This document shows, one piece after another, positions 1 through 64,000 of a stretch of DNA of 64,000 nt. The notes under the pieces are model-generated. The model was not told the origin of the DNA. It saw only the letters and a list, made by a program, of their open reading frames with translations, and ran no database searches. The DNA comes from Acidobacteriota bacterium (lineage in GTDB: Bacteria; Acidobacteriota; Aminicenantia; Aminicenantales; Saccharicenantaceae): positions 17,826-81,825 of the forward strand of contig JAQURD010000005.1 of the NCBI GenBank assembly GCA_028749115.1, in the 5' to 3' direction. A program made the position numbers and the translations under genes. Every line of letters begins with the position of its first letter. Positions within the stretch are counted from its first letter, which is position 1.

Positions 1-1556
1 CCGGCGTCGAGGCGCGTAGCGACCGGCTTTCCTTTTAATTCTTGATTGGCAAAATATTCACCGCAAAGACCCCTGTCTTTTGAATTTAGAGCCGGTTTTA
101 AAAATTCGGCCGGAATGGGTGTCAGAACCGGAATGCCTTCAGCCCAGTCCGTTCCCGGTTCATAAATGATTTCGGTCTGAGAGCCGGCTTTCTCTCTGAG
201 CCCACGGAGAGGTGTCACTGGCTCAGCCGGGAAGCCGTTATAATTGCCAAGAAGAACTTCGATGTCATCGGCATTGGGTCCAATGACGGCTATTGATTTG
301 AGCGATTTTGGAAGCGGTAAGACATTGTTTTTATTCTGAAGAAGAACAATGGACTGGCGGGCGGCTTCGAGGGCCAGAAGACGATGTTTTGGACTATCTA
401 CCACTGAGTAGGGAATCCGGGCATAAGCGACACGCTTTTCAGGATCAAACATGCCGAGGCGAAAGCGGGCGGTAAAAAGCCTTTTTACGGCGACGTCAAC
501 GGTAGCCTCATCTACCAGTCCTTTCCTCACGGCTTCGAGCAGGGCAGCATAAGCTCGCCCGCAGTTGAGATCAGTGCCGGCTTTAAGAGCCATGGCGGCT
601 GCTTCAGCCAGGGTGGGGACAAGCTTATGAGTGGCATAAATATCATCTACCGCATCACAGTCTGACACGACATAGCCTTCAAAGCCCCACTCATGACGAA
701 GAATATCATTGAGCAGGAGCGGACTACCGCAGCAGGGGAGACCGTGGAAGCGGTTATAGGCACACATGACCGAATAAGCGCCACCTTCCCGCACTGCCAT
801 TTCAAAATGCGGTAGATAGCTGCTGCGGAGGTCAGGAAAATCAACCACGGCGTCAAAGGTGTGGCGGTCAGACTCGGGGCCGCTATGAACGGCATAATGT
901 TTGGCGGTGGCAATGACCTTAAAATATTTAGCGTCATCACCCTGCAGCCCGCGGATAAAGCTCACCGCCATCGTACCGGTCAGATATGGATCCTCGCCAT
1001 AAGTTTCCATGCCCCGTCCCCAGCGCGGATCACGGAAAAGATTGATATTGGGTGACCAGAAGGTTAAGCCCTGATAAATACCCCGCTCCCCCCGGCGGAC
1101 AGCCTGATGGTGTTTGGCTCTGGCCTCATCCGAGATAGCCGTGGCCACTTCCAGCAGCAGGTCGGTATTCCAGGTAGCGGCCAGACCGATAGATTGAGGA
1201 AAGACGGTGGCCAGTCCGGCCCGGGCAACGCCATGAAGGCACTCATTCCACCAGTTATAAGCCGGAATGCCCAGGCGATCAATAGCTGGTGCGTCATTCA
1301 TCAGCTGGCCGACCTTTTCTTCCAGAGTCAGGCGGCTGACCAGGTCAGAGACTCTGGCTGTAAGCGGCAAGTCCGGATTTAAAAAGGGAAGGGTGGTAAT
1401 GTTTTTCTTACTGCTCGCTATCTCGACCTGACTGGTTTTTTCAGCTTTGCTCTGTTCTGCGAGAAAAGCCAGGCTCGAAATTACGACGAGGGCCAGAAAG
1501 AAAAAAAAGGCAAGACTCCTGATATTTGAAACGCCTGGAATTTCTTTATATTGCAC
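1..1556 (-). CDS. Glycoside hydrolase family 3 beta-glucosidase/beta-xylosidase (BglX-like), 5' part only; C-terminus lies beyond the window edge
   Basis: Not in the ORF track because it is truncated at the edge. Manual reverse-complement translation from a GTG at 1556 (GGAGG 7 nt upstream) gives a signal peptide followed by ...LTLEEKVGQLMNDAPAIDRLGIPAYNWWNECLHGVARAGLATVFPQSIGLAATWNTDLL..., typical of the GH3 N-terminal domain (established family knowledge). The frame stays open to position 1. Confidence 0.72.
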   Translation of the reverse strand, partial: MQYKEIPGVSNIRSLAFFFFLALVVISSLAFLAEQSKAEKTSQVEIASSKKNITTLPFLNPDLPLTARVSDLVSRLTLEEKVGQLMNDAPAIDRLGIPAYNWWNECLHGVARAGLATVFPQSIGLAATWNTDLLLEVATAISDEARAKHHQAVRRGERGIYQGLTFWSPNINLFRDPRWGRGMETYGEDPYLTGTMAVSFIRGLQGDDAKYFKVIATAKHYAVHSGPESDRHTFDAVVDFPDLRSSYLPHFEMAVREGGAYSVMCAYNRFHGLPCCGSPLLLNDILRHEWGFEGYVVSDCDAVDDIYATHKLVPTLAEAAAMALKAGTDLNCGRAYAALLEAVRKGLVDEATVDVAVKRLFTARFRLGMFDPEKRVAYARIPYSVVDSPKHRLLALEAARQSIVLLQNKNNVLPLPKSLKSIAVIGPNADDIEVLLGNYNGFPAEPVTPLRGLREKAGSQTEIIYEPGTDWAEGIPVLTPIPAEFLKPALNSKDRGLCGEYFANQELKGKPVATRLDA

Positions 1557-1577
1557 CGGCCAGCCTCCTTCCGGCCT

Positions 1578-4832
<3,255 letters not shown>

Positions 4833-5097
4833 TTAGTCCAGGCCAGTCTGATTGAAAGACTTTTGAAAATTTTCTGACTTTGCTTATTCTGATCCGGTCG
4901 GCGGAATTCTTTTCTCTTTTGTAGGTTTGATTTTAACACGGATTAAAAAGGAAATTCTAATTAAAAATGATCAACCGGAAATCGCCTGGCCTTAATATTT
5001 AGCCTTAGTTGCTATTTATCTAATCTGGATGAAAATCATCCATTTACGGCTTAAATGAATTAAGGCTTGATCAAAACCAGAGGAAGAAAGATGATAC

Positions 5098-6048
5098 TTA
5101 TCTTGAGCTGAACCTCTTGGGCCGGTCCTGTGGCCAGAGCTTCTCCGGGTATTTTCCTTCTTTGATTAATTGATAAAGACTGGTCTTAACCACTGACCGA
5201 TCCTGCTGGTAGGTTACACCAAACCATCTTTCTTCAGTCGTCAGGACTCTGATCTTAGCCTTCTTTTCTCTTGACAGGGCACCGGCTACTTCTGGAATAT
5301 AAAACTCAGCCTTGCTCAGATCAGTCTCGGGGTCAGCCAGAAATGATTTAAAACGGGTTTCAAGTTCGGGGAAAATGCTGGGTGTCAGCCCGAAGATATT
5401 CATCGAAGCCAGATCATCAGGTGAAAGGGCCTGCCAGGTCTGGCCATCTTCCGTATATTTGATGCCGTCTGGAAATTTCTGGACTCTGGTCCTTTCTCTC
5501 AGGTCAAGAAGATAACCATCAGGCGAGACACGGCAGATGCCCCGGGCTACTTGGCCGTGTTCAGAGAGCGTATTTCCCAGACGATAAGCGACCAGAGCAT
5601 AGTTATAATATGAAGGTTCATCTTTGGTCTGTCTCATGTAATCGGCCAGCTTTTTGATGGCCTCATAGCCATAAAAATCATCCGCATTGAGGACCAGAAA
5701 ATTACTGGATATTACCGGTTGGCAGAGCATCACTGCCTGACCTGTCCCCCAGGGTTTTTCCCTGCTAGCTGGCACCTTAAAGCCAGGCGGCAGGCCACTG
5801 TCGATTTCCTGGAAAACATAGGAGACTTCAAAATGTTTTTCGGCTTCGAAGCCAATCTTTTCTTTAAAAACTTGTTCGAGTTCAGGCCTGATAATGAAAA
5901 CCACCTGTTTGATCCCGGCTCGCCAGGCATCATAAAGGGAATAGTCAATGATTATTTCCCCGTTGGGGCCAACCGGGTCCATCTGCTTCAAGCCGCCGTA
6001 ACGGCTGCCGATGCCCGCGGCCATAATTACCAGGGTAAGTTTATCCAT
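5098..6048 (-). CDS. Sugar-phosphate nucleotidyltransferase family protein
   Basis: N-terminal LVIMAAGIGSRYGG (nucleotidyltransferase G-x-G-[TS]-R signature) and a downstream KPWGTGQAV motif; 316 aa. The exact substrate cannot be inferred. Confidence 0.55.
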   Translation of the reverse strand: MDKLTLVIMAAGIGSRYGGLKQMDPVGPNGEIIIDYSLYDAWRAGIKQVVFIIRPELEQVFKEKIGFEAEKHFEVSYVFQEIDSGLPPGFKVPASREKPWGTGQAVMLCQPVISSNFLVLNADDFYGYEAIKKLADYMRQTKDEPSYYNYALVAYRLGNTLSEHGQVARGICRVSPDGYLLDLRERTRVQKFPDGIKYTEDGQTWQALSPDDLASMNIFGLTPSIFPELETRFKSFLADPETDLSKAEFYIPEVAGALSREKKAKIRVLTTEERWFGVTYQQDRSVVKTSLYQLIKEGKYPEKLWPQDRPKRFSSR

Positions 6049-6361
6049 AATATTATCTTTATACTAAATTTTTTAACATAAACAAGGGTCTCAAGGAAAG
6101 AACTAAAGTTTTTATTTCATTTAATCTTTCTGGCTATAGATGGCAAAGAACAAAATGATGACCTGTCGGCCGGCCTCTTCTTAAGACCACCCTTTAACAT
6201 TGGAGAAAATAAAAAAGTCTTGATCGATCAGGTTAATAGCCGTCCGCCGGGCGAACAGCAGACCTTGAATGGAGGCCGGAGCCTGTATACGAATTTGACT
6301 GAGGGATAGGGGAAAAGTAAGGCCGGTCAAATCAGCCGGGATAATAATGATTTATTGCTGC

Positions 6362-7372
6362 CTACGGATTTATAGACAGTTTATACCTGACAATTTTAGC
6401 CTGGTCTTCATCCCAGACAAAAATACTGCCGCCAGCCGATACATTCATGAAATATCCCCTTCTATCCATCTCGGTTGAGCCCAGATATTTAAGGCTTTTT
6501 TTATCGAAGACCTCAATGAACCTGCCCTTTTCTTCTCCCTCAAGAAAAACCAGAAGATAATCTCCGTATTCAGCGACTGCCCTGAGACCGCCATTTTTGT
6601 AATGATTTCCTTTTTCGTCCTGGACTAAATGAGGAGTCTCAAAATTAGCGGATTTTCTGGTTATTTTTCTTTCCAGTACTGTCCCTGAGTAAACATAAAT
6701 AGCATACTCAAAAGGGTCAGTTACATATAATTTACCTTCTCCTGAAATGAAAATAGAAGATGGTAACCAGGTTTCGGTAATTTTCTTGAAATCCTGATTG
6801 GGTGCCCGGAAGGCCGCCCCAAAAGAAGTCTTAAATTGTCCTTCAGGGTCAAAGATATAAAACAACTGATGGATAGCCCGGACATTCACGTTCGCCAGAA
6901 CTATGTTACCGGCTGGATCAATAGCGATATACCGGGGAAGGATGGTTGGCTTAAAGGACTTCAGGAAGTTTCCCCCGGTGTCATAGATAAGAACAGGATT
7001 TATCAGGATGACATAAATCTTCTCATTTTTTAAAGTCATGGCCACCGGAAATTGCGAGATTTCTCCTGGCCCGACTCCCCGCGAAGCTATGGTCTTGACG
7101 AATTTTCTGTTCTGATCAAACTTGCGCAGATTCCAGAATTTGAAATCAAGAACATAGATATTTCCTTCACTGTCCTCTTCAATACCGGAAATGCCTCCGA
7201 AAATGTAATTTAAATCACCTTCATTTTCCCCTAAGGTCCAGTCAGGAGTTATTGATAAAGAAAGATGAGACAGATTCTTATTAGAGGAACAGCTGAACGA
7301 CAGAAAAACAAGCAGAACACAAGCTTCAATCTTTAAGAGGCCAGTAGCTAAACGGGCTGTTCTTCTAAGCAA
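6362..7372 (-). CDS. Lipoprotein, probably beta-propeller (NHL/TolB-like repeat)
   Basis: Signal peptide with lipobox (LSFSC). Repeated hydrophobic beta-strand blocks (GNIYVLD, GNIVLAN, GKLYVTD) resemble NHL repeats (a beta-propeller repeat family). No catalytic motif recognised. Confidence 0.4.
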   Translation of the reverse strand: MLRRTARLATGLLKIEACVLLVFLSFSCSSNKNLSHLSLSITPDWTLGENEGDLNYIFGGISGIEEDSEGNIYVLDFKFWNLRKFDQNRKFVKTIASRGVGPGEISQFPVAMTLKNEKIYVILINPVLIYDTGGNFLKSFKPTILPRYIAIDPAGNIVLANVNVRAIHQLFYIFDPEGQFKTSFGAAFRAPNQDFKKITETWLPSSIFISGEGKLYVTDPFEYAIYVYSGTVLERKITRKSANFETPHLVQDEKGNHYKNGGLRAVAEYGDYLLVFLEGEEKGRFIEVFDKKSLKYLGSTEMDRRGYFMNVSAGGSIFVWDEDQAKIVRYKLSINP

Positions 7373-7786
7373 AGACTCTTCCTTTTAATCAAACAGATAG
7401 CACTTTAACGATCTTTTTATATTTCTCCAGCCGGTCAGACCAGGAACTTTTTTTCTCCCAGAGCTAATCATACTTAATCAGAGGTTAACAAATACAGTTA
7501 ACTTCTGTCAAGATGATGGGTTTTGTGATTCAATACTCAGGCGAACCGGGTAATAGTATGCTGGTAAGAATAAGAACAGATAAGAATAAAAATTTGATGT
7601 TTTCAGCCAAAGGCCAGGAGAACCAGGAGGACTAAAGATTATCAGGTATAAGTTTGAAAGCAGTTTGAAAGCACACTTCTGTTGGCAGATGGCTGACCAG
7701 TATCACCAGAGGAAGTTTCAGCCCTGAAAAGGTGGCTTAAAAGCTATAGACATTTATTGTATAATCTAAGCATAAAAGGTGATTCC

Positions 7787-8314
7787 ATGATCAGGTCAAC
7801 GACGGTTATCTGTATCAGGCATAATGGCCAGGTGGTCATGGCTGGCGACGGCCAGGTGACCATGGGTCAGACGGTCTTGAAAAGCACTGCCCAGAAGGTC
7901 AGGCGGCTTTACAAGGGGCAGGTCCTGGCTGGCTTTGCCGGGGCGACTTCTGATGCTTTTGCTCTTTTTGCCCGGTTTGAAACCAAGCTGGAAGAATACC
8001 GGGGAAATTTATCAAGAGCGGCGATTGAGCTGGCCAAAGACTGGCGGCTTGATAAATCCCTGCGTCAACTGGATGCCCTGCTCATCGTAGCTGATGCCAG
8101 TAATACTTTTCTCATTTCGGGGACGGGTGATGTGGTTGAACCAGATGACGGTATTATAGCTGTCGGCTCAGGAGGGCCTTATGCCTTAGCGGCGGCCAGA
8201 GCCCTAATCAGACAGGGTAATATGGCGGCCAGGGAAATTGCCCTTGAGGCTTTAAATATTGCTTCAGAAATTTGCATATATACTAATAATAACTTCACGG
8301 TCGAGGAACTCTAA
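7787..8314 (+). CDS. hslV: ATP-dependent protease subunit HslV (CodW-type with short N-terminal propeptide)
   Basis: [22 protein letters not shown]...[14 protein letters not shown]...[14 protein letters not shown] matches HslV/CodW. The ATG at 7787 leaves four residues (MIRS) before the catalytic Thr, as in Bacillus CodW. The ORF track begins at a TTG at 7757, which I judge less likely. The stop overlaps the hslU start. Confidence 0.9.
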
Positions 8315-9714
8315 TGGCTATAGAGCTTGAAGGCAAAGTTGTCAAAGAGAACAATCTTTTAGCTGGTGGCCGGGAAAATGAACTCACTCCTCAGGAAATC
8401 GTAGCTGAACTTAATAAATATATCATCGGCCAGAAAGCAGCTAAGAAAGCCGTAGCTATTGCCCTCAGGAACCGTTTCCGCCGGCGGAAGCTTCCACCCG
8501 AGCTGGCCGATGAAATTGCTCCGAAGAATATTCTGATGATCGGACCGACAGGAGTCGGCAAGACTGAAATTTCACGGCGCTTGGCCAGGCTGACTTCCTC
8601 TCCCTTCCTCAAGATTGAAGCCAGCCGGTTTACTGAGGTTGGCTATGTTGGCCGTGATGTCGAGTCAATGATAAGGGATCTCGTCCGGATGGCTGTTGAT
8701 CTGGTTAAACAGGAAAAAATCAAAGAAATAGAGGCCAAGGCCATGGCCAATGTAGAAGAAAAACTGCTCGATCTCCTTCTTCCTCATAACCGCCGCCATG
8801 ATAATAATATCTCGCCTGAAGACCAGAAAGAATTCCAGAAAACGCGGGAAAGGTTCAGGCGCCAGTTGCGGGCCGGCCTGCTGGATGACCGGCCAGTGGA
8901 AATAGAAGTTAAAGAAATGTCGTCTGCTCCTTTTGAATTCGTTTCGAGCAATGGCTTTGAGGAAATTGGCATCCAGATTCAGGAAATCATGCCAGGAATT
9001 TTTGGCGGCAAGACAAAAAGGAGAAAAGTAAAAATTAAAGAAGCCCAGGAAATTCTTCTGGAAGATGAAGAAAAGCGGCTGGTGGACATGGATCAAGTAG
9101 CCAAGCTGGCCATAGAAAAGGTTGAGCAATCGGGTATTATCTTTCTCGATGAGCTGGATAAAATTGCTGGCCGTGAATCAGGAGCAGGGCCGGATGTCAG
9201 CCGGGAAGGGGTCCAGCGGGATCTTTTGCCTATTATCGAAGGAACAACAGTTAGCACACGTTTTGGACTGGTGCGCACTGATCATATTTTGTTTATTGCC
9301 GCCGGTGCCTTCCATGTCTCTAAGCCATCTGATCTTATCCCCGAGATTCAGGGGCGTTTCCCGATTAGAGTTGAGCTAGCTCCTCTGACCAAAGAAGACT
9401 TTATCCGTATCCTGACTGAAACCGAAAATGCTCTGATTAAGCAGTACAAGGCCCTGTTAGCCACGGAAGGCATAGAAGTTGATTTTTCGCCCGAAGCCAT
9501 TGAAGAAATTGCTGCTCTGGCGGAAAAAGTAAACGAAGAAGCAGAGAATATTGGAGCCAGGCGCCTTCATACCGTTGTGGAAAAGGTCATGGAAGATATT
9601 TCCTTTGAAGCTCCTAATCTGACCGAGAAGACAATCATGATTACCAGAGAGTATGTTCAAAAACAGCTAAGTGAAATTCTGGTCAATGAGGACCTCAGAA
9701 AATTCATCCTGTGA
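8314..9714 (+). CDS. hslU: ATP-dependent protease ATPase subunit HslU
   Basis: Walker A ([10 protein letters not shown]), the I-domain insertion, [10 protein letters not shown] (Walker B) and the C-terminal HslU signature. Its ATG overlaps the hslV stop (ATGG). Confidence 0.95.
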
Positions 9715-10265
9715 TGAAAAAAATTGCCGGGATATTTTTAGGCGGTTTTTTACTGTTTCTTGCTTTAAGCTGCGGGCGGAAAGGGCCTCTCCAGGAGCCT
9801 GTGCCGAGAATCCCTCAAAAAGTGACAGACTTTAAGGCAGTTCAGGCGGGGGATAAAATTATTTTTTCCTGGTCGCCGCCAGTGAGTTATCTTGATGGGC
9901 GTCAACTGGAAGTGGTAGCTAAGGAGATTTATGGCCTGGAATTAGCCCTGCCCCCTTCTTCAACCCAGGAAATGTTGATGCTCTTAAAAAAGGCCAGACC
10001 GGTCAGGACCTTAGGCTTCGGTCAGGTGTCAATAGAAAAGGACCAGGCCGTACTCACCCTGCGACCAGAGAAGGTTGCAGGCCAGACCTATCTTTTCGCT
10101 CTGAAAGTTAAAGGGAAGAAAGGCGGCTGGTCTGAGTTTTCTAATCCGGTGGTCGTGACCATAGACAGGCTGCCTCATCCGGTAGTCAGGGCAATGGCCA
10201 GGGCCGGTAGAAACAGCCTCCGTCTTGCCCGGCTGCCAGACGGGAAAGAAATATCCAGGGGTTGA
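9711..10265 (+). CDS. Hypothetical lipoprotein, translationally coupled to hslU
   Basis: The ATG overlaps the hslU stop (ATGA). N-terminus [22 protein letters not shown] has a lipobox. 184 aa, no recognised domain. Confidence 0.5.
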
Positions 10266-10356
10266 AAAGAATTGTGTCTGTATTTATTCTATAATAGTTC
10301 AGAAAGACCGGGCCAGGAAGGTTTACGGCTAAAATTCAGGTTAAGAAGCAAAGAAG

Positions 10357-11130
10357 ATGAAAATATATCGCTTCCGCTATCGTAAGAAGATTATCACAGG
10401 AGTACTGAAAGAGGATGTTTTATTTCCGATTAAGGGTTCGGTCTTTAAAGATTTCAAGATAGAAGACAGTGCCATACCGGTAGGGGAAGTCAAATTGCTG
10501 CCCCCTGTCTCTCCTTCAAAAATTGTCTGCCTCGGCCGCAATTACCAAGAGCATGCGGAAGAGCTTGGCAATGATATTCCAACCGAGCCGCTGATTTTTC
10601 TTAAACCGCCCAGTGCTATTGTTGGACCTGACCAGGCTATCATTTATCCCGCCATGTCTCAGAGAGTTGATTATGAAGGTGAGCTGGCTATCATTATCAA
10701 AAAAAAGGTTAAGAACCTGAAGGAAGAAGAAGCCTGGACAGATTATGTTCTTGGTTATAGCTGTTTTAATGATGTCACGGCGCGTGATCTTCAGCTTAAG
10801 GATGGCCAGTTTACCCGGGCGAAATCATTTGATACTTTTGCTCCCTTCGGTCCCTGCCTGGTGACTGATTTGAATCTGGAAGGGCTTCATTTAAAGACGT
10901 TTCTAAATGGAAAACTGGTTCAGTCAGGCAATACCAGAAATATGATTTTCCCTGTCCCTTTTCTTCTCCGTTATATCTCCAGTATTATGACCTTAGAACC
11001 AGGCGATATAATTGCTACCGGGACACCAGCCGGTGTTGGCCCGATGGAGCCGGGAGACCGGATTGAAATTCAGATTGAGGGCATCGGAACACTATCCAAT
11101 GTGGTTAAGAAAATAGATATGAGGAGGTAA
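10357..11130 (+). CDS. Fumarylacetoacetate hydrolase (FAH) family protein (2-keto-4-pentenoate hydratase / HpcE-like)
   Basis: Conserved FAH-fold motifs (…NYQEHAEE…, …[12 protein letters not shown]…, …FDTFAPFGP…, …[13 protein letters not shown]…); 257 aa. Confidence 0.8.
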
Positions 11131-11131
11131 G

Positions 11132-11779
11132 ATGAAACTATTCCTTGATACGGCTAATTTGTTAGAGGTTAAAGAGATTGCCAGCTGGGGAATTCTCGAT
11201 GGCGTCACCACCAATCCGACTCTCTGCTCAAAGGAAAATATGCCATTTGGATCATTAATTAGGGAAATTGCCAACCTGGTAACAGGGCCGGTTAGTGTTG
11301 AATGTGTTTCTAATCGGGCGGATGATATTGTGGCTGAAGCCCTGAAACTCAACCAGCTGGCCAGTAATATCGCTGTCAAAATTCCGATTACCATTGATGG
11401 GCTTAAAGCGACAAAAATTCTGGCGGCTAAAGGCATTAAGGTCAACATGACCCTGGTTTTTTCCCCTTCACAGGCTCTGCTGGCGGCCAAAGCCGGGGCG
11501 GCCTTTGTCAGCCCGTTTATTGGCCGGCTGGATGATATTTCTCATCATGGTATGGAGCTGATTGAGCAAATTTTAAGCGTTTATGAGAACTATAATTTTG
11601 AAACTGAACTTATTGTAGCCAGTATCAGGCATCCAGGCCATGTGGTCGAAGCTGCTCTTCTGGGGGCTGATATTGCGACTGTGCCTTTTTCTGTTATGGA
11701 AAAGCTGGTCAAACATCCACTGACAGATATAGGTATTGAGAGATTCCTCCAGGACTGGGAAAAAGTTTCTCTGAAATAA
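11132..11779 (+). CDS. tal: Transaldolase / fructose-6-phosphate aldolase (short Tal/Fsa family)
   Basis: [31 protein letters not shown]... and a 215-aa length fit the type 3B transaldolase/FSA subfamily. Confidence 0.85.
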
Positions 11780-11816
11780 GGTCTGGCCGGGTCATTCAAT
11801 TTAACAGGACAATTTA

Positions 11817-14800
11817 ATGAGCAAATGGAAAAAGAGAAAGGGTTTAATTATTGCTGCTGCTGTTACTGTCTTTCTACTTTTAGCCATTTCTCTAGCCAGG
11901 AGCTTTGTTCTGAAGAAAATAGGAGAACAGTTAGAAAAATCGTTTGAAATCGGCCAGATTAAACTCAGCTATGTACCGCCCTCTCTGGAGATTAAAGAGC
12001 TGCGATCAAGAAGTTCAAATCCAGCTATCTCCTTAGAGAGTCTGAAAGTTTCCATCTCTATCTTCTCCCTGTTCAGTAAAGAAAAGCGGGTCTCGGCAGA
12101 AATTGAACGTCCTGAGGTTATCTATAATAGCCGGATCAAGCAGGTCAAAACGGAAGGTGGTTCATCCCGGCCGCTAAACCTGACGCTTAATTTACCGCTC
12201 TTAATTGAAGATGGTTATATTCACCATGGCCAGTTTTCTGTGAGTATCAGTCAGGGTGATTTTCATTTTAAAGATGTCTCTGCTTTTTTTAGATTAGAAG
12301 CAGGGAGGTTAAATCTTCTCATCCATTCTGAAGACATGTCCATGAGGCCCTTCTCGGCTAAGTGGCCGGTGAGCGGACAGCTGGAAAGTCTGGTAAATAT
12401 CCGGGGAAAAACAATAAATATCGAACGGCTTGTTTTTCAGGGTGAAGATTCTGCTCTAAGAGCGAGTGGACAGATCAAGCCGGGGTCAGCGACCAAAGTG
12501 AATTTCAAAACGCTGTTCAATTTTGACACCGCTTTTATCATGAGTACTTTTAATCTTCCTTTCCAATGGGAGGGAAAAGCTACGGGTGAAGCTACGGTCA
12601 GCAATGATACTGGCCCTCTGGTTGTTCAGGTTAATTATAAAGCGCCTGATTTAAACCTTAATCAGGTCAATCTCGGGCTGGTTGAGGGTCAGGTGAGGGT
12701 GGAAGGGAAAAAGGGTGGTCAGGTTCTGGCCGAGATAAAGAACAACAATAAGCCGGTAGAGAAAGCTGTCATCAGTTATGATTCACGCGGGGTCTTCGGT
12801 GAATTCTATGGATTTCATCTTGATTCGATCATGAAATATGCTTCCGTTCCCTGGCCGGTAGCTTCGCCTGTCTGGGGAAAATTTGCTTTAAGCCATGGTC
12901 AATTAACTGCTTCAGCTGAATTCCGTGACCGCATTGAGAAAGAGCAAGCTGGAGGACGCCGATCCTTTCGGGGGCTGGTTAATATTTCCCTTAATATTCC
13001 AGAGCTGGACCTGAGAGTGGAAAGCAAGGATTTAACATCTTCATTTGGCCAGCTGAGTATTAACGGACAGATACTCATCGGTCGGAAACTTGATCTGTCC
13101 ATCGACGGACAGTTCGGTGATATAAAAGAAGCCAGAAGCTTTGCTGAGAAAATACTGAATGAAAATTTTGGTTTTCCTGAAATCAGGGGAGCTGGCCGCT
13201 CCACCATCACCCTGAGAGGAGATTACTACCATCCTGATGTCAGTCTGAATTTTTCCTGTTCACCAGCCGGCTTTGAAAGGTTTAATGTGACGACAGCCCG
13301 GGGGGAAGTCGAAGTTAAAGCTGGCCAGGTCACTGGCAAGGTTTATGCTGTAGATAAAATGTTCCAGGGAGAAATAAATTTTAAATCAAATAATGCCGGG
13401 ACAGATGTCAAAATTTCTTTGGAAAGGGGAGTGCTTGAAAATATTTTGCCGCTGCTGGCGGTTAACTTCCCACTCAAGGGCTCCACTTCAGGAGAGTTCG
13501 TCTATAAAACTGAAGGCCAAAAAGTTGAATTCCGGGGAGATTTTTCGGCTAGCGAGCTCTATTTACTTTCCACCAGAATGGAAGAAGTTAATGGCGAGCT
13601 CCGGTGGAGAGAAAATAGAATTGAGTTTCCGCGGCTTGCTTTCCATCTAAACCAGGGAGTGGTTTCCGGAAGAATGGCCTTAGGACTGGCTGACAATAGT
13701 TATGATTTTGACCTTACAGCTGACGGGCTGGAGCTGAGTCCGTTTTCTACTTCTTTTGCTGGCCGGATGGAAACCGTCCTCAAAGGCCAGGGTATCTTTG
13801 GCCAGGATCGGCTGCCAGGCCATTTTACTGTTCAAGAAGCTACTATTTATTTCATCAAAGCAGCTTCGGTTAAAGGGGATTTCAGTCTTAACTTTCTTGA
13901 TAATAACCTGAATATTGAGGCCAGAGGCCAGTTATTACCTGGAGATAACAATTATGAGCTTAAACTTGATATACCTTTTGACCGCGATTTTATCAGAGGC
14001 GAAGTCAGAGGTGAATTAAGCCGTCTTGATTTTCTTCTTCCCTGGAAAGGGGCTAATGGCTCGATTAGCTGCCTGCTGAGCTTTGAAGGTCCATTAGCTT
14101 CTCCAGCTCTCAGCGGAGCAGTCGAGGTGAAAGGCAGCGTACTACCCATCCCGGGTTTTGCTCATGCTCTGAATGATTTTTCCGGCCTGGCTTTTGTCAA
14201 GGGTAATCAGATTTCTATCAGATCTTTTCAAGCTTCTCTGGGTGGGGGGCAGCTGCAGGTTTCCGGCCAGCTTATCTTTGGAGAAAAGGGCCTTGACCAG
14301 GCGAACATCGAACTTACAGGCAAAAATATGCAACTCTCTATTTTTGAGAAGACAAGAACTGTAGCCGATGGCAGCCTGAGGTTTTTACGGCAGGGTGGCA
14401 AAAATATACTCGAAGGGGAGCTTTTTTTCCAGGAAGTTTGGTGGGGCAGGGAATTATGGGATAAATTATCTTTTTCGACCACTGCTTATCCAGGAGATGA
14501 TTCCAGAAAGGCTCCGCTAAGCGACTTGAACCTGAACGTCAGGCTCAGAGCCAGTGACAATGTCTGGATGGATAATTCTCTCGGCCGGATCAGAGCTAGA
14601 TTGGACCTGACCATTTCTGGCACAACACTTAATCCGGTGCTGACGGGGGAGATAAATGCTCTATCCGGGACATTCTTTTTTCAGGACAGGGATTTCAAAG
14701 TGGTTAAGGGCCGGCTTAGTTTCTTTAATCCCCTGGTAATCGATCCCTATATAGATTTCCAGGGTGAGACCTATGTGAAAGATTATCATGTCGTCTTTAA

Positions 14801-15230
14801 TCTGACCGGTCTCATCAGCAATCTGAAGCCGGAATTTTCTTCCTCTCCGCCTTTGCCTCAGGAGGAAATTCTGTCTCTTCTAGCTCTCGGGGAATCATAT
14901 CAAAGGAAATACACGCTTGACAGGACTCAGATGAGCACTGCTTCTTTGATTTCTTCCCAGCTGGCCCGGGGACCAGAAAACCTGTTAAGCCTGGATAGCC
15001 TGAGGCTTGATCCCTTCATCATGAGTACGACTTCCGAGGTAACTGCCCGGCTGACAGTTGGTAAGAGGTTATCTAAGAACTTTTCTATTGTCTATTCGAC
15101 CAATCTGGCTACCCAGCGGGAGGAAATTGTCAGGATTGAATGGGAATTAGAGCGGGGCTTATCACTGGTGGCTATCCGGAATGAGATTGGCCGGATAAGC
15201 ATTGATTTTAAGATCAGGAAAAGGTTTTGA
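11817..15230 (+). CDS. tamB: TamB-like translocation and assembly module protein (DUF490 C-terminus)
   Basis: 1137 aa with an N-terminal membrane anchor and a long beta-rich body. The C-terminus (…LTVGKRLSKNFSIVYSTNLATQREEIVRIEWELERGLSLVAIRNEIGRISIDFKIRKRF) is typical of the TamB/DUF490 terminus. The stop overlaps the next Omp85 gene (ATGA). Confidence 0.7.
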   Translation: MSKWKKRKGLIIAAAVTVFLLLAISLARSFVLKKIGEQLEKSFEIGQIKLSYVPPSLEIKELRSRSSNPAISLESLKVSISIFSLFSKEKRVSAEIERPEVIYNSRIKQVKTEGGSSRPLNLTLNLPLLIEDGYIHHGQFSVSISQGDFHFKDVSAFFRLEAGRLNLLIHSEDMSMRPFSAKWPVSGQLESLVNIRGKTINIERLVFQGEDSALRASGQIKPGSATKVNFKTLFNFDTAFIMSTFNLPFQWEGKATGEATVSNDTGPLVVQVNYKAPDLNLNQVNLGLVEGQVRVEGKKGGQVLAEIKNNNKPVEKAVISYDSRGVFGEFYGFHLDSIMKYASVPWPVASPVWGKFALSHGQLTASAEFRDRIEKEQAGGRRSFRGLVNISLNIPELDLRVESKDLTSSFGQLSINGQILIGRKLDLSIDGQFGDIKEARSFAEKILNENFGFPEIRGAGRSTITLRGDYYHPDVSLNFSCSPAGFERFNVTTARGEVEVKAGQVTGKVYAVDKMFQGEINFKSNNAGTDVKISLERGVLENILPLLAVNFPLKGSTSGEFVYKTEGQKVEFRGDFSASELYLLSTRMEEVNGELRWRENRIEFPRLAFHLNQGVVSGRMALGLADNSYDFDLTADGLELSPFSTSFAGRMETVLKGQGIFGQDRLPGHFTVQEATIYFIKAASVKGDFSLNFLDNNLNIEARGQLLPGDNNYELKLDIPFDRDFIRGEVRGELSRLDFLLPWKGANGSISCLLSFEGPLASPALSGAVEVKGSVLPIPGFAHALNDFSGLAFVKGNQISIRSFQASLGGGQLQVSGQLIFGEKGLDQANIELTGKNMQLSIFEKTRTVADGSLRFLRQGGKNILEGELFFQEVWWGRELWDKLSFSTTAYPGDDSRKAPLSDLNLNVRLRASDNVWMDNSLGRIRARLDLTISGTTLNPVLTGEINALSGTFFFQDRDFKVVKGRLSFFNPLVIDPYIDFQGETYVKDYHVVFNLTGLISNLKPEFSSSPPLPQEEILSLLALGESYQRKYTLDRTQMSTASLISSQLARGPENLLSLDSLRLDPFIMSTTSEVTARLTVGKRLSKNFSIVYSTNLATQREEIVRIEWELERGLSLVAIRNEIGRISIDFKIRKRF

Positions 15231-17956
15231 TGGCGAAGACTGGCCGGGCCGGATTGTTGCTTATCTTTTTACTAGCCGTTTTTTTCCTGCCTCTTCTGGG
15301 TGACGAGCCGCCGGTCATTGGCCAGGTCAATGTTCTAGTGGACGGCTGGCCGGCAGATGAGGCGATTGTCAATCTGGTTGGCGTAAAGCCTGGCCAGTCT
15401 CTATCTGATTATCAACTTGATCAGATTTTAAAGCGTCTGATGAAAACCGGGTTTTATGCCGGTGCTAACATCTATAAGAGCCATGAGCAGCCACCATCTC
15501 TGACTTTTAATCTAATCAGAAATACCATGATTAAAAGCCTGAAAATTTCTGCTCCTTCCGGGCTGGCTCGTGCCATAAAGAGAGGTCTGACCTATTTAAA
15601 AGAGGGCGGCAGCCTGAATGAGTCGGTTCAAAACACAGCCCTCCAGGAGATAGAAGAAATTCTTAGAGAGGAAGGCTGCTTTTACCCCAGAATTGAATTC
15701 GAAACTAAAAAAATAGAAAACTCCAATCTGGCTGAAGTGGAAATAAAGCTGACTGACTGGAAAAGATTGGTTATTGGCCGGCTGGAAATTGAAGGTAAAA
15801 ATATTTTACCCGAGGATGAATTTGAAAAGCTCCTCGGGCTGAAATCTGGAGACTATTATCTGCCCAAAAAACTGGCTGGTGGCTTAACCAGGATTAAAAA
15901 AGCCTATAACGAACAGGGTTACCGCTGGGCAGAGATCAGGCTGGGCTCAGAGTCTGATCATCAGGCCGAAGGCACCGTTGACTTGAGGATTTTTATTGAT
16001 CCATCAGTTAGAATCCATCTGGAGATAACCGGTGCTGATCTGCCTGTCAAACTGATTCAGCCTGTCTGGGAGCAAAAGGTATTTGAAGAGTGGGCTCTGG
16101 CTGAGGGTGAAACTATTTTGCTTAAACATCTCAGAAAGCAAGGCTATATTCTGGCTACAGTTAGATCAAAAGTTGAAAGGAAAGAAAATGATCTTTATGT
16201 CATCTACCAGGTTCATCAGGGAACAAAATTTGATATTAGTGAAGTCCAGTTCAAAGGAAATGTGGCTTTTAATGAGAAAAGTTTGAAAAAAGCCCTCGGC
16301 CTGGGAGAAAAAGTTTTATTTTTCCCTTATTTAGATGGGCAGGAGATATACGAATTACCGGAAAGGATAATTTCCTTTTATGAACGGCAGGGGTTTGCTC
16401 AGGCCAAAGCCGGACTGAATTTTGTCAGGCGAGGCAATTCTATCCGTCCGGTTATTTTTATAGAAGAAGGCCCGCAGCAGATGATAAAAAGTCTGGAAAT
16501 TCAGGGTAACCGTTCTATCGATAACCAGGAAATCATGGAACAGATAAAAGCCAGGCCAGAAAAACCTTATTATCGGCCGGATCTGCAAAAGGACTTAGAA
16601 AAAATTAATTTGCTTTACCTCAACAGAGGTTTCAGGGGAACCGAAATCAACCTGGAAACAGCATCAGGCAATGATCATAATTTTGACCTGGTTATAAAGA
16701 TAGCTGAAGGCCAGAGAATGAAAGTGGCGAATATTTTTATCAGCGGTTTTCAACAGACAAAGAAAAAAATAATTCAGAAAGAAGTCAAGCTGAAGCCGGG
16801 AGATTGGGCTGAATATAACAAATTACAGGAAACAAAAAGGGGCCTGGACAGCCTGGGCATCTTTTCTGAGGTTAAAGTTGAAGAACTGGCCGGCGGGCCA
16901 GAGACAGTCAATGTTTCTATTCAGGTGAGAGAAGGAGCACAGAATTATGGCGGCCTGGGACTTGGCCTGGAAACCAGGGATGAGGTTAGAACTATCGCTC
17001 TCTGGCAAAATGGCCTCCGGCCAAGAATAACAGCTGAATATCTGGGATCAAATTTTTTCCGGAATGCCTCGCAATTCAGTCTGGTCGGCCAGTTGAGTTT
17101 GGTGGATAAAAGGCTGGTTGGCACCTATCAACAGCCTTATATTTTCGGTTTAAAAATGAGAACCTTTTTGACTGGTTATCTTGAAGAAGAAGACCGGACC
17201 AGTTTTGATTATCGCCGGCGAGGTTTCAGCCTGTCAACTATAAAAAATCTGTTCAGCCATTTTTCTTTGTCTTTAGCCGGAGGTGCTCTGAAGACCTGGC
17301 AGATCAATGTTGATCCGGCGATCACTCCCTCGGAGGTCGAAAGAGAAAGGCTCCCCTATTCCATAGCTTATGTTTCCACGACTTTTATTAACGATACCAG
17401 AAATGATACTTTTAATCCGGAAAGAGGTTACTTTTTAAGTCTGGCTCTGGAAAAAGCTTTTCCACTTTTCCACACTGAGTCTGATTTTTTCAGGCTCTTT
17501 ACTAAATTTCAGTATTTTTACCCCTTCAGTCCCAATATCAACTTTCATACAACTATTAGATTTGGACTGGCTTCGGGCCTTGTCCCCATCCCGGAAAAGT
17601 TTTTTGCTGGCGGCAGCAATTCTTTCCGCGGGACTTCTTTTGAAAAGCTCGGTCCTTTAAATCCGGAGTCAGGTCTGCCGTTGGGAGGCAATACTATTTT
17701 TCTTTTCAATATGGAAGCCAGGTTCAGGCTGATCAAAAGCTTGCCTGGTCTTTATGGAGCAGTTTTTTATGATATGGGAAATGTCTTTGCAGAATTGAAA
17801 GATTTTAATTTTCTGGAAATAAGGCAGGCCGTTGGACTCGGTCTCTGCTTAAAAACACCACTTGGTCCGATAAGATTTGACATGGGCTGGAATCTGAATG
17901 CTAATAAAAAAAGATGGAAGCCTCTTTTCTTTTTAACTATAGGAAATATGTTCTGA
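15227..17956 (+). CDS. bamA: Omp85-family outer membrane protein assembly factor (BamA/TamA-like)
   Basis: 909 aa with a signal peptide, repeated POTRA-like (polypeptide-transport-associated) modules, a C-terminal beta-barrel with alternating aromatic pattern, and a terminal Phe (…TIGNMF). Confidence 0.8.
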   Translation: MMAKTGRAGLLLIFLLAVFFLPLLGDEPPVIGQVNVLVDGWPADEAIVNLVGVKPGQSLSDYQLDQILKRLMKTGFYAGANIYKSHEQPPSLTFNLIRNTMIKSLKISAPSGLARAIKRGLTYLKEGGSLNESVQNTALQEIEEILREEGCFYPRIEFETKKIENSNLAEVEIKLTDWKRLVIGRLEIEGKNILPEDEFEKLLGLKSGDYYLPKKLAGGLTRIKKAYNEQGYRWAEIRLGSESDHQAEGTVDLRIFIDPSVRIHLEITGADLPVKLIQPVWEQKVFEEWALAEGETILLKHLRKQGYILATVRSKVERKENDLYVIYQVHQGTKFDISEVQFKGNVAFNEKSLKKALGLGEKVLFFPYLDGQEIYELPERIISFYERQGFAQAKAGLNFVRRGNSIRPVIFIEEGPQQMIKSLEIQGNRSIDNQEIMEQIKARPEKPYYRPDLQKDLEKINLLYLNRGFRGTEINLETASGNDHNFDLVIKIAEGQRMKVANIFISGFQQTKKKIIQKEVKLKPGDWAEYNKLQETKRGLDSLGIFSEVKVEELAGGPETVNVSIQVREGAQNYGGLGLGLETRDEVRTIALWQNGLRPRITAEYLGSNFFRNASQFSLVGQLSLVDKRLVGTYQQPYIFGLKMRTFLTGYLEEEDRTSFDYRRRGFSLSTIKNLFSHFSLSLAGGALKTWQINVDPAITPSEVERERLPYSIAYVSTTFINDTRNDTFNPERGYFLSLALEKAFPLFHTESDFFRLFTKFQYFYPFSPNINFHTTIRFGLASGLVPIPEKFFAGGSNSFRGTSFEKLGPLNPESGLPLGGNTIFLFNMEARFRLIKSLPGLYGAVFYDMGNVFAELKDFNFLEIRQAVGLGLCLKTPLGPIRFDMGWNLNANKKRWKPLFFLTIGNMF

Positions 17957-17968
17957 GCGAGGTTTGGA

Positions 17969-18667
17969 ATGAATAGTAATAGTTTCAGCCAGACAAAAAA
18001 GATCGACTGGAAATCGATGACCGGCTTGCTCGTTATCTTCTTGCTTCCTTCCTTAGCAGGCGCCCAGGTTCTGATTAATTGTCTGGTGGCCAAGGTAGAT
18101 GAAGCTCCAGTTTCCCTTTATGATTTAAAAGTCGTTAGCCTGTTTGGCCTTGAGCCCCGCCTGGCTCAGACAGAGTTTCCTTTAGGAAAAGAAGATCTAA
18201 TCAATATATATATAGATGAGCTGCTGGTTCTCAATTTAACCAGGGAACAAATTAGCCTCAGCCGTGAAGAAATTGACCAGGAAATAGATCGAGTAAAAAT
18301 CAGGCTGGGTAGCGAGGCATTTGAAGAAAAATGTCAGGCTCTTGGCCTGGAGGTTGAAGATCTTTTCCCTTATATTGAGAATAAACTTCTTTTTGAAAAA
18401 ATAATTAATTCAAGATTTAGCCAGAAAGTTCATATTTCACTCCAGGAGCTGGAAGATTACTATCATCATACTTATGTGCCTGAGGCCATAGCTAAGGGGC
18501 AGGAAGTGCCGGAGATGATTAGTGTTATAACTGAAATTGAGAACAAATTACAGATGATAAAAGCCAGGGAAGAGCTAACTCAATGGATGAAGGAACTCAG
18601 GCAAAAGGCCAGGGTAATTATCAATCGCGATTGTCTGGAAAAAGTTGAAATTAAGGAGGAGAGATGA
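17969..18667 (+). CDS. Periplasmic chaperone, SurA N-terminal-domain-like (no PPIase domain)
   Basis: Signal peptide plus a helical chaperone-like domain with the pattern …APVSLYDLKVVSLFGLEPRL…. Position is directly downstream of the Omp85 gene. No parvulin domain is present. The assignment is an inference from context and composition. Confidence 0.4.
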   Translation: MNSNSFSQTKKIDWKSMTGLLVIFLLPSLAGAQVLINCLVAKVDEAPVSLYDLKVVSLFGLEPRLAQTEFPLGKEDLINIYIDELLVLNLTREQISLSREEIDQEIDRVKIRLGSEAFEEKCQALGLEVEDLFPYIENKLLFEKIINSRFSQKVHISLQELEDYYHHTYVPEAIAKGQEVPEMISVITEIENKLQMIKAREELTQWMKELRQKARVIINRDCLEKVEIKEER

Positions 18668-19593
18668 AAACTAGATTGTTTCTATTTCCCGGACAGGGTT
18701 CACAGGCCGTGGGCATGGGAAAAGATTTTTATGAAAGAAGCCAGGAAGCCAGAGAAATATTCAGACAGGCCGATGACCTTCTTGGCTTCAGCCTGTCAGA
18801 ACTATGTTTTAATGGACCAGAAGAAGAATTAAGGTTGACTGCCAACACTCAGCCTGCTCTCTTGACGGTGAGTTATTTAGCTTACCGGCTTCTTGGTGAA
18901 AAACCTGATCTGGCTGCTGGACACAGTCTGGGAGAATATTCGGCCCTGGTGGCTGCTGGCAGCCTGAGTTTTGAACAGGCCCTAAAACTGGTGGTTAACA
19001 GAGGTAAATATATGATGGAAGCTGTGCCGCCAGGACTGGGGACAATGGCCGCCATTATGGGTTTAGAATACGGGAAAATTGAGGAGGTGCTTAAAGAAGT
19101 AAAGAGCGGCCTGGTGCAAGTAGCTAACTGGAATTCAGATGAACAGATCGTCATTGCCGGAGAGAAAAAAGCAGTGGAAGAGGCCATTAACAAACTCCAG
19201 GCCCCGCGTTCAGTTTATCTCCAAGTCAGCGGTCCGTTTCATACCAGGCTGATGACGCCGGCGGCTGAAAAACTTAAGGCTGAACTCGAGCTGGTAACCA
19301 TCAAAGATCCTGCTTTCCCGGTTATTTCCAATTTCACGGCTCAAATGATGACGACTGCCGCCGAAGTCAAAGAATCTCTCTCGCAGCAGATAATCAATCC
19401 TGTTCTCTGGTACCCGTCAATGATGAAGGCGGCCGGGCAGGGAGTCGAAGTAGCCATTGAGTTTGGCACGGGAAAAGTTCTGACAGGCTTGCTGAAAAGA
19501 ATTTCTCGCCGCTGGCCCAAAGCTCCTGCTCTGTATAATATTGAGAATTGGGCTTCAATGGAAAAAGTCAGACAGGCTGAATCAGGAAGATGA
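18664..19593 (+). CDS. fabD: Malonyl CoA-acyl carrier protein transacylase
   Basis: FPGQGSQAVGMG…GHSLGEYSALVAAG active-site Ser motif and overall FabD length (309 aa). Confidence 0.9.
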   Translation: MKTRLFLFPGQGSQAVGMGKDFYERSQEAREIFRQADDLLGFSLSELCFNGPEEELRLTANTQPALLTVSYLAYRLLGEKPDLAAGHSLGEYSALVAAGSLSFEQALKLVVNRGKYMMEAVPPGLGTMAAIMGLEYGKIEEVLKEVKSGLVQVANWNSDEQIVIAGEKKAVEEAINKLQAPRSVYLQVSGPFHTRLMTPAAEKLKAELELVTIKDPAFPVISNFTAQMMTTAAEVKESLSQQIINPVLWYPSMMKAAGQGVEVAIEFGTGKVLTGLLKRISRRWPKAPALYNIENWASMEKVRQAESGR

Positions 19594-20133
19594 ATCCCGC
19601 GAAAGAACCTGCGGGCCAAAACGGGCAAAGTATTCGGCGGCTGAGAAGACAGCCATGGCAACGATCAGCCAGAGTCCCGCTGTTCTGGCAAGTTTATATA
19701 TTATACCCATGCGATCAGGGCCAAGAATCAAAATAGCGATGGTGACGGTTTCTAAAAGCATTTTTACTTTACCCCAGCCAGAAGCTGGTATATTACAACC
19801 GCGTGAGGCTGCTATGGCCCGGAAGCCAGTCACTGCGATTTCCCGGCCAATAATAATGATAGCTATCCAGGAAGCAACAACATGAGTCTCAACCAGGCAG
19901 ATTAAAGCGGAAGCAATCAGCAATTTATCAGCTGTTGGATCAAGCAAGGAGCCAAGGACAGTTGTCATCTTTTTCCTTCTAGCCCAGAAGCCGTCAAACA
20001 GATCAGTCAGGCAGGCAAAAATGAAGATAGCAAAGGCAGCTATCTCCTGCCCGGGAAACGGGGTTAGCATAATGACCACCAGGACAGGTACAGCCACTAT
20101 CCTGGTAATGGTCAAGAGCATGGGCATATTCAT
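19582..20133 (-). CDS. pgsA: CDP-diacylglycerol--glycerol-3-phosphate 3-phosphatidyltransferase
   Basis: CDP-alcohol phosphatidyltransferase motif DLFDGFWARRKKMTTVLGSLLDPTADKLL and multiple transmembrane segments. 3' end converges on, and overlaps, fabD by 12 nt. Confidence 0.85.
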   Translation of the reverse strand: MNMPMLLTITRIVAVPVLVVIMLTPFPGQEIAAFAIFIFACLTDLFDGFWARRKKMTTVLGSLLDPTADKLLIASALICLVETHVVASWIAIIIIGREIAVTGFRAIAASRGCNIPASGWGKVKMLLETVTIAILILGPDRMGIIYKLARTAGLWLIVAMAVFSAAEYFARFGPQVLSRDSSS

Positions 20134-20278
20134 ATATCTGCATCCTGGCTTATGATCAGTTTTCTATACTAAAACTTAAGATAGCAATTGTCAATTGATA
20201 TTTACGGCCAGCCCAAGCTATCTGGTTGAAAAATCAAGCAGGTAATAATATAGTTTAGAAGACATAAAGGGCAATGAC

Positions 20279-22969
20279 ATGTTAAAAAAGGATGACAGCC
20301 AGACTCCGATGATGGAGCAGTATCAAAGAATCAAAGCCAGCTACCGGGATTGCCTGTTGTTTTTCCGGCTCGGTGATTTTTATGAGATGTTTTATGAGGA
20401 TGCTTATACCGGTTCTCAAGTTCTTGGCATTGCTCTGACCTCCAGACAAAATGTTCCCATGTGCGGAGTCCCTTATCATGCCGTCAATTCATATTTAGCC
20501 AGGCTTCTCAAAGCTGGCTACCGGGTGGCCATCTGTGAGCAGGTAGAGGACCCGCGTCTGGCCAGAGGTGTGGTCAAAAGAGAAGTGCTCAAAGTGCTGA
20601 CACCTGGAACTGCCATTGAAATTGAAACTGACGAACGAGGAGAGAATTACGGCGTGCTGAGTCTTATCCAGGGAGAGGAGGGCTGGGGCCTGGCTTATGC
20701 TGATTTATTCACCGGCCAGATCAGTGCCCTTGAAGGTAAGCTGTCAGACAGGAAATTAATGCTGGATGAAATTTTCCGCTTTTCTCCAAAGGAGATAGTT
20801 TACCGGGAGGTTGACGAGGCTGGTCTGAAAGAAATCCTGGCTGGCAGCGACTTTTTGACGCTGGCCATGAGCTCTCTTGACGGTTGGACTTTTGAGTATT
20901 CACAAGCCATGTCATCTTTGCTTGAGCACTATCAGGTGGCTTCTCTGGAAGGATTTGGACTGAAGGATAAACCACTGGCTACCCGGGCAGCCGGTGGATT
21001 ACTCTACTACTTGAAAAAAAACAGGCATGAATCTATTAACTTCATCAAGCGGCTGACTTTCGTTCAAGTGAGTCAGACTATGGTACTGGACTCAACTGCT
21101 GTCAGGAACCTGGAGTTAATCAAAAATTTAAGGACTGGCCAGGTGAACGAATCGCTCCTGGGAGTTATTGACTATACTCTGACTTCACCCGGAGCCAGAT
21201 TGTTAAAAAACTGGTTATTACACCCCCTGCTCGATCAGCAGGAGATAGCAGGCCGGCAAGAGGCGGTGGAAGAAGCAGTTCAAAAACCAATTGTCAGGCA
21301 GGAAATAAGAAATCAGCTAAAAAAGATACTGGATATAGAAAGGCTGATCACCAGGATTTCAGTGGGAGCAGCCAATCCACGGGATCTGGTGGCTTTAAAA
21401 AAATCTCTCCAGCCACTGCCTGACATTGAAATCCAGTTGAAAAAATTTTCTGCCATTTATTTCCTTGAGATGCAGGCCAGGTGGGATAAGGCTGAAGATC
21501 TGGTCTCTCTTCTGGACCGGGCAATTCTGGATGAGCCGGCTTTTTTACTGCAGGAAGGTGGTATCATCAGGGATGGTTACGACTCTGAACTTGATAGCCT
21601 GAGGGCAATAAGCCACTCAGGCAAGAGCTTTATCACTCAAATAGAAAAAAAGGAAAGGGAGAGAACAGGTATTGCCTCGCTTAAAGTCCGGTATAATAAA
21701 GTTTTCGGTTATTATTTAGAGATAACCAAAGCCAATCTGTCAGCCGTCCCGGGCGATTATGAGCGGAAACAAACCCTGGTCAATAGCGAAAGATTTATTA
21801 CTCCTGAATTGAAAGAATATGAAGAGCGGGTTCTCCGGGCTGAAGCCAGAATCAATGAATTAGAATATGAGCTTTTTCTGAAGATTAGAGAGGAAATTGG
21901 ACGGGAAGCAGCCAGATTGCAGCAAATTGGGCAGAGTTTAGCCCAGCTCGATGTTATCCTGAGTCTGGCTGAACTGGCCCATGAAAGGAATTACCGGCGG
22001 CCAGAGGTGGACAGCAGCCAGGTTATTTCTATTACGGCTGGCCGTCACCCGGTCATTGAGGTAATTCAAAAGGAGCCTTTTATCCCCAATGATAGTTATC
22101 TTGATGGGGACGATCATCAGGTTCTAATCATTACCGGCCCCAATATGGGCGGCAAATCGACCTATCTAAGGCAGGTTGCTCTGATCTGTATACTGGCTCA
22201 GATTGGCTCTTTTGTTCCAGCGGAGGCAGCCAGAATCGGGCTGGTGGACAGGATATTTACCCGGGTCGGGGCGACTGATTATCTGACTGCCGGGCAATCG
22301 ACTTTCATGGTTGAAATGGTAGAAACAGCTAACATTTTAAACAGTGCTACTGGCCGCAGCCTGCTGCTGCTCGATGAGGTCGGGCGGGGAACAAGTACTT
22401 TTGACGGCTTGAGCCTGGCCTGGGCCATTGCCGAATATCTGCATCAGATGGAAAATATCAGGCCAAAAACCTTATTTGCCACTCATTATCACGAGTTAAC
22501 TGAGCTGGCTTCGACTTTCCCCCGGATAAAAAATTATCATGTGGCGGTGAAAGAATCACAGGGGAACGTCATTTTTCTCAGAAAGATTTGCCCCGGGCCT
22601 TCTGACCGTAGTTATGGACTGCAGGTGGCCAGACTGGCCGGCCTGCCGCCTGGTGTTATCAGGCGGGCCAGGGAAATTCTCTATAACCTGGAAAAACTGG
22701 AAATTGATGAACAGGGAAAACCGCGGCTGGCCTATCATCAAAATAATAACCAGCAGCCTGATCAACTCTGGTTGTTTGGTGATGACCGGGAATTGTCTTC
22801 TCTGAGAGACATGAAACAGAAATTGCTGGAGCTTGACCCCGACCACCTGACGCCAATTCAGGCTCTTGAATTACTGCATGACTTGAAGGAAGAACTGATC
22901 AAATCAAATCTATCTCATGAATCATCAGATTCATCATCAAAGTCCAGATCTTCTTCAAAATCATCATAA
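20279..22969 (+). CDS. mutS: DNA mismatch repair protein MutS (with an unusual Ser-rich C-terminal extension)
   Basis: Mismatch-binding N-terminus (GDFYEMF), Walker A GPNMGGKSTYLRQ, and STFMVEM…DEVGRGTST motifs. The last roughly 22 aa (SHESSDSSSKSRSSSKSS) extend beyond the conserved C-terminus and overlap a convergent gene. Confidence 0.93.
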   Translation: MLKKDDSQTPMMEQYQRIKASYRDCLLFFRLGDFYEMFYEDAYTGSQVLGIALTSRQNVPMCGVPYHAVNSYLARLLKAGYRVAICEQVEDPRLARGVVKREVLKVLTPGTAIEIETDERGENYGVLSLIQGEEGWGLAYADLFTGQISALEGKLSDRKLMLDEIFRFSPKEIVYREVDEAGLKEILAGSDFLTLAMSSLDGWTFEYSQAMSSLLEHYQVASLEGFGLKDKPLATRAAGGLLYYLKKNRHESINFIKRLTFVQVSQTMVLDSTAVRNLELIKNLRTGQVNESLLGVIDYTLTSPGARLLKNWLLHPLLDQQEIAGRQEAVEEAVQKPIVRQEIRNQLKKILDIERLITRISVGAANPRDLVALKKSLQPLPDIEIQLKKFSAIYFLEMQARWDKAEDLVSLLDRAILDEPAFLLQEGGIIRDGYDSELDSLRAISHSGKSFITQIEKKERERTGIASLKVRYNKVFGYYLEITKANLSAVPGDYERKQTLVNSERFITPELKEYEERVLRAEARINELEYELFLKIREEIGREAARLQQIGQSLAQLDVILSLAELAHERNYRRPEVDSSQVISITAGRHPVIEVIQKEPFIPNDSYLDGDDHQVLIITGPNMGGKSTYLRQVALICILAQIGSFVPAEAARIGLVDRIFTRVGATDYLTAGQSTFMVEMVETANILNSATGRSLLLLDEVGRGTSTFDGLSLAWAIAEYLHQMENIRPKTLFATHYHELTELASTFPRIKNYHVAVKESQGNVIFLRKICPGPSDRSYGLQVARLAGLPPGVIRRAREILYNLEKLEIDEQGKPRLAYHQNNNQQPDQLWLFGDDRELSSLRDMKQKLLELDPDHLTPIQALELLHDLKEELIKSNLSHESSDSSSKSRSSSKSS

Positions 22970-23229
22970 TCTTCATCATCATTCAGCCAGGCCTCATCCT
23001 GGCCATTTCTTCTTTGTTCGATGGCCTCTGCCAGCTCATCTTCATCGGCATAACGCCTTAGATAATTGGCGCCGGCAGCACTGTATCCCAGCTCCAGATA
23101 GTCTTCATCCAGAACACAGAAAACATACATTTCTTGATCAGAATGAAGATCGCCAATCGTCTCCACCATCTCGGCTGCCTTTTTTAAGGCATCAAGTGTT
23201 GTCCAACTTGATATTTCTATTTCTTCCAT
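22915..23229 (-). CDS. Small hyper-acidic hypothetical protein (104 aa)
   Basis: The ATG at 23229 is preceded by GGAG at optimal spacing. The N-terminal roughly 60 aa have ordinary globular composition, followed by a DDEDYDDFEEDLDFDDESDDS tail. The tail coding region is antisense to the mutS 3' extension. No family recognised. Confidence 0.45.
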   Translation of the reverse strand: MEEIEISSWTTLDALKKAAEMVETIGDLHSDQEMYVFCVLDEDYLELGYSAAGANYLRRYADEDELAEAIEQRRNGQDEAWLNDDEDYDDFEEDLDFDDESDDS

Positions 23230-23468
23230 GCCATTCTCCACCAGAAGAAAATATTTATTTTTTATATCTTGTCAAGGGGGCTGAAGGAAAAATTTATCCT
23301 GGTCTGTCAGACAAAGGTGAACCGGGGCGGGGGGTATTTACCATTCCAAAGAATAAGGGTAAAATTTATAAAAGAAAACTAGTGATTTAAACCAGAGGTT
23401 ATAAATAGACCAGGCTTTTTGACAGTCAGAAGCAAATGACCTAACTTTAGTAAAAAAGGAGATTAATT

Positions 23469-26048
23469 ATGAGATGGGATAAATTAACAGTCATGCTGCA
23501 GGAAGCTTTTCAGCAAGCCCAATCTAAGGCTCAGGAGCTAGGCCATCAGGAATTAAAGCCAGAGCACCTGTTATGGAGTTTCTTAAATCAAGAAGGAAAT
23601 ATCGTTAATAGCCTGCTGACCAAACTCGAAGTTAATCCACAAGATCTGCAGACTGAGCTCAATCAGATATTAAACCGTTTTCCCCGGATTCAGGGAACAG
23701 GAGAAATCTACCTCTCAGCCGAACTGAACGAAGTTATGACTGAAGCCTGGGAAGAGGCCGAAAAATTAAAAGATGAATATCTTTCGACTGAACATATTTT
23801 CCTGGCCATGGTCAGGTTGAAACACCTGGCTGTCAGCCGCTTTCTCCAGAAGTTTAAGATAAGTGAAGAGGCTGTTCTTAAAGCTCTAGTGGATATAAGG
23901 GGAACCCAGCGCATAACTGATGCTGAACCTGAGTCTAAATACCAGGCTCTTGAAAAGTATGCCCGTGACCTGACGGCACTGGCCAGACAGGGCAAGCTCG
24001 ATCCGGTCATTGGCCGGGAAGAAGAAATCAGGCGGGTAATTCAGGTTCTCTCCAGGCGAACAAAAAATAATCCTGTTTTGATTGGAGAAGCTGGCGTTGG
24101 GAAGACAGCTATTGCCGAGGGCCTGGCCCAGAGAATGGCTAATGGTGATGTGCCCCAATCACTTCGGGAAAAGCAATTGATGGCCCTTGATATGGGTTCT
24201 CTGGTGGCTGGCACAAAGTATCGCGGGGAATTTGAAGACAGGCTGAAAGCCCTGCTTAAGGAGATCAAAGAATCGGGCAATATCATTCTTTTTATTGATG
24301 AATTACATACGATCGTTGGTGCCGGGGCAGCCGAAGGAGCCGTTGATGCCTCCAATATGCTTAAGCCTGCTCTGGCCCGGGGTGAGCTGAGATGCATTGG
24401 AGCCACGACGCTCAATGAATTTAAAAAGTATATAGAAAAAGACCCGGCTTTAGAGAGGCGTTTCCAGCCCGTCTATGTCGGCGAGCCGTCAGTTGAAGAA
24501 ACCATTTCAATCCTCCGGGGCCTTAAAGAAAAATATGAAGTCCATCATGGCGTCAAGATCAAGGATTCAGCCCTGGTGGCCGCGGCTGTCTTATCTAATC
24601 GCTATATTACCAACCGTTTCCTGCCAGATAAGGCTATTGACCTCATTGATGAGGCTGCTGCCAGAATCCGGGTTCAGCTCGATAGCTTGCCCGAAGATAT
24701 TGATGAACTGGAAAGAAGGATTACTCAACTGCAAATAGAAAAACAGGCCTTAAAAAAAGAAAAGGACGAAGCTTCGGCAGAAAGGCTGGGGAAAATTGAA
24801 AAAGAGCTGGGTGAATTGGTTGAAAAAAAGGATGCTCTGAAAACTCAATGGCAGCAAGAAAAAAATCTAATTGAGCAGATCAACCGGCTGAAGGAACAGC
24901 GTGATAGTCTCAAGGTAGAAGAGCATAATGCCGAGCGGAGAGGGGATCTGGAAAAGGTAGCCGAGATCCGTTATGGCCGCTTAATAGAGCTTAATAAACA
25001 GATTGATCAACTCTCGCAGAAGCTGGCTGACATGCAAAAACAGGGTAAGATGCTGAAGGAAGAAGTAGATGAAGAAGATGTGGCTCAAGTGGTCAGCCGC
25101 TGGACAGGTGTTCCAGTCTCAAAAATGCTGGAAGGTGAAGTTGAAAGATTGCTGAAGATGGAGGAAATACTGACGAAGCGGGTGATAGGCCAGGAACAGG
25201 CGATTAGAGCAGTGGCCGATACTATCAGGCGGGCTAGAGCTGGCCTGCAGGAAGCAACCAGGCCGATAGGTTCTTTCCTCTTCCTTGGTCCAACCGGCGT
25301 CGGTAAAACTGAACTGGCCAGGGCTCTGGCCGAATTCTTATTTAACGACGAAAAAGCTATGGTGCGGCTCGATATGTCAGAATATATGGAAAAGCACACT
25401 GTGGCCAGGCTGATTGGTGCTCCGCCCGGCTATGTCGGTTATGAGGAAGGCGGTCAGTTAACGGAAGCGGTCAAAAGGCGGCCGTATTCATTGATTTTGC
25501 TGGATGAAGTGGAAAAAGCTCATCCCGACGTCTTTAATATCCTGTTGCAAATTCTGGATGATGGCCGCCTGACTGACGGCAAAGGGACAACAGTTGATTT
25601 TAGAAACACCCTGATTATCATGACCTCCAATCTTGGTAGCCAGATCATTAAGGACTTAAGCCGCGATTATGAAAAGATGGAAAAAGAAGTCCGGAACATT
25701 CTGGAAAATCATTTCAAGCCGGAATTCCTTAACCGGATTGATGAGATTATAATCTTTAAGCCACTGACCAAAGAGACGATTTTAAAAATTGTTGACCTTC
25801 AGATTGGCCTCCTGCGTCAGCGGCTGGAAGACAAAAAGATTGAGCTGGTCATCAAAGACAGAGCCAGAGAATTGCTGGCTGAGCGTGGCTTTGACCCGGT
25901 TTATGGGGCCAGACCACTAAAAAGAGTTATTCAAAAGGATATTCAAAATCCACTGGCCATGAAAATCCTGGCTGGCGAATTTAAAGAAGGAGAGACTGTT
26001 CTGATTGATGCTGGCCCCAATGGAGAAATTGTTTTTAAAAAGAAATAG
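23469..26048 (+). CDS. clpB: Chaperone ClpB (Hsp104-class disaggregase)
   Basis: Clp N-domain, two AAA+ modules ([20 protein letters not shown]), a long middle coiled-coil and the characteristic C-terminus; 859 aa. Confidence 0.95.
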
Positions 26049-26079
26049 ATGAAAACAATGAGCATGAAAGGAGCCTGTT

Positions 26080-27381
26080 ATGTTTGGTAACTGGAAAAAG
26101 CTGATGTCCGGTTTTATCTTAAGTTTTGTCTTCTTGACCGGGACGGTGAGTGCCAATGGCCTTAACTTAAATGGACTTGGCGGCAAAGCTGTTTCTATGG
26201 GCGGTGCTTTTACCGGGTTAGCCGATGATTTTAGCCTGGTTTACTGGAATCCGGCTGGAGCTGGCTTTTTATCCAGGCCGCTGTTTGGAGCCAGCGCGAC
26301 CGATTTAATGCCAACCAATCGCTATGAAGTCACCTTTGAGCCGGAGACATCCATTGCTGCTAAGACCAAGTTTTCACATTATCTTGGCTTTCTGGTGGCC
26401 TATTATCAACCAGTATCTGAGCGTCTGACTCTGGGTGTTGGCTTTTATACCCCAAGCAAATTCGGAACTAACTGGAAAGGTGAAGATTTCAAGCCAATAA
26501 CCAATGAAGTAGCCTATGATTGGAGCAGCCGGATCAGTCTGATGACTTTATCACCTCTAATTGCCTGGAAGGTTACTGACCGGATCAGTCTGGGAGTCAC
26601 CTTTAATTTGAATTATGGAGAGATGAAAATGAGCCTGTGGCCAGGCGAGCTTGAGATTTCTCCTGGGGTTTATGCTGATCCCGGCCAGTATGAGGAGGGG
26701 CTGCATGGCTTCGGCTGGGGACTGACTTTTGGCCTGCTGGCCAAACCGGTTGATTGGCTAAGTTTTGGACTGACAGTTAAAACCCCTTCGGCTATTAAGT
26801 TCCGGAGCAAAGTCAATATGTATGACCTGAGCGCCATCGGCTATCCCGTTAGCTCTGAGGTCAGAAGGGAAATTAAGTGGCCCTGGTTTATCGGGGGTGG
26901 CGTGTCCATAAAGCCAGTGGAGAAGTTAACTTTAAATGCTGATCTTCAGTGGAGTGGCTGGTCGAAACTGAAAAACATTACTACCTGCTATCTTGATCCA
27001 CTCTGGGCTGATCTGATGGCTGCCAATGGTGCTGATGTTATCCCACTCAACTGGGAAGATGTCTGGCAGGTTCGGTTTGGTGCCGAATACCGCTTAAGCC
27101 AGCATTTCGCTTTGAGAGCCGGCTATTATCTAGATCCGGCTGCCGGCCCGGATGAGACCTTGAATGTTCTGCTGCCAACTTTTGATTGTCAGGGAATAAC
27201 AGTTGGATTTGGTTATGACTGGAAGGGCTTATCGATTAGCTGGGGATTTGAATATCTGAGTGGTAAGAATCGCCAGGCCGCCTATGAGCTGGGGGCAGAT
27301 GACAGCTTCGAACCGGTTATGCCCGGGACTTATAAAATGTACCAGGTTGTTCCGAGTGTTTCGGTCTCTTATAAATTTTGA
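26080..27381 (+). CDS. Outer membrane transport protein, FadL/OmpP1/TodX family
   Basis: Signal peptide. N-terminal GLNLNGLGGKAVSMGGAFTGLADDFSLVYWNPAG is the FadL-family hatch motif. Beta-barrel pattern with a C-terminal aromatic (…SYKF). Confidence 0.75.
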   Translation: MFGNWKKLMSGFILSFVFLTGTVSANGLNLNGLGGKAVSMGGAFTGLADDFSLVYWNPAGAGFLSRPLFGASATDLMPTNRYEVTFEPETSIAAKTKFSHYLGFLVAYYQPVSERLTLGVGFYTPSKFGTNWKGEDFKPITNEVAYDWSSRISLMTLSPLIAWKVTDRISLGVTFNLNYGEMKMSLWPGELEISPGVYADPGQYEEGLHGFGWGLTFGLLAKPVDWLSFGLTVKTPSAIKFRSKVNMYDLSAIGYPVSSEVRREIKWPWFIGGGVSIKPVEKLTLNADLQWSGWSKLKNITTCYLDPLWADLMAANGADVIPLNWEDVWQVRFGAEYRLSQHFALRAGYYLDPAAGPDETLNVLLPTFDCQGITVGFGYDWKGLSISWGFEYLSGKNRQAAYELGADDSFEPVMPGTYKMYQVVPSVSVSYKF

Positions 27382-27429
27382 GGTAAAAAACCGGAAAGCT
27401 AATGACAAAAATGATTGAGAAAAAAGAAA

Positions 27430-27502
27430 TGGCCAGGGACGGAATTGAACCGCCGACGCAGGGATTTTCAGTCCCTCGCTCTACCGCCTGAGCTACCTGG
27501 CC
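27430..27502 (-). tRNA. tRNA-Phe (anticodon GAA)
   Basis: Reverse complement GGCCAGGTAGCTCAGGCGGTAGAGCGAGGGACTGAAAATCCCTGCGTCGGCGGTTCAATTCCGTCCCTGGCCA folds as a cloverleaf: a 7-bp acceptor stem, GCTC/GAGC D-stem, anticodon loop CUGAAAA and a GGCGG/CCGUC T-stem. CCA is not encoded. Confidence 0.85.
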
Positions 27503-27719
27503 GTGTATTTATCGCGGTTGAAAAATCGCTTATAAGTATATTAATCACGGCTAATATTGTCAACAGGAGATTTCATTTGGGTTGATACCCGGTATCCAGT
27601 GTGGATGGAGGAGTAGCGAGGTCTGATTCCCAGCGGTAGTCAGCCAGCACCTTTTTGGTTCTTAGGCGGTGAAAATTGAAATCAGCCGGTTGCTGTGTTA
27701 TCCTTTTCCCGTGAAATAG

Positions 27720-27953
27720 ATGAATGAAGATCAGATAAAGGAAGCACTTCTCCATCAGGACGAAGATTTCTGCCAGCTTTATGAACAGCACCGGGAGATA
27801 GAGCAAGCGCTTTTGCACTTTAATGAAAAAGGTTTCTTAACGGCCGGAGAAGAACAGGCCGAGAAGGAGCTGAAGAAAAGAAAACTGAGGCTCAAGGATG
27901 AGCTTTACCGGAGAATTATAGAATATCAAGAAAAAATGGAGCCCCATGAGTAA
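27720..27953 (+). CDS. Small coiled-coil protein, DUF465/YdcH-like
   Basis: 77 aa; …LYEQHREIEQAL…LKKRKLRLKDELYR… resembles the DUF465 pattern. The stop overlaps the next gene by 8 nt. Confidence 0.45.
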   Translation: MNEDQIKEALLHQDEDFCQLYEQHREIEQALLHFNEKGFLTAGEEQAEKELKKRKLRLKDELYRRIIEYQEKMEPHE

Positions 27954-28974
27954 GACTTCAGGCCGCCAGTTCCGGCTAGCCTTAATTGGCACCAATTCAC
28001 TCTGTGCCCAGGAAATAAAAGGACGGCTGGCTTCGAGTCTTTTACCTCTTAAATCAATTGAATTTTATGATCCTGGAGTTGAGGAAGAATATAGCCAGCT
28101 AACCGAATTTAAAGGTGAGGCCAAAGTCATCCATCATCCTGATGCTTATATGCTGGAGGGTCTGGATCTGGTTTTTTTGGCTGCTGATAGAAAGACCAAT
28201 ATAAAGTTCGGGCGCCTGGCAAGGGAAAAAGGCTTCCGGGCTATTGACCTGGCCGGCAGTTTTATGACTGACCCGGAGGTGCCAGCGGTCGTTACCGGGG
28301 TAAATGATAAAATACTTGACAGTAAGCAAATTACTCTGGTAGCCAATCCTCATCCTATCTCCATTATTCTCAGCCAGGTGTTCTCCATCATCAGCGGCTG
28401 GGCGGCGGTCAGGAAGTTTCTGGCTGTTGCCCTGCAGCCTGTTTCTGCTTTTGACCAGGCTGGAATTGAAGAGCTGGCTGAAGAAAGTTTTGCCCTGTTA
28501 TCAGGCGAGAGTTACGAGCGGAAAATCTTTGCTGACCAGATAGCTTTCAATTTGCTTCCCTTATCAGGTAAAAAAGGTTCTGATGGTTATACTCTGGAAG
28601 AAAAGCAGATTGAACAGGAAATGAAAGGCATCCTGGCCGGCAAAAATTTAGCCTTCAGCCTGTCGGTGGTTCAAGTCCCGGTTTTTCATGGCTATGGTCT
28701 GATGATTCATGCTGAACTAGCTGAAAGCAAAGATCCGGCTGAGCTGGAAAGTGTGTTTAAAAAGAATCGCCTTATTAAGTTTTTTCCATCAGGTTCGTCT
28801 CAACCGGTTTCAAATAAACTGGTGGCCGGGGAAGACGACATTTTTGCCGGTCACCTCAAGCTTGATCCCGGCCAGCCTGGTGGCTTCTGGCTGTGGGTGG
28901 CGGCCGATAATTTGACTGCTGGTTCCGCCAATAATGCCCTGGGCCTGGCCAAAAAAATGCTTGGCCTTAAGTAA
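27946..28974 (+). CDS. Aspartate-semialdehyde dehydrogenase paralog lacking catalytic Cys and the dinucleotide-binding glycine motif (USG-1-like)
   Basis: Clear Asd homology (DQIAFNLLPL…GYTLEE, QVPVFHGYG…H, C-terminal WVAADNL). The active-site NPNC is replaced by NPHP, and the N-terminal GxxGxxG by IGTNSLCA. These are read directly from the translation; the reference motifs are recalled from memory. Confidence 0.7.
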   Translation: MSKTSGRQFRLALIGTNSLCAQEIKGRLASSLLPLKSIEFYDPGVEEEYSQLTEFKGEAKVIHHPDAYMLEGLDLVFLAADRKTNIKFGRLAREKGFRAIDLAGSFMTDPEVPAVVTGVNDKILDSKQITLVANPHPISIILSQVFSIISGWAAVRKFLAVALQPVSAFDQAGIEELAEESFALLSGESYERKIFADQIAFNLLPLSGKKGSDGYTLEEKQIEQEMKGILAGKNLAFSLSVVQVPVFHGYGLMIHAELAESKDPAELESVFKKNRLIKFFPSGSSQPVSNKLVAGEDDIFAGHLKLDPGQPGGFWLWVAADNLTAGSANNALGLAKKMLGLK

Positions 28975-28999
28975 ATTTAAAGCAAATGGAGAAATCCAG

Positions 29000-29875
29000 A
29001 TGATTCGCAGCATGACTGGCTTTGCTGAAAAGAGTTTTAATGCAGGCGGCTTAAAGGTAAAAATCTTTATCAAGACTTTAAACCATCGTTTTTTTGATTG
29101 GGTGTTCAAAGGACCGGGCCTTGGCGAGCTGGAAAATCAGCTAAGAACTGCCTGTCAAAGGAAGATCCTTAGAGGACGGGCGGAAATTCTTATTGAGATT
29201 GATTCCCTCTCGCCTGAAAGCTGGCAATTTACCATCAACCGGGCCCTGTTGAGAAAAATGGTGTGTGAACTAAAGTCTTTGGCGGCCGAAGCCGGCCTGC
29301 CTTTTAATCTGACTCTTGACCAGTTGCTGAGGCTGCCTCCCATCATCAGCATCAATCAAAGGGAATTGAGCAGAGCTGATAAAAGTTTTATACTGGCTGC
29401 TTTTGATGAGGCAGTGCAGGAGATTTTAAGACAGAGAGAAAAAGAAGGCCGGGAAATCAACCGGCAATTGAACCGTCATCTGGCCAGGATAAAAAAATCC
29501 TTAGCGGTTATAGAAAATCTTTTTAAGAAACAGCCCGGGGAACTCCGGCAGAAACTGGTGAAAAGACTAAAAGACCTGAACCATAATTCTCTGTCTGAAG
29601 ACAGGCTATCGGAGGAGGTAGCCTACCTGATGCAGAAATTCGATCTGGTGGAAGAAATCAACCGGCTGGGCAGCCACCTGAAGGCAGTAGCCGAGCTGCT
29701 CGATCCGGAGGTTAATGAGCCAGTCGGTAAGAAACTTGATTTTCTGGCTCAGGAATTGTCGCGGGAGGTAAATACCCTGAATGCTAAGGCTCAGGACCCC
29801 GGCATCATCAAGCATTGTCTTCTGATTAAAAATGAAATTGAAAGCATGCGTCAGCAAATTCAAAATTTAGAATAA
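29000..29875 (+). CDS. yicC: YicC-family stress-induced protein (TIGR00255)
   Basis: MIRSMTGFAEK… N-terminus and length typical of YicC. The ATG at 29000 has a GGAG ribosome-binding site. The ORF track starts at 28934, which would overlap the preceding gene and is less likely. Confidence 0.8.
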   Translation: MIRSMTGFAEKSFNAGGLKVKIFIKTLNHRFFDWVFKGPGLGELENQLRTACQRKILRGRAEILIEIDSLSPESWQFTINRALLRKMVCELKSLAAEAGLPFNLTLDQLLRLPPIISINQRELSRADKSFILAAFDEAVQEILRQREKEGREINRQLNRHLARIKKSLAVIENLFKKQPGELRQKLVKRLKDLNHNSLSEDRLSEEVAYLMQKFDLVEEINRLGSHLKAVAELLDPEVNEPVGKKLDFLAQELSREVNTLNAKAQDPGIIKHCLLIKNEIESMRQQIQNLE

Positions 29876-29928
29876 AAATCTGATAAAATATAAATAATCA
29901 TAGACATAAAGAAAGGGAAGTAACCAAG

Positions 29929-30528
29929 ATGATTTTTGTTGTCTCAGGGCCATCAGGCGGCGGTAAATCTACTCTGATCAAACACCTTTTAACTGCTCTT
30001 CCTGGTCTAGAATTTTCTGTTTCCCATACTACCAGGGCAGCCCGGCCAGAAGAAGTTAACGGGCGTGATTATTATTTTATCAGCCGCCAGGAATTTCAGG
30101 AGATGAAAGCAGCGGGTGCTTTTGCTGAGTCAGCAACTGTTCATGGTGAATTATATGGAACTTCTTTCCAGGAAATTAAGAATAAGTCGGAAGGTAAGGA
30201 TCTGATCCTCGACATAGATGTTCAGGGAGCCAGGCAGATTAAAGACAAACTCGGACAGGCCAGTCTGATTTTTATTGTTCCCCCGTCTTTTTCTGAACTG
30301 AAGAAAAGATTAAAGCAGAGAAAAAGCGACAGCCCGGAGGCTATCACCATCCGTCTGCAGAATGCCAGGAAAGAGATTCTAGAATCGGATTTATTTGATT
30401 ATCTGGTGATAAATGGCGAACTGGCCAGAGCGGTGGATGAACTCCGGTCGATCATTGTGGCTCATCGCTGTCAATTTAAGGAAAGGCGGAAGGAATTTAA
30501 AGAAATTTTAAAAAGTTTTAAAGACTGA
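29929..30528 (+). CDS. gmk: Guanylate kinase
   Basis: P-loop VVSGPSGGGKSTL and guanylate kinase motifs (…SHTTR…R…EVNGRDYYF…); 199 aa. Confidence 0.9.
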   Translation: MIFVVSGPSGGGKSTLIKHLLTALPGLEFSVSHTTRAARPEEVNGRDYYFISRQEFQEMKAAGAFAESATVHGELYGTSFQEIKNKSEGKDLILDIDVQGARQIKDKLGQASLIFIVPPSFSELKKRLKQRKSDSPEAITIRLQNARKEILESDLFDYLVINGELARAVDELRSIIVAHRCQFKERRKEFKEILKSFKD

Positions 30529-30556
30529 TATTGAAATTGAAGCGAGAGGTGCTTTA

Positions 30557-31747
30557 ATGGATAAGATTGCGCTGGGTGTTACTTCTTCCATCAGCCTTTA
30601 TAAAGCAGCAGATATCATCCGTCTTTTGCAGAAGGAAGGGCTGGCTGTCCGGGTCATCATGACTGAGAAAGCTACAAATTTTATTAATCCCCGCCTTTTT
30701 ACTTCTCTAACTGGCGAAAGAACAATAGTCAACCTTTTTGATGAGGGGCAGCGGCCGGTAGAACATATTGCCATGGCTGATGACATTTGCCTGTTGCTCA
30801 TTGCTCCGGCGACGGCTAATATCATGGCCAAACTGGCCACAGGTATTGCCGATGATTTTCTATCAACCTTTTACCTGGCGGTTAAATCACCTGTGCTTAT
30901 TGCTCCGGCTATGAATCAGGCCATGTTTCTTCATCCTCAGACTCAGGCGAATATTAAAAAATTGAAAGATGCTGGCGTAGAATTTGTTGAGCCAGAGTCC
31001 GGTTACTTAGCCTGTGGACAGACAGGCAGCGGCCGGCTGGCTTCGCCTGAAAAAATAGTTCAGACCAGCCTGAGACTTATTCGCCGGCAGCCAGTTTTTA
31101 AGGACAAGCTAATTGTCGTCACAGCCGGCCCTACCAGGGAAGCTCTTGACCCTGTCCGTTTTCTATCTAATCGTTCTTCGGGCAAAATGGGCTATGAACT
31201 TGCCCGTGAAGCTTATCAGCGTGGAGCAGAGGTCGTTTTGATTAGTGGCCCGGTAGAACTTGAGCCGCCGGCCGGAGTTAAGATCGAGAAGGTTATTTCC
31301 TCTGAGGAGATGCGCCAGGCTGTCCTTAGATATTATGACCGGGCGAACGCGGTGATTATGACGGCAGCTGTCTCTGATTTTAAGTTCAGTCAGACAGGTT
31401 CGGAAAAAATAGAGAAGGAAACCCTCCCGCCTGATCTCAAATTGGAAAGAACACCGGATATACTGGAAGAGCTGGGCCGGTTAAAAACAGGCCAGTTACT
31501 GGTTGGCTTTGCGGCGGAAACAGCTCAGATGAAAGCCAGGGCTGGTCAAAAGATGAAAAAGAAAAAACTAGACCTGATGGTGGCTAATGATGTCTCCCGT
31601 CAAGACATTGGCTTTGGCTGTGATGAAAATGAAGTTTATTTATTCTGGCCCGATGGACGGGAAAGATTTATTCAGAAAACGGCTAAAAGAAAAGTTAGCC
31701 AGGAAATTCTGACTGAAATCGGGGCGATGCTCAATGCCAGAAAATGA
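30557..31747 (+). CDS. coaBC: Bifunctional phosphopantothenoylcysteine decarboxylase / phosphopantothenate-cysteine ligase
   Basis: N-terminal flavoprotein domain (…PAMNQAMF…) and C-terminal CoaB domain (…GPTREALDPVRFLSNRSSGKMG…); 396 aa. Confidence 0.9.
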   Translation: MDKIALGVTSSISLYKAADIIRLLQKEGLAVRVIMTEKATNFINPRLFTSLTGERTIVNLFDEGQRPVEHIAMADDICLLLIAPATANIMAKLATGIADDFLSTFYLAVKSPVLIAPAMNQAMFLHPQTQANIKKLKDAGVEFVEPESGYLACGQTGSGRLASPEKIVQTSLRLIRRQPVFKDKLIVVTAGPTREALDPVRFLSNRSSGKMGYELAREAYQRGAEVVLISGPVELEPPAGVKIEKVISSEEMRQAVLRYYDRANAVIMTAAVSDFKFSQTGSEKIEKETLPPDLKLERTPDILEELGRLKTGQLLVGFAAETAQMKARAGQKMKKKKLDLMVANDVSRQDIGFGCDENEVYLFWPDGRERFIQKTAKRKVSQEILTEIGAMLNARK

Positions 31748-32474
31748 ACTCTTGAAAAGACTTGAAGAAATCGAAGAACAATTGCATTTTTACCGGCAAT
31801 TAGGAGTTGATTTTTTAGTGCGGTCAGAAGAAAAAAAAGGTGATGAGGAAAAATCTTCATCTTCAGCAGGACTGATTAAACTTGAACCGGCTATTGAAAA
31901 CCAGACCAGCCTGGAGGCCGAGTGGGAAAAATTGATCAAGCGGATTAAGAGCTGCCGTTTCTGCCCTCTTTTCCAGGGAAGAACCCAGGCGGTGCCGGGA
32001 GAAGGAAGTTACCGGGCCAGGTTGATGTTTGTCGGTGAAGCACCAGGCAGAGATGAAGATTTACAGGGCCGGCCATTTGTTGGCCGGGCGGGCCAGTTGC
32101 TGACCAAAATTATTGCTGCCATGGGCTTCAGCCGTCAGGAAGTCTATATCGGTAATGTTATCAAATGCCGGCCGCCAGAAAACAGGACACCGCGACCCGA
32201 TGAAATTAAAGCTTGCTCTCCTTATCTTCTGCGTCAAATTGAACTGCTCAATCCTCGGGTTATCGTGACTCTGGGTAAGGTGGCGACTGACTTTTTCCTG
32301 GAAAGTGATAAAAGCATGTCTGATCTCCGTGGTCATTTCGGCCAGTTCAGGGGGATTCCGGTTATGCCGACTTTTCATCCTTCCTACCTGATCAGGAATG
32401 AGGGCAATCGCGGAATAAAGCGGCTGGTCTGGGAGGACATGAAGCAAGTCCTGAAATTGCTGGAAACTTCATGA
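31734..32474 (+). CDS. Uracil-DNA glycosylase, family 4 (UdgA-type, 4Fe-4S)
   Basis: CRFCPL…GEGSYRARLMFVGEAPGRDEDLQGRPFVGRAGQLL…CRPPENR are family-4 UDG signatures. Overlaps coaBC (14 nt) and priA (ATGA). Confidence 0.85.
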   Translation: MPENELLKRLEEIEEQLHFYRQLGVDFLVRSEEKKGDEEKSSSSAGLIKLEPAIENQTSLEAEWEKLIKRIKSCRFCPLFQGRTQAVPGEGSYRARLMFVGEAPGRDEDLQGRPFVGRAGQLLTKIIAAMGFSRQEVYIGNVIKCRPPENRTPRPDEIKACSPYLLRQIELLNPRVIVTLGKVATDFFLESDKSMSDLRGHFGQFRGIPVMPTFHPSYLIRNEGNRGIKRLVWEDMKQVLKLLETS

Positions 32475-34615
32475 CTGCCTATTGCCGTGTCTCTTTTCCC
32501 TTAGCGGTCAATCAGGCTTTTCTTTACCGTTTACCAGATGAACTAAAAAACCGGGTCAGGCCCGGTAGCCGGGTCATCGCCCCGCTGGGCTCAAGAAAAA
32601 TCAAAGGTTATGTGCTGGAGGTAAGCGACTCAAGTAGTGAACCGGGCTTTCAGGTTAAAGATCTGGCCGGGGTAATTGAAACAGGACCTGTCCTCTCGGC
32701 TAAATTCTTAAATTTCATCAGGAAGCTCTCGGCCAGAAGCCTCAGCCCGGCCGGGTTATTTTTAGAACTGACGGAAGGCCCGGCCAGGGTGCCGGAAACC
32801 AGGCTGGTGGTATGGCTCACTGATAAGGGCAAAGAAGTTCTGGAGGAGGGAAAACTCAGGGGGAAGAGCCGCCAGCTTCTGGAACTGGTCAGCCAGAAAG
32901 CTTTATCTCCCGCTTTTTTAAAAAAGAAGCTGGGCGACCGTCGTCTTAGCAGCCGCCTCAAATCCTTAGAGCAGGCTGGATGGATAGAGCTAAAGGTAAA
33001 GAAAAGAAAGCTGAGAGAAAACCAGCTTCAGGCTGCCCCGCTTCCCAGACAGTTATCACTGCCGGTGGTTTTCCCCCCGGAAGAAGGGCCAGCCGGTTCG
33101 ATATTCAGGGCCCTGCAGGCGACGAACTTCCAGAGATTTCTTCTAACTGGAGAGGCTCAAAAGAGGTCTGAGCTAATAGTTAGAGTGGTTGATGAGGTGC
33201 TCAAGGATGAAGGCTATATTTTTATTCTGGTGCCTGAAATTGAACAGACCAGAAGATGGCTGCCGCTAGTTAAGCAGCTTGGTCTGGAGGCTGTTTTCTA
33301 TCATAGCCGTCTGACAGAGAAAAAAAGAAGCGAAGCCTGGGAGCAGATTATTTCAGCTAAAAGCCGGCTGGTCATCGGAACAAGGGCCATACTTTTTTTA
33401 CCAGTTGAACCGGTCAGACTAATAGTTATAGATGAGGAGCAAAACAAACTCTATGATCAGGCAGAAAATCCGGCCTTTGAAGTGCGGGAGGGAGCTGAGT
33501 TAAGAGCGAGGGAGGAAGGGGCCGTTCTCCTCCTGTCTTCCTCCTGTCCGAGAGTTAGCTCCTATTACCATGCCCAGTCTGGCGGGGAATTAATTGACTC
33601 TGGCGAACCAGAAGTCCTTTCAGCTCAGCAGGTTGTCTATCTGAATCAGGCTGGCTGGCTGCCTGAAAAAATAAAAGAAGAAACAGAACCCTATCTTAAA
33701 AATGGCCAGCAGGTTTTCTTTTTTATTAACCGCAAAGGTTATGCGGGCTATCTTTTTTGCCCGGCCTGCGGTTATGTTCCCCGATGTGAGGCTTGCCAGA
33801 TTGCTTTAAGGCTTGATAAAAAGAAAGGCGAACTGGTTTGCCGCTATTGTGGGCAGAGTATCAGCCAGCCTGAGGTCTGCCCGGTTTGCGGACAGAAACT
33901 AAGAGCTGGCAGGGTTAGAGGCAGTCAATTTCTGCTGGAACGGGTAAAAAAGGCCCTGCCTGATTTCGAGCTGGCCCTGGTCGAAGAAAGTGAGGATAAA
34001 AAGCGAATGGAGAGCTGTCTGAAAAAAATAGAATCAGGGAAAATACAGGTGGTTATCGGAACAGAATATGCCCTGTCCAGACTTTGCCCCGGCAGATTTT
34101 CCCTGGTTGTTATTGTTGAACCGGAGATGAGCCTTAATTTACCTGATTTTAGAGCGGCGGAAGAAACTTTTATTAGAATGTTTAAAGCTTCAGAACTTCT
34201 GGATAATCAGCCAGCCTCAAAAATAATAATTATTACCTCCAGACCTGGCGAGCCGGCCATTAAAGATGGTGCCCGGCGTGATTACCTCAGTTTTTACCGG
34301 CGGGAATTAGAATACCGAAGATTATTAAAGTACCCGCCTTTTAGCCTGTTAGTCAGCCTGAGTTTAGCTGGCTCTAATCTAAGACAGGCAGCCAGAGTTT
34401 CCAGGCGGCTGATGGAGGAACTTGAACAGAGATTTCCTGCCCTGGAGATTATCGGGCCCAAGGTTAAACCCGGACAGTGGAGAAAGGTTCGAAAAGAGGT
34501 CAGACTTTATCTGAGGCCAGGAACAACAGAAGGGCTAACCTTATTGTCTCAATTTCTGGAAGAATTCAGCCAGACCAATAGCTCCGTCCATCTTCAATCC
34601 AGATTGCTTTTTTAA
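32471..34615 (+). CDS. priA: Primosomal protein N' (PriA), with degenerate Walker A and DEEQ in place of DEEH
   Basis: PriA architecture with the Cys-rich zinc-binding insertion (CPACGYVPRCEACQ…CRYCG…CPVCG). The Walker A position reads LLTGEAQKRSE and the Walker B reads VIDEEQ. Confidence 0.8.
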   Translation: MTAYCRVSFPLAVNQAFLYRLPDELKNRVRPGSRVIAPLGSRKIKGYVLEVSDSSSEPGFQVKDLAGVIETGPVLSAKFLNFIRKLSARSLSPAGLFLELTEGPARVPETRLVVWLTDKGKEVLEEGKLRGKSRQLLELVSQKALSPAFLKKKLGDRRLSSRLKSLEQAGWIELKVKKRKLRENQLQAAPLPRQLSLPVVFPPEEGPAGSIFRALQATNFQRFLLTGEAQKRSELIVRVVDEVLKDEGYIFILVPEIEQTRRWLPLVKQLGLEAVFYHSRLTEKKRSEAWEQIISAKSRLVIGTRAILFLPVEPVRLIVIDEEQNKLYDQAENPAFEVREGAELRAREEGAVLLLSSSCPRVSSYYHAQSGGELIDSGEPEVLSAQQVVYLNQAGWLPEKIKEETEPYLKNGQQVFFFINRKGYAGYLFCPACGYVPRCEACQIALRLDKKKGELVCRYCGQSISQPEVCPVCGQKLRAGRVRGSQFLLERVKKALPDFELALVEESEDKKRMESCLKKIESGKIQVVIGTEYALSRLCPGRFSLVVIVEPEMSLNLPDFRAAEETFIRMFKASELLDNQPASKIIIITSRPGEPAIKDGARRDYLSFYRRELEYRRLLKYPPFSLLVSLSLAGSNLRQAARVSRRLMEELEQRFPALEIIGPKVKPGQWRKVRKEVRLYLRPGTTEGLTLLSQFLEEFSQTNSSVHLQSRLLF

Positions 34616-34654
34616 GTGGTCAACTTTTAGTTCAAATTTTATTGGGGCCCCAGT

Positions 34655-35233
34655 TCATGGTGTTGGTTCGGGCTCTGGATCAGGAAAATCGCTGAAGGTG
34701 ACGTCAATAAAGCCAAATTTAGTGACGTTGTGGTTGACCTGATCATGGCCATAAAAATCTATCCGCGCTTTGCAGCGAATGTCCTGGGGGAAGTTTCCAA
34801 CCAGAGCTGCTAAGGGAGGCTCGATCTTGGCTGAGCCCTGTACTATCGGCAGGTAAACAGTTATGGTTGAGCCCACAGGCAGGAGAATTTCAAGGCTACC
34901 CTCAAAATTACTGGGCACCTCTGTTGAGCTGCCCGTCGGGGTATAAGTGACCTTATATCCGGTTAGTGTGATGTCATAATAGGGTGAAGTTCCATCCGGG
35001 TCGGGATTGAGTGTGTTTGCTCTAAGATTGGCCTTGATAGTATCGGGAAGGTTATTGCTAACATCAGAAAAAGCAGTATTTCCATCCTTGCCATCGAGAT
35101 CTTTTCCCAAAATGCTTACAATTTCTATCCAGCTGGCTGAATTAGAATCATTTTCCAGGGGATTACAAGAAAACAAAAGGAAGCTTAAGAGCAGAAGGCT
35201 TATTATTTTAAAAACTAAGGAAATTTTGTTCAT
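34655..35233 (-). CDS. Hypothetical lipoprotein (last gene of the pil operon)
   Basis: Lipobox (LLFSC), a Pro/Asp/Glu-rich C-terminus and 192 aa. It follows pilQ after a 19-nt gap. Confidence 0.5.
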   Translation of the reverse strand: MNKISLVFKIISLLLLSFLLFSCNPLENDSNSASWIEIVSILGKDLDGKDGNTAFSDVSNNLPDTIKANLRANTLNPDPDGTSPYYDITLTGYKVTYTPTGSSTEVPSNFEGSLEILLPVGSTITVYLPIVQGSAKIEPPLAALVGNFPQDIRCKARIDFYGHDQVNHNVTKFGFIDVTFSDFPDPEPEPTP

Positions 35234-35252
35234 TTGTATTTCTCCTTCCTGA

Positions 35253-37568
35253 TTATTTCATAATTCTGGGAGTTATGAAGATGAGCAACTCCCTGTTCTG
35301 CCTTGTTCTGGCAAAAGACCTGAAGAGGGTCCCGAGAATCGGAATATTATTCAGGTAGGGGGTTTTATCTCTGGTAATGGAATCTTCAGTTCTATAAATG
35401 CCACCGATGACGGTTGTGCCGCCATCAGGTACCATAACAGTCGTTTTGGCACTCTGGGTGGTAATGGGTGGGATACCATTAACCAGGTTAGCAAAATCAG
35501 CTGCATTGTTCTGGATTTCAATGTTCATAATAATGGTGCCTTCGGCTGTAATCTGTGGCGTGGCTCTCAGCTCAAGAGCCGCATTGACATACCTGGTGGT
35601 GACGGTGAAATTAGCTACTGTCTGAACAGGAATCTGGCGGCCCTGAATTATTTCGGCTGCTTGATTATTTTGAGTGGTGACTTTTGGTGAGGAAATAATC
35701 CGGCCATTGCCCGAGGTCTCCAGCCCGGACAGAGCCACATCGAGTCTGAAAGTGTCAAGAACATTGGCGAAAGAAAAGCCAACGGCGGTATTAAAGGCCG
35801 GGGCCGGCAAATTGACGGCATAGCCGCCCAGGGGGCCGCCGATGCCTTTAGTCACTATGCCCTGAGGAATCATAGACCCATCGGCCAGGATTTTATTTGG
35901 GAAAGAAAGGGAAGTCTGATTCCCATAGAAGGGATCAACGATGCCTTTAAAGCCCCATTGAATCCCGAGATTTTTTATAAAAGTGGAAGTGGCCTCGACA
36001 ATTCTGGCCTCTATTGACACCTGAGGCGTAGGAGTATCAAGGACGCCAATTAATTTTTCCAGCAACTCCATCCGGTCCCTGACTTCAGAAATAATCATGG
36101 TGTTGGTTCTTTCATCAATGACAATCTCACCATTTCTGGAAAGCCTGCTCTTCAACAAGCTCTGGACATCTTTGGCTTTAGAATAAGATAGAGTGATTGT
36201 TTTGACCTGAATAGGTCCGGCCAGCTCTTTACTCTCCTGGATTCTTCTTACATCTTCGTCTTCCCTGGCCAGAACCTCAACGGGAGCAATTCTTAAGACA
36301 TTTCCTTCTATTGATTTGCCTAGTTTATTTTGTTTCAGGACAATGTCCAGGGCCTGATCCCACGGAACAGCCTGCAAATTGCAGGAAACTGTGCCTTTCA
36401 CCTCCGGATCAAAAATAACATTTAAGCCGGCCAGATCAGCTAAAAAGAGGATAACATCCCTGATGTCGGCATCTTTAAATTTAAGACTGATGACTTCACC
36501 GGTATATTTTTCTTCCTTTGACTGAATAATTTTGGGCTTAAATTTTTCCTGTTGAGGTTGTGCCTGGCTTTCAACAGGTTCCCTCTTTATCTTTTTTGGC
36601 TCTGGCTCTGATTCAATTTTGGCTTCTGGCTCAGCTTGAATCGTGGCTGGTTCGGAAGCTGGAGGGGCTTCACTTTTTATCTCCTTAGGTGCGTCCGGCA
36701 CAGCCAGGGCATTAGCCATCTGGGCATTAACTGGCGCAGGTGAAGGGTTTTGCACAGCGGTCGCCTCGTTTCTGGCCACTATGGCTTCCTGGGGAGCGTA
36801 AAAAGTTATGTTCAGGCCTTCACTAGAATTATCCAGGGCATACCAGCCTATTTCTTTCAGGTCAAAAACCAGCCTGGTTATCGGATAGGGGTCAGATTGC
36901 TTAAACTGTCCAACCCTAACCTTATCCACGTTGGCCTGACCTATCTGATATGATTGGCCCCCCCGCGGATACTGAGTATTAAGCAGGTCAATAACCAGAC
37001 GGTCAGGATTATTAAGGGCAAAAACCTGCAGGGGAGGTTCTCCGCTCAGCGAAATATTGAAATTGACCTTACCGGGATTCTTTTTTACTTTTAAATCACT
37101 GAAATAAACCTGGCTTTCCCGCTTAAGCCAGGGATTGATAGCCGGATCAATTGGATAATCAGCGGTTTTGAGAAATTCGTTCAGCTCAAGATACAATCTC
37201 CCCTGTTCCAGACCGAGACGATAAGGGACTTTTTCTTTAAGTGAAAGCAAAATCTTGAGATTCTCGCCAGCCGGTTCCAGCCGGATATTTGTTATCAACC
37301 GACCTTGTATTTCCTGTCTGGCAGGAATTTCTGACGGCTGGACATTGCTCAACTCCACCGCCAGCACCGGGGGAGTTGTGGAAATATAAGTTGCTTGCCG
37401 GACACTAACCGGCTTATCAGTCATCATCATGACCCTGGTTGATAAAGCCCCGGGGATGACTTCTATTTTGCTAAGAGTCGTGGCTGCACCTGCTGCGTGG
37501 AGGACCAGGCCAGGAACCATAATAAGATTTATTATGGCCAGCATCAGCCAAAAAATTTTCCTTTTCAT
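35253..37568 (-). CDS. pilQ: Type IV pilus secretin PilQ
   Basis: N-terminal AMIN-like region, a Pro/Glu-rich linker, N0/N1 domains and a C-terminal secretin domain (…NRELLIFITPRI…). The ATG at 37568 has an AGGAG ribosome-binding site and sits 1 nt after the pilP stop. Confidence 0.85.
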   Translation of the reverse strand: MKRKIFWLMLAIINLIMVPGLVLHAAGAATTLSKIEVIPGALSTRVMMMTDKPVSVRQATYISTTPPVLAVELSNVQPSEIPARQEIQGRLITNIRLEPAGENLKILLSLKEKVPYRLGLEQGRLYLELNEFLKTADYPIDPAINPWLKRESQVYFSDLKVKKNPGKVNFNISLSGEPPLQVFALNNPDRLVIDLLNTQYPRGGQSYQIGQANVDKVRVGQFKQSDPYPITRLVFDLKEIGWYALDNSSEGLNITFYAPQEAIVARNEATAVQNPSPAPVNAQMANALAVPDAPKEIKSEAPPASEPATIQAEPEAKIESEPEPKKIKREPVESQAQPQQEKFKPKIIQSKEEKYTGEVISLKFKDADIRDVILFLADLAGLNVIFDPEVKGTVSCNLQAVPWDQALDIVLKQNKLGKSIEGNVLRIAPVEVLAREDEDVRRIQESKELAGPIQVKTITLSYSKAKDVQSLLKSRLSRNGEIVIDERTNTMIISEVRDRMELLEKLIGVLDTPTPQVSIEARIVEATSTFIKNLGIQWGFKGIVDPFYGNQTSLSFPNKILADGSMIPQGIVTKGIGGPLGGYAVNLPAPAFNTAVGFSFANVLDTFRLDVALSGLETSGNGRIISSPKVTTQNNQAAEIIQGRQIPVQTVANFTVTTRYVNAALELRATPQITAEGTIIMNIEIQNNAADFANLVNGIPPITTQSAKTTVMVPDGGTTVIGGIYRTEDSITRDKTPYLNNIPILGTLFRSFARTRQNRELLIFITPRIMK

Positions 37569-37569
37569 G

Positions 37570-38046
37570 TTAACGCTCCTCCGGATTGATTTCTTTAACC
37601 ACATTTATAGGTCTCATCAGGGGAAAACCCCTTTCGTGAGTCTTCCTGAAAATCACCTGAGAGTGATTAATATCAAAAATATAGCCATCGGAGACTTTAT
37701 CCCCGATTTTTAAAAAATAGGGCATTTGTTGAGGCCCGCTGATAATAGCTACAAAACCCCTTTGAGTTTTGACAATGCCGACCAGAGTGGCATTGGCGAT
37801 GCTCAACTGTCCGCCTTCGGTCTGACCGCGGCTGCCTCCTTTGCCTCCACCAAGCAGATCCTTGAATGGATCCCGGCGGCCGCCTGGATCATAATAAGCT
37901 CGTGGCGGAAGATTGCTGAGATCAGGTGCCGTCATGACTGTGGCCTGCTGATCAGTTTTTTGGAGCTCCCGACCCAGGTTGTTGCTAAAAAAGCCCAATG
38001 CCCCAACCAGGGTCATAATCATGATAAGCAAGAGCGTCTTTTTCAT
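37570..38046 (-). CDS. pilP: Type IV pilus assembly protein PilP (lipoprotein)
   Basis: Size, position between pilO and pilQ, and a signal/anchor sequence (MKKTLLLIMIMTLVGALGFFS). The ATG at 38046 has a GAGGT ribosome-binding site, 2 nt after the pilO stop. The family call comes mainly from synteny. Confidence 0.6.
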   Translation of the reverse strand: MKKTLLLIMIMTLVGALGFFSNNLGRELQKTDQQATVMTAPDLSNLPPRAYYDPGGRRDPFKDLLGGGKGGSRGQTEGGQLSIANATLVGIVKTQRGFVAIISGPQQMPYFLKIGDKVSDGYIFDINHSQVIFRKTHERGFPLMRPINVVKEINPEER

Positions 38047-38050
38047 TTTC

Positions 38051-38632
38051 TTACCTCTGAGCTTTGCCAGTGCCGGTTGTTTTGGCCGGCGGCGTTTGCT
38101 CTTCAATGAAGTAATAGGTGGTAGCTACAAATTTGGAGTTTATGGTTAGCACGTCTGTCTGGTTGTTGAGAGCCGAGATAGAAAAATTATCGACGTTAAA
38201 TAACCTGGAAAACTTGCTCAACTTGTCAAAGAAAATTCCCAGATTATGATAGGTGCCTGAAATTTCTATATTAATCGGCCATTCAGCGTAAAAATCTTTC
38301 TTGACTTCGCCTTTCGGCTGGAATTTAAGGACATTTAAATGTGAATCATAAGCTAATTGCTGAATCCGCCGGAGAATATCGGCAATTTCCTTTTTCTGAG
38401 GGATAATCTGCTCGAGATCTTTCAGAGTGGCGCTGAGGATGACCAGCTCAGCCTCTATTTTATCCAGTTCTTTCTTTTTTTCTTTTAAAACCTCAACTTC
38501 CTTTTCCAGTTTCTGCCGCGACTCTTGCAGGCTCTTCAACTCGGCATTTCTGGGTTTAAAAAAGAAAAAGAAGACAAGAGCAAAAATGATAACAGCTACT
38601 ACTAGATGTCCATACCAGGGCCAGTTTCTCAT
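38051..38632 (-). CDS. pilO: Type IV pilus assembly protein PilO
   Basis: Single N-terminal transmembrane segment, a coiled-coil, then …WPINIEISGTYHNLGIFFDKLSKFSRL… matching the PilO core. Confidence 0.75.
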   Translation of the reverse strand: MRNWPWYGHLVVAVIIFALVFFFFFKPRNAELKSLQESRQKLEKEVEVLKEKKKELDKIEAELVILSATLKDLEQIIPQKKEIADILRRIQQLAYDSHLNVLKFQPKGEVKKDFYAEWPINIEISGTYHNLGIFFDKLSKFSRLFNVDNFSISALNNQTDVLTINSKFVATTYYFIEEQTPPAKTTGTGKAQR

Positions 38633-38634
38633 TA

Positions 38635-39267
38635 TTATCTCCTTTTCCCTGTCTGAGCAGCAGTCTTAGGCTTTGGCTGCCCGGCTGGCAATAGCTGAGG
38701 CTTATTAACAGGGACAGTCATATTAAATTCCATGAAGACGGCTCCTCCCTGAGTTTTTTGAGTTGAATCGATCAGATTAACCTGACCAAAGGTTTCGCTC
38801 CGCTCAAGATTGGTAATAAAATCAGCGATGAGATTATTGGAGATAGCCTGGCCTTTTAGCTTTAGAGCCTGGCCATTGTAACTGGCTTCCTTTAACCAGA
38901 CATAATCAGGCAAGCGGCGGTTTATTTCATCCATTATTTTAACAGAAATATCCTGATTGCCTTTCAATTGCCGGATCAAGTTGATTTTAAGCTCAAGCTG
39001 AGCTTTCTGGTTTTTAACTTCATCCAGCTTGGCCACCACATATTGGAGCTGGCTTTTTTCTTGTTGGGCCTGATTGATGAGCTGCTTTTCCTTCTGCATT
39101 TGCCAGTTCTGGTAAAAATAATAGCCTGCCAGGCTGACCAGCAGGATCAGAAAAATGATGGTGCCCAGACTGGTCTTCTTTCTTTCCTTGGGTAATTTAG
39201 GTACACCTGCGGCTGCCGGTTCCCTGATTTCCTTGACTTCCGGTTTTAATAAATTAATCCTGATCAT
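38635..39267 (-). CDS. pilN: Type IV pilus assembly protein PilN
   Basis: MIRINLLKPE… N-terminus, one transmembrane segment, a coiled-coil and a periplasmic domain. Confidence 0.75.
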   Translation of the reverse strand: MIRINLLKPEVKEIREPAAAGVPKLPKERKKTSLGTIIFLILLVSLAGYYFYQNWQMQKEKQLINQAQQEKSQLQYVVAKLDEVKNQKAQLELKINLIRQLKGNQDISVKIMDEINRRLPDYVWLKEASYNGQALKLKGQAISNNLIADFITNLERSETFGQVNLIDSTQKTQGGAVFMEFNMTVPVNKPQLLPAGQPKPKTAAQTGKRR

Positions 39268-39270
39268 GGC

Positions 39271-40347
39271 TCATTTCTCTGCCTTTCTCGTTGAAAGTCC
39301 AACTGCCACCCCGAAGACGGGGGCCATTTCATTGAAATAGATAGAATCAAACTTTCTTTCATCATACTTGATGGCTCTAAAAGGGTTAAACAGCTCAGTA
39401 TTGATTCTGAATTTCATCTCAAAAGCATTAACCATGTTGGGAATTAAGGCTAGGCCGCCGCTGAGTAGAATCTGTTCAATTCGGCGGTCTCTTTTTTCTC
39501 CAGCCTCATAAAAAGAAAAAGTTTTTTCCATCTCATCCAGCAAATCTCTAATGTTCATGGTCAGGATGGCGGCAAACTGATCGGCATCAATATTCTTACC
39601 AGGGATGCCTTTTAAGGCTGCCTCTGCTTCTTCGAAAGTGACGTTTAATTCTTTTCTGATGTTTTCAGTAAAAAGATAACCGCCAAGCGACAGATCACGG
39701 AAAAGCTGGGGGAGGCCTCTTTCCACGATACCAACGTTAGTAATATTGGCTCCCATGTTTATAATAGCCACGGTCTTGTCTCTAAAGATTTCGGGATAAT
39801 TAGCCTCTAAAGCATTAGTTAAAGAAAAAATATCTACTTCAATCGAGGCCAGACTTTTCCTGGCCATGGAGATGGCATTACTATAATTGGCGATTTTATC
39901 CTTTTTGGCTGCCACCAGTAGAATATCGACATTGGCTTCAGGTGCCTGGGGGGATTTCAGGATGGCATAGTCAACATTGGTTTCTTCGTATGGATAGGGG
40001 ATATTATGCTTGGCTTCCCAGATGATGGACTCAGCCAGCTCCTGTGAATCCATATTGGGCAACGAGATTTTTTTGATGATGACTGAATTGCCTGAAATCG
40101 AGATAGCCACATCCTTATTGGTTATTTTGGCATTATCAAAGAGCAGTTTTATTGTTTCGCTGACTGCGGTCGAGTCGATGATGGTGCCTTCAACTATGGC
40201 ATCATGGGGGAGGGGTTCATAACCGATCTTCTGGACTTCATACTGAACGTTTTCGCCTTTCTCTTTGATTTTTAACTCAACTGCCTTTACCGAGTAGGAC
40301 CCGATATCGAGGCCTACTAAACTCTTGTCTTTGGCCAAACCAAACAT
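39271..40347 (-). CDS. pilM: Type IV pilus assembly protein PilM (actin-like ATPase fold)
   Basis: N-terminal LVGLDIGSYSVKAVEL (actin-like fold phosphate-1 motif) and a 358-aa length. The gene is followed by pilNOPQ. Confidence 0.85.
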   Translation of the reverse strand: MFGLAKDKSLVGLDIGSYSVKAVELKIKEKGENVQYEVQKIGYEPLPHDAIVEGTIIDSTAVSETIKLLFDNAKITNKDVAISISGNSVIIKKISLPNMDSQELAESIIWEAKHNIPYPYEETNVDYAILKSPQAPEANVDILLVAAKKDKIANYSNAISMARKSLASIEVDIFSLTNALEANYPEIFRDKTVAIINMGANITNVGIVERGLPQLFRDLSLGGYLFTENIRKELNVTFEEAEAALKGIPGKNIDADQFAAILTMNIRDLLDEMEKTFSFYEAGEKRDRRIEQILLSGGLALIPNMVNAFEMKFRINTELFNPFRAIKYDERKFDSIYFNEMAPVFGVAVGLSTRKAEK

Positions 40348-40349
40348 TT

Positions 40350-40850
40350 TTACCGCCTTTTTGTTCTAGAATTGGATAATTTATTTTTTAAGGCTTCCTC
40401 GACCAGAGGAGGCACCAGGCCCTTAACGCAACCGCCGAGCTGGAAAGCTTCCCTGACCAGGTTCGAACTTAAAAATGAATATTTCAAGCTCGGCATCATA
40501 TATAAAGTCTCAATGTCCCCGGCCAGCTTCCGGTTCATTAATGCCATTTGAAACTCGTATTCAAAGTCCGAAATAGCCCTCAAGCCCCTGATGACTATTT
40601 TTACCTTATTCTGGTGGGCAAAGTCAACCAGCAAGCCGTTGAAGCTCTTGACTTCAACTGCCCGGTCACCTTTAAAAACCTGTCTGATCAATTTCACCCT
40701 GTCCCCAGTAGGGAAAAACGGTTTCTTTTTCGGATTATCAAGCACACCCACGATAATCGAGTCGAAAATCTTTTTTCCCCGCTGAATAATATCCACGTGT
40801 CCGTTAGTAATTGGGTCAAACGACCCTGGATAAATTGCCTTTCTTTCCAT
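40350..40850 (-). CDS. coaD: Phosphopantetheine adenylyltransferase
   Basis: AIYPGSFDPITNGHVDI (the H/T-x-G-H nucleotidyltransferase motif) and a 166-aa length. First gene of the minus-strand operon, lying 2 nt upstream of pilM. Confidence 0.9.
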   Translation of the reverse strand: MERKAIYPGSFDPITNGHVDIIQRGKKIFDSIIVGVLDNPKKKPFFPTGDRVKLIRQVFKGDRAVEVKSFNGLLVDFAHQNKVKIVIRGLRAISDFEYEFQMALMNRKLAGDIETLYMMPSLKYSFLSSNLVREAFQLGGCVKGLVPPLVEEALKNKLSNSRTKRR

Positions 40851-40983
40851 TTAGATTTTCAGTTCCTCTAACACCTGGTTATCAATTATCAAAAAAGCCT
40901 CCCCTTGTCAAACATTTTTTTAGGGGCGAAGCCCTGGCCTTTTGACTCATGTCCACAGCATATTCAAGCCTGATAGGCGGTCA

Positions 40984-41018
40984 ATCACCACAGATGGTTA
41001 GACTGGTGATGATTTTTT
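40984..41018 (+). promoter_or_regulatory. Terminator-like hairpin (ATCACCA-N13-TGGTGAT followed by GATTTTTT) in the 5' leader of the phosphoglucomutase gene; possible attenuator
   Basis: 7-bp perfect inverted repeat followed by a T6 tract, read from the sequence. An alternative pairing TGATGAT(41006-41012)/ATCATCA(41032-41038) is possible. No known riboswitch consensus recognised. Confidence 0.3.
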
Positions 41019-41131
41019 GCTGTCCCGGGTCATCATCAGGGGTGAGGCCGATTTAGCCTGTTTACTGCCTTAAACCGTTGCTTTACGCTTTTTCTTGTGA
41101 TAATTTTAACCTGATAGCAGAAACTAAGAAA

Positions 41132-42532
41132 ATGATCAGGTTCGGCACTTCGGGCTGGCGAGCGGTTATGGGAGATGAGTTTACTTTTGCCAACGTCCGC
41201 CGGGTAGTTCAGGCTATAGCCAATTATTTAAAGCAGAAGTTCCCCGCCCAGGATATTTCCTTAGTGGTCGGCTATGACACCAGGTTTCTATCTGGAAGAT
41301 TTGCCCGGGAAGCCGCCTCTCTCCTGTCGAAAAATGGAATTCAGGTCTACCTGACTGAACGGGATTGCCCTTCCCAGGCTCTGGCTTATCAAATTATAAG
41401 AGGCAGGCATTCTGGAGGCATAAATTTTACTGCTTCTTTTAATCCTCCTAAGTTCAATGGGTTGAAGTTTAATGTAGAAACGGGGGCGCCGGCTCTGCCT
41501 GAGGTGACAGATGTGATTGAGAAAGAAGTGGAGAGAGTAAAAGCCGGAACTGTCAGCCCCAGGTATTATCCTGACCGATCTTATATACAATTTGTTGATC
41601 TTCAATCTGGCTACCTTGAGTTCCTGCAAAAAAAAGTCAATTTCGAAATGATTAGAAAGAGCAGGATAAAGATTGGCATCGATCTTCTATTTAGTACCAG
41701 CCGGGAATATCTGGATGAAATCCTGGAAGAAAACGGTATTCCGGTTGAGGTTATTCATGGTTATATTGATCCCTACTTTGGGGGAATTTCTCCTGCCTGC
41801 ACAGAAGAAAATCTGGCTGACTTGAAAAAGCTGGTTACCAGCCGGGGGTGTGCCCTGGGGCTGGCGACTGATGCCGATGGAGATCGTTTTGGACTGGTAG
41901 ATGAAAGCGGACAGCTCGTTATGGCTAACTATGTACTGGCTCTTCTACTTGAGTATCTTTTGACCATCAAGGGCTGGAGAGGCGGGGTGGCCAGATCAGT
42001 GACTACGACTCACCTGATTGACCGGATTGCCAGAAATTATGATTTGCCGGTCTACCGGACTCCGGTTGGCTTTAAGTATCTGGCCGATCTTTTTATTAAA
42101 GACAGGATAATTTTTGGCGGGGAAGAAAGTGCCTGCCTGGCGGTCAAAGACCATCTGCCGGAAAAAGATGGCATCTTTGCCGGGCTGCTGGTGGCCGAGA
42201 TGATGGCTGTCTATGGCCAGAGTCTATCTGAGCTTCTGGCTCAGTTATTTAAAAAATACGGGAAAATGGTTGGAGTTCAAACTAACCTGGCCCTTTCCGC
42301 TAGAATCTCCAGACGGCTGAATGAATTAATAAAAAATCCGCCCCAGACAGTAGGCAAAAGGCGGGTGGTTACAGCCGAAACAATGGACGGCCTTAAGCTG
42401 GTTTTCCCCGGAGATAGCTGGCTGATCCTGAGGTTCTCCGGTACCGAGCCGGTGGTGCGCGGTTACAGTGAAGCTGAAACCAGAAAAGAAGCTCAGGCTT
42501 TACTGGCGGCAGGAACAAGGCTTTTATGTTAA
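41132..42532 (+). CDS. Phosphoglucomutase/phosphomannomutase (alpha-D-phosphohexomutase family)
   Basis: FGTSGWR N-terminus, phosphoserine loop GINFTASFNPPKFNG, metal-binding DADGDR and GEESA motifs. The ATG at 41132 is chosen over the in-frame TTG at 41078. Confidence 0.85.
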   Translation: MIRFGTSGWRAVMGDEFTFANVRRVVQAIANYLKQKFPAQDISLVVGYDTRFLSGRFAREAASLLSKNGIQVYLTERDCPSQALAYQIIRGRHSGGINFTASFNPPKFNGLKFNVETGAPALPEVTDVIEKEVERVKAGTVSPRYYPDRSYIQFVDLQSGYLEFLQKKVNFEMIRKSRIKIGIDLLFSTSREYLDEILEENGIPVEVIHGYIDPYFGGISPACTEENLADLKKLVTSRGCALGLATDADGDRFGLVDESGQLVMANYVLALLLEYLLTIKGWRGGVARSVTTTHLIDRIARNYDLPVYRTPVGFKYLADLFIKDRIIFGGEESACLAVKDHLPEKDGIFAGLLVAEMMAVYGQSLSELLAQLFKKYGKMVGVQTNLALSARISRRLNELIKNPPQTVGKRRVVTAETMDGLKLVFPGDSWLILRFSGTEPVVRGYSEAETRKEAQALLAAGTRLLC

Positions 42533-42870
42533 ACGCGGCTTCCGCTAAGAAGAAAATTACGGTCAGGAAAAAGCTGTTTTATTTAGTTGCCGGCATTTTG
42601 CTTCTGGCCAGCCTGATTACCACTTTTTTTGGTAAGAAGGGTTTTCTTGATATCCAGAAACAGAAAAAGAGATATTATGAACTTGAAACCCAGATTAAGG
42701 AGCTTGACCGGCAAATAGCCAGATTAAAGGCGGAGATAAAAGCCCTCGAAACTAATCCCCAGGCCATTGAGAAAGAAGCCAGGGAAAGGCTCTGGCTAAT
42801 AAAACCCGAAGAAAAAGTCATTATCAGGAAAAAAACAGAATCTTCAGGGCAGCAACCAGCCGGGCATTAA
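42526..42870 (+). CDS. ftsB: Septum formation initiator FtsB/DivIC-like
   Basis: 114 aa with one transmembrane segment followed by a coiled-coil (…YELETQIKELDRQIARLKAEIKALETNP…ARERLWLIKP…). Start overlaps the pgm stop by 7 nt. Confidence 0.7.
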   Translation: MLNAASAKKKITVRKKLFYLVAGILLLASLITTFFGKKGFLDIQKQKKRYYELETQIKELDRQIARLKAEIKALETNPQAIEKEARERLWLIKPEEKVIIRKKTESSGQQPAGH

Positions 42871-44562
42871 AGACCAGATCCTGGGACCTGAAGCATAAAT
42901 CAGATAACTCTTCAGGCTTTGAATGAGCCTGGAGGTTTGAGCTAAGGGAGAAGAGACGTCTTTATGGCGGCCAAGAAGCCTGTCCAGCAGGGAGCGCTTT
43001 TTAGGCCAGATAACCAGTTTGACCTCTTCCTCCAGGCTGATGCCAGTTATTTTTTTGGCTGTTTCCATTGCCTGATAGTAACCGCCAAGCCCGTCAATCA
43101 GATGGAGTCCCATGGCCTGTTTTCCGGTCCAGACCCGGCCCCGGCCTAACCGGTCAACTTCTTCCAGGGTCATATTCCTGGCAGTAGCCACTCTTTCCAG
43201 AAATTGCTCGTAGATGAGATTCAGCTGGTTTCTGAGTATTTCTTTTTCCTCACGGGTAAACTCTTTATAAACAGAAAAGGTATCGGCTTTCTGGCCAATA
43301 ATCACTTTTTCTGCCTTGATGCCGAGTTTGTCGAGTAGTTGAGAAAAGCTGAACTTGCCGGCTATAACACCAATTGAACCGGTCAGAGTTTGTGGCTGGG
43401 CAATTATTTCCTGACCGCCAAGGGCCAGCCAGTAACCTCCAGAACCAGCCATTCCAGACATAGAAATGATTACCGGCTTTTGCTTACGGGCCTCCAGCAG
43501 TGCGTGGTAAATTATGTCTGAGCCGACGGCTGAACCTCCGGGACTATCTACCCTGATGATAATGGCCCGGATGGAGTTGTCTCTGGCGGCAGCCTTTAGC
43601 CATCTGACCAGAGTGTCACTCCCCAGAGCCAGGGTCTGTTCCTCTCCGCTTATTATTGTCCCGGAGGCAAAAATCACGGCTATCTTCTGGCCGTGTTGAA
43701 TACCGACAGAGGCTGGATCTACCTCTGCATATTGTTCGTTGGATATTTTTTGCAGGCGATTGATATCCTTGAGATTCATAAAGTTTATTACCTCATCCTC
43801 ATAGGCCAGGGCATCAACCAGACCAGCTTCTACTGTTTCCTTTCCCTGAAAATAGCCCTGGTTAATAATCTGTTTCATTTCTTCTGGCGACTTTTTTCTG
43901 GCCACGGCTATTTCCTGGCAGTAATGGTCGAAAATATCCTGATAAATAGATTCCATCATTTCTTTATGGGCCAGGGTAAAGCCATTTTCAGTAAACTGAT
44001 TGTAGGCGGTTTTATATTCAGCGATGTGTTCAAATTCAGCCTTGATACCCAGATTAGCCAGGGTGTTTTTAAAAAACAGAACATAACTCGCCAGCCCGTT
44101 TACTCCCAGCCAGCCGAGTGGATGAATTAGAATGCGATCTGAGGCTATGGCCAGATAATATTCTTTATCAGCTTCTGGCGATTCTTCAAAATAGGAGATG
44201 ACCGGCTTACCTGATTTTCTGAACTCCAGCACTGCCTGCCGCAACTCTTCTATTTTAGCCCAATCAGCCTCCAGCAGGCCAAACTTCAGGACAACGGCCT
44301 TTATTCTCGGGTCAACGGCCGCTTTTCTAAGGTTCATCCAGGTATCAAAGAGGGATATAGCTCTGCTCCCGAAGAGATCAGTCAGGGGAGTGGTAGGGAT
44401 ATATTCTTCTAGCTGGCCGTTAAGTTGTATCTCCAGATAGGAATTACCTGCTACTTTAGTTTTCTGGGGCAGAAAATTAGAAAAAATAATTGAAAAAAAC
44501 AAAAGCCCGGTGACAATAACGAAAAATAAAATTATAACCAGCCAGGCAACCTTTTTATTCAT
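42844..44562 (-). CDS. sppA: Signal peptide peptidase SppA (protease IV, 67K two-domain type)
   Basis: N-terminal transmembrane segment and two ClpP/crotonase-fold repeats with the Ser protease motif (…SMSGMAGSGGYWLAL…). 3' end overlaps ftsB convergently by 27 nt. Confidence 0.8.
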   Translation of the reverse strand: MNKKVAWLVIILFFVIVTGLLFFSIIFSNFLPQKTKVAGNSYLEIQLNGQLEEYIPTTPLTDLFGSRAISLFDTWMNLRKAAVDPRIKAVVLKFGLLEADWAKIEELRQAVLEFRKSGKPVISYFEESPEADKEYYLAIASDRILIHPLGWLGVNGLASYVLFFKNTLANLGIKAEFEHIAEYKTAYNQFTENGFTLAHKEMMESIYQDIFDHYCQEIAVARKKSPEEMKQIINQGYFQGKETVEAGLVDALAYEDEVINFMNLKDINRLQKISNEQYAEVDPASVGIQHGQKIAVIFASGTIISGEEQTLALGSDTLVRWLKAAARDNSIRAIIIRVDSPGGSAVGSDIIYHALLEARKQKPVIISMSGMAGSGGYWLALGGQEIIAQPQTLTGSIGVIAGKFSFSQLLDKLGIKAEKVIIGQKADTFSVYKEFTREEKEILRNQLNLIYEQFLERVATARNMTLEEVDRLGRGRVWTGKQAMGLHLIDGLGGYYQAMETAKKITGISLEEEVKLVIWPKKRSLLDRLLGRHKDVSSPLAQTSRLIQSLKSYLIYASGPRIWSLMPGWLLP

Positions 44563-44767
44563 CTTTGCTCCTTTCCATTTTTTATTATTTTACTTTAGGC
44601 AGCCTTAAAAATAAACAAAGAGAATAAAGCTAATTTCGAAGCCGGCCAGGGAACCATTAATATGAATAATAATATTGGCCTTTTTCTGGCCTTTTCTGTT
44701 CTGTTTGACAAAATCTTTAACGGCGGTAAGATAAAAAACTAGAAATAAGTAGTTCTAATTAGAGCTC

Positions 44768-46576
44768 ATGAAGCTAATTAACCTGTTTAAAAAAAAGGGC
44801 TGGCCCCTGGCTATCTGTCTGGTTATTCTCAGCGGACCTACCCGGGCGGAAGAGGGCAGACTGGCTACGTTTCTCTCTCCGGCTAATTTAAAGCCGGGAA
44901 TGACCTTCAGGCTTGTCATTTTTTCTGAAAACGGAAGTAAGCTGCTGGAAAACGGCCTGAATGTTATTTGCCATGGTCCCGGGAATAAAGCAAGCCGCCT
45001 GATGATGAAAAAAAAGAATGGCGGTCCGCCCTTCTGGCAATGGTGGTCGGGTGAGGTCAAGGACAGCGGGTGGCACCGGCTGGAAATAAGAAACGGCCGC
45101 CAGGTCGTTAAGACCTTTGACTTTGAAGTGCCGGCCGGGCTATCTCAGGTGGTAGCTTCACCATATTACTGGCCAGCAGGAAACAACTGGAACAGGGAAA
45201 AGGAGAATCTCTATTCAGCCTGGATTGAAGCTCTTTTTGGTCAGAGTGATGAGGATGATTCCTGGCCAAACTTAAGTGTGGTTCTCAAAGATCCGGAAAA
45301 AAATTTTCTTTATAATCACCTTGGTCTGGGGGAAGATGAAAGTGACGTCCAGCTTCAACCGGATTGTGCTGATAATCCTTTTGTGTTGCGTGGCTATTTT
45401 GCCTGGAAGTTAAGGTTGCCCTTCGGTTTTCATGCCTGTTCCCGTGGTTCCCTGTCTGAACCGCCTGCCTGTCAGAGATGGTTTATTAATGAAATGCCAG
45501 GCTCAAGGGGAAATGAAGTCAATAAATTTCACCGGCTGATGCGGCTGGTCATGGATACCGTTCATTCGGGAACAGCCAGGACAGCTTTAAAGGCAGAAGA
45601 GTCAGATTATTATCCTCTCCCACTCGAGAGACATAAACTGCCGCCGGGAACAGTTTTTGCTGACCCATACGGCCACACCCTGGTTATTGTTCACTGGCGC
45701 CCTCAAACCGATGATCAGCCTGGAGAGCTTCTGGCCGTAGATGCTCAACCCGATAATACTATTGGCATTAAGAGATTCTGGCCGGGCAATTTCCTTTTTG
45801 CTACCGAGAACGTTGTCGGGCAACCAGGTTTTAAGGCCTTCAGGCCAATCATCATTAAAAATAATCAGCTCAAATTGATGACTAATGGGGAAATAGAGCT
45901 CAGCCTGGATTATGGGCAAATCTCCTTTGAGCAGTTAAACCTCCAGCCTGAGGATTTTTATAATAGAATGGAACAATTGATAAATCCCCGGCCTCTTGCC
46001 CCTGAAGCTGTCCTGTCAGAGCTTTTCCGGGCTTTACAAGAACAACTTCAGGTTAGGGTGGCTTCGGTCGGGATGGCAGAAAAATTTAAGAAGGAACATC
46101 CTGATTATATTATCCCTATGCCTTCAGGGGCAGCTATCTTTCAGTCAAGTGGCCCCTGGGAAGATTTATCGACACCCAACCGTGACCTCCGTGTTCTTAT
46201 CGCCATTGATACTATCAAAAATTTCCCTGATAAGGTTCTCAAACATCCCGGGCTGTATAAAATAAAAAAATCAGGAGCACCGGAAAAAATTAGGACCGGG
46301 CTAATCCAGCTATCAGACAAACTGGCCAATGAAATGAAAATTACCTATCGCCGGTCTGATGACCGCCCCTGGAGTCTATCGCTGAAAGAGGTAATGGCCA
46401 GGCAGGAGGCATTTGAGATGGGCTACAACCCCAATGATTGTGTGGAATACCGCTGGGGAGCACCTGCCGGTTCAGAGGAATATTCTACTTGCCGCCGGTA
46501 CGCTCCGCCAGCTCAAAGGGAAAAAATGACTGCTGTCCGCATCTGGTTCAAAAAGCGCCTGCATCCTCCTACCTGA
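44768..46576 (+). CDS. Large secreted hypothetical protein (602 aa), candidate Cys/His hydrolase fold
   Basis: Signal peptide (…LVILSGPTRAEEG). No family recognised. Conserved-looking FHACSRGS and PGTVFADPYGHTLVIVHW segments resemble the Cys and His blocks of NlpC/P60- or transglutaminase-like papain-fold enzymes. This is inference only. Confidence 0.55.
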   Translation: MKLINLFKKKGWPLAICLVILSGPTRAEEGRLATFLSPANLKPGMTFRLVIFSENGSKLLENGLNVICHGPGNKASRLMMKKKNGGPPFWQWWSGEVKDSGWHRLEIRNGRQVVKTFDFEVPAGLSQVVASPYYWPAGNNWNREKENLYSAWIEALFGQSDEDDSWPNLSVVLKDPEKNFLYNHLGLGEDESDVQLQPDCADNPFVLRGYFAWKLRLPFGFHACSRGSLSEPPACQRWFINEMPGSRGNEVNKFHRLMRLVMDTVHSGTARTALKAEESDYYPLPLERHKLPPGTVFADPYGHTLVIVHWRPQTDDQPGELLAVDAQPDNTIGIKRFWPGNFLFATENVVGQPGFKAFRPIIIKNNQLKLMTNGEIELSLDYGQISFEQLNLQPEDFYNRMEQLINPRPLAPEAVLSELFRALQEQLQVRVASVGMAEKFKKEHPDYIIPMPSGAAIFQSSGPWEDLSTPNRDLRVLIAIDTIKNFPDKVLKHPGLYKIKKSGAPEKIRTGLIQLSDKLANEMKITYRRSDDRPWSLSLKEVMARQEAFEMGYNPNDCVEYRWGAPAGSEEYSTCRRYAPPAQREKMTAVRIWFKKRLHPPT

Positions 46577-46700
46577 CAGTGCTCAGAATTTTCTTGATTT
46601 TAATTTTTTCTTATGGCATCATAAATTTCGCCTTTTTCACCGAGTTATCTCTGGTTGAAATGGGGAAAGCCGGTTGGAGGAGGTTAAGGAGGTTTTTTTT

Positions 46701-47000
46701 ATGTCTTCAAAACTTTATGTAGGTAACTTGAACTACAGGACAACCGAGGAAAAACTGAAGGATTTATTTTCTCAGTTTGGAGAAGTTACCTCAGTTAACA
46801 TCCTGCAGGGTCGCGGTTTTGGTTTCGTCGAGATGTCGGCTGAAGAAATGGCTGAGGAAGCCAAGAATAAGCTAAATGGAACAGAGTTTGAAGGTCGGAA
46901 AATTATTGTCAATGATGCCAGACCAAAAACAGAAAGAAGAAGCGGTGATCGCCAGCAGGGGCCTGGACCTCAGGGCAGAAGGAATTTCAACCGTTTTTGA
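46701..47000 (+). CDS. RNA-binding protein with a single RRM domain
   Basis: RNP2 (LYVGNL) and RNP1 (RGFGFVEM) motifs, then an Arg/Gly-rich tail. Strong AGGAGG ribosome-binding site before the ATG at 46701; 99 aa. Confidence 0.85.
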   Translation: MSSKLYVGNLNYRTTEEKLKDLFSQFGEVTSVNILQGRGFGFVEMSAEEMAEEAKNKLNGTEFEGRKIIVNDARPKTERRSGDRQQGPGPQGRRNFNRF

Positions 47001-47248
47001 TAGACTCTGATCTATAATCTCACCAGCTTTTAAGAACAGGGGGAAGCCTCTGGCCGGAGATGGAAGGGCCTGAGTCTCTATCTCCTTGCCAGGAGACTGA
47101 ATTCAAAGCTAAAAGCCAGAGTAAACCTTTCCTTCTTTTTTTCCGTAGTCTTTAGTGTAGATAAAATTTAATGAGTAATAGATTTTTATCTAGCTGAAAT
47201 AAATGTATATTAAACATCAGGAGAATAGGCAGAGGATAAAATTCGAGA

Positions 47249-47827
47249 ATGGAACGGAAAAATGCCGGTAGTTATCAGTCTCATCCAGAATTTCTGGTCT
47301 CCAGAGTCAAAGAGGGAGATAGAGAAGCATTTATGAAACTCGTCGGGCTTTATCAACAAAAAATATTTGTTTTGACTTACTCTATGGTCAGAGAAAGGGA
47401 AGATGCACTTGATCTGGTGCAGGAGACTTTCCTGAGGCTTTATGAAAAAATTAATACCTACCGGCCCGGGGAAAACTTTAGTGCCTGGCTGATGAAGATA
47501 GCTAGAAATATCTGTATTGATTTTATCAGGAAGCAAAAAGCCAGGAGAAAAGAAAGCCTTGACAGCCTGAGCCCTGACCGGATTGATTTAGCTGATTCTG
47601 GCCAGGATCCAGCTCGCTTTAACCCGGGAGAAATAATCCAGAAGGCAGTCAGCCGCTTGCCAGCTAAACAGCAGGCAGTCTTTGTTCTTCACCACTATCA
47701 GGATCTCAAATATGAAGAAATTGCAGGCGAATTAAAAATTTCAGCTGGCACTGTTAAATCATTGCACTATAAAGCTGTACGAAAACTGAGGAAGATGCTG
47801 GCCAGGCAGCTGGGAGGTGAGCAGTGA
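47249..47827 (+). CDS. ECF-subfamily RNA polymerase sigma-70 factor
   Basis: Region 2 (…LVQETFLRLYEKINTYRP…FSAWLMKIARNICIDFIRK…) and region 4 helix-turn-helix (…DLKYEEIAGELKISAGTVKSLHYKAVRKL…); 192 aa. The stop overlaps the anti-sigma start (GTGA). Confidence 0.85.
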   Translation: MERKNAGSYQSHPEFLVSRVKEGDREAFMKLVGLYQQKIFVLTYSMVREREDALDLVQETFLRLYEKINTYRPGENFSAWLMKIARNICIDFIRKQKARRKESLDSLSPDRIDLADSGQDPARFNPGEIIQKAVSRLPAKQQAVFVLHHYQDLKYEEIAGELKISAGTVKSLHYKAVRKLRKMLARQLGGEQ

Positions 47828-48618
47828 ATAAATGCCGTGATTACCGGTCAGACTGGCTGGCCTTTCTCCGTGGAGAGCTTGAGGCAGACAGACGGCAGGT
47901 GATGAAGGAGCATCTAAACCGTTGTAGCTGTTGCCAGAAAGAATTAAGAGCCATAAAAAATTTCATCAGTCAGACAGATAATTTCCATAACGAACTTAAA
48001 GAAACTATGGCTGGCATTGACTGGGATAAGCTTCAGCTAACTATTACCGGGCGTGCTTTTGAACAGAAAGCCCGCCGGGAAGATCCCAGGCCGGCAACCG
48101 GCTTTAAACTTGGCCGCTGGCAGCCGGTAGCTGCCGGCCTTATTGCTGGCCTATTGCTTGGTGCTTTTTTTACCTTTTTATGGATGCGATCAGGGAGATT
48201 AGACGAATCTGGTGCCAGAAAAGAATCAGGGATAAGCTTACCAGCTGGCTTTGTTCAAAGAGTGGATTTGGCCCTGGCCCAGCGCCAGACTATAGATTAC
48301 CTTGACCGGAGCCAGTTCCTGCTGCTGGAACTTGTCCAGTCAAAAACGGCCAATCAGGCTTCTTCCTTTCTGACTCAAGATAAGGTTCAAAAATTATTGA
48401 CTGAGAAAAAGTATCTGAACAGTCAACTGAATGAAATTAAGCTGGCTAAGGCCAAGATGCTCTGTGACCAGATTGAAATGCTTTTTCTGGAACTCGTTCA
48501 GCTCAGTCCTCAAATGTCAGATGCGGAGCTTGAAAATCTTAGAGAAATAATTGAAAGTCGCCAGCTTCTGCTGAAAATCAATCTGGTCAAGAAGGAATTA
48601 CAGCAAGGTGAGGCCTAA
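47824..48618 (+). CDS. Zinc-finger (ZAS-type, HxxxCxxC) transmembrane anti-sigma factor
   Basis: HLNRCSCCQ motif at the N-terminus, one transmembrane helix (VAAGLIAGLLLGAFFTFLWM) and a roughly 140-aa extracytoplasmic domain. Cotranscribed with the ECF sigma gene. Confidence 0.65.
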   Translation: MNKCRDYRSDWLAFLRGELEADRRQVMKEHLNRCSCCQKELRAIKNFISQTDNFHNELKETMAGIDWDKLQLTITGRAFEQKARREDPRPATGFKLGRWQPVAAGLIAGLLLGAFFTFLWMRSGRLDESGARKESGISLPAGFVQRVDLALAQRQTIDYLDRSQFLLLELVQSKTANQASSFLTQDKVQKLLTEKKYLNSQLNEIKLAKAKMLCDQIEMLFLELVQLSPQMSDAELENLREIIESRQLLLKINLVKKELQQGEA

Positions 48619-49483
48619 AGTGAAAAACCGGACTAAGATTTTAGTGTTTTTGGCAGGCATCTTATTGTTGCTTTACTCCGGGCTGGCTGCCCAGACAGCC
48701 GGAGAGAAGATAAAGCACGATGAGCAGTTATTGCAGGAAGCCAAACTGTTGATTTTTGATAAAAAGTGGAGTCAGGCTGAACAGAAACTGAGCGAGTTTT
48801 TAAGCCGCTATCCTAAAAGTGCTCTTTATTCCCAGGCTCTTTTCTATAAGGGAAAGTGCCTGACTGAGCAGAGGGGCAAAGAACTGACGGCCTGGCAGAC
48901 TTTTGAGGAATTTTTAAAGAGACCGGATAAGCCTGAGGGCCTGGTAGAGGAAGCCCAGATTGCCAGTCTTGACCTGGCTTTTAACCTTTACCAGAGTGGG
49001 CAGACAAGTTTTGGCCAGATACTGACTGGCCGGCTAAATGATCCAAACCCGGTAATCCGTTATTATGCAGCTTTTAAGTTGAGCTATCTTCAGGATAAGA
49101 AGCTGGCCAGGGAGGCCGTTCCGGTTTTGAAAAAGTTGATGGAAGAAGAAAAAGATCCGGAACTGGTGGACCGGGCAAAAATTGCTCTGCTAAGAATTTC
49201 TCCAGAGTTCTTTAAAGAGATAAAAGACCGCTCTGATTCTGGGGGGCATCGTCTGGTCAAAATCAGGATATTCGAAAAAGGCAAAAAAACTCCCAATGTT
49301 TCAGTCAATTTTCCTCTGGCTCTGGCTGACCTGGCTCTCCAGGCTATGCCGGAGAGGGATAAAAACCGGATCAAGCAGCAAGGATATGATCTTGACCGGA
49401 TTCTGGAAGATCTGGCCAAATCACACGAAAAGCTGATCAGAATTGAGGAAGATGGCAATTTAATTGAAATCTGGATCGAATAA
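48608..49483 (+). CDS. Secreted helical-repeat (TPR/HEAT-like) protein with a C-terminal domain paralogous to the next gene
   Basis: Signal peptide, helical repeat region, and a C-terminal roughly 80 aa (HRLVKIRIFEKG…LIRIEEDGNLIEIWIE) that align with the downstream protein. Confidence 0.5.
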   Translation: MRPKVKNRTKILVFLAGILLLLYSGLAAQTAGEKIKHDEQLLQEAKLLIFDKKWSQAEQKLSEFLSRYPKSALYSQALFYKGKCLTEQRGKELTAWQTFEEFLKRPDKPEGLVEEAQIASLDLAFNLYQSGQTSFGQILTGRLNDPNPVIRYYAAFKLSYLQDKKLAREAVPVLKKLMEEEKDPELVDRAKIALLRISPEFFKEIKDRSDSGGHRLVKIRIFEKGKKTPNVSVNFPLALADLALQAMPERDKNRIKQQGYDLDRILEDLAKSHEKLIRIEEDGNLIEIWIE

Positions 49484-49514
49484 ATCTATGGATCATAATA
49501 TAAGGAGGATTAAG

Positions 49515-49901
49515 ATGAAAAAGATAGCGATGATAGCTGTTCTGACAGTTATGGCTCTGAGCTTAACAGCCGGGCCGTCTTTCACCCTGGATAAGGATGA
49601 TTATAGGGTGATAAAAAAGGCCGTTGGAGAAAATCCTAAAAGCCAGCCTGCGGCTGAAGTAAAATGGCTTAGAGTCTTAATAGTTGAGAATGCCTCGGGT
49701 AAAGAAAAAGTAAAGGTGACTATGCCCATTTCACTGGTTGAGATTTTTGCCCGCTGCGCTGAATACCAGAAAGACGAAGTGAAAGGCAAGGGAGGTTCTT
49801 TGAATTTTAGCGAGTTACTGGAGCAACTGAAAAAAGCCGGTCCAATGGCCATCGTAGAAATCAATGAGGAAGATGAGACAATCAAAGTCTGGCTCGAATA
49901 A
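49515..49901 (+). CDS. Small secreted protein, paralog of the C-terminal domain of the upstream gene
   Basis: Signal peptide after the ATG at 49515 (AAGGAGG ribosome-binding site). The C-terminal part (KWLRVLIVENASGKEKVKV…AIVEINEEDETIKVWLE) aligns with the previous protein's C-terminus. Confidence 0.5.
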   Translation: MKKIAMIAVLTVMALSLTAGPSFTLDKDDYRVIKKAVGENPKSQPAAEVKWLRVLIVENASGKEKVKVTMPISLVEIFARCAEYQKDEVKGKGGSLNFSELLEQLKKAGPMAIVEINEEDETIKVWLE

Positions 49902-49936
49902 AAGAGCTGATCCTTCTCTCTTTTTAACAGGCAGCA

Positions 49937-49975
49937 AGAGGGAACCTGGCCGGCCAGGCTCCCTCTTTTTTATTT
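49937..49975 (+). terminator. Rho-independent terminator closing the ECF sigma operon
   Basis: AGAGGGAACCTGGCC / GGCCAGGCTCCCTCT stem (one mismatch), followed by TTTTTTATTTATTTT, 36 nt after the stop codon. Confidence 0.65.
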
Positions 49976-50191
49976 ATTTTAATATTTTAAACGGCTCTGA
50001 TACTTTCGGGCCAGCTCCTTCAAAACCGATCTTTTAACCTTCATTTCTAAACCCATTTCTTCGCCTCCTGGCTAATCTCTTCCCGAAATCTAGCTTCAAT
50101 CTGGGCCAGAAGGCAAAAGAATTTTGTGTAGATTTTCTCGTGAGGCAAAGAATCATTTTCGTTTAGATCTTAGAAAAGGCAATTCGTGGCG

Positions 50192-50221
50192 TTGACTTTA
50201 ACCTCTCTTTTTTTAGATAAT
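50192..50221 (+). promoter_or_regulatory. Candidate sigma-70 promoter for the dehydrogenase gene (TTGACT-N18-GATAAT)
   Basis: Hexamers read from the sequence, about 38 nt upstream of the ATG at 50259. Not validated. Confidence 0.35.
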
Positions 50222-50258
50222 TAGAAACTAAGATATTGCGGTCAAAGGAGTCTTCAAG

Positions 50259-51374
50259 ATGGCTAAATATCGGCTGGCAATTCTGCCGGGTGACGGTATA
50301 GGCAAAGAGGTCATAGAGGCGGCCATGATTGTTCTGAAGCGCCTGAACCTTAAAGCTGAATATGTTTATGGCGATATAGGCTGGGAATTCTGGTGCCGTG
50401 AAGGCAACCCGCTGCCTGACCGGACTATTAAACTTTTAAAAGAAACAGATGCCTGTCTTTTCGGGGCAATTACTTCCAAGCCAAAAGAAGATGCTGCGAG
50501 GGAACTTGCCCCTGAATTTCAGGGTAAAGGGCTATCTTACGTCAGCCCGATTGTCAAGCTTCGCCAGCTATTTGATCTCTATATAAATCTCAGGCCATGC
50601 AAAGCTTATCCCGGTAATCCACTTAATTATCGTGACCATATTGACCTGGTTATTGTCAGGGAAAATACAGAGGGAAGCTATGCTGGTGTTGAGTTCTTCC
50701 CCCTGCCCGAAGAGGTCAGGCGGGCTTTGCTGGTCCATCCGAAAATGAAGGATTTTAAAGATGTTTCTGGAGATGAGATAGCTGTTTCTACCCGGATCAT
50801 GACCAAAAAAGGTTGTGAGAGAATTGTCAGAGCGGCTTTTGAATTTGCTCGCCAGAATAACAGGAAATCAGTTACGCTGGTTGAGAAGCCCAATGTTCTA
50901 AGGGAGACTGGCGGCCTGATGCTGCGGGAAGCAAGAAGAGTGGCGGCCGGCTATCCTGATATTAAGTTTTTTGAAGCCAATGTAGATGCCATGTGCATGT
51001 GGTTAATCAAAAATCCTCAGGATTATGATGTGCTGGTGGCCGAGAACCTCTTCGGCGATATAATTTCTGATCTGGCTGCTCAGCTGGTTGGGGGCCTGGG
51101 TTTTGCCTGTGCCGGCAATATTGGAGACAAATATGCCGTCTTTGAGCCGACTCACGGCTCAGCTCCTAAGTACACTGGCCTTTACAAAGTTAATCCGACG
51201 GCCACTTTGCTGGCGGTTAAAATGATGCTGGACTGGCTCGGGGAGACAAATCTGGCCAGGACGCTCGAACAGGCCATAGCTGAAGTCATTAAGGAAGGAA
51301 AAGTCAGGACATATGATATGGGTGGCTCAGCCAAGACACTGGAGATAGCCGAAGCCGTGGCGGCCAGGCTCTAG
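50259..51374 (+). CDS. Isocitrate/isopropylmalate dehydrogenase family protein (NAD(P)-dependent beta-decarboxylating dehydrogenase)
   Basis: LPGDGIGKEV N-terminus, …VRENTEGSYAG…, …LFGDIISDLAA…GGLG… motifs. At 371 aa this is short-form IDH/IPMDH-like, and the substrate cannot be assigned from sequence alone. Confidence 0.8.
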   Translation: MAKYRLAILPGDGIGKEVIEAAMIVLKRLNLKAEYVYGDIGWEFWCREGNPLPDRTIKLLKETDACLFGAITSKPKEDAARELAPEFQGKGLSYVSPIVKLRQLFDLYINLRPCKAYPGNPLNYRDHIDLVIVRENTEGSYAGVEFFPLPEEVRRALLVHPKMKDFKDVSGDEIAVSTRIMTKKGCERIVRAAFEFARQNNRKSVTLVEKPNVLRETGGLMLREARRVAAGYPDIKFFEANVDAMCMWLIKNPQDYDVLVAENLFGDIISDLAAQLVGGLGFACAGNIGDKYAVFEPTHGSAPKYTGLYKVNPTATLLAVKMMLDWLGETNLARTLEQAIAEVIKEGKVRTYDMGGSAKTLEIAEAVAARL

Positions 51375-51411
51375 CTTTAACTGCCTGAAAGGGTGGCTAA
51401 CTGGATAGAAG

Positions 51412-52110
51412 ATGCTTGTTCTCAGCCTGGATACCACGACCAGTTATGGTTCGGTAGCTCTTGTCTCAGAAAAAAAGCTTATAGCCGAAATAAATTATTT
51501 ATCGCCATCAACTCATTCGCGCCAGGTGTTTGAGGCTCTGGAGCTAGTCCTTAAGATTTCAGGTAAGAGCTTGAATGAACTGGATGGACTGGCCATAGCG
51601 TCTGGCCCTGGTTCTTTTACTGGAATCAGAATAGGGCTGAGCCTGGCCAAAGCCTTAGCTCTGGCTTCTGGCCTGCCGGTCGCGGCCGTTTCTTCTCTTC
51701 AGGCGCTGGCCATGAAATTGATTTTGCCCGGGGTTAGAATGATTTCGCCTTTAATAGATGCCAGGAAAGGCCAGGTCTTTGCCTGTGTTTATCAAGTCGA
51801 GAATTCAAGACTCAAAGAAATTTTGCCGGCCGGGGTTTATGAACCAGAACAATTTTTAGCCATGATTCCTGGAGGACAGCCTGTTTATTTTATCGGGACC
51901 GGGGCTGATGCGTATCTTCCATTGATTAAGAATAAACTTGGCCAGCAAGCAGTTATGGAGGAGAGAAGTTATTATTTAGCGGCTGAAATCGGCCGGCTGG
52001 GTGAATCCATCTTGAGTCAGGGAAAAGGCCTGAAGCCGGGACAGATTGAGCCGGTTTATTACCGGCCGTCCCAGGTGGAGGAGAAAAAAACTGATCGAAC
52101 CAAAGACTAG
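51412..52110 (+). CDS. tsaB: tRNA threonylcarbamoyladenosine biosynthesis protein TsaB (YeaZ)
   Basis: MLVLSLDTTTSYGSVAL… (inactive Kae1/YgjD paralog pattern, a TsaD-like fold lacking the catalytic residues) and 232 aa. Followed by rimI, as is typical. Confidence 0.8.
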   Translation: MLVLSLDTTTSYGSVALVSEKKLIAEINYLSPSTHSRQVFEALELVLKISGKSLNELDGLAIASGPGSFTGIRIGLSLAKALALASGLPVAAVSSLQALAMKLILPGVRMISPLIDARKGQVFACVYQVENSRLKEILPAGVYEPEQFLAMIPGGQPVYFIGTGADAYLPLIKNKLGQQAVMEERSYYLAAEIGRLGESILSQGKGLKPGQIEPVYYRPSQVEEKKTDRTKD

Positions 52111-52129
52111 CCAGCTTCTATTCCGCCGG

Positions 52130-52561
52130 ATGAGACCGGAAGACCTGCCAGGAGTTCTGACTATAGAAAAACTCTGTTTTTCTAATCCCTGGAGCCGCGA
52201 TACTTTTCTCGGTGAAATTCAAAACAAGGCGATATCTTTTCCCTTGGTGGCTATTCATCTTGAAGACCGGAAGATTATTGGTTATATCATTTTCTGGTTA
52301 ATAGGTGGTGAAGCTCAGATTAACAATGTGGCTATCCATCCTGACTATCAGGGAAAAGGCTATGGCGAACTGGCCATGAGATATGTTCTGGACCGGCTGC
52401 GCGAAAATAAAGCTCATCTGGTTACTCTTGAGGTTAGAACTTCCAACCATCCGGCTGTTTCTTTATATCGCAAGCTTGGATTTGATATAATGGGCCGGCG
52501 GCAGGATTATTATACAAATCCTGTTGAAGATGCTTATCTGATGGGCTTGAGCCTGAATTAG
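52130..52561 (+). CDS. rimI: Ribosomal-protein-alanine N-acetyltransferase RimI (GNAT)
   Basis: GNAT acetyl-CoA motif (…NVAIHPDYQGKGYGELAM…) and synteny with tsaB. Start is uncertain: the ATG at 52130 was chosen, and the ORF track extends to a TTG at 52046 that overlaps tsaB. Confidence 0.7.
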   Translation: MRPEDLPGVLTIEKLCFSNPWSRDTFLGEIQNKAISFPLVAIHLEDRKIIGYIIFWLIGGEAQINNVAIHPDYQGKGYGELAMRYVLDRLRENKAHLVTLEVRTSNHPAVSLYRKLGFDIMGRRQDYYTNPVEDAYLMGLSLN

Positions 52562-52574
52562 CTGTTCTTCTTTT

Positions 52575-53378
52575 TTAATAATTTACCTGCACTAAATAAA
52601 GGCCTTTAGCCGGAGCAGTCGGACTCAGCCGGGTTCTTTTTTTACCTTGAAAAAGTTCTTCTATCCCCCCGGGAGTGAGTTTGTTGCGCCCGGCCATGAG
52701 GAGTGTTCCAGCGATCGTCCTTACCATATGGCGGAGGAAACCATTGGCTTCAATCGAAAAGACTAATTCCTGACCTGTGTCTTCAAGTTCTGAATGATAA
52801 ACATGTCTGACCGGATTTTGATAATAGCCGGAAGAGAAGGCGGTAAAATCATCCTGCCGCTGGAAAAGCCGGGCGGCCTGTTGCATAGCTTCTTTATTCA
52901 ATCCATGCGGGTAATGGAAGACATAGCGATAGTCAAATGGGTTGAGAACCTGAGAAGTATTAATCCGGTAACGATAAACCTTAGAGCGGGCGGATTTTCG
53001 CGCCTGGAAATCAGGTGAGGCTCGAGTGACCGCCATAATTCTAATATCAGGGGGCAACAGAGCGTTAAGAGCCCGCTGAAGATCAGGTTCGGTTAAACGG
53101 CAGTTAGCCCTGAAATTAGCCACCTGGCCCAGGGCATGAACACCTGCATCAGTCCGGCCGGCAGCCTGCAGGTTAACTGGCTGGCCGGTCAGGCGCCTGA
53201 GAGCATCTTCTATGATCCCCTGAATGGAAGCTTTGCCTGGCTGCCGCTGCCACCCATGATAATTGGTCCCATCGTAAGAGATCAATAATTTGAAGTTATC
53301 GACGGATGGCGAGATGAGAGGCATTGAAGCTTCCTGGCCCCCGCCTTCGGGGCATGTCAAGACTTGTTCGTTCTCCAT
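52575..53378 (-). CDS. truA: tRNA pseudouridine(38-40) synthase TruA
   Basis: …YDGTNYHGWQRQPG… and the catalytic Asp region (…GRTDAGVHALGQV…); 267 aa. Confidence 0.9.
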   Translation of the reverse strand: MENEQVLTCPEGGGQEASMPLISPSVDNFKLLISYDGTNYHGWQRQPGKASIQGIIEDALRRLTGQPVNLQAAGRTDAGVHALGQVANFRANCRLTEPDLQRALNALLPPDIRIMAVTRASPDFQARKSARSKVYRYRINTSQVLNPFDYRYVFHYPHGLNKEAMQQAARLFQRQDDFTAFSSGYYQNPVRHVYHSELEDTGQELVFSIEANGFLRHMVRTIAGTLLMAGRNKLTPGGIEELFQGKKRTRLSPTAPAKGLYLVQVNY

Positions 53379-53399
53379 TTGCCTGCCTCGCTTAAGACT

Positions 53400-53873
53400 T
53401 TATTCTTTTTCAACTGCCAGAGCCAGATCGACAGCTTCCCTTGCTGAGCTGGCTGGTATTACTCCTTCAATTTTCCACGTATTTATGCCTATAACTTTTT
53501 TATTATAGATCCGGGCGAAGGCTATTTCACTCAGGGTGCCATATTCTCCGTCTATGGCAATAACGCTCCCGGCGTTCAGGACAACCAGGGAATTCCGGCT
53601 AAAACCGATGCCTGTGGCCAGACTGAGATCAATAAAAGGATTAGCTTCTTCCAGCCTCGTCCCGGGCAAAATACCTATGGTCAGACCGCCAGCTTCTTTT
53701 GCTCCCCGGGCGGCTGCTTCCATAATGCCTGTTAGCCCTCCACAGATTAGAATGGCGCCCTGTTCAGCCAGTAATCGTCCTGTTTCGTAAGCGATTTTCA
53801 ATGACTCATTATCCGGTTTATGACCTCCGATGACTGCCACCCGCTGGCTTTCTCTTAAGCTTTTCTTAATCAA
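53400..53873 (-). CDS. TIGR00725 / LOG-family (SLOG-type Rossmann) protein
   Basis: …VIGGHKPDNESLKIAYETGRLLAEQGAILICGG…TGIMEAAARGA… and the PGxxR…E pattern typical of the LOG/TIGR00725 fold; 157 aa. Confidence 0.6.
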   Translation of the reverse strand: MIKKSLRESQRVAVIGGHKPDNESLKIAYETGRLLAEQGAILICGGLTGIMEAAARGAKEAGGLTIGILPGTRLEEANPFIDLSLATGIGFSRNSLVVLNAGSVIAIDGEYGTLSEIAFARIYNKKVIGINTWKIEGVIPASSAREAVDLALAVEKE

Positions 53874-54002
53874 GGTGAGTATCCTTTCGCCACCTGTATT
53901 ATCAGCTAAATAGAAACCTTTAAGTCAGGCCTGAAATCAAAAATACCATAGCCATTGTTTCATTTCAAAGTTTAACTATTTTTCAAACAAATCTAAGGAA
54001 AA

Positions 54003-54032
54003 TTGACTAAAGATAAGTAAATATGATATCAA
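54003..54032 (+). promoter_or_regulatory. Candidate sigma-70 promoter upstream of the mglA-like gene (TTGACT-N18-TATCAA)
   Basis: Hexamers read from the sequence; weak -10. Not validated. Confidence 0.3.
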
Positions 54033-54050
54033 TATTTCCAGGGTGAAAAA

Positions 54051-54908
54051 ATGGCCTATGTCAATTATGTGACCAAAAACATGGCCATCAAGATTGTTTA
54101 TTATGGCCCGGGTTTAAGCGGCAAAACAACCAATCTCAGATATATTTATTTTAAACTGGAACCAGCCTACCGGGGTGAGCTGGTTTGCCTTGAAACCGCG
54201 GCGGAAAGAACATTCTTCTTTGATCTCCTGCCGATCAAAGCTGGTCTGATTAAGGACTTTAAGGTGCATTTTCAGCTTTTGACTGTCCCCGGACAGGTTT
54301 TTTATGAAGCATCAAGAAAAAGTGTACTCAAGGGAGCAGATGGCCTGGTTTTTGTAGCTGATTCTCAACTGCCGCTTCTTGAGGCCGATATGGAAAGCTT
54401 TGACGGCCTGAGAAAAAACTGCCTTGAGCAGGGGATAGACCTTAACCGGGTTCCTCTTGTTTTTCAATATAATAAAAGGGATTTACCTAATCTGATTCCA
54501 GTTGAGACACTCAACCGCTTGTTGAATTCACGCCATTGCCCTTATGTTGAAGCTGAAGCTATTAACGGGCGCGGGGTGCTGGAGACCCTTAAAGAAGTTG
54601 CCCGTCTGACTGTTCCTGTGGTCAAAGCCAGTATCTTCGATGAAAAACTGCCGGCGGCAGAAGAGTCCATGGAAACGGCACCGGGCACGGCTCAAATGCT
54701 GAGTACTTCTGAGCTCAAGCCAGCAGCCGGAGAATCCGGCTCTAAAAAAAAGACTGGCAAAAAATCAGAGGAAGCTCAGATTGAATTTGTCAAACCTGGC
54801 GATGAGTCGCCCTTTCCAACCACAAAGATTAAAGTTCAATCAATTGAAGATATTGAGCAGGAAATTGCTCGCCTGTCGAAAGAGTTTGGCCTGACCAAGA
54901 AAAAATAA
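54051..54908 (+). CDS. mglA: MglA-family Ras-like small GTPase with a C-terminal low-complexity extension of about 90 aa
   Basis: KIVYYGPGLSGKTTNL P-loop, …TVPGQVFY… switch II and …FQYNKRDLPN… G4 motifs match MglA. The protein is 285 aa, against about 195 aa for canonical MglA. Confidence 0.75.
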   Translation: MAYVNYVTKNMAIKIVYYGPGLSGKTTNLRYIYFKLEPAYRGELVCLETAAERTFFFDLLPIKAGLIKDFKVHFQLLTVPGQVFYEASRKSVLKGADGLVFVADSQLPLLEADMESFDGLRKNCLEQGIDLNRVPLVFQYNKRDLPNLIPVETLNRLLNSRHCPYVEAEAINGRGVLETLKEVARLTVPVVKASIFDEKLPAAEESMETAPGTAQMLSTSELKPAAGESGSKKKTGKKSEEAQIEFVKPGDESPFPTTKIKVQSIEDIEQEIARLSKEFGLTKKK

Positions 54909-54959
54909 AAGGCAGTCTGAGAATTATTGTTCGAGTCAGGCGTCCCTTTTCCAGGGACA

Positions 54960-56474
54960 ATGCTGGTAAGAATTCCAAGTGCTTCTTTACATGGAATAGA
55001 AGCTTATCTGGTAGAAGTTGAGGTTGATATCTCACCCGGGCTGCCAGCCTTTATTATTGTTGGCCTGCCTGATGCTGCTGTCCGGGAAAGCAAAGAAAGA
55101 GTCAGAGCGGCTCTGCGCAATTGCGGTTTTGATTTTCCGGCGAAAAAAATAATCATTAATCTAGCTCCGGCCAGCAGGAAAAAGGAAGGTTCTTCCTTTG
55201 ACCTGCCAGTTGCTCTCGGGTTGCTGGCCTTTTTGGGAGTGGTTAAGGCGGAGAATCTGAGCCAGTTTCTTTTTGTAGGTGAACTGACTCTGGAGGGCAG
55301 TCTTAAGTCGGTCAGAGGCGGACTGCCTTTTTCCCTTCTGGCCGCCGAAAAAAAATTGTCGGGTTTAGTCTTGCCTGAGAAGAACGAGAGGGAGGCCTCC
55401 CTGGTGAGGAATTTGCCCGTCTATGGATTAGAACATCTGCTGGAAGTAATAAAGCTTCTTAATGGCTCGGATGAAATAAAACCTGCCAGTTATTCACTCT
55501 CTGAATTAATGGGAGAAGTCAGGCAGGAAGTGGATTTTTCTGAAGTCAGGGGGCAGCAACAGGCAAAAAGGTCTCTGGAGGTAGCGGCTGCCGGCGGACA
55601 TAATATATTGCTGATCGGACCTCCTGGCTCAGGGAAAACTATGCTGGCCCGGCGGTTGCCAACTATTCTTCCGGATATGGCCTTTGAAGAAATAATTGAA
55701 GTCACCCAGATATACAGTGCAGCTGGAATTTTAGGTGGCAGGGCAGCTATCAGTCAGAGGCCATTTCGGTCGCCACACCACACGATTACCAATACTGGAC
55801 TGGTAGGTGGTGGTAATTTCCCCAGGCCTGGAGAAGTCAGTCTGGCTCATTACGGGGTTTTGTTTATGGATGAATTTCCTGAATTTGGACGCCAGGCTCT
55901 GGAGAGCCTGCGTCAGCCTCTGGAAGATGGGCAGGTAACAATTTCACGGGTGGCCTCCAGTCTGACTTTTCCCTGTTCTTTTATGCTGGTAGCGGCCATG
56001 AATCCCTGTGCTGATGTTTTCTTCGCCTCAGGCCTGGAAGTTAACTGCACCGAGCTTGAAAGAAGAAAATATTATTCAAGATTATCAAAGCCATTGCTGG
56101 ACAGGATTGATATTCAGATAGAGGTGCCGGCGGTCCAATATCAGGATCTAACCGGACGGCCCCCAGGTGAATCTTCAGCCGAAATAAAAAAAAGGGTATC
56201 TGCTGCCAGGAAAATTCAATGGCAGAGATTCAAAGGGCGAAAGATATTTGCCAACTCTCAGATGAACTCTAAGGATTTGCGCCAGTTCTGCCTGGTGGAA
56301 GCTGAAGGCCAGAAACTGTTGGAGGCGGCCATGAAGAGATTCCAGTTCAGTGCCAGGGCCTATGACCGCATTCTAAAAGTGGCCAGGACGATTTCTGATC
56401 TGGCCGGAGAAGAGAAACTGTCAGCTAGGACTATAGGTGAGGCTGTCCAGTATCGCCTTCTGGACGTTTTTTGA
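54960..56474 (+). CDS. YifB/ComM-family Mg-chelatase-like AAA+ ATPase
   Basis: N-terminal Lon-like domain (…EAYLVEVEVDISPGLPAFIIVGLPDAAVRESKERV…), AAA+ Walker A GPPGSGKTMLA and C-terminal Mg-chelatase domain. The ATG at 54960 is chosen over the in-frame TTG at 54927. Confidence 0.85.
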   Translation: MLVRIPSASLHGIEAYLVEVEVDISPGLPAFIIVGLPDAAVRESKERVRAALRNCGFDFPAKKIIINLAPASRKKEGSSFDLPVALGLLAFLGVVKAENLSQFLFVGELTLEGSLKSVRGGLPFSLLAAEKKLSGLVLPEKNEREASLVRNLPVYGLEHLLEVIKLLNGSDEIKPASYSLSELMGEVRQEVDFSEVRGQQQAKRSLEVAAAGGHNILLIGPPGSGKTMLARRLPTILPDMAFEEIIEVTQIYSAAGILGGRAAISQRPFRSPHHTITNTGLVGGGNFPRPGEVSLAHYGVLFMDEFPEFGRQALESLRQPLEDGQVTISRVASSLTFPCSFMLVAAMNPCADVFFASGLEVNCTELERRKYYSRLSKPLLDRIDIQIEVPAVQYQDLTGRPPGESSAEIKKRVSAARKIQWQRFKGRKIFANSQMNSKDLRQFCLVEAEGQKLLEAAMKRFQFSARAYDRILKVARTISDLAGEEKLSARTIGEAVQYRLLDVF

Positions 56475-56524
56475 TAGTATTTGACTTTTGACCTTCTTTT
56501 ATTTATTCTACCCCGTAAAAAAAC

Positions 56525-57877
56525 ATGAGTGTCGAATCCAGGGTAAGTTCCAGCCAGCCAAAAAATCAATTACCGCGGGTCTTTGGCCTGTTTGACGTCA
56601 CTTCGATTGTGATCGGTGGTATTATTGGCTCTGGAATTTTTCTTGTCCCTTACAATATTGCTCAGAATATTCAATCTCCTTTACTGATGCTGGCTGTCTG
56701 GGTGGTCGGCGGATTTTTAAGTTTCCTTGGAGCTCTGAGCCTGGCTGAGCTGGGTGCGGCTATGCCTGAGGCAGGCGGTATTTATGTTTATTTGCGCGAA
56801 GCCTATGGCTCATTTATTTCTTTTCTTTTCGGTTGGACGCTTTTTTTAGTTATTGATTCTGGAGCTATTGCCACCCTGGCTGTAGCTTTTTCCACTAATT
56901 TTCCTTCTTTTATGAATATGTCTCCTCTGGTGAGCAAACTGGTAGCCGTTATTTTTATCATTTTCCTGGCAGCAGTCAATTATTTCGGTGCCCGTCAGGG
57001 CGGAAATCTGCAGAATCTACTAACGGTAATAAAGATAGCGGGCATCGCCGGCATCTGTGCCGCTGTTTTCCTTTCCGGGAAAGGAAATCTGTCTAATTTT
57101 GTTACTCCAGGACCTGGTAAGTTTTCTTTTGATTTACTCAGCAGCTTTGGAGTTGCTTTGATTGCTACTTTCTGGGCTTATAAAGGCTGGGAATCAGCCA
57201 GCTACAGTGCTGGGGAAGTAAAAAATCCAGAAAAAAATCTCCCGCTTGGCATTTTGATTGGATTATTCGGTGTCATTGTTATTTATCTACTGGCTAATCT
57301 GGCTTATCTCTATGTTTTGCCGGTTTCAGCTATGACAGCTTCGAAAGATGGGGTAGCGGCTAATGCCATGAAGATAGCCATCGGACCTATTGGAGCTTAT
57401 ATTATTTCTATAATTATTCTTTTCTCCGTTCTAGGGGCAGCCAACCAGAATATGCTCTGTTCACCCCGGGTTTATTTTGCCATGGCCCGGGACAAATTGT
57501 TTTTTAAATCGATAGCCAGGGTTCATCCTAAATATAAGACTCCGTATGTCTCCATCATCGCTATTAGCCTCTGGAGTATAGTCCTCAGTCTGTCAGGGAC
57601 ATTTCAGCAGCTTTTTACCTATGTGATTTTTGGTGAATGGATCTTTTTTGGCCTGACAATAGCTGCCGTTTTTATTTTACGCCGGAAAAGGCCTGATCTG
57701 CCCCGGCCCTATAAAACCTGGGGCTATCCATTTGCTCCAGCCATTTTCATTCTGGCTGCCCTGGCCATTTCTGTTAATTCTTTGATCAAGCAGTTTTTCA
57801 GTTCAATGGCCGGACTGGGCATTATACTTCTGGGCGTGCCAGCTTATGTGTATTGGAAGAAAAGAGAAAAAGGCTGA
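56525..57877 (+). CDS. Amino acid permease (APC superfamily)
   Basis: Roughly 12 predicted transmembrane segments, a 450-aa length and an N-terminal …GIIGSGIFLVP… motif typical of APC transporters. Confidence 0.8.
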   Translation: MSVESRVSSSQPKNQLPRVFGLFDVTSIVIGGIIGSGIFLVPYNIAQNIQSPLLMLAVWVVGGFLSFLGALSLAELGAAMPEAGGIYVYLREAYGSFISFLFGWTLFLVIDSGAIATLAVAFSTNFPSFMNMSPLVSKLVAVIFIIFLAAVNYFGARQGGNLQNLLTVIKIAGIAGICAAVFLSGKGNLSNFVTPGPGKFSFDLLSSFGVALIATFWAYKGWESASYSAGEVKNPEKNLPLGILIGLFGVIVIYLLANLAYLYVLPVSAMTASKDGVAANAMKIAIGPIGAYIISIIILFSVLGAANQNMLCSPRVYFAMARDKLFFKSIARVHPKYKTPYVSIIAISLWSIVLSLSGTFQQLFTYVIFGEWIFFGLTIAAVFILRRKRPDLPRPYKTWGYPFAPAIFILAALAISVNSLIKQFFSSMAGLGIILLGVPAYVYWKKREKG

Positions 57878-57904
57878 TTGACCTGCCTTCGGGCTGACCG
57901 GCAT

Positions 57905-59179
57905 TTATTCTTTTATGCATCCTTGTTCAACGACTACTTTCCCTTGCTTGATGACTGTTTTAATTGGATTTTTCCCGAGTTCATAAGCCAGATGAAGATA
58001 AGAGGGGAGATCGCATAAGATCAGGTCAAAAGACTTACCAGGCTCAATTGAGCCGGCCTCATCCTGCCGGTCAAGGGCATAGGCGGCATTGATGGTGCAG
58101 GCATTCAGGGCTTCCTCGATGGTCATTTTTAATGTAAAAACTCCCAGCTGCAGCACAAAAAGCATGGAGAACAAATTGGAACTGCCCGGATTGAAATCGC
58201 TGGCCAGAGCGACGATGGTCCCACAGTCGATCAATTCTCTGGCTGGTGCTTTTTTATCCGTCATCAAGAAGAAGGAAACGCCGGGCAGGAGGATAGCCGC
58301 TGTCCGGCTTCCAGCCAGTTTTTCGATGCCGGCCGGCGTGATATTTAGCAGGTGCTCAACCGATCTGGCGCCCAGCTCGACTGCTAGTTCTGTCCCTCCT
58401 ATCGGCACAAATTCATCAGTATGGATTTTAAGCTTGTAACCGAGCTTAATGGCCTGGATGGCAAGTTCTCTGGTCTCGTCGAGATTAAAAACTGTCGGTT
58501 CGCAAAAAATATCAAAAAACTCAGCCAGGTTTGATGCCTTTATTTCTGGCATGAGCTCTTCTTTTAATAATTTGATATAAGAGCTGTGATCGGATTTAAA
58601 TTCAGGGGGTATCTCATGAGCTCCCATAAAAGTCGGCACTATCGAGACTGGCTGGCGGCGGGCCAGGTTTTTCAAGACCCGGAGCTGCTTAAGCTCATCT
58701 TCCCGATTCAGACCATAACCGCTTTTAGCTTCGATAGTCGTTGCTCCATTGAGCAGCATCGTCTCAAGCCTTTTGAGACAGATATCCTCCAGCTCGGGAG
58801 CAGGGATAGCCCGGGTGGCTTCAACCGTGGTTTGGATACCCAGGCCGAGTTCGGCTAACTGCAGATAAGTGTAGCCAGCCAGCCGGAGGGAAAATTCCTT
58901 CGCCCGGTCACCGGCAAAAGGCAGGTGGGTATGACAATCGATGAAGCCGGGTAGTCCAACCAGGCCAGAAGCATCTATGACCCTGGCCTTTCTGGTTAAA
59001 GAGACATTGGCCTTGAAGTCTTTTTCTTTCCCCATAAAGACAATCCGACCGTTTAAAGCAGCCAGCCAGGCTTTTTCTACCAGGCCTGCTTCCCGCATGT
59101 CATTTTTAGTTTTAGGTTTTTCACCGGCACAGGTCACTAACTGTGAAATGTTGGTGACAACAGCATCAGCGTAAATCAT
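57905..59179 (-). CDS. hutI: Imidazolonepropionase-like amidohydrolase (HutI family)
   Basis: …GFIDCHTHL…, …IHTDEF…, …ASDFNPGSS… metal-binding motifs characteristic of HutI. The ATG at 59179 lies 8 nt after the ftsZ stop. Confidence 0.72.
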
Positions 59180-60386
59180 TGGGTGTTTTCCTGATAGCTG
59201 TCTGTCCAATCTGTCTTGTTTTTCTCACAAAAGCCGGGATGTCCAGTTCCTTCCAGTCAACCTCAGACTGACTGGCTTCAACCACTGGCTCCTGCGGTTC
59301 TTTTGGTTCAAAAAGGTAAGGAGGGGTAGGGGTGTTGACAGGCACAGCTGGCTGGGACCTGGTTAGCCTGGTTCTTATTTCTTCAGTAGTAGGACGTCTA
59401 TTTTCCCGGTGATCAAAGCCGGTGGCAATAACTGTAATCTTAATAGCTTCCTTCATGTCTTCGTCCAGAACTGTCCCAAAGATAATATTGGCTTCAGGAT
59501 CAGCCAGGCTGGTTATCAACTGAGAAGCTTTTGAGACTTCATGCAAGGTCATATCTTTTCCGCCAGTCACATTGATCAGGACACCTCTGGCCCCCTCTAT
59601 GGAAGTATCTACGAGGAGAGGACTGCTGATGGCCTTTTGAGCTGCCTCTACTGCCCGGTTTTCGCCGGAAGCCAGGCCTGTCCCCATAAAGGCCATGCCC
59701 ATACCTTTCATAATTGATTTGACATCGGCGAAATCAAGGTTGATGAGACCAGGCCTGGTTATCAAATCAGATATACCCTGAGTAGCCTGGCGTAAAACAT
59801 CGTCGGCCAGCCGGAAGGATTCGGAGATAGAAGTATTGAGATTAACCATTTCTAGCAGTCTTTCGTTCGGGATGGCGATGACAGTGTCTACCACCTCCTT
59901 GAGTTCCTGTAAACCCTCTTCCGCCTGACGGAACCGGACGCGACCCTCAAAAGCAAAAGGCATGGTAACAATGGCAATGACCAGAATATCCAGACTGGCA
60001 GCCAGATTGGCGAGAACTGGTGTAGCCCCGGTACCGGTTCCGCCACCGAGGCCTGTAGTCAGGAAAACCATATCAGCCCCTTCCATTATCTCCGCTAAAC
60101 TCTCAGTGTCTTCTTCTGCTGCCTGACGGCCAACCTTAGGATCGCCGCCTGACCCTAATCCCTTGGTTAATTTACCACCGATCTGAATCTTAACAGATGC
60201 CCGGTTAGTGGAAAGTGCTTGTTTATCCGTGTTAACCGCGATGAAGTCCACCCCTTCAATGCCGGCCTCAATCATCCGGTTGACAGCATTGCCCCCGCCA
60301 CCGCCGATGCCGATGACTTTTATCTTAGCTCCCGAAGATTCTTCAGCCAGATGAAACTTGATTTTACTACCTGCTATTTCTCGCAT
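59166..60386 (-). CDS. ftsZ: Cell division protein FtsZ
   Basis: [13 protein letters not shown] and [10 protein letters not shown] tubulin motifs. The ATG at 60386 has a GGAGGA ribosome-binding site. The ORF track's upstream extension would overlap ftsA. Confidence 0.95.
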
Positions 60387-60396
60387 TTTGTCCTCC

Positions 60397-61617
60397 TTAT
60401 TCATTGAACCAGTCTTTAATTCTCGTCCAGAAACCTTTCTTTTTTTCTCTGGAAAAACCGCGCTCCTGAATCTGGTTATATCCATAAAGAATGAGTCCGA
60501 CCGCAGTTGCATAGTCCGGCGTGCTGGCCCGGTCAATCAGCCCGCCAATATAGTTAGGATCTCCTCGCCTGACGGGCAGATCAAAGATTTCTTCTGCTAC
60601 CTCTTCCAGGCCATCGAGCAGGGCGGTCCCACCAGTTAAAACCAGTCCGGAATTTAAAGATTTTTCATAACCCATTCTTTTTATATCGCCATCAACCAGC
60701 CTGAATATTTCCTCAGCCCTTGGCTGGATAATATCAGCTAAAATCTGCCGGGAGAGAAGCCGGGATTTTCTGCTTCTGCCCACAGTTGGAACTTCAATTG
60801 TTTCCTGCTCTTCAGCTACCGGCAGGGCTACACAACCATATTTCTTTTTAATTTTTTCTGCTTCAGGTATTGGTGTTCTGAGGCCGACAGCGATATCATT
60901 GGTAAAATTATCTCCTCCAAGGGGAATAGTTGAGGTATACCAGAGTGAACCGCGTTCAAAGATAGCTACCTCTGTGGTTCCAGCCCCCAGATCTATTAAA
61001 CCCACGCCAAGTTCCCTTTCATCCTGAGTTAAAGTGGCGTAACTGGTGGCAATCTGGTTCAGGACAATTTCATGGATACCAATGTTCGACTTCTCCAGGC
61101 AGCTTTTTAGGTTTTGCAGTGAGGTGATGGCTGAGGTCACGATGTGAACATTGACTTCCAGTTTTATGCCGCTCATCCCGAGAGGATCTTTAATTCCATC
61201 CTGCTCATCAACGATAAATTCCTGGGGAATAATATGGATAATTTCCCGGTCAGGAGGAATAGACAGGGCTCTGGCCTGATCAACTACCCGTTTTATGTCC
61301 TCTTTGGAAATTTCTCTGTTTTTACCTGAGACAGCCACCACTCCCCGGCTATTAAAACTCTTAATATGAGCTCCAGAAATGCCCACATAAGCTGAATCTA
61401 TTTCTACTCCTGCCATAAGTTCAGCTTCTTCCTGAGCTTTTTTGATGGCCGAGATGGTTTGATCCAGGTTGACCACCACCCCCTTGCGAATACCTCTCGA
61501 TTCGGCCATACCGATGCCAATAATCTCGACTTTCTGCTCTTCATTAATTTCCCCGATAATGGCCACTATTTTTTTAGTGCCAATATCAAGGCCAACCAGA
61601 TAATTGTTCCTGGCCAT
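60397..61617 (-). CDS. ftsA: Cell division protein FtsA
   Basis: Actin-like fold: …[16 protein letters not shown]… N-terminus and a C-terminal amphipathic tail (…[14 protein letters not shown]). Lies between ftsQ and ftsZ. Confidence 0.9.
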
Positions 61618-62490
61618 TTAACTTACCTCCTTTTCCCTGTCAGAGGCCTTTTCCGCCTGTAAATTCAGGGGCTTAAGATAAATACGATCGGCTAATCTGA
61701 GATCGACATATTCGACCGGGCCAAATTGTTCCGCCCAGGAGTTTATGCTGGAAAGATAATAAGTCAGATTTTCAGCCAGGTTGGCTTCATCTGCCATGAT
61801 TTTGACGGGCTGGCCGGCCAATTGAATTTCCAGAGATTCATAATCAATAAGTTTGATGGTTCTGATTCTGGCTCTTAAAGCTGGTTCGAGCTGGCCAAGA
61901 GCCCGGCAGACGGCGAGCACTTTTTCCGGATAATACTGCCACCAATTCCCTCCATCTTCGAAAATGGGCCACGTTTCATCAGGAGGCTCAGAATAAGAAG
62001 CAATGATGACACCTTCCTCGTCTATTAGCTGATAATTTTTTTGATGGACATATAATCTGGGCATCCTGGGAAAAGCTTCGACTTTGAGGACCGAGGGCAA
62101 GATTTTTTCCAATCTGACGTCTTTTACACCTGGCAGGCGGTTTAGAATCAATCTTAAATAGTTCAGATCGCAAACGAGAATATTACCAGGTTTTTGCTGA
62201 CTCAGGTAATTTTCTATTTCCTGTTTGACCAGCGGGCTGGCTGAAATGACTTCCACTTCTTTTATTTCCAGCGCCTGGCAGGAAATCGCATAATAGTAAA
62301 TTCCAGCCAGGCCAACAAAAAAAATGGTCACCAGGCTGAAAGCTAAAATGATATGTTTTAGAGTAATAACTTTTTTTGAACTTCTGGCCCTCAGTCCGGA
62401 TTCCTGGTGGGAACGGTGAAAAGCCTGGCCATCTGCCTGAAAAGAGGAAAAGAGCGGCCGGTTAGGAAAATATCTATTTTCAACGGCCAT
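61618..62490 (-). CDS. ftsQ: Cell division protein FtsQ/DivIB
   Basis: One transmembrane segment followed by a POTRA domain. Its position between murC and ftsA supports the call. Confidence 0.7.
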   Translation of the reverse strand: MAVENRYFPNRPLFSSFQADGQAFHRSHQESGLRARSSKKVITLKHIILAFSLVTIFFVGLAGIYYYAISCQALEIKEVEVISASPLVKQEIENYLSQQKPGNILVCDLNYLRLILNRLPGVKDVRLEKILPSVLKVEAFPRMPRLYVHQKNYQLIDEEGVIIASYSEPPDETWPIFEDGGNWWQYYPEKVLAVCRALGQLEPALRARIRTIKLIDYESLEIQLAGQPVKIMADEANLAENLTYYLSSINSWAEQFGPVEYVDLRLADRIYLKPLNLQAEKASDREKEVS

Positions 62491-63880
62491 TTTTCTTCTC
62501 CTCGTCTAAAATTTTAATAACTTCCGGGATGAGGCGATTAACATTACCAGCCCCAAGGACAAGAAGCATATCACCGGGCTGCAACTTTTCTGCCAGCCTG
62601 GCTGGTAACTGAGACAGCTCTGGTTCAAACCAGATGTTGGCCCGACCGGTTTTTTTAATTTCTTCAAAAAGGGTCCGGCCGTTTACTCCTGGTATGGGTT
62701 TCTCTCCGGCAGCATAAATTTCAGTGATGAAAAGCAAATCTGCCTGATAGAAGGCCGTGGCGAAATCCATCTTGAGCCTGGCCAGGCGGGAAAAACGATG
62801 AGGTTGAAAAACTACCACCAGCCGCCGCTGCCAGCCATTCCTGGCTGCTTGCAGGGTAGCTTTAATCTCGGTTGGGTGATGGGCATAATCTTCTATAATC
62901 ATGATCTCATTGACCACTTTTTTTAATTCAAAGCGGCGGCCAGTTCCGGTGTAATTTTTGAGGGCTTTGGTGATTGTTTTCATATCTAGATCAAGATCCA
63001 GACCGACGGCCACGGCGGCCAGGGCATTAAGAATATTGTGCTGACCGGGGACATTAAGTTTCAGCCGGCCAGCTTTCCGGCCATAGACATAAAGAGTTGA
63101 ATAACTTGAAAACCGGTCAAATTCGAAGTCTCTGGCCTGGATGTCGGCCTCGCGGGAAAAACCATAAGTTATAATTTTCCTCTCGATTTGAGGGATAATA
63201 CTCTGTAAATGGGGATCATCAAGGCAAAGTATGACCGGACAATAAAAAGGAACTTTATTGGCAAAATGAACAAATGTTTTTTTAATTTCATCTAGAGTTT
63301 CGTACTGGTCAAGATGTTCGGCATCAATGTTAGTTAGAATAGCAATAAACGGAGAAAGATAAAGGAATGACCGGTCGCTTTCATCAGCTTCGGCCACGAT
63401 GAAATCACCCTCGCCAAGTTTGGCATTGGAGCCAATGGTATTTAATCTTCCGCCAACAATGATAGTTGGATCATACCCGCCGGCTTCCAGCACCTGGGCA
63501 GTCATGGAGGTGGTAGTAGTTTTCCCATGGGCGCCAGCTACGGCAATCCCATATTTCATGCGCATTAATTCGGCCAGCATTTCAGCTCTCGGTATAACAG
63601 GTATCTTCAGGGCTTTAGCCCGGGCCACCTCAACATTGTCTTCATGGACTGCAGAGGAGATGACCACCACGTCAGCTTTTTTCAGATTATCAGCAGAGTG
63701 CCCGAGAAAAATTTGGGCTCCCAATTTTTTTAATCTGCTGGTTGCTTCATTTTCCTGAAGATCAGATCCTGAGACTTGATAACCAAGATTAAGCAAGACC
63801 TCGGCTATGCCGCACATGCCGGTCCCACCGATGCCGATCATATGAATCCTGTTCAGCTTCCGGTAGCCTCTTTTAACCAC
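62480..63880 (-). CDS. murC: UDP-N-acetylmuramate--L-alanine ligase
   Basis: …HMIGIGGTGMCGIAE… and Mur ligase central/C-terminal motifs (…AVAGAHGKTTTTSM…). The GTG start at 63880 overlaps the murG stop (TAGTG). Confidence 0.9.
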   Translation of the reverse strand: MVKRGYRKLNRIHMIGIGGTGMCGIAEVLLNLGYQVSGSDLQENEATSRLKKLGAQIFLGHSADNLKKADVVVISSAVHEDNVEVARAKALKIPVIPRAEMLAELMRMKYGIAVAGAHGKTTTTSMTAQVLEAGGYDPTIIVGGRLNTIGSNAKLGEGDFIVAEADESDRSFLYLSPFIAILTNIDAEHLDQYETLDEIKKTFVHFANKVPFYCPVILCLDDPHLQSIIPQIERKIITYGFSREADIQARDFEFDRFSSYSTLYVYGRKAGRLKLNVPGQHNILNALAAVAVGLDLDLDMKTITKALKNYTGTGRRFELKKVVNEIMIIEDYAHHPTEIKATLQAARNGWQRRLVVVFQPHRFSRLARLKMDFATAFYQADLLFITEIYAAGEKPIPGVNGRTLFEEIKKTGRANIWFEPELSQLPARLAEKLQPGDMLLVLGAGNVNRLIPEVIKILDEEKKNGR

Positions 63881-64000
63881 TAACTTCTCCTTTCTCCTGC
63901 CTTGATCATGTCGAGAGCCAGCCTGGCTATCCGGCTGGCGCTATCTGCCTGTCTTAGCTTCTTCAGATTTTCTTCCATCTGGCCGAGAAGGCTCTTGTTA
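63880..64000 (-). CDS. murG: UDP-N-acetylglucosamine--N-acetylmuramyl-(pentapeptide) pyrophosphoryl-undecaprenol N-acetylglucosamine transferase MurG, C-terminal 40 codons only
   Basis: Manual translation of the reverse complement gives …NKSLLGQMEENLKKLRQADSASRIARLALDMIKAGERRS*. The stop overlaps the murC start. The family assignment rests mainly on synteny, since murG-murC is the conserved dcw order. Confidence 0.5.
   Translation of the reverse strand, partial: NKSLLGQMEENLKKLRQADSASRIARLALDMIKAGERRS

Follow-up and report, generated by a model that had tools for sequence, protein, structure and literature searches.

[quoted passage not shown] The domain is absent from the domain and structure databases searched. 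We favor, with a probability of about 0.6, the reading that this operon of Candidatus Aminicenantes (Acidobacteriota) is a self-activating envelope-stress module resembling SigW/RsiW, with the paired-domain proteins as its fixed output.

Operon structure and predicted promoter

Based on the ORF listing and the sequence, positions 47249-49901 of the forward strand contain four co-directional genes, encoding the ECF sigma factor (47249-47827, 192 aa), the anti-sigma factor (47824-48618, GTG start, 264 aa), g3 (48620-49483) and g4 (49515-49901, ATG start). The sigma stop and anti-sigma start overlap by 4 nt (GTGA, 47824-47827), and 31 nt separate the g3 stop (49483) from the g4 ATG (49515), where a GGAGG ribosome-binding site is evident; both junctions agree with a preliminary description of this DNA. 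Two of its other details required correction: g4 encodes 128 aa, not 129, and g3, which was given an 11-nt overlap with the anti-sigma gene (291 aa from the GTG at 48608), more probably starts at the GTG at 48620 (287 aa). The latter start is preceded, 6 nt upstream, by the Shine-Dalgarno sequence AAGGTGAGG and is used in the NCBI-derived record P0033, and many g3 orthologs likewise begin 2 nt past the anti-sigma stop. The anti-sigma/g3 junction then becomes a 1-nt gap, and the two genes are tightly coupled under either start.

The last gene is followed by an intrinsic terminator at 49936-49975 (+). RNA folding yielded a GC-rich hairpin (49936-49967) with a 13-bp stem, one unpaired position per arm and a 4-nt loop, directly followed by the U-run UUUUUUAUUUAUUUU to position 49975 (U6AU3AU4), as is typical of rho-independent termination; the 86-nt region folded with a dG of -27.1 kcal/mol (z = -2.5). 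A simple terminator scanner did not pick up this operon-end structure, which is apparent from the RNA fold. Between the operon genes, a promoter scan detected no strong sigma-70-type site, and shuffled sequences gave a total at least as high. With co-directional genes, tight junctions and a single hairpin and U-tract at the end, the original proposal of one unit closed by a terminator stands.

Upstream of the sigma gene, we predicted an ECF-type promoter, GTAAACCTTTCCTTCTTTTTTTCCGTA, at 47121-47147 (+), composed of a -35 'AAC' with a T-tract, a 17-nt spacer and a -10 'CGTA' (also written GTAAACC-N16-CGTA). This site was the sole match to [AG]T[GA]AAC[CT]T-N15-CGT[AT] on both strands of the window, compared with 0.5 in shuffled sequences. 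The same 27-mer architecture was found 5' of the operon in 69/71 related loci, and no further match to the pattern occurred across 1.34 Mb of related loci. The site resembles the sigma-W promoter type of B. subtilis (tGAAACnTTTt / CGTA; PMC5758882) and is presumably the autoregulatory promoter of the operon. A second, loose match at 59841 was dismissed because it falls inside a minus-strand ORF. The region 5' of the sigma gene also contains a conserved TATATT/TATACT hexamer (47206-47211). An RRM-protein gene is a frequent upstream neighbor (49/67 loci) and probably forms a separate unit, since it sits upstream of the ECF promoter. No terminator was found in the interval between the RRM gene and the promoter, so read-through into the operon is possible.

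The sigma/anti-sigma pair and known ECF systems

The sigma factor matched Pfam Sigma70_r2 (3e-19) and Sigma70_r4_2 (3e-16), with nothing else of note, and scored 116 bits against the NCBIfam sigma70-ECF model TIGR02937 (cut-off 42.9). It thus passes the family model and contains regions 2 and 4 only, as is characteristic of ECF (group 4) sigma factors, and it is encoded together with an overlapping anti-sigma gene behind the AAC...CGT-type promoter predicted at 69/71 loci. The best equivalog-level NCBIfam matches were PRK12513 and SigW, all under their cut-offs. Because the scores fell short of both SigW equivalog models (PRK09641, 120 bits versus a cut-off of 209; TIGR02948, 110.4 bits versus 243.1), we rejected the protein as a SigW ortholog.

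The anti-sigma factor contains a zinc-finger motif (H30-x3-C34-x2-C37) and a hydrophobic stretch at approximately residues 100-122, corresponding to a single membrane pass, followed by an extracytoplasmic domain of ~140 aa that is strongly conserved and matches no known family. While the window protein scored 19.6 bits against zf-HC2, under the gathering score of 22.2, this model was matched by 13/13 aligned sequences (the window protein and 12 orthologs; best 2.9e-10). The HxxxCxxC signature was found in 66/77 orthologs, and H30, C34 and C37 were invariant within the anti-sigma alignment. The family profile matched the structures of RsiW (5wuq_C, 1.6e-3) and RslA (3hug_B). By its motif and profile matches, the protein is an anti-sigma factor of the class I zinc-binding (ZAS) type, predicted to be single-pass.

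Several features of this pair recall sigW-rsiW of B. subtilis, including an ECF sigma gene overlapped by one encoding a single-pass anti-sigma factor with HxxxCxxC, a predicted autoregulatory promoter with an AAC -35, T-tract and CGTA -10, SigW among the best NCBIfam matches of the sigma factor and RsiW as the best PDB sequence match of the anti-sigma profile. However, the window sigma factor stays well short of the cut-offs of the SigW equivalog models, no known family is related to the anti-sigma factor's outer domain, and the host belongs to an uncultured, presumably diderm, acidobacterial lineage. Whereas the sigW-rsiW operon consists of two genes and lacks exported paralogs, the Aminicenantes operon adds two, and ancestrally three, of them. 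The rpoE-rseA-rseB-rseC operon of E. coli is similar in combining an ECF sigma factor, a single-pass anti-sigma factor, periplasmic accessory proteins and an autoregulated promoter in an envelope-stress module that is near-universal in its own lineage. It differs in that RseA is not of the zinc-finger class to which the window anti-sigma factor belongs, and in the -10 element, which is TCAAA in rpoE-type promoters and CGTA here. In addition, Pfam and NCBIfam searches (E <= 1) gave no MucB/RseB or RseC match for g3 or g4.

A shared C-terminal domain in g3 and g4

Both proteins are probably exported. g3 is a predicted TPR/HEAT solenoid with the shared domain at its C-terminus, and its TPR part dominated the results of fold searches with the confident g3 model. 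Its score against the YbgF/CpoB model TIGR02795 (34 bits) was under the equivalog cut-off of 90, and g3 was not assigned to that family. In contrast to the periplasmic TPR proteins YbgF/CpoB, LpoP and BamD, g3 lacks a coiled coil or Tol-Pal context and has extra HEAT-like repeats and a novel C-terminal domain. g4 begins with a hydrophobic leader, continues with a single helix and ends in the shared domain. At full length it had no Pfam match and no meaningful NCBIfam match, and identity within its family is 47-67%. The AF2 model of g4 was of low confidence (pLDDT 58), with the order beta-beta-alpha-alpha-beta-beta.

The shared domain spans residues 212-287 of g3 in the 287-aa numbering (49253-49480, +) and about residues 51-128 of g4 (49665-49898, +). 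It comprises ~78 residues in the order beta-beta-alpha-alpha-alpha-beta-beta, with a proline opening helix 1 and a last strand ending in h-x-h-W-[ILVF]-[ED]. The only near-invariant residues are one Pro, one Leu and the Trp, and no conserved catalytic residues were found. The C-termini themselves, LIEIWIE in g3 and TIKVWLE in g4, are nearly identical, as had been noted at the outset. We considered whether a free W-I/L-E-COOH terminus might act as a PDZ or protease tag, and set this aside because the last strand lies within the sheet of the model; extra C-terminal residues in some g3 orthologs and in many tandem proteins further disfavor it.

A duplicated C-terminal module had been proposed from an alignment by eye, and the formal comparison was at first negative: composition-adjusted BLASTP of g3 against g4 gave no significant alignment, as would be expected if the resemblance reflected chance or shared composition. 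More sensitive methods overturned that outcome. A Smith-Waterman alignment (BLOSUM62) of g3 residues 216-291 (291-aa numbering) with g4 residues 51-128 scored 77 at ~26% identity (z = 8.6-11), and 0/2000 shuffles scored as high. The g3 and g4 families aligned over 90 columns in hhalign (probability 94.5%, E 7.4e-8), and the g4-family HMM matched g3 orthologs (best E 2e-10). A profile built from unrelated tandem-domain proteins only (A7) recovered both g4 (2.3e-11) and g3 (5.6e-9), while a profile that counts g3 and g4 among its members (A4) matched them at 2.3e-33 and 7.6e-31, respectively. The AF2 models of g3 and g4 also have a common order of secondary structure. These alignments, profiles and models refute a chance or compositional origin, to which we assign practically no weight, and indicate that the two domains are truly paralogous. 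Identity is 18-21% between paralog groups, far below the 32-54% within groups, implying that the duplication is ancient.

Sixty copies of the domain, drawn from the three paralog groups, had no match in Pfam, and NCBIfam also yielded nothing for the domain. The PDB sequence-profile search returned noise only, its top match (E 0.008) being a de novo TIM barrel. Exhaustive HMMER searches identified a family of ~1,200 cluster representatives (50% identity) at E <= 1e-3. A word-indexed search with the domain alignment mostly returned fragments of g3 and g4, and the tandem family was seen only by exhaustive HMMER. Among the sequences examined, the domain was present in at least two copies, either in neighboring genes (g0, g3 and g4) or as tandem repeats.

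Conservation, proposed circuit and alternatives

The expectation that g3 and g4 would be conserved beside the ECF pair was confirmed in related genomes. Gene order was kept across 80 Aminicenantes genomes, with the sigma gene present in 75/75 loci, the anti-sigma gene in 75/75 and g4 in 77/79 (missing in L068 and L075), and synteny persisted among genomes in which g3 is only 43-49% identical. Many relatives encode a third paralog, g0, a lipoprotein of 131-149 aa ending in ...LLWLE, which is intact in 36/69 loci (35 called outright plus L025, where it ends in WLQ) and survives as internal-deletion relics in L007, L048 and L031. Where g0 is present, the promoter lies upstream of it, so that all paralogs are placed behind the promoter. 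Alignment of the RRM-sigma intergenic region revealed the decayed 3' end of g0 in the window at 47180-47202 (+), where AGCTGAAATAA aligns with GGCTGGAATAA (W-L-E-stop) from intact g0 genes. About half of the lineages have lost g0, in repeated events.

Tandem two-domain relatives occur elsewhere as adjacent gene pairs, without a neighboring sigma or anti-sigma gene except for a divergent sigma gene ~2 kb off in two loci. Within 200 nt upstream, 63/70 of these loci contain [AG]AAC-N16/17-CGT[AT], compared with a background of 0.017 per 200 nt, and the consensus is GAACC-N16-CGTAA. Neighboring ADOP permeases and a GC content of 67% suggest that the tandem proteins are acidobacterial in origin. 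Our literature search found nothing on Aminicenantes ECF systems, and the ECF re-classification paper contained nothing matching the sigma/anti-sigma/g3/g4 context.

Under the favored reading, the anti-sigma factor would, as expected from its family, keep the sigma factor inactive through its cytoplasmic zinc-finger domain. An extracytoplasmic cue would end this inhibition, probably through regulated proteolysis of the anti-sigma factor of the kind that RsiW undergoes. The freed sigma factor would then take RNA polymerase to GTAAACC-N16-CGTA (47121-47147), and transcription would run through the entire unit to the terminator at 49936-49975. Because the whole unit would be transcribed from the sigma factor's own promoter, g3 and g4 would be a built-in output of the switch. 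Their domain copies may pair with each other and so link g4, in the periplasm, to the TPR/HEAT scaffold of g3, which resembles YbgF/CpoB. The resulting complex would act on the cell envelope, with possible feedback to the anti-sigma factor through its conserved outer domain. Of the two roles suggested earlier for these modules, signal sensing or regulated target, the latter gains sequence support from the ECF-type promoter on the operon and from the same promoter type at distant relatives that have no sigma neighbor.

The sensing role is a lesser but serious contender. Here, by analogy with RseB and RseA, g3 and/or g4 would dock on the extracytoplasmic domain of the anti-sigma factor and control its inactivation, a function compatible with their also being regulon output. 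Consistent with this, g3 (75/75 loci) and g4 (77/79 loci) adjoin the sigma/anti-sigma genes, TPR/HEAT scaffolds typically serve to bind proteins, and the ~140-aa outer domain is strongly conserved with no family or ligand known. However, distant members of the domain family form independent ECF-promoter gene pairs without an anti-sigma-like neighbor, g0 has been lost in about half of the lineages, and g4 is absent from L068 and L075; the relatives away from any anti-sigma factor and the repeated loss of g0 somewhat weaken the sensing role. Pfam also revealed no similarity to RseB or to known anti-sigma partner families.

Two further explanations deserve little credence. The four genes might be mere neighbors, with g3 and g4 transcribed independently and functionally unlinked to the sigma/anti-sigma pair, and the conserved hexamer at 47206-47211 does allow that other promoters may exist. 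This is improbable given the junctions (genes overlapping by 4 nt, 1 nt apart or overlapping by 11 nt, and 31 nt apart), the single terminator, the lack of a strong intergenic sigma-70-type site in the promoter scan and a gene order held at 43-49% g3 identity. Still less likely is the lead, raised in the preliminary description, that the shared module represents a diverged form of DUF4252. DUF4252 proteins accompany ECF sigma/anti-sigma pairs in Bacteroidota, and the lead draws on the contextual analogy of small exported paralogs beside an ECF pair, but g3 adds a TPR/HEAT solenoid, PF14060 was matched by 0/60 domain sequences (limit E = 1) and 0/10 distant relatives (limit 0.1), and the g4 family had no entry in the precomputed Pfam columns.

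ECF sigma/anti-sigma pairs form the most common third pillar of signaling in bacteria, and the signal and output are obscure for most ECF groups, above all in uncultured phyla. For the module described here, the sequence by itself suffices to identify an output: across lineages that diverged deeply, a domain family lacking annotation is tied to a single promoter type, and in Aminicenantes two or three paralogous copies of it lie within the sigma operon. A broader and more speculative reading, which we consider rather unlikely, is that the domain defines an undescribed extracytoplasmic family, probably spread across Acidobacteriota, whose copies work only in pairs, formed either by a heterodimer of neighboring gene products or within one protein as a tandem. 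The pair would be the hallmark output of a single GAACC-N16-CGTA ECF lineage, co-inherited with its sigma factors, and in Aminicenantes its docking on the anti-sigma factor's unique outer domain would close the loop. If true, the domain pair would be a new kind of envelope-stress sensor and effector. The shared domain is a new family that could be added to domain databases, the defined promoter/sigma pair may serve as an orthogonal part for synthetic biology, and the paired exported domains offer a concrete hypothesis that experiments in E. coli could address with no need to culture the host.

Gene order, identities and neighbourhood

The unit comprises four co-directional genes on the plus strand: the ECF sigma factor gene (47249-47827), the zinc-finger anti-sigma factor gene (47824-48618), g3 (ending at 49483) and g4 (49515-49901). 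As a preliminary description had stated, the ORF listing and the sequence agree on this arrangement, including the four bases (GTGA) shared by sigma and anti-sigma and the 31-nt gap before g4, which is preceded by a GGAGG ribosome-binding site. The terminator said to close the unit was seen in the RNA fold as a plus-strand hairpin 3' of g4 (49936-49967) with a U-run and one unpaired position per arm of the stem; a simple terminator scanner did not pick up this hairpin. Two details are revised: g4 encodes 128 rather than 129 aa, and g3 most likely begins at GTG 48620 (287 aa), rather than at the alternative GTG 48608, which would overlap anti-sigma by 11 nt. We prefer GTG 48620 because the NCBI-derived record begins there, a strong AAGGTGAGG sits 6 nt upstream and many orthologs begin 2 nt past the anti-sigma stop. 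The window belongs to a Saccharicenans-like MAG of Acidobacteriota / Candidatus Aminicenantes, and NCBI-derived MAG proteins encoded on a 151-kb contig are identical to g3 and g4.

The sigma factor contains Sigma70_r2 and r4_2 and passed the superfamily model for ECF factors. At equivalog level it matched PRK12513 and SigW best, every one below its cut-off. The anti-sigma factor carries the motif H30-x3-C34-x2-C37 and scored slightly below the Pfam threshold for zf-HC2. When it was aligned with 12 orthologs, all 13 sequences matched zf-HC2 (E as low as 2.9e-10), and the family profile retrieved RsiW and RslA from the PDB. Residues ~100-122 are hydrophobic, and beyond them is a strongly conserved outer domain of ~140 residues that matches no known family. 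Based on their N-terminal sequences, g3 (a TPR/HEAT protein) and g4 (a small protein without any family match) are probably exported.

Relatives of g3 were found in 224 genomes in a scan using one genome per species. Context was counted in the best 80 loci, mostly labelled Aminicenantes, Saccharicenans or Acidobacteriota, with some labels generic or evidently wrong (for example, 'uncultured Eubacteriales'). Within this set g3 and g4 are kept beside the ECF pair, with sigma and anti-sigma each 5' of g3 in 75 of 75 loci and g4 3' of it in 77 of 79 (missing from L068 and L075). An RRM gene precedes the unit in 49 of 67 of these loci; in the window, the RRM_1 RNA-binding protein gene (46701-47000, plus strand) is upstream of, and outside, the ECF promoter, and no convincing terminator was found between the two (fold z = -0.5).

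Farther 5', a 602-aa plus-strand ORF (44768-46576) with a signal-peptide-like N-terminus and no Pfam or NCBIfam match keeps its syntenic place 5' of the RRM gene in most members of the closest group of relatives (Saccharicenans clade). Past the terminator, two plus-strand ORFs (50259-52110), which from their translations alone we take to be isopropylmalate/isocitrate-dehydrogenase-like and tsaB-like, seem to be housekeeping genes with no relation to the unit. Close relatives retain the two in synteny, and in distant ones they are 2-3 kb farther off. The sole Rfam match at gathering threshold within the 64-kb window is a minus-strand tRNA gene (27430-27502).

A shared promoter and a third paralog

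Alignment of the intergenic regions between the RRM and sigma genes revealed both an ECF-type promoter and a third paralog gene, g0. The promoter consensus, GTGAACCTTT-N12-CCGTAGTA (AAC-N17-CGT), is sharply conserved and lies 5' of the unit's first gene in 69 of 71 loci, with invariant spacing in all 69 cases; both strands of 1.34 Mb of locus sequence yielded no further matches. In the window the sole match is at 47121-47147 on the plus strand (shuffles give 0.5). A second, loose AAC-N17-CGT match at 59841 (plus strand) falls within a minus-strand ORF (59166-60536) and was judged to be chance. The operon promoter closely resembles the sigma-W type of B. subtilis (CGTA -10, tGAAACnTTTt -35; PMC5758882). 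Because it is located 5' of the first gene, this one promoter presumably serves sigma, anti-sigma and all of the paralogs, and is presumably autoregulated.

In many relatives g0 sits downstream of the promoter, between the RRM gene and sigma, and encodes a lipoprotein of 131-149 aa that carries the domain shared with g3 and g4 and ends in ...LLWLE. Of 69 related loci, 36 have g0 intact (for example, L006, L008 and L010-L023), and internal-deletion relics are present in L007 (38 aa, with the signal peptide fused directly to the final strand), L048 (a 27-aa remnant) and L031, while the window retains just the decayed last codons (47180-47202). These relics indicate that g0 was lost repeatedly via internal deletions. 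A conserved -10-like hexamer (TATATT, 47206-47211; TATACT in L006-L022) follows the g0 stop, ~40 nt ahead of the sigma start codon, and could be an internal housekeeping promoter for basal sigma and anti-sigma expression or a mere conserved 5' leader.

An ancient paralogy within a wider domain family

The C-terminal similarity first noticed by eye between g3 and g4 was not reported by BLASTP, a result that at face value refutes it but is a heuristic miss. Full Smith-Waterman alignment paired g3 216-291 with g4 51-128 (raw score 77, ~26% identity, z = 8.6-11), a score attained by 0 of 2,000 shuffles, and hhalign matched the g4 family (n = 24 sequences) to the g3 family (n = 34) over 90 columns with a probability of 94.5% (E = 7.4e-8). 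The g4 HMM hit g3 orthologs directly (E as low as 2e-10), and a profile drawn solely from unrelated proteins with tandem domains recovered g4 at 2e-11 and g3 at 6e-9. Chance similarity is thus excluded by the shuffles, hhalign and the cross-family profiles. The order of secondary-structure elements is the same in the g4 structure model, which is poor and of low confidence; fold searches with the g3 model were dominated by its TPR part. Identity is 18-21% across paralog groups versus 32-54% inside them, and the duplication is therefore older than the sampled radiation: the paralogy is real and ancient.

Sixty domain sequences drawn from all three paralog groups matched neither a Pfam family nor a PDB sequence, so the suggested link to DUF4252 finds no support. 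Using exhaustive HMMER, a profile of the g3 and g4 domains retrieved ~1,200 cluster representatives at E <= 1e-3, including 220 at E <= 1e-10. Many members, 180-196 aa long and predicted to be exported, carry the domain twice in tandem. One 240-aa JGI metagenome protein (P0293) has SHOCT-like_DUF2089-C (E = 3e-9) between two copies of the shared domain and lacks an evident signal peptide, hinting at a family branch that is cytoplasmic or otherwise localised.

Across 80 metagenome loci (L081-L160; contigs of 67% GC), tandem-domain proteins are encoded as adjacent gene pairs (for example, L111 4902-5504 and 5483-6043), one member having a leader that resembles a signal peptide and its partner a hydrophobic anchor at the N-terminus. 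ADOP-family permeases lie close by in both loci tested (n = 2), suggesting that the pairs come from other Acidobacteriota. No sigma or anti-sigma gene adjoins them, save a divergent sigma ~2 kb off in two loci. Of 70 tandem loci, 63 carry [AG]AAC-N16/17-CGT[AT] in the 200 nt preceding the genes (consensus GAACC-N16-CGTAA; the background rate is 0.017 per 200 nt), and the domain family therefore tracks this promoter type even when unlinked from sigma.

A candidate envelope-stress switch

Together with the conserved ECF-type promoter, the ancient paralogy and the domain family that recurs behind this promoter type, the identities of the genes and their tight, conserved arrangement ahead of a single terminator suggest a SigW/RsiW-like envelope-stress switch that activates itself and would have a set of exported paired-domain proteins as its constant output. 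Domain copies may pair with each other, the YbgF-like scaffold of g3 may play a role, and feedback could act on the anti-sigma outer domain. The preliminary description had offered the module shared by g3 and g4 as a candidate sensing or regulated-target partner of sigma and anti-sigma. A sensing role may exist and would be compatible with an output role; it is weakened by the tandem pairs, which stand alone, and by the recurrent loss of g0.

The observation is real and richer than first described. The system is of a familiar kind, an ECF sigma/anti-sigma operon that presumably regulates itself and adds periplasmic accessory proteins. Its accessory domain family is undescribed in the databases searched, occurs in two or more copies in the sequences examined and has an unusually clear tie to one promoter type.

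Follow-up and report, generated by a model that had tools for sequence, protein, structure and literature searches.

A Group 1-type MglA of Aminicenantales with a conserved C-terminal module on a variable linker

The mglA locus and its neighbors

The window, by which we mean the whole stretch of 64,000 nucleotides that was analysed, contains an open reading frame at positions 54051-54908 of the plus strand that starts with ATG, ends with TAA, and encodes a product of 285 amino acids. In this MglA, a G-domain portion (residues 1-192) is followed by a tail of 93 residues. Divergent from mglA lies a gene of the LOG superfamily (SLOG cluster4/TIGR00725; 53400-53873, minus strand), which matched PF18306 at 1.8e-43 and TIGR00725 at 1.6e-38. 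The intergenic region between the two genes (53874-54050) is AT-rich and contains a TTGACT-type -35-like hexamer, as well as an AGGGTGA Shine-Dalgarno sequence just 5' of the mglA ATG. The plus-strand promoter was read by eye from the sequence; the promoter scan of this region listed minus-strand sites only. Downstream of mglA, a yifB/comM-family AAA+ gene (TIGR00368, 3.5e-187) is encoded on the plus strand and ends at 56474. Its start is likely the ATG at 54960, with the listed TTG at 54927 as an alternative. The gap between mglA and yifB, 51 nt if yifB starts at the ATG, contains no terminator-like site, and the two genes are probably co-transcribed. The initial annotation had named a LOG-like gene on the opposite strand and yifB as the flanking genes, and both identifications held.

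It had also reported that no roadblock ORF is visible in the window and that no mglB is nearby; the searches agree. When every stop-to-stop ORF of 50 aa or longer in the 64-kb window (407 in total) was compared to the authentic MxMglB (phmmer --max), the best E value was 0.37, and Robl_LC7 did not turn up when practically all window ORFs were scanned against Pfam and NCBIfam (E<=10 for those unannotated). The window was extended on its right side, where it runs into the dcw cluster, and MglB is absent there. We counted mglA as coupled if an mglB (PF03259) was present within four genes; no such gene was found in the window or in 33 related loci. None of these 33 loci had a roadblock/MglB gene within about 10 kb of the tailed mglA. 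The positive control, a canonical mglA locus (L033), has a PF03259 gene 3 nt upstream of mglA, and this gene was detected. By comparison, yifB/comM is located downstream of the tailed mglA in 33/33 loci. It is immediately adjacent in 32; at the single exception, an 810-aa gene lies between the two. The tailed mglA has a stable link to yifB/comM and is not coupled to mglB.

Genes for pilM, pilN, pilO, a weak pilP, and pilQ are located at 35253-40347 on the minus strand. The distance of about 14 kb previously given for this operon is correct (13.7 kb), but the relevance to mglA that had been read into it is not borne out: the operon merely shares a housekeeping window with the tailed mglA, and no link between them was found.

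The G domain

The G domain (residues 1-196; 54051-54638, plus strand) is of the Group 1 type, as determined by similarity to solved MglAs. Residues 1-192 aligned without gaps to the solved MglA of M. xanthus (E 3.7e-66) and to that of T. thermophilus (E 5.6e-59). Identity to Group 1 MglA structures was 52-57%, gap-free across the 192 residues, and the predicted G-domain fold superposes on solved MglA with a TM of 0.93. The G-domain motifs quoted in the initial annotation, KIVYYGPGLSGKTTNL and TVPGQVFY, are present, and its description of the protein as an MglA-type GTPase was right.

The residues that characterize Group 1 are intact. The G1 P-loop (GPGLSGKT, residues 19-26; this and the following features on the plus strand, 54105-54128) keeps G21, which is found in 119/120 family members; the pattern GxxxxGK[ST] is invariant throughout the tailed family alignments. 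The intrinsic arginine finger R53, also conserved in 119/120, adjoins the G2 threonine T54 (54207-54212), and an arginine finger next to the conserved G2 threonine is the defining trait of Group 1 (PMC4316618). In the G3 motif TVPGQ (residues 78-82, 54282-54296), T78 and the catalytic Q82 are both present in all 120 sequences. The G4 motif NKRD (residues 141-144, 54471-54482), which confers guanine specificity, fits [NT]KxD and is invariant in the family alignments. The MglA-specific insert is present, and the beta2/switch region is nearly identical to that of canonical MglA. Judged by its sequence, the gene is the Aminicenantales version of the Group 1 MglA polarity GTPase. Because the Group 1 catalytic residues (G21, R53, Q82, and NKRD) are intact, the protein should still be able to switch between its GTP and GDP forms, and a response to a GAP probably persists. 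The retention of G21, R53, and Q82 speaks for the continued presence of a GAP, and the tail is therefore probably not a substitute for the MglB roadblock domain itself.

Two surfaces deserve closer description. Residues 59-67 (LLPIKAGLI, 54225-54251, plus strand) comprise the end of beta2 and the beta2-beta3 loop and are the counterpart of part of the pocket for the MglB Ct-helix, whose residues in M. xanthus MglA include L64 and I67 (PMC6785124). The family-specific substitutions F59L and L64A fall into this segment. Helix alpha5 (54576-54638, plus strand) contains the basic residues K181 and R185; in M. xanthus MglA, K181 and K185 touch the acidic Ct-helix of MglB (PMC6785124). In the tailed family, 97% of the sequences have lysine or arginine at position 181, and all of them (100%) have one of the two at position 185. 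These basic residues are equally conserved in canonical MglAs and have no specificity for the tailed family. The C-terminal end of alpha5, in contrast, is family-specific (T187, V188, P189, and V191). Relative to canonical MglA, represented by a comparison set skewed to Myxococcota, the G domain has 24 family-specific substitutions, including F59L, L64A, R73H, H75Q, and those at the alpha5 end. Twelve of the 24 are located in beta0-beta1, the interswitch (including the pocket residue L64A), and the alpha5 end; this enrichment, which would fit docking of the tail on the G domain, is marginal (P = 0.015, or 0.055 with invariant columns removed).

The protein could be an ordinary MglA whose MglB is encoded elsewhere, perhaps together with RomR/RomX or a second mglA, and whose tail is a lineage add-on unrelated to MglB; the lack of a neighboring mglB would then carry no functional significance. 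We regard the chances of this as evenly balanced. G21, R53, and Q82 are invariant in the tailed family, whereas Bdellovibrio-type MglB-less MglAs often carry A/S21 (five of nine MglB-less species in a survey that PMC3983030 cites). The beta2/switch region, almost as in canonical MglA, fits a partner encoded at a distance, and a distant MglB or RomR would explain the retained basic residues 181 and 185 equally well. Genomes are known to contain 328 orphan MglB genes (Wuichet 2015), so unlinked partners are common, and the patterns used in the genome-collection scan described below were too specific to detect a second, divergent mglA. However, no Aminicenantes MglB was seen in the window or in the related loci that were examined. 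Orphan MglAs are themselves on record (59/449; Wuichet 2015), and four species that combine a G21 MglA with a genome devoid of MglB have been recorded (PMC3983030). An MglB elsewhere would also leave the strong purifying selection on the end of the tail unexplained. An MglB encoded elsewhere is compatible with the other explanations and does not exclude them.

The linker and the C-terminal module

The initial annotation had described about 90 extra C-terminal residues forming a long disordered tail. We counted 93, with a composition of 15% E, 15% K, 11% S, 10% A, and 6% P. The description as disordered applies to approximately residues 197-243, which are variable and predicted with low confidence; residues 244-285 instead form a conserved module of strand and helix. 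The first part (54639-54779, plus strand) is a hypervariable, low-complexity, and probably disordered linker, rich in E, K, A, P, and R. Its identity across the family is 12-15%, compared to 74-80% for the G domain, and its length ranges from 21 to 55 aa, changing by whole codons only. The second part (54780-54905, plus strand) is a module of 42 aa that consists of IEFV, P-x4-PF, TKIKVxS, an acidic amphipathic helix, and a basic end. Its identity across the family is 52-60%, and many positions are conserved in at least 90% of the sequences. The dN/dS ratios are 0.042, 0.42, and 0.024 for the module, the linker, and the G domain, respectively. The tail is a lineage-specific extension composed of a disordered tether and a module that is constrained almost like the G domain.

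Within the module, T258-K-I-K-V262 (54822-54836, plus strand) is a beta-strand motif in which basic and hydrophobic residues alternate: 99-100% of the family have a basic residue at 259 and at 261, and 98-100% have a hydrophobic one at 260 and at 262. The short amphipathic segment that had been noticed at the end of the tail corresponds to the acidic helix I265-F279 (IEDIEQEIARLSKEF; 54843-54887, plus strand). The hydrophobic stripe of this helix (268/272/275/279) is 99-100% conserved in the family, and at least 97% of the members have an acidic residue at each of positions 267, 269, 271, and 273. The protein described here has D267, E269, and E271; E273 is found in 97% of the family.

A terminal amphipathic helix with a basic end might hold MglA at the inner membrane, in the manner of the membrane-targeting sequences of MinD and FtsA. 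The hydrophobic moment of I265-F279 is 0.63 (range 0.50-0.63), compared to 0.57 for the FtsA sequence, and the protein ends in a K-rich terminus. However, the net charge of the helix is -3, whereas the FtsA and MinD sequences have +3/+4, and the 42-aa module as a whole is roughly neutral. The conserved acidic polar face would be unfavourable on an anionic bacterial membrane. A membrane anchor was rejected on the charge of the helix and is, in our judgment, highly improbable.

Homologs with the tail were found in more than 200 clusters and are 259-296 aa long, whereas canonical MglA has 195-197 aa. Every cluster with a taxon name belongs to Aminicenantales, Aminicenantes, or Saccharicenans, bacteria that are uncultured. 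In a scan of a genome collection, with patterns specific to the tailed MglA and a second, divergent mglA outside their reach, 24 GTDB species genomes had the identical frame and stop position. The initial annotation had proposed checking the tail in orthologs, whose lack of a tail would have suggested a frameshift or wrong stop; the orthologs carry it. If the tail had arisen from an overlooked stop codon, a frameshift, or reading on into non-coding sequence, it would have to recur in these independent assemblies, to evolve at the dN/dS of the module, and to vary in linker length by whole codons only. No evidence that favours such an annotation or assembly artefact was found, and we give it practically no chance.

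The profile of the module, searched against 1.84 billion representative proteins, matched only the C-termini of this MglA subfamily. Against Pfam and PDB, the profile gave only chance coiled-coil-like matches (E >= 0.067), and Pfam contains no model for the tail. Literature searches on the MglA of Aminicenantes or Saccharicenans, and on MglAs with a tail, found nothing. The MglA family and orphan MglAs were already known; the conserved tail module on an MglA is new here.

Compared to Group 1 MglA (M. xanthus MXAN_1925; T. thermophilus; PDB 5YMX, 6IZW, 6H5B, and 3T12), the tailed protein has the P-loop, R53, TVPGQ, NKRD, the insert, and the basic alpha5 in common. It differs in its length, in the 42-aa module on a disordered tether, in the 24 substitutions, and in the linkage of its gene to yifB instead of mglB. 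SofG of M. xanthus and the MglA of Bdellovibrio bacteriovorus likewise have no adjacent mglB, and both act on type IV pilus polarity; for neither has a counterpart of the module been reported. SofG, which we liken to the tailed protein by its description, exceeds MglA in length with its 239 aa and has retained the arginine finger. Paralogs of the SofG type have a divergent G domain extended at both termini, do not respond to MglB, and depend on bactofilin. Unlike these two, the tailed protein has the G domain of a close MglA ortholog and not of a divergent paralog. With 55% identity and no N-terminal extension, it is more likely orthologous to MglA than of the SofG type, as far as the sequences tell. 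It also retains G21, in contrast to the A/S21 species among the MglB-less ones of the survey that PMC3983030 cites.

Possible roles of the module

MglA is a model for Ras-like polarity control in bacteria, and to our knowledge all known regulation of MglA runs via separate proteins, namely MglB, RomR/RomX, RomY, and MglC. In the structure 6IZW, MglB touches the periphery of MglA at two places: one of its beta-strands lies on beta0, and a helix rich in D/E sits in a pocket lined by alpha5, beta2, and the beta2-beta3 loop. Occupancy of this surface in M. xanthus favours a flipped-beta2, GTP-like state and nucleotide exchange.

Two AF2 models of the tailed protein were compared. The first, from 119 close homologs, has a mean pLDDT of 60 and is poor even in the G domain; it contains no strand, leaves the module undocked, and says little about docking. 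The second, from an alignment of 150 sequences, has a pTM of 0.76; in this model, DSSP assigns a beta-strand of five residues (258-262, pLDDT ~69), the module has a moderate pLDDT of ~70, and the linker is below 50. Helix 265-278 is predicted in both. A strand assigned by DSSP needs a partner, and the tail has no other strand, which implies that 258-262 pairs with the G domain in the second model. This faintly suggests that the strand and the helix dock onto the G domain, as do the two peripheral elements of MglB that touch MglA.

Our best explanation, put forward tentatively, is a tailed Group 1 MglA that is regulated by its own tethered module, which would dock on the G domain of the same molecule. 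The module would fold back, the TKIKV strand would join an edge of the central sheet, and the acidic amphipathic helix would pack in the basic and hydrophobic pocket of alpha5, beta2, and the beta2-beta3 loop. The site so occupied would be the surface that takes the N-terminal strand and the acidic C-terminal helix of MglB in M. xanthus. The module could be bound in one nucleotide state and freed in the other to bind partners or to compete with them, and the tail would take over some of the functions that MglB or RomR provide as separate proteins.

Several features of the tail resemble those of MglB. As in MglB, the chain ends in a short amphipathic helix rich in D/E that comes after a flexible stretch. 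Baranwal 2019 gave criteria for such an extension of MglB, namely more than 15 residues and a predicted helix with 2-4 Asp/Glu (PMC6785124). The tail has these properties, although the criterion was written for MglB and not for MglA; the basic alpha5 residues of the same criteria are present as K181 and R185. In the family consensus IEEELEKL, acidic and hydrophobic residues are arranged much as in the MglB helix (DDDIDNL), a likeness that was noticed post hoc. MglB also donates a beta-strand that extends the MglA sheet; the tailed MglA carries a candidate strand itself. However, strand and helix are contiguous in the tailed MglA, whereas they are located at opposite ends of the roadblock domain in MglB. 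The sequence similarity between the module and MxMglB is not significant (hhalign E 0.086, probability 0.7%). The sole local match was the P-x4-PF segment, which directly precedes the Ct-helix in MglB but is separated from the helix by the TKIKVxS strand in the tailed MglA. The tail also resembles RomR in that a variable linker leads to a conserved acidic helical end; unlike in MglB and RomR, strand and helix are in cis, on MglA itself. In a 2024 preprint, binding of RomR-Ct to MglA was absent or weak, which calls for caution in assuming that any acidic helix binds the MglA pocket. Covariation between module and G domain (MI/APC) was discarded as phylogenetic noise: at an Neff of 63, the signal came mainly from clade-defining columns (83, 119, and 127).

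Alternatively, the module may be a docking motif that acts in trans, a strand-plus-helix peptide on a flexible linker that binds another protein for localisation or effector recruitment, with no involvement of the back face of the G domain. The partner could be a polar landmark, a pilus ATPase, a cytoskeletal element, the YifB/ComM ATPase, or a second MglA molecule. We consider this possible but lean away from it. A variable disordered linker with a short conserved end is typical of tethered interaction motifs, and RomR offers a parallel, since its linker and Glu-rich C-terminal region determine pole targeting. The pLDDT of the module and its undocked state in the first AF2 model are as expected for a motif that folds on binding. 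Because the module is absent from all other protein families, it would have to have co-evolved with something lineage-specific, and the linkage to yifB in 33/33 loci offers a candidate. That linkage, however, may be plain synteny, an 810-aa gene intervenes at one locus, and the DSSP strand in the second AF2 model implies pairing with the G domain within a monomer prediction.

Docking in cis, our preferred reading, would make the tail a built-in allosteric "third switch" comparable to the Ran C-terminal helix or the Arf N-terminal helix. In Arf, the interswitch pocket is part of the helix-packing design. In both proteins, according to PMC9885160 and PMC8607414, the inactive state is the one in which the helix lies against the G domain, and the tail of Ran is acidic. 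The likeness to the tailed MglA would be one of design only, a G domain with a tethered helix; the appended segments are not homologous, and the MglA family, inferred to have been lost from eukaryotes (Wuichet 2015), is distinct from the Ran and Arf families. A stronger version of cis docking is a self-contained switch, with the strand and acidic helix of MglB, and possibly of RomR, built into MglA. Cis control would then extend to nucleotide exchange and the beta2 "screw", the nucleotide state would decide whether the module is exposed or hidden, and the lineage might lack MglB altogether. We think such a switch unlikely; if it were real, it would be a prokaryotic counterpart of the "third switch" of Ran and Arf.

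An order-wide MglA subfamily with a strongly selected module, never beside mglB in the loci compared, amounts to a natural experiment in switch rewiring. If the module docks on the back face, it would provide independent support for the still recent idea that small GTPases of prokaryotes are generally controlled through this pocket, and bacteria would have reached the design of G domain and tethered helix that is seen in Ran and Arf. If the tail is only a localisation tag and MglB is encoded elsewhere, it would be a modest lineage-specific decoration.

Members of the tailed family carry only the label "GTPase domain-containing protein" or the incorrect one "signal recognition particle receptor subunit beta". 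The survey of Wuichet & Sogaard-Andersen 2015 counted small GTPases of 150-240 aa; both the 285-aa protein and its family, at 259-296 aa, exceed this single-domain size range.

A Group 1 MglA beyond the usual size

The tailed mglA gene (54051-54908, plus strand) is a real ORF, with an ATG start, a TAA stop and an AGGGTGA ribosome-binding site just 5' of the ATG. It encodes 285 amino acids; a protein of exactly this sequence is also recorded on a 151-kb contig of an Acidobacteriota MAG at NCBI. Residues 1-192 align without gaps to the solved MglA proteins of M. xanthus (E 3.7e-66) and T. thermophilus (E 5.6e-59). The only Pfam and NCBIfam matches were to Ras/small_GTP and fell below threshold, consistent with the vague public names of the protein ('GTPase domain-containing protein', or 'signal recognition particle receptor subunit beta' at JGI).

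Wuichet and Sogaard-Andersen defined Group 1 MglAs by the P-loop, intrinsic arginine finger, TVPGQ and G4 motifs. In the tailed protein the P-loop reads GPGLSGKT and includes G21, R53 adjoining T54 is the intrinsic arginine finger, TVPGQ supplies T78 and Q82, and the G4 motif is NKRD; each is essentially invariant across the tailed family, its homologs in the Aminicenantales. All Group 1 features are thus present, as the initial annotation of an MglA-type GTPase had proposed, and judged by its sequence the protein is a Group 1 MglA by all catalytic criteria. The sole formal criterion outside which it falls is size: small GTPases were set at 150-240 aa in that survey, against 285 aa here and 259-296 aa across the tailed family. 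The tailed subfamily spans the entire order and was left out of the reference survey through this size limit. It shares all the catalytic criteria of Group 1 and differs from it in its larger size, a private C-terminal module and the lack of mglB coupling.

Canonical MglA matches in a third homolog search were all 195-197 aa long, except for one of 213 aa and one apparent artefact of 307 aa. The latter (P0245, a 307-aa 'MglA' from a 1.6-kb contig) was the top match of the canonical-MglA profile search. Residues about 35-125 are duplicated internally and the C-terminus is Arg/Ser-rich and looks out of frame; faulty assembly or a frameshift is the most likely origin, rather than a second kind of long MglA.

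A variable linker and a conserved C-terminal module

In two homolog searches, more than 200 clusters matched the tailed protein over its full length; the named clusters all belong to Candidatus Aminicenantes, Aminicenantales, Aminicenantaceae or Saccharicenans. In a scan of the genome collection, 24 GTDB species carried the gene at full length. In the alignment the linker (about residues 197-243) is hypervariable with indels, ranges from 21 to 55 aa, is rich in E, K, A, P and R, and has 12-15% identity across the family, whereas the module (residues 244-285) is conserved at 52-60% identity. By median dN/dS (Nei-Gojobori, 29 orthologous genes), the linker stands at 0.42, the module at 0.042 and the G domain at 0.024; the final 42 residues are constrained nearly as much as the GTPase. 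This pattern excludes a wrong stop or frameshift as the origin of the tail. The tail had been described as long and disordered, with a short amphipathic segment at its end; residues 197-243 are probably disordered, but 244-285 form a conserved module with strand and helix propensity.

The module consists, in order, of [IV]-[ED]-F-[VI], P-x4-P-[FLI], T-K-[IV]-K-[VIM]-x-S, an amphipathic helix and a basic end. The hydrophobic stripe of the helix (268/272/275/279) is 99-100% conserved; positions 267/269/271/273 are acidic in at least 97% of the family, and 274 and 277 are basic.

A HMMER search of 1.84 billion representative proteins with a 44-position profile of the module gave 31 matches. Almost every interpretable match lies at the C-terminal end of a protein resembling MglA, with alpha5 sequence ahead of it, and searches of Pfam and PDB with the profile gave only chance matches. 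On the evidence of these profile searches, the module is private to the tailed MglA subfamily. One match, P0148, is possibly a chimera, with an unrelated N-terminus. Three others (P0134, P0141 and P0147) were rejected as translated tandem DNA repeats, which include ...PLRVDKIVIQSKKHLYAWTRL... and ...SLRPLRSLCVKIRSEKAIHTEIAKI...; such repeat-derived ORFs can mimic the K/I/E-rich module motif. The literature searched held no mention of MglA in Aminicenantes or of a tailed MglA.

Predicted docking of the module

In the tailed MglA a flexible tether connects an intact switch domain to a module of 42 residues that is under strong selection and has the propensity to form a strand and a helix. AlphaFold, run with a more diverse alignment of 150 sequences, gave a pTM of 0.76, with pLDDT 85-95 in the G domain and below 50 in the linker; residues 258-262 form a DSSP beta-strand, followed by a helix at 265-278 (pLDDT about 70). 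Because a DSSP strand requires a partner and the tail holds no second strand, we infer that the model pairs strand 258-262 with the G domain. The module might thus dock on its own G domain as a cis 'third switch', a tentative reading that we consider possible rather than probable; we give about the same likelihood to a docking motif that acts in trans. The proposed cis arrangement resembles in design the C-terminal Ran helix and the N-terminal Arf helix. A membrane anchor, which the module helix might also form, is unlikely because that helix is acidic.

Cis docking can be compared with the MglA-MglB structure 6IZW (PMC6785124), in which the N-terminal beta-strand of MglB extends the MglA sheet peripherally at beta0, and its acidic C-terminal helix occupies an MglA pocket of alpha5 (K181, K185), beta2 and the beta2-beta3 loop (L64, I67); these contacts favour the flipped-beta2 state and nucleotide exchange. 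In the tailed family, positions 181 and 185 are kept as K/R, basic alpha5 residues being found in canonical MglAs as well, and L64A is invariant. Twelve of the 24 family-specific G-domain substitutions fall in beta0-beta1, the interswitch or the alpha5 end (P = 0.015; 0.055 after correction). The tail helix consensus IEEELEKL resembles DDDIDNL of MglB, and in both proteins the helix comes after a P-x4-PF segment (hhalign E 0.086), likenesses that were noticed after the fact. Taken singly, each likeness to the 6IZW template is weak. The subfamily offers a direct test case for the allosteric-pocket idea.

Genomic neighbourhood

The M. xanthus MglB sequence (identical to PDB 6h5b_B) was used as phmmer --max query on the window's full set of 407 stop-to-stop ORFs, with a best E of 0.37. 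Robl_LC7 was absent from Pfam/NCBIfam scans of essentially every window ORF, the unannotated ones being scanned at E<=10. In 33 related loci, each spanning at most about 20 kb, tblastn and precomputed Pfam context tables likewise showed no roadblock gene; the dcw cluster, which forms the right flank beyond the window, has none either. A 1.29-Mb contig with a canonical mglA of 195 aa gave the positive control: there the same type of table placed a 159-aa PF03259 gene 3 nt upstream of that mglA. The reported lack of a nearby mglB stands for the window and holds in the 33 related loci; the idea that the protein has no partner may vanish in a whole-genome view. Orphan MglAs have precedents: in the Wuichet and Sogaard-Andersen survey, 59 of 449 MglA-family genes stand uncoupled from mglB, SofG and the Bdellovibrio MglA are characterised examples, and a survey, as cited in PMC3983030, lists MglB as entirely missing in 9 of 70 MglA-bearing species, four of which kept G21. 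The retention of G21, R53 and Q82 suggests that a GAP may still act on the tailed MglA.

The flanking genes are as first annotated, a SLOG cluster4/TIGR00725 gene on the opposite strand and yifB downstream. The yifB/comM gene (Mg-chelatase-like AAA+) lies 3' of the tailed mglA in 33/33 loci, even where every other neighbour differs (L005, L032), and directly adjoins it in 32 (gap about 50-180 nt); in L034 the gene for an 810-aa polytopic membrane protein intervenes. No terminator-like site was found in the mglA-yifB gap of the window (18-51 nt; up to 54909-54959), which makes co-transcription, possibly as an operon, plausible; a functional link is possible. The yifB start is more likely ATG 54960 (MLVRIPSASLHG...) than the TTG 54927 of the mechanical ORF list, since homologs and the TIGR00368 match begin there. 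Immediately 5' of this ATG is an inverted repeat of 5 bp, GTCCC-N7-GGGAC.

In non-Saccharicenans relatives, the tailed mglA is directly preceded by a block of four GT4 glycosyltransferase genes of the same orientation. In L001 (5435-9948), L004 (5374-9888), L034 (5442-9950) and L035 (5433-9932) this block separates the SLOG gene from mglA; in L032 (621-5138) extra genes stand between it and mglA, and the SLOG gene is out of view. The window has no such block, and its SLOG gene adjoins mglA in divergent orientation.

The pilM, pilN, pilO, weak pilP and pilQ genes are on the minus strand, 13.7 kb from the tailed mglA. At 11817-17956 (plus strand), 36 kb from mglA, genes for TamB (1137 aa) and Omp85/TamA (909 aa) form a pair. 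The Bdellovibrio MglA binds a TPR protein whose gene accompanies tamAB (PMC3983030); no TPR gene was seen adjoining the pair in the window. Five ORFs had no Pfam/NCBIfam match, permissive thresholds included: 44768-46576, 22917-23390, 49464-49901 and 17969-18667 (plus strand) and 34655-35233 (minus strand). One of these is 602 aa long, and 22917-23390, which overlaps the mutS end, may not be a gene. The context is otherwise ordinary housekeeping (hslV-hslU, mutS, clpB, priA, icd, tsaB, rimI, truA, ftsQAZ, murC). The hslV-hslU pair (7757-9714, plus strand), a proteasome-like subunit and an AAA_2 ATPase, has overlapping stop and start codons, and a single tRNA gene (27430-27502, minus strand; Rfam RF00005, 67 bits) sits between fadL-like and aspartate-semialdehyde dehydrogenase-like genes.
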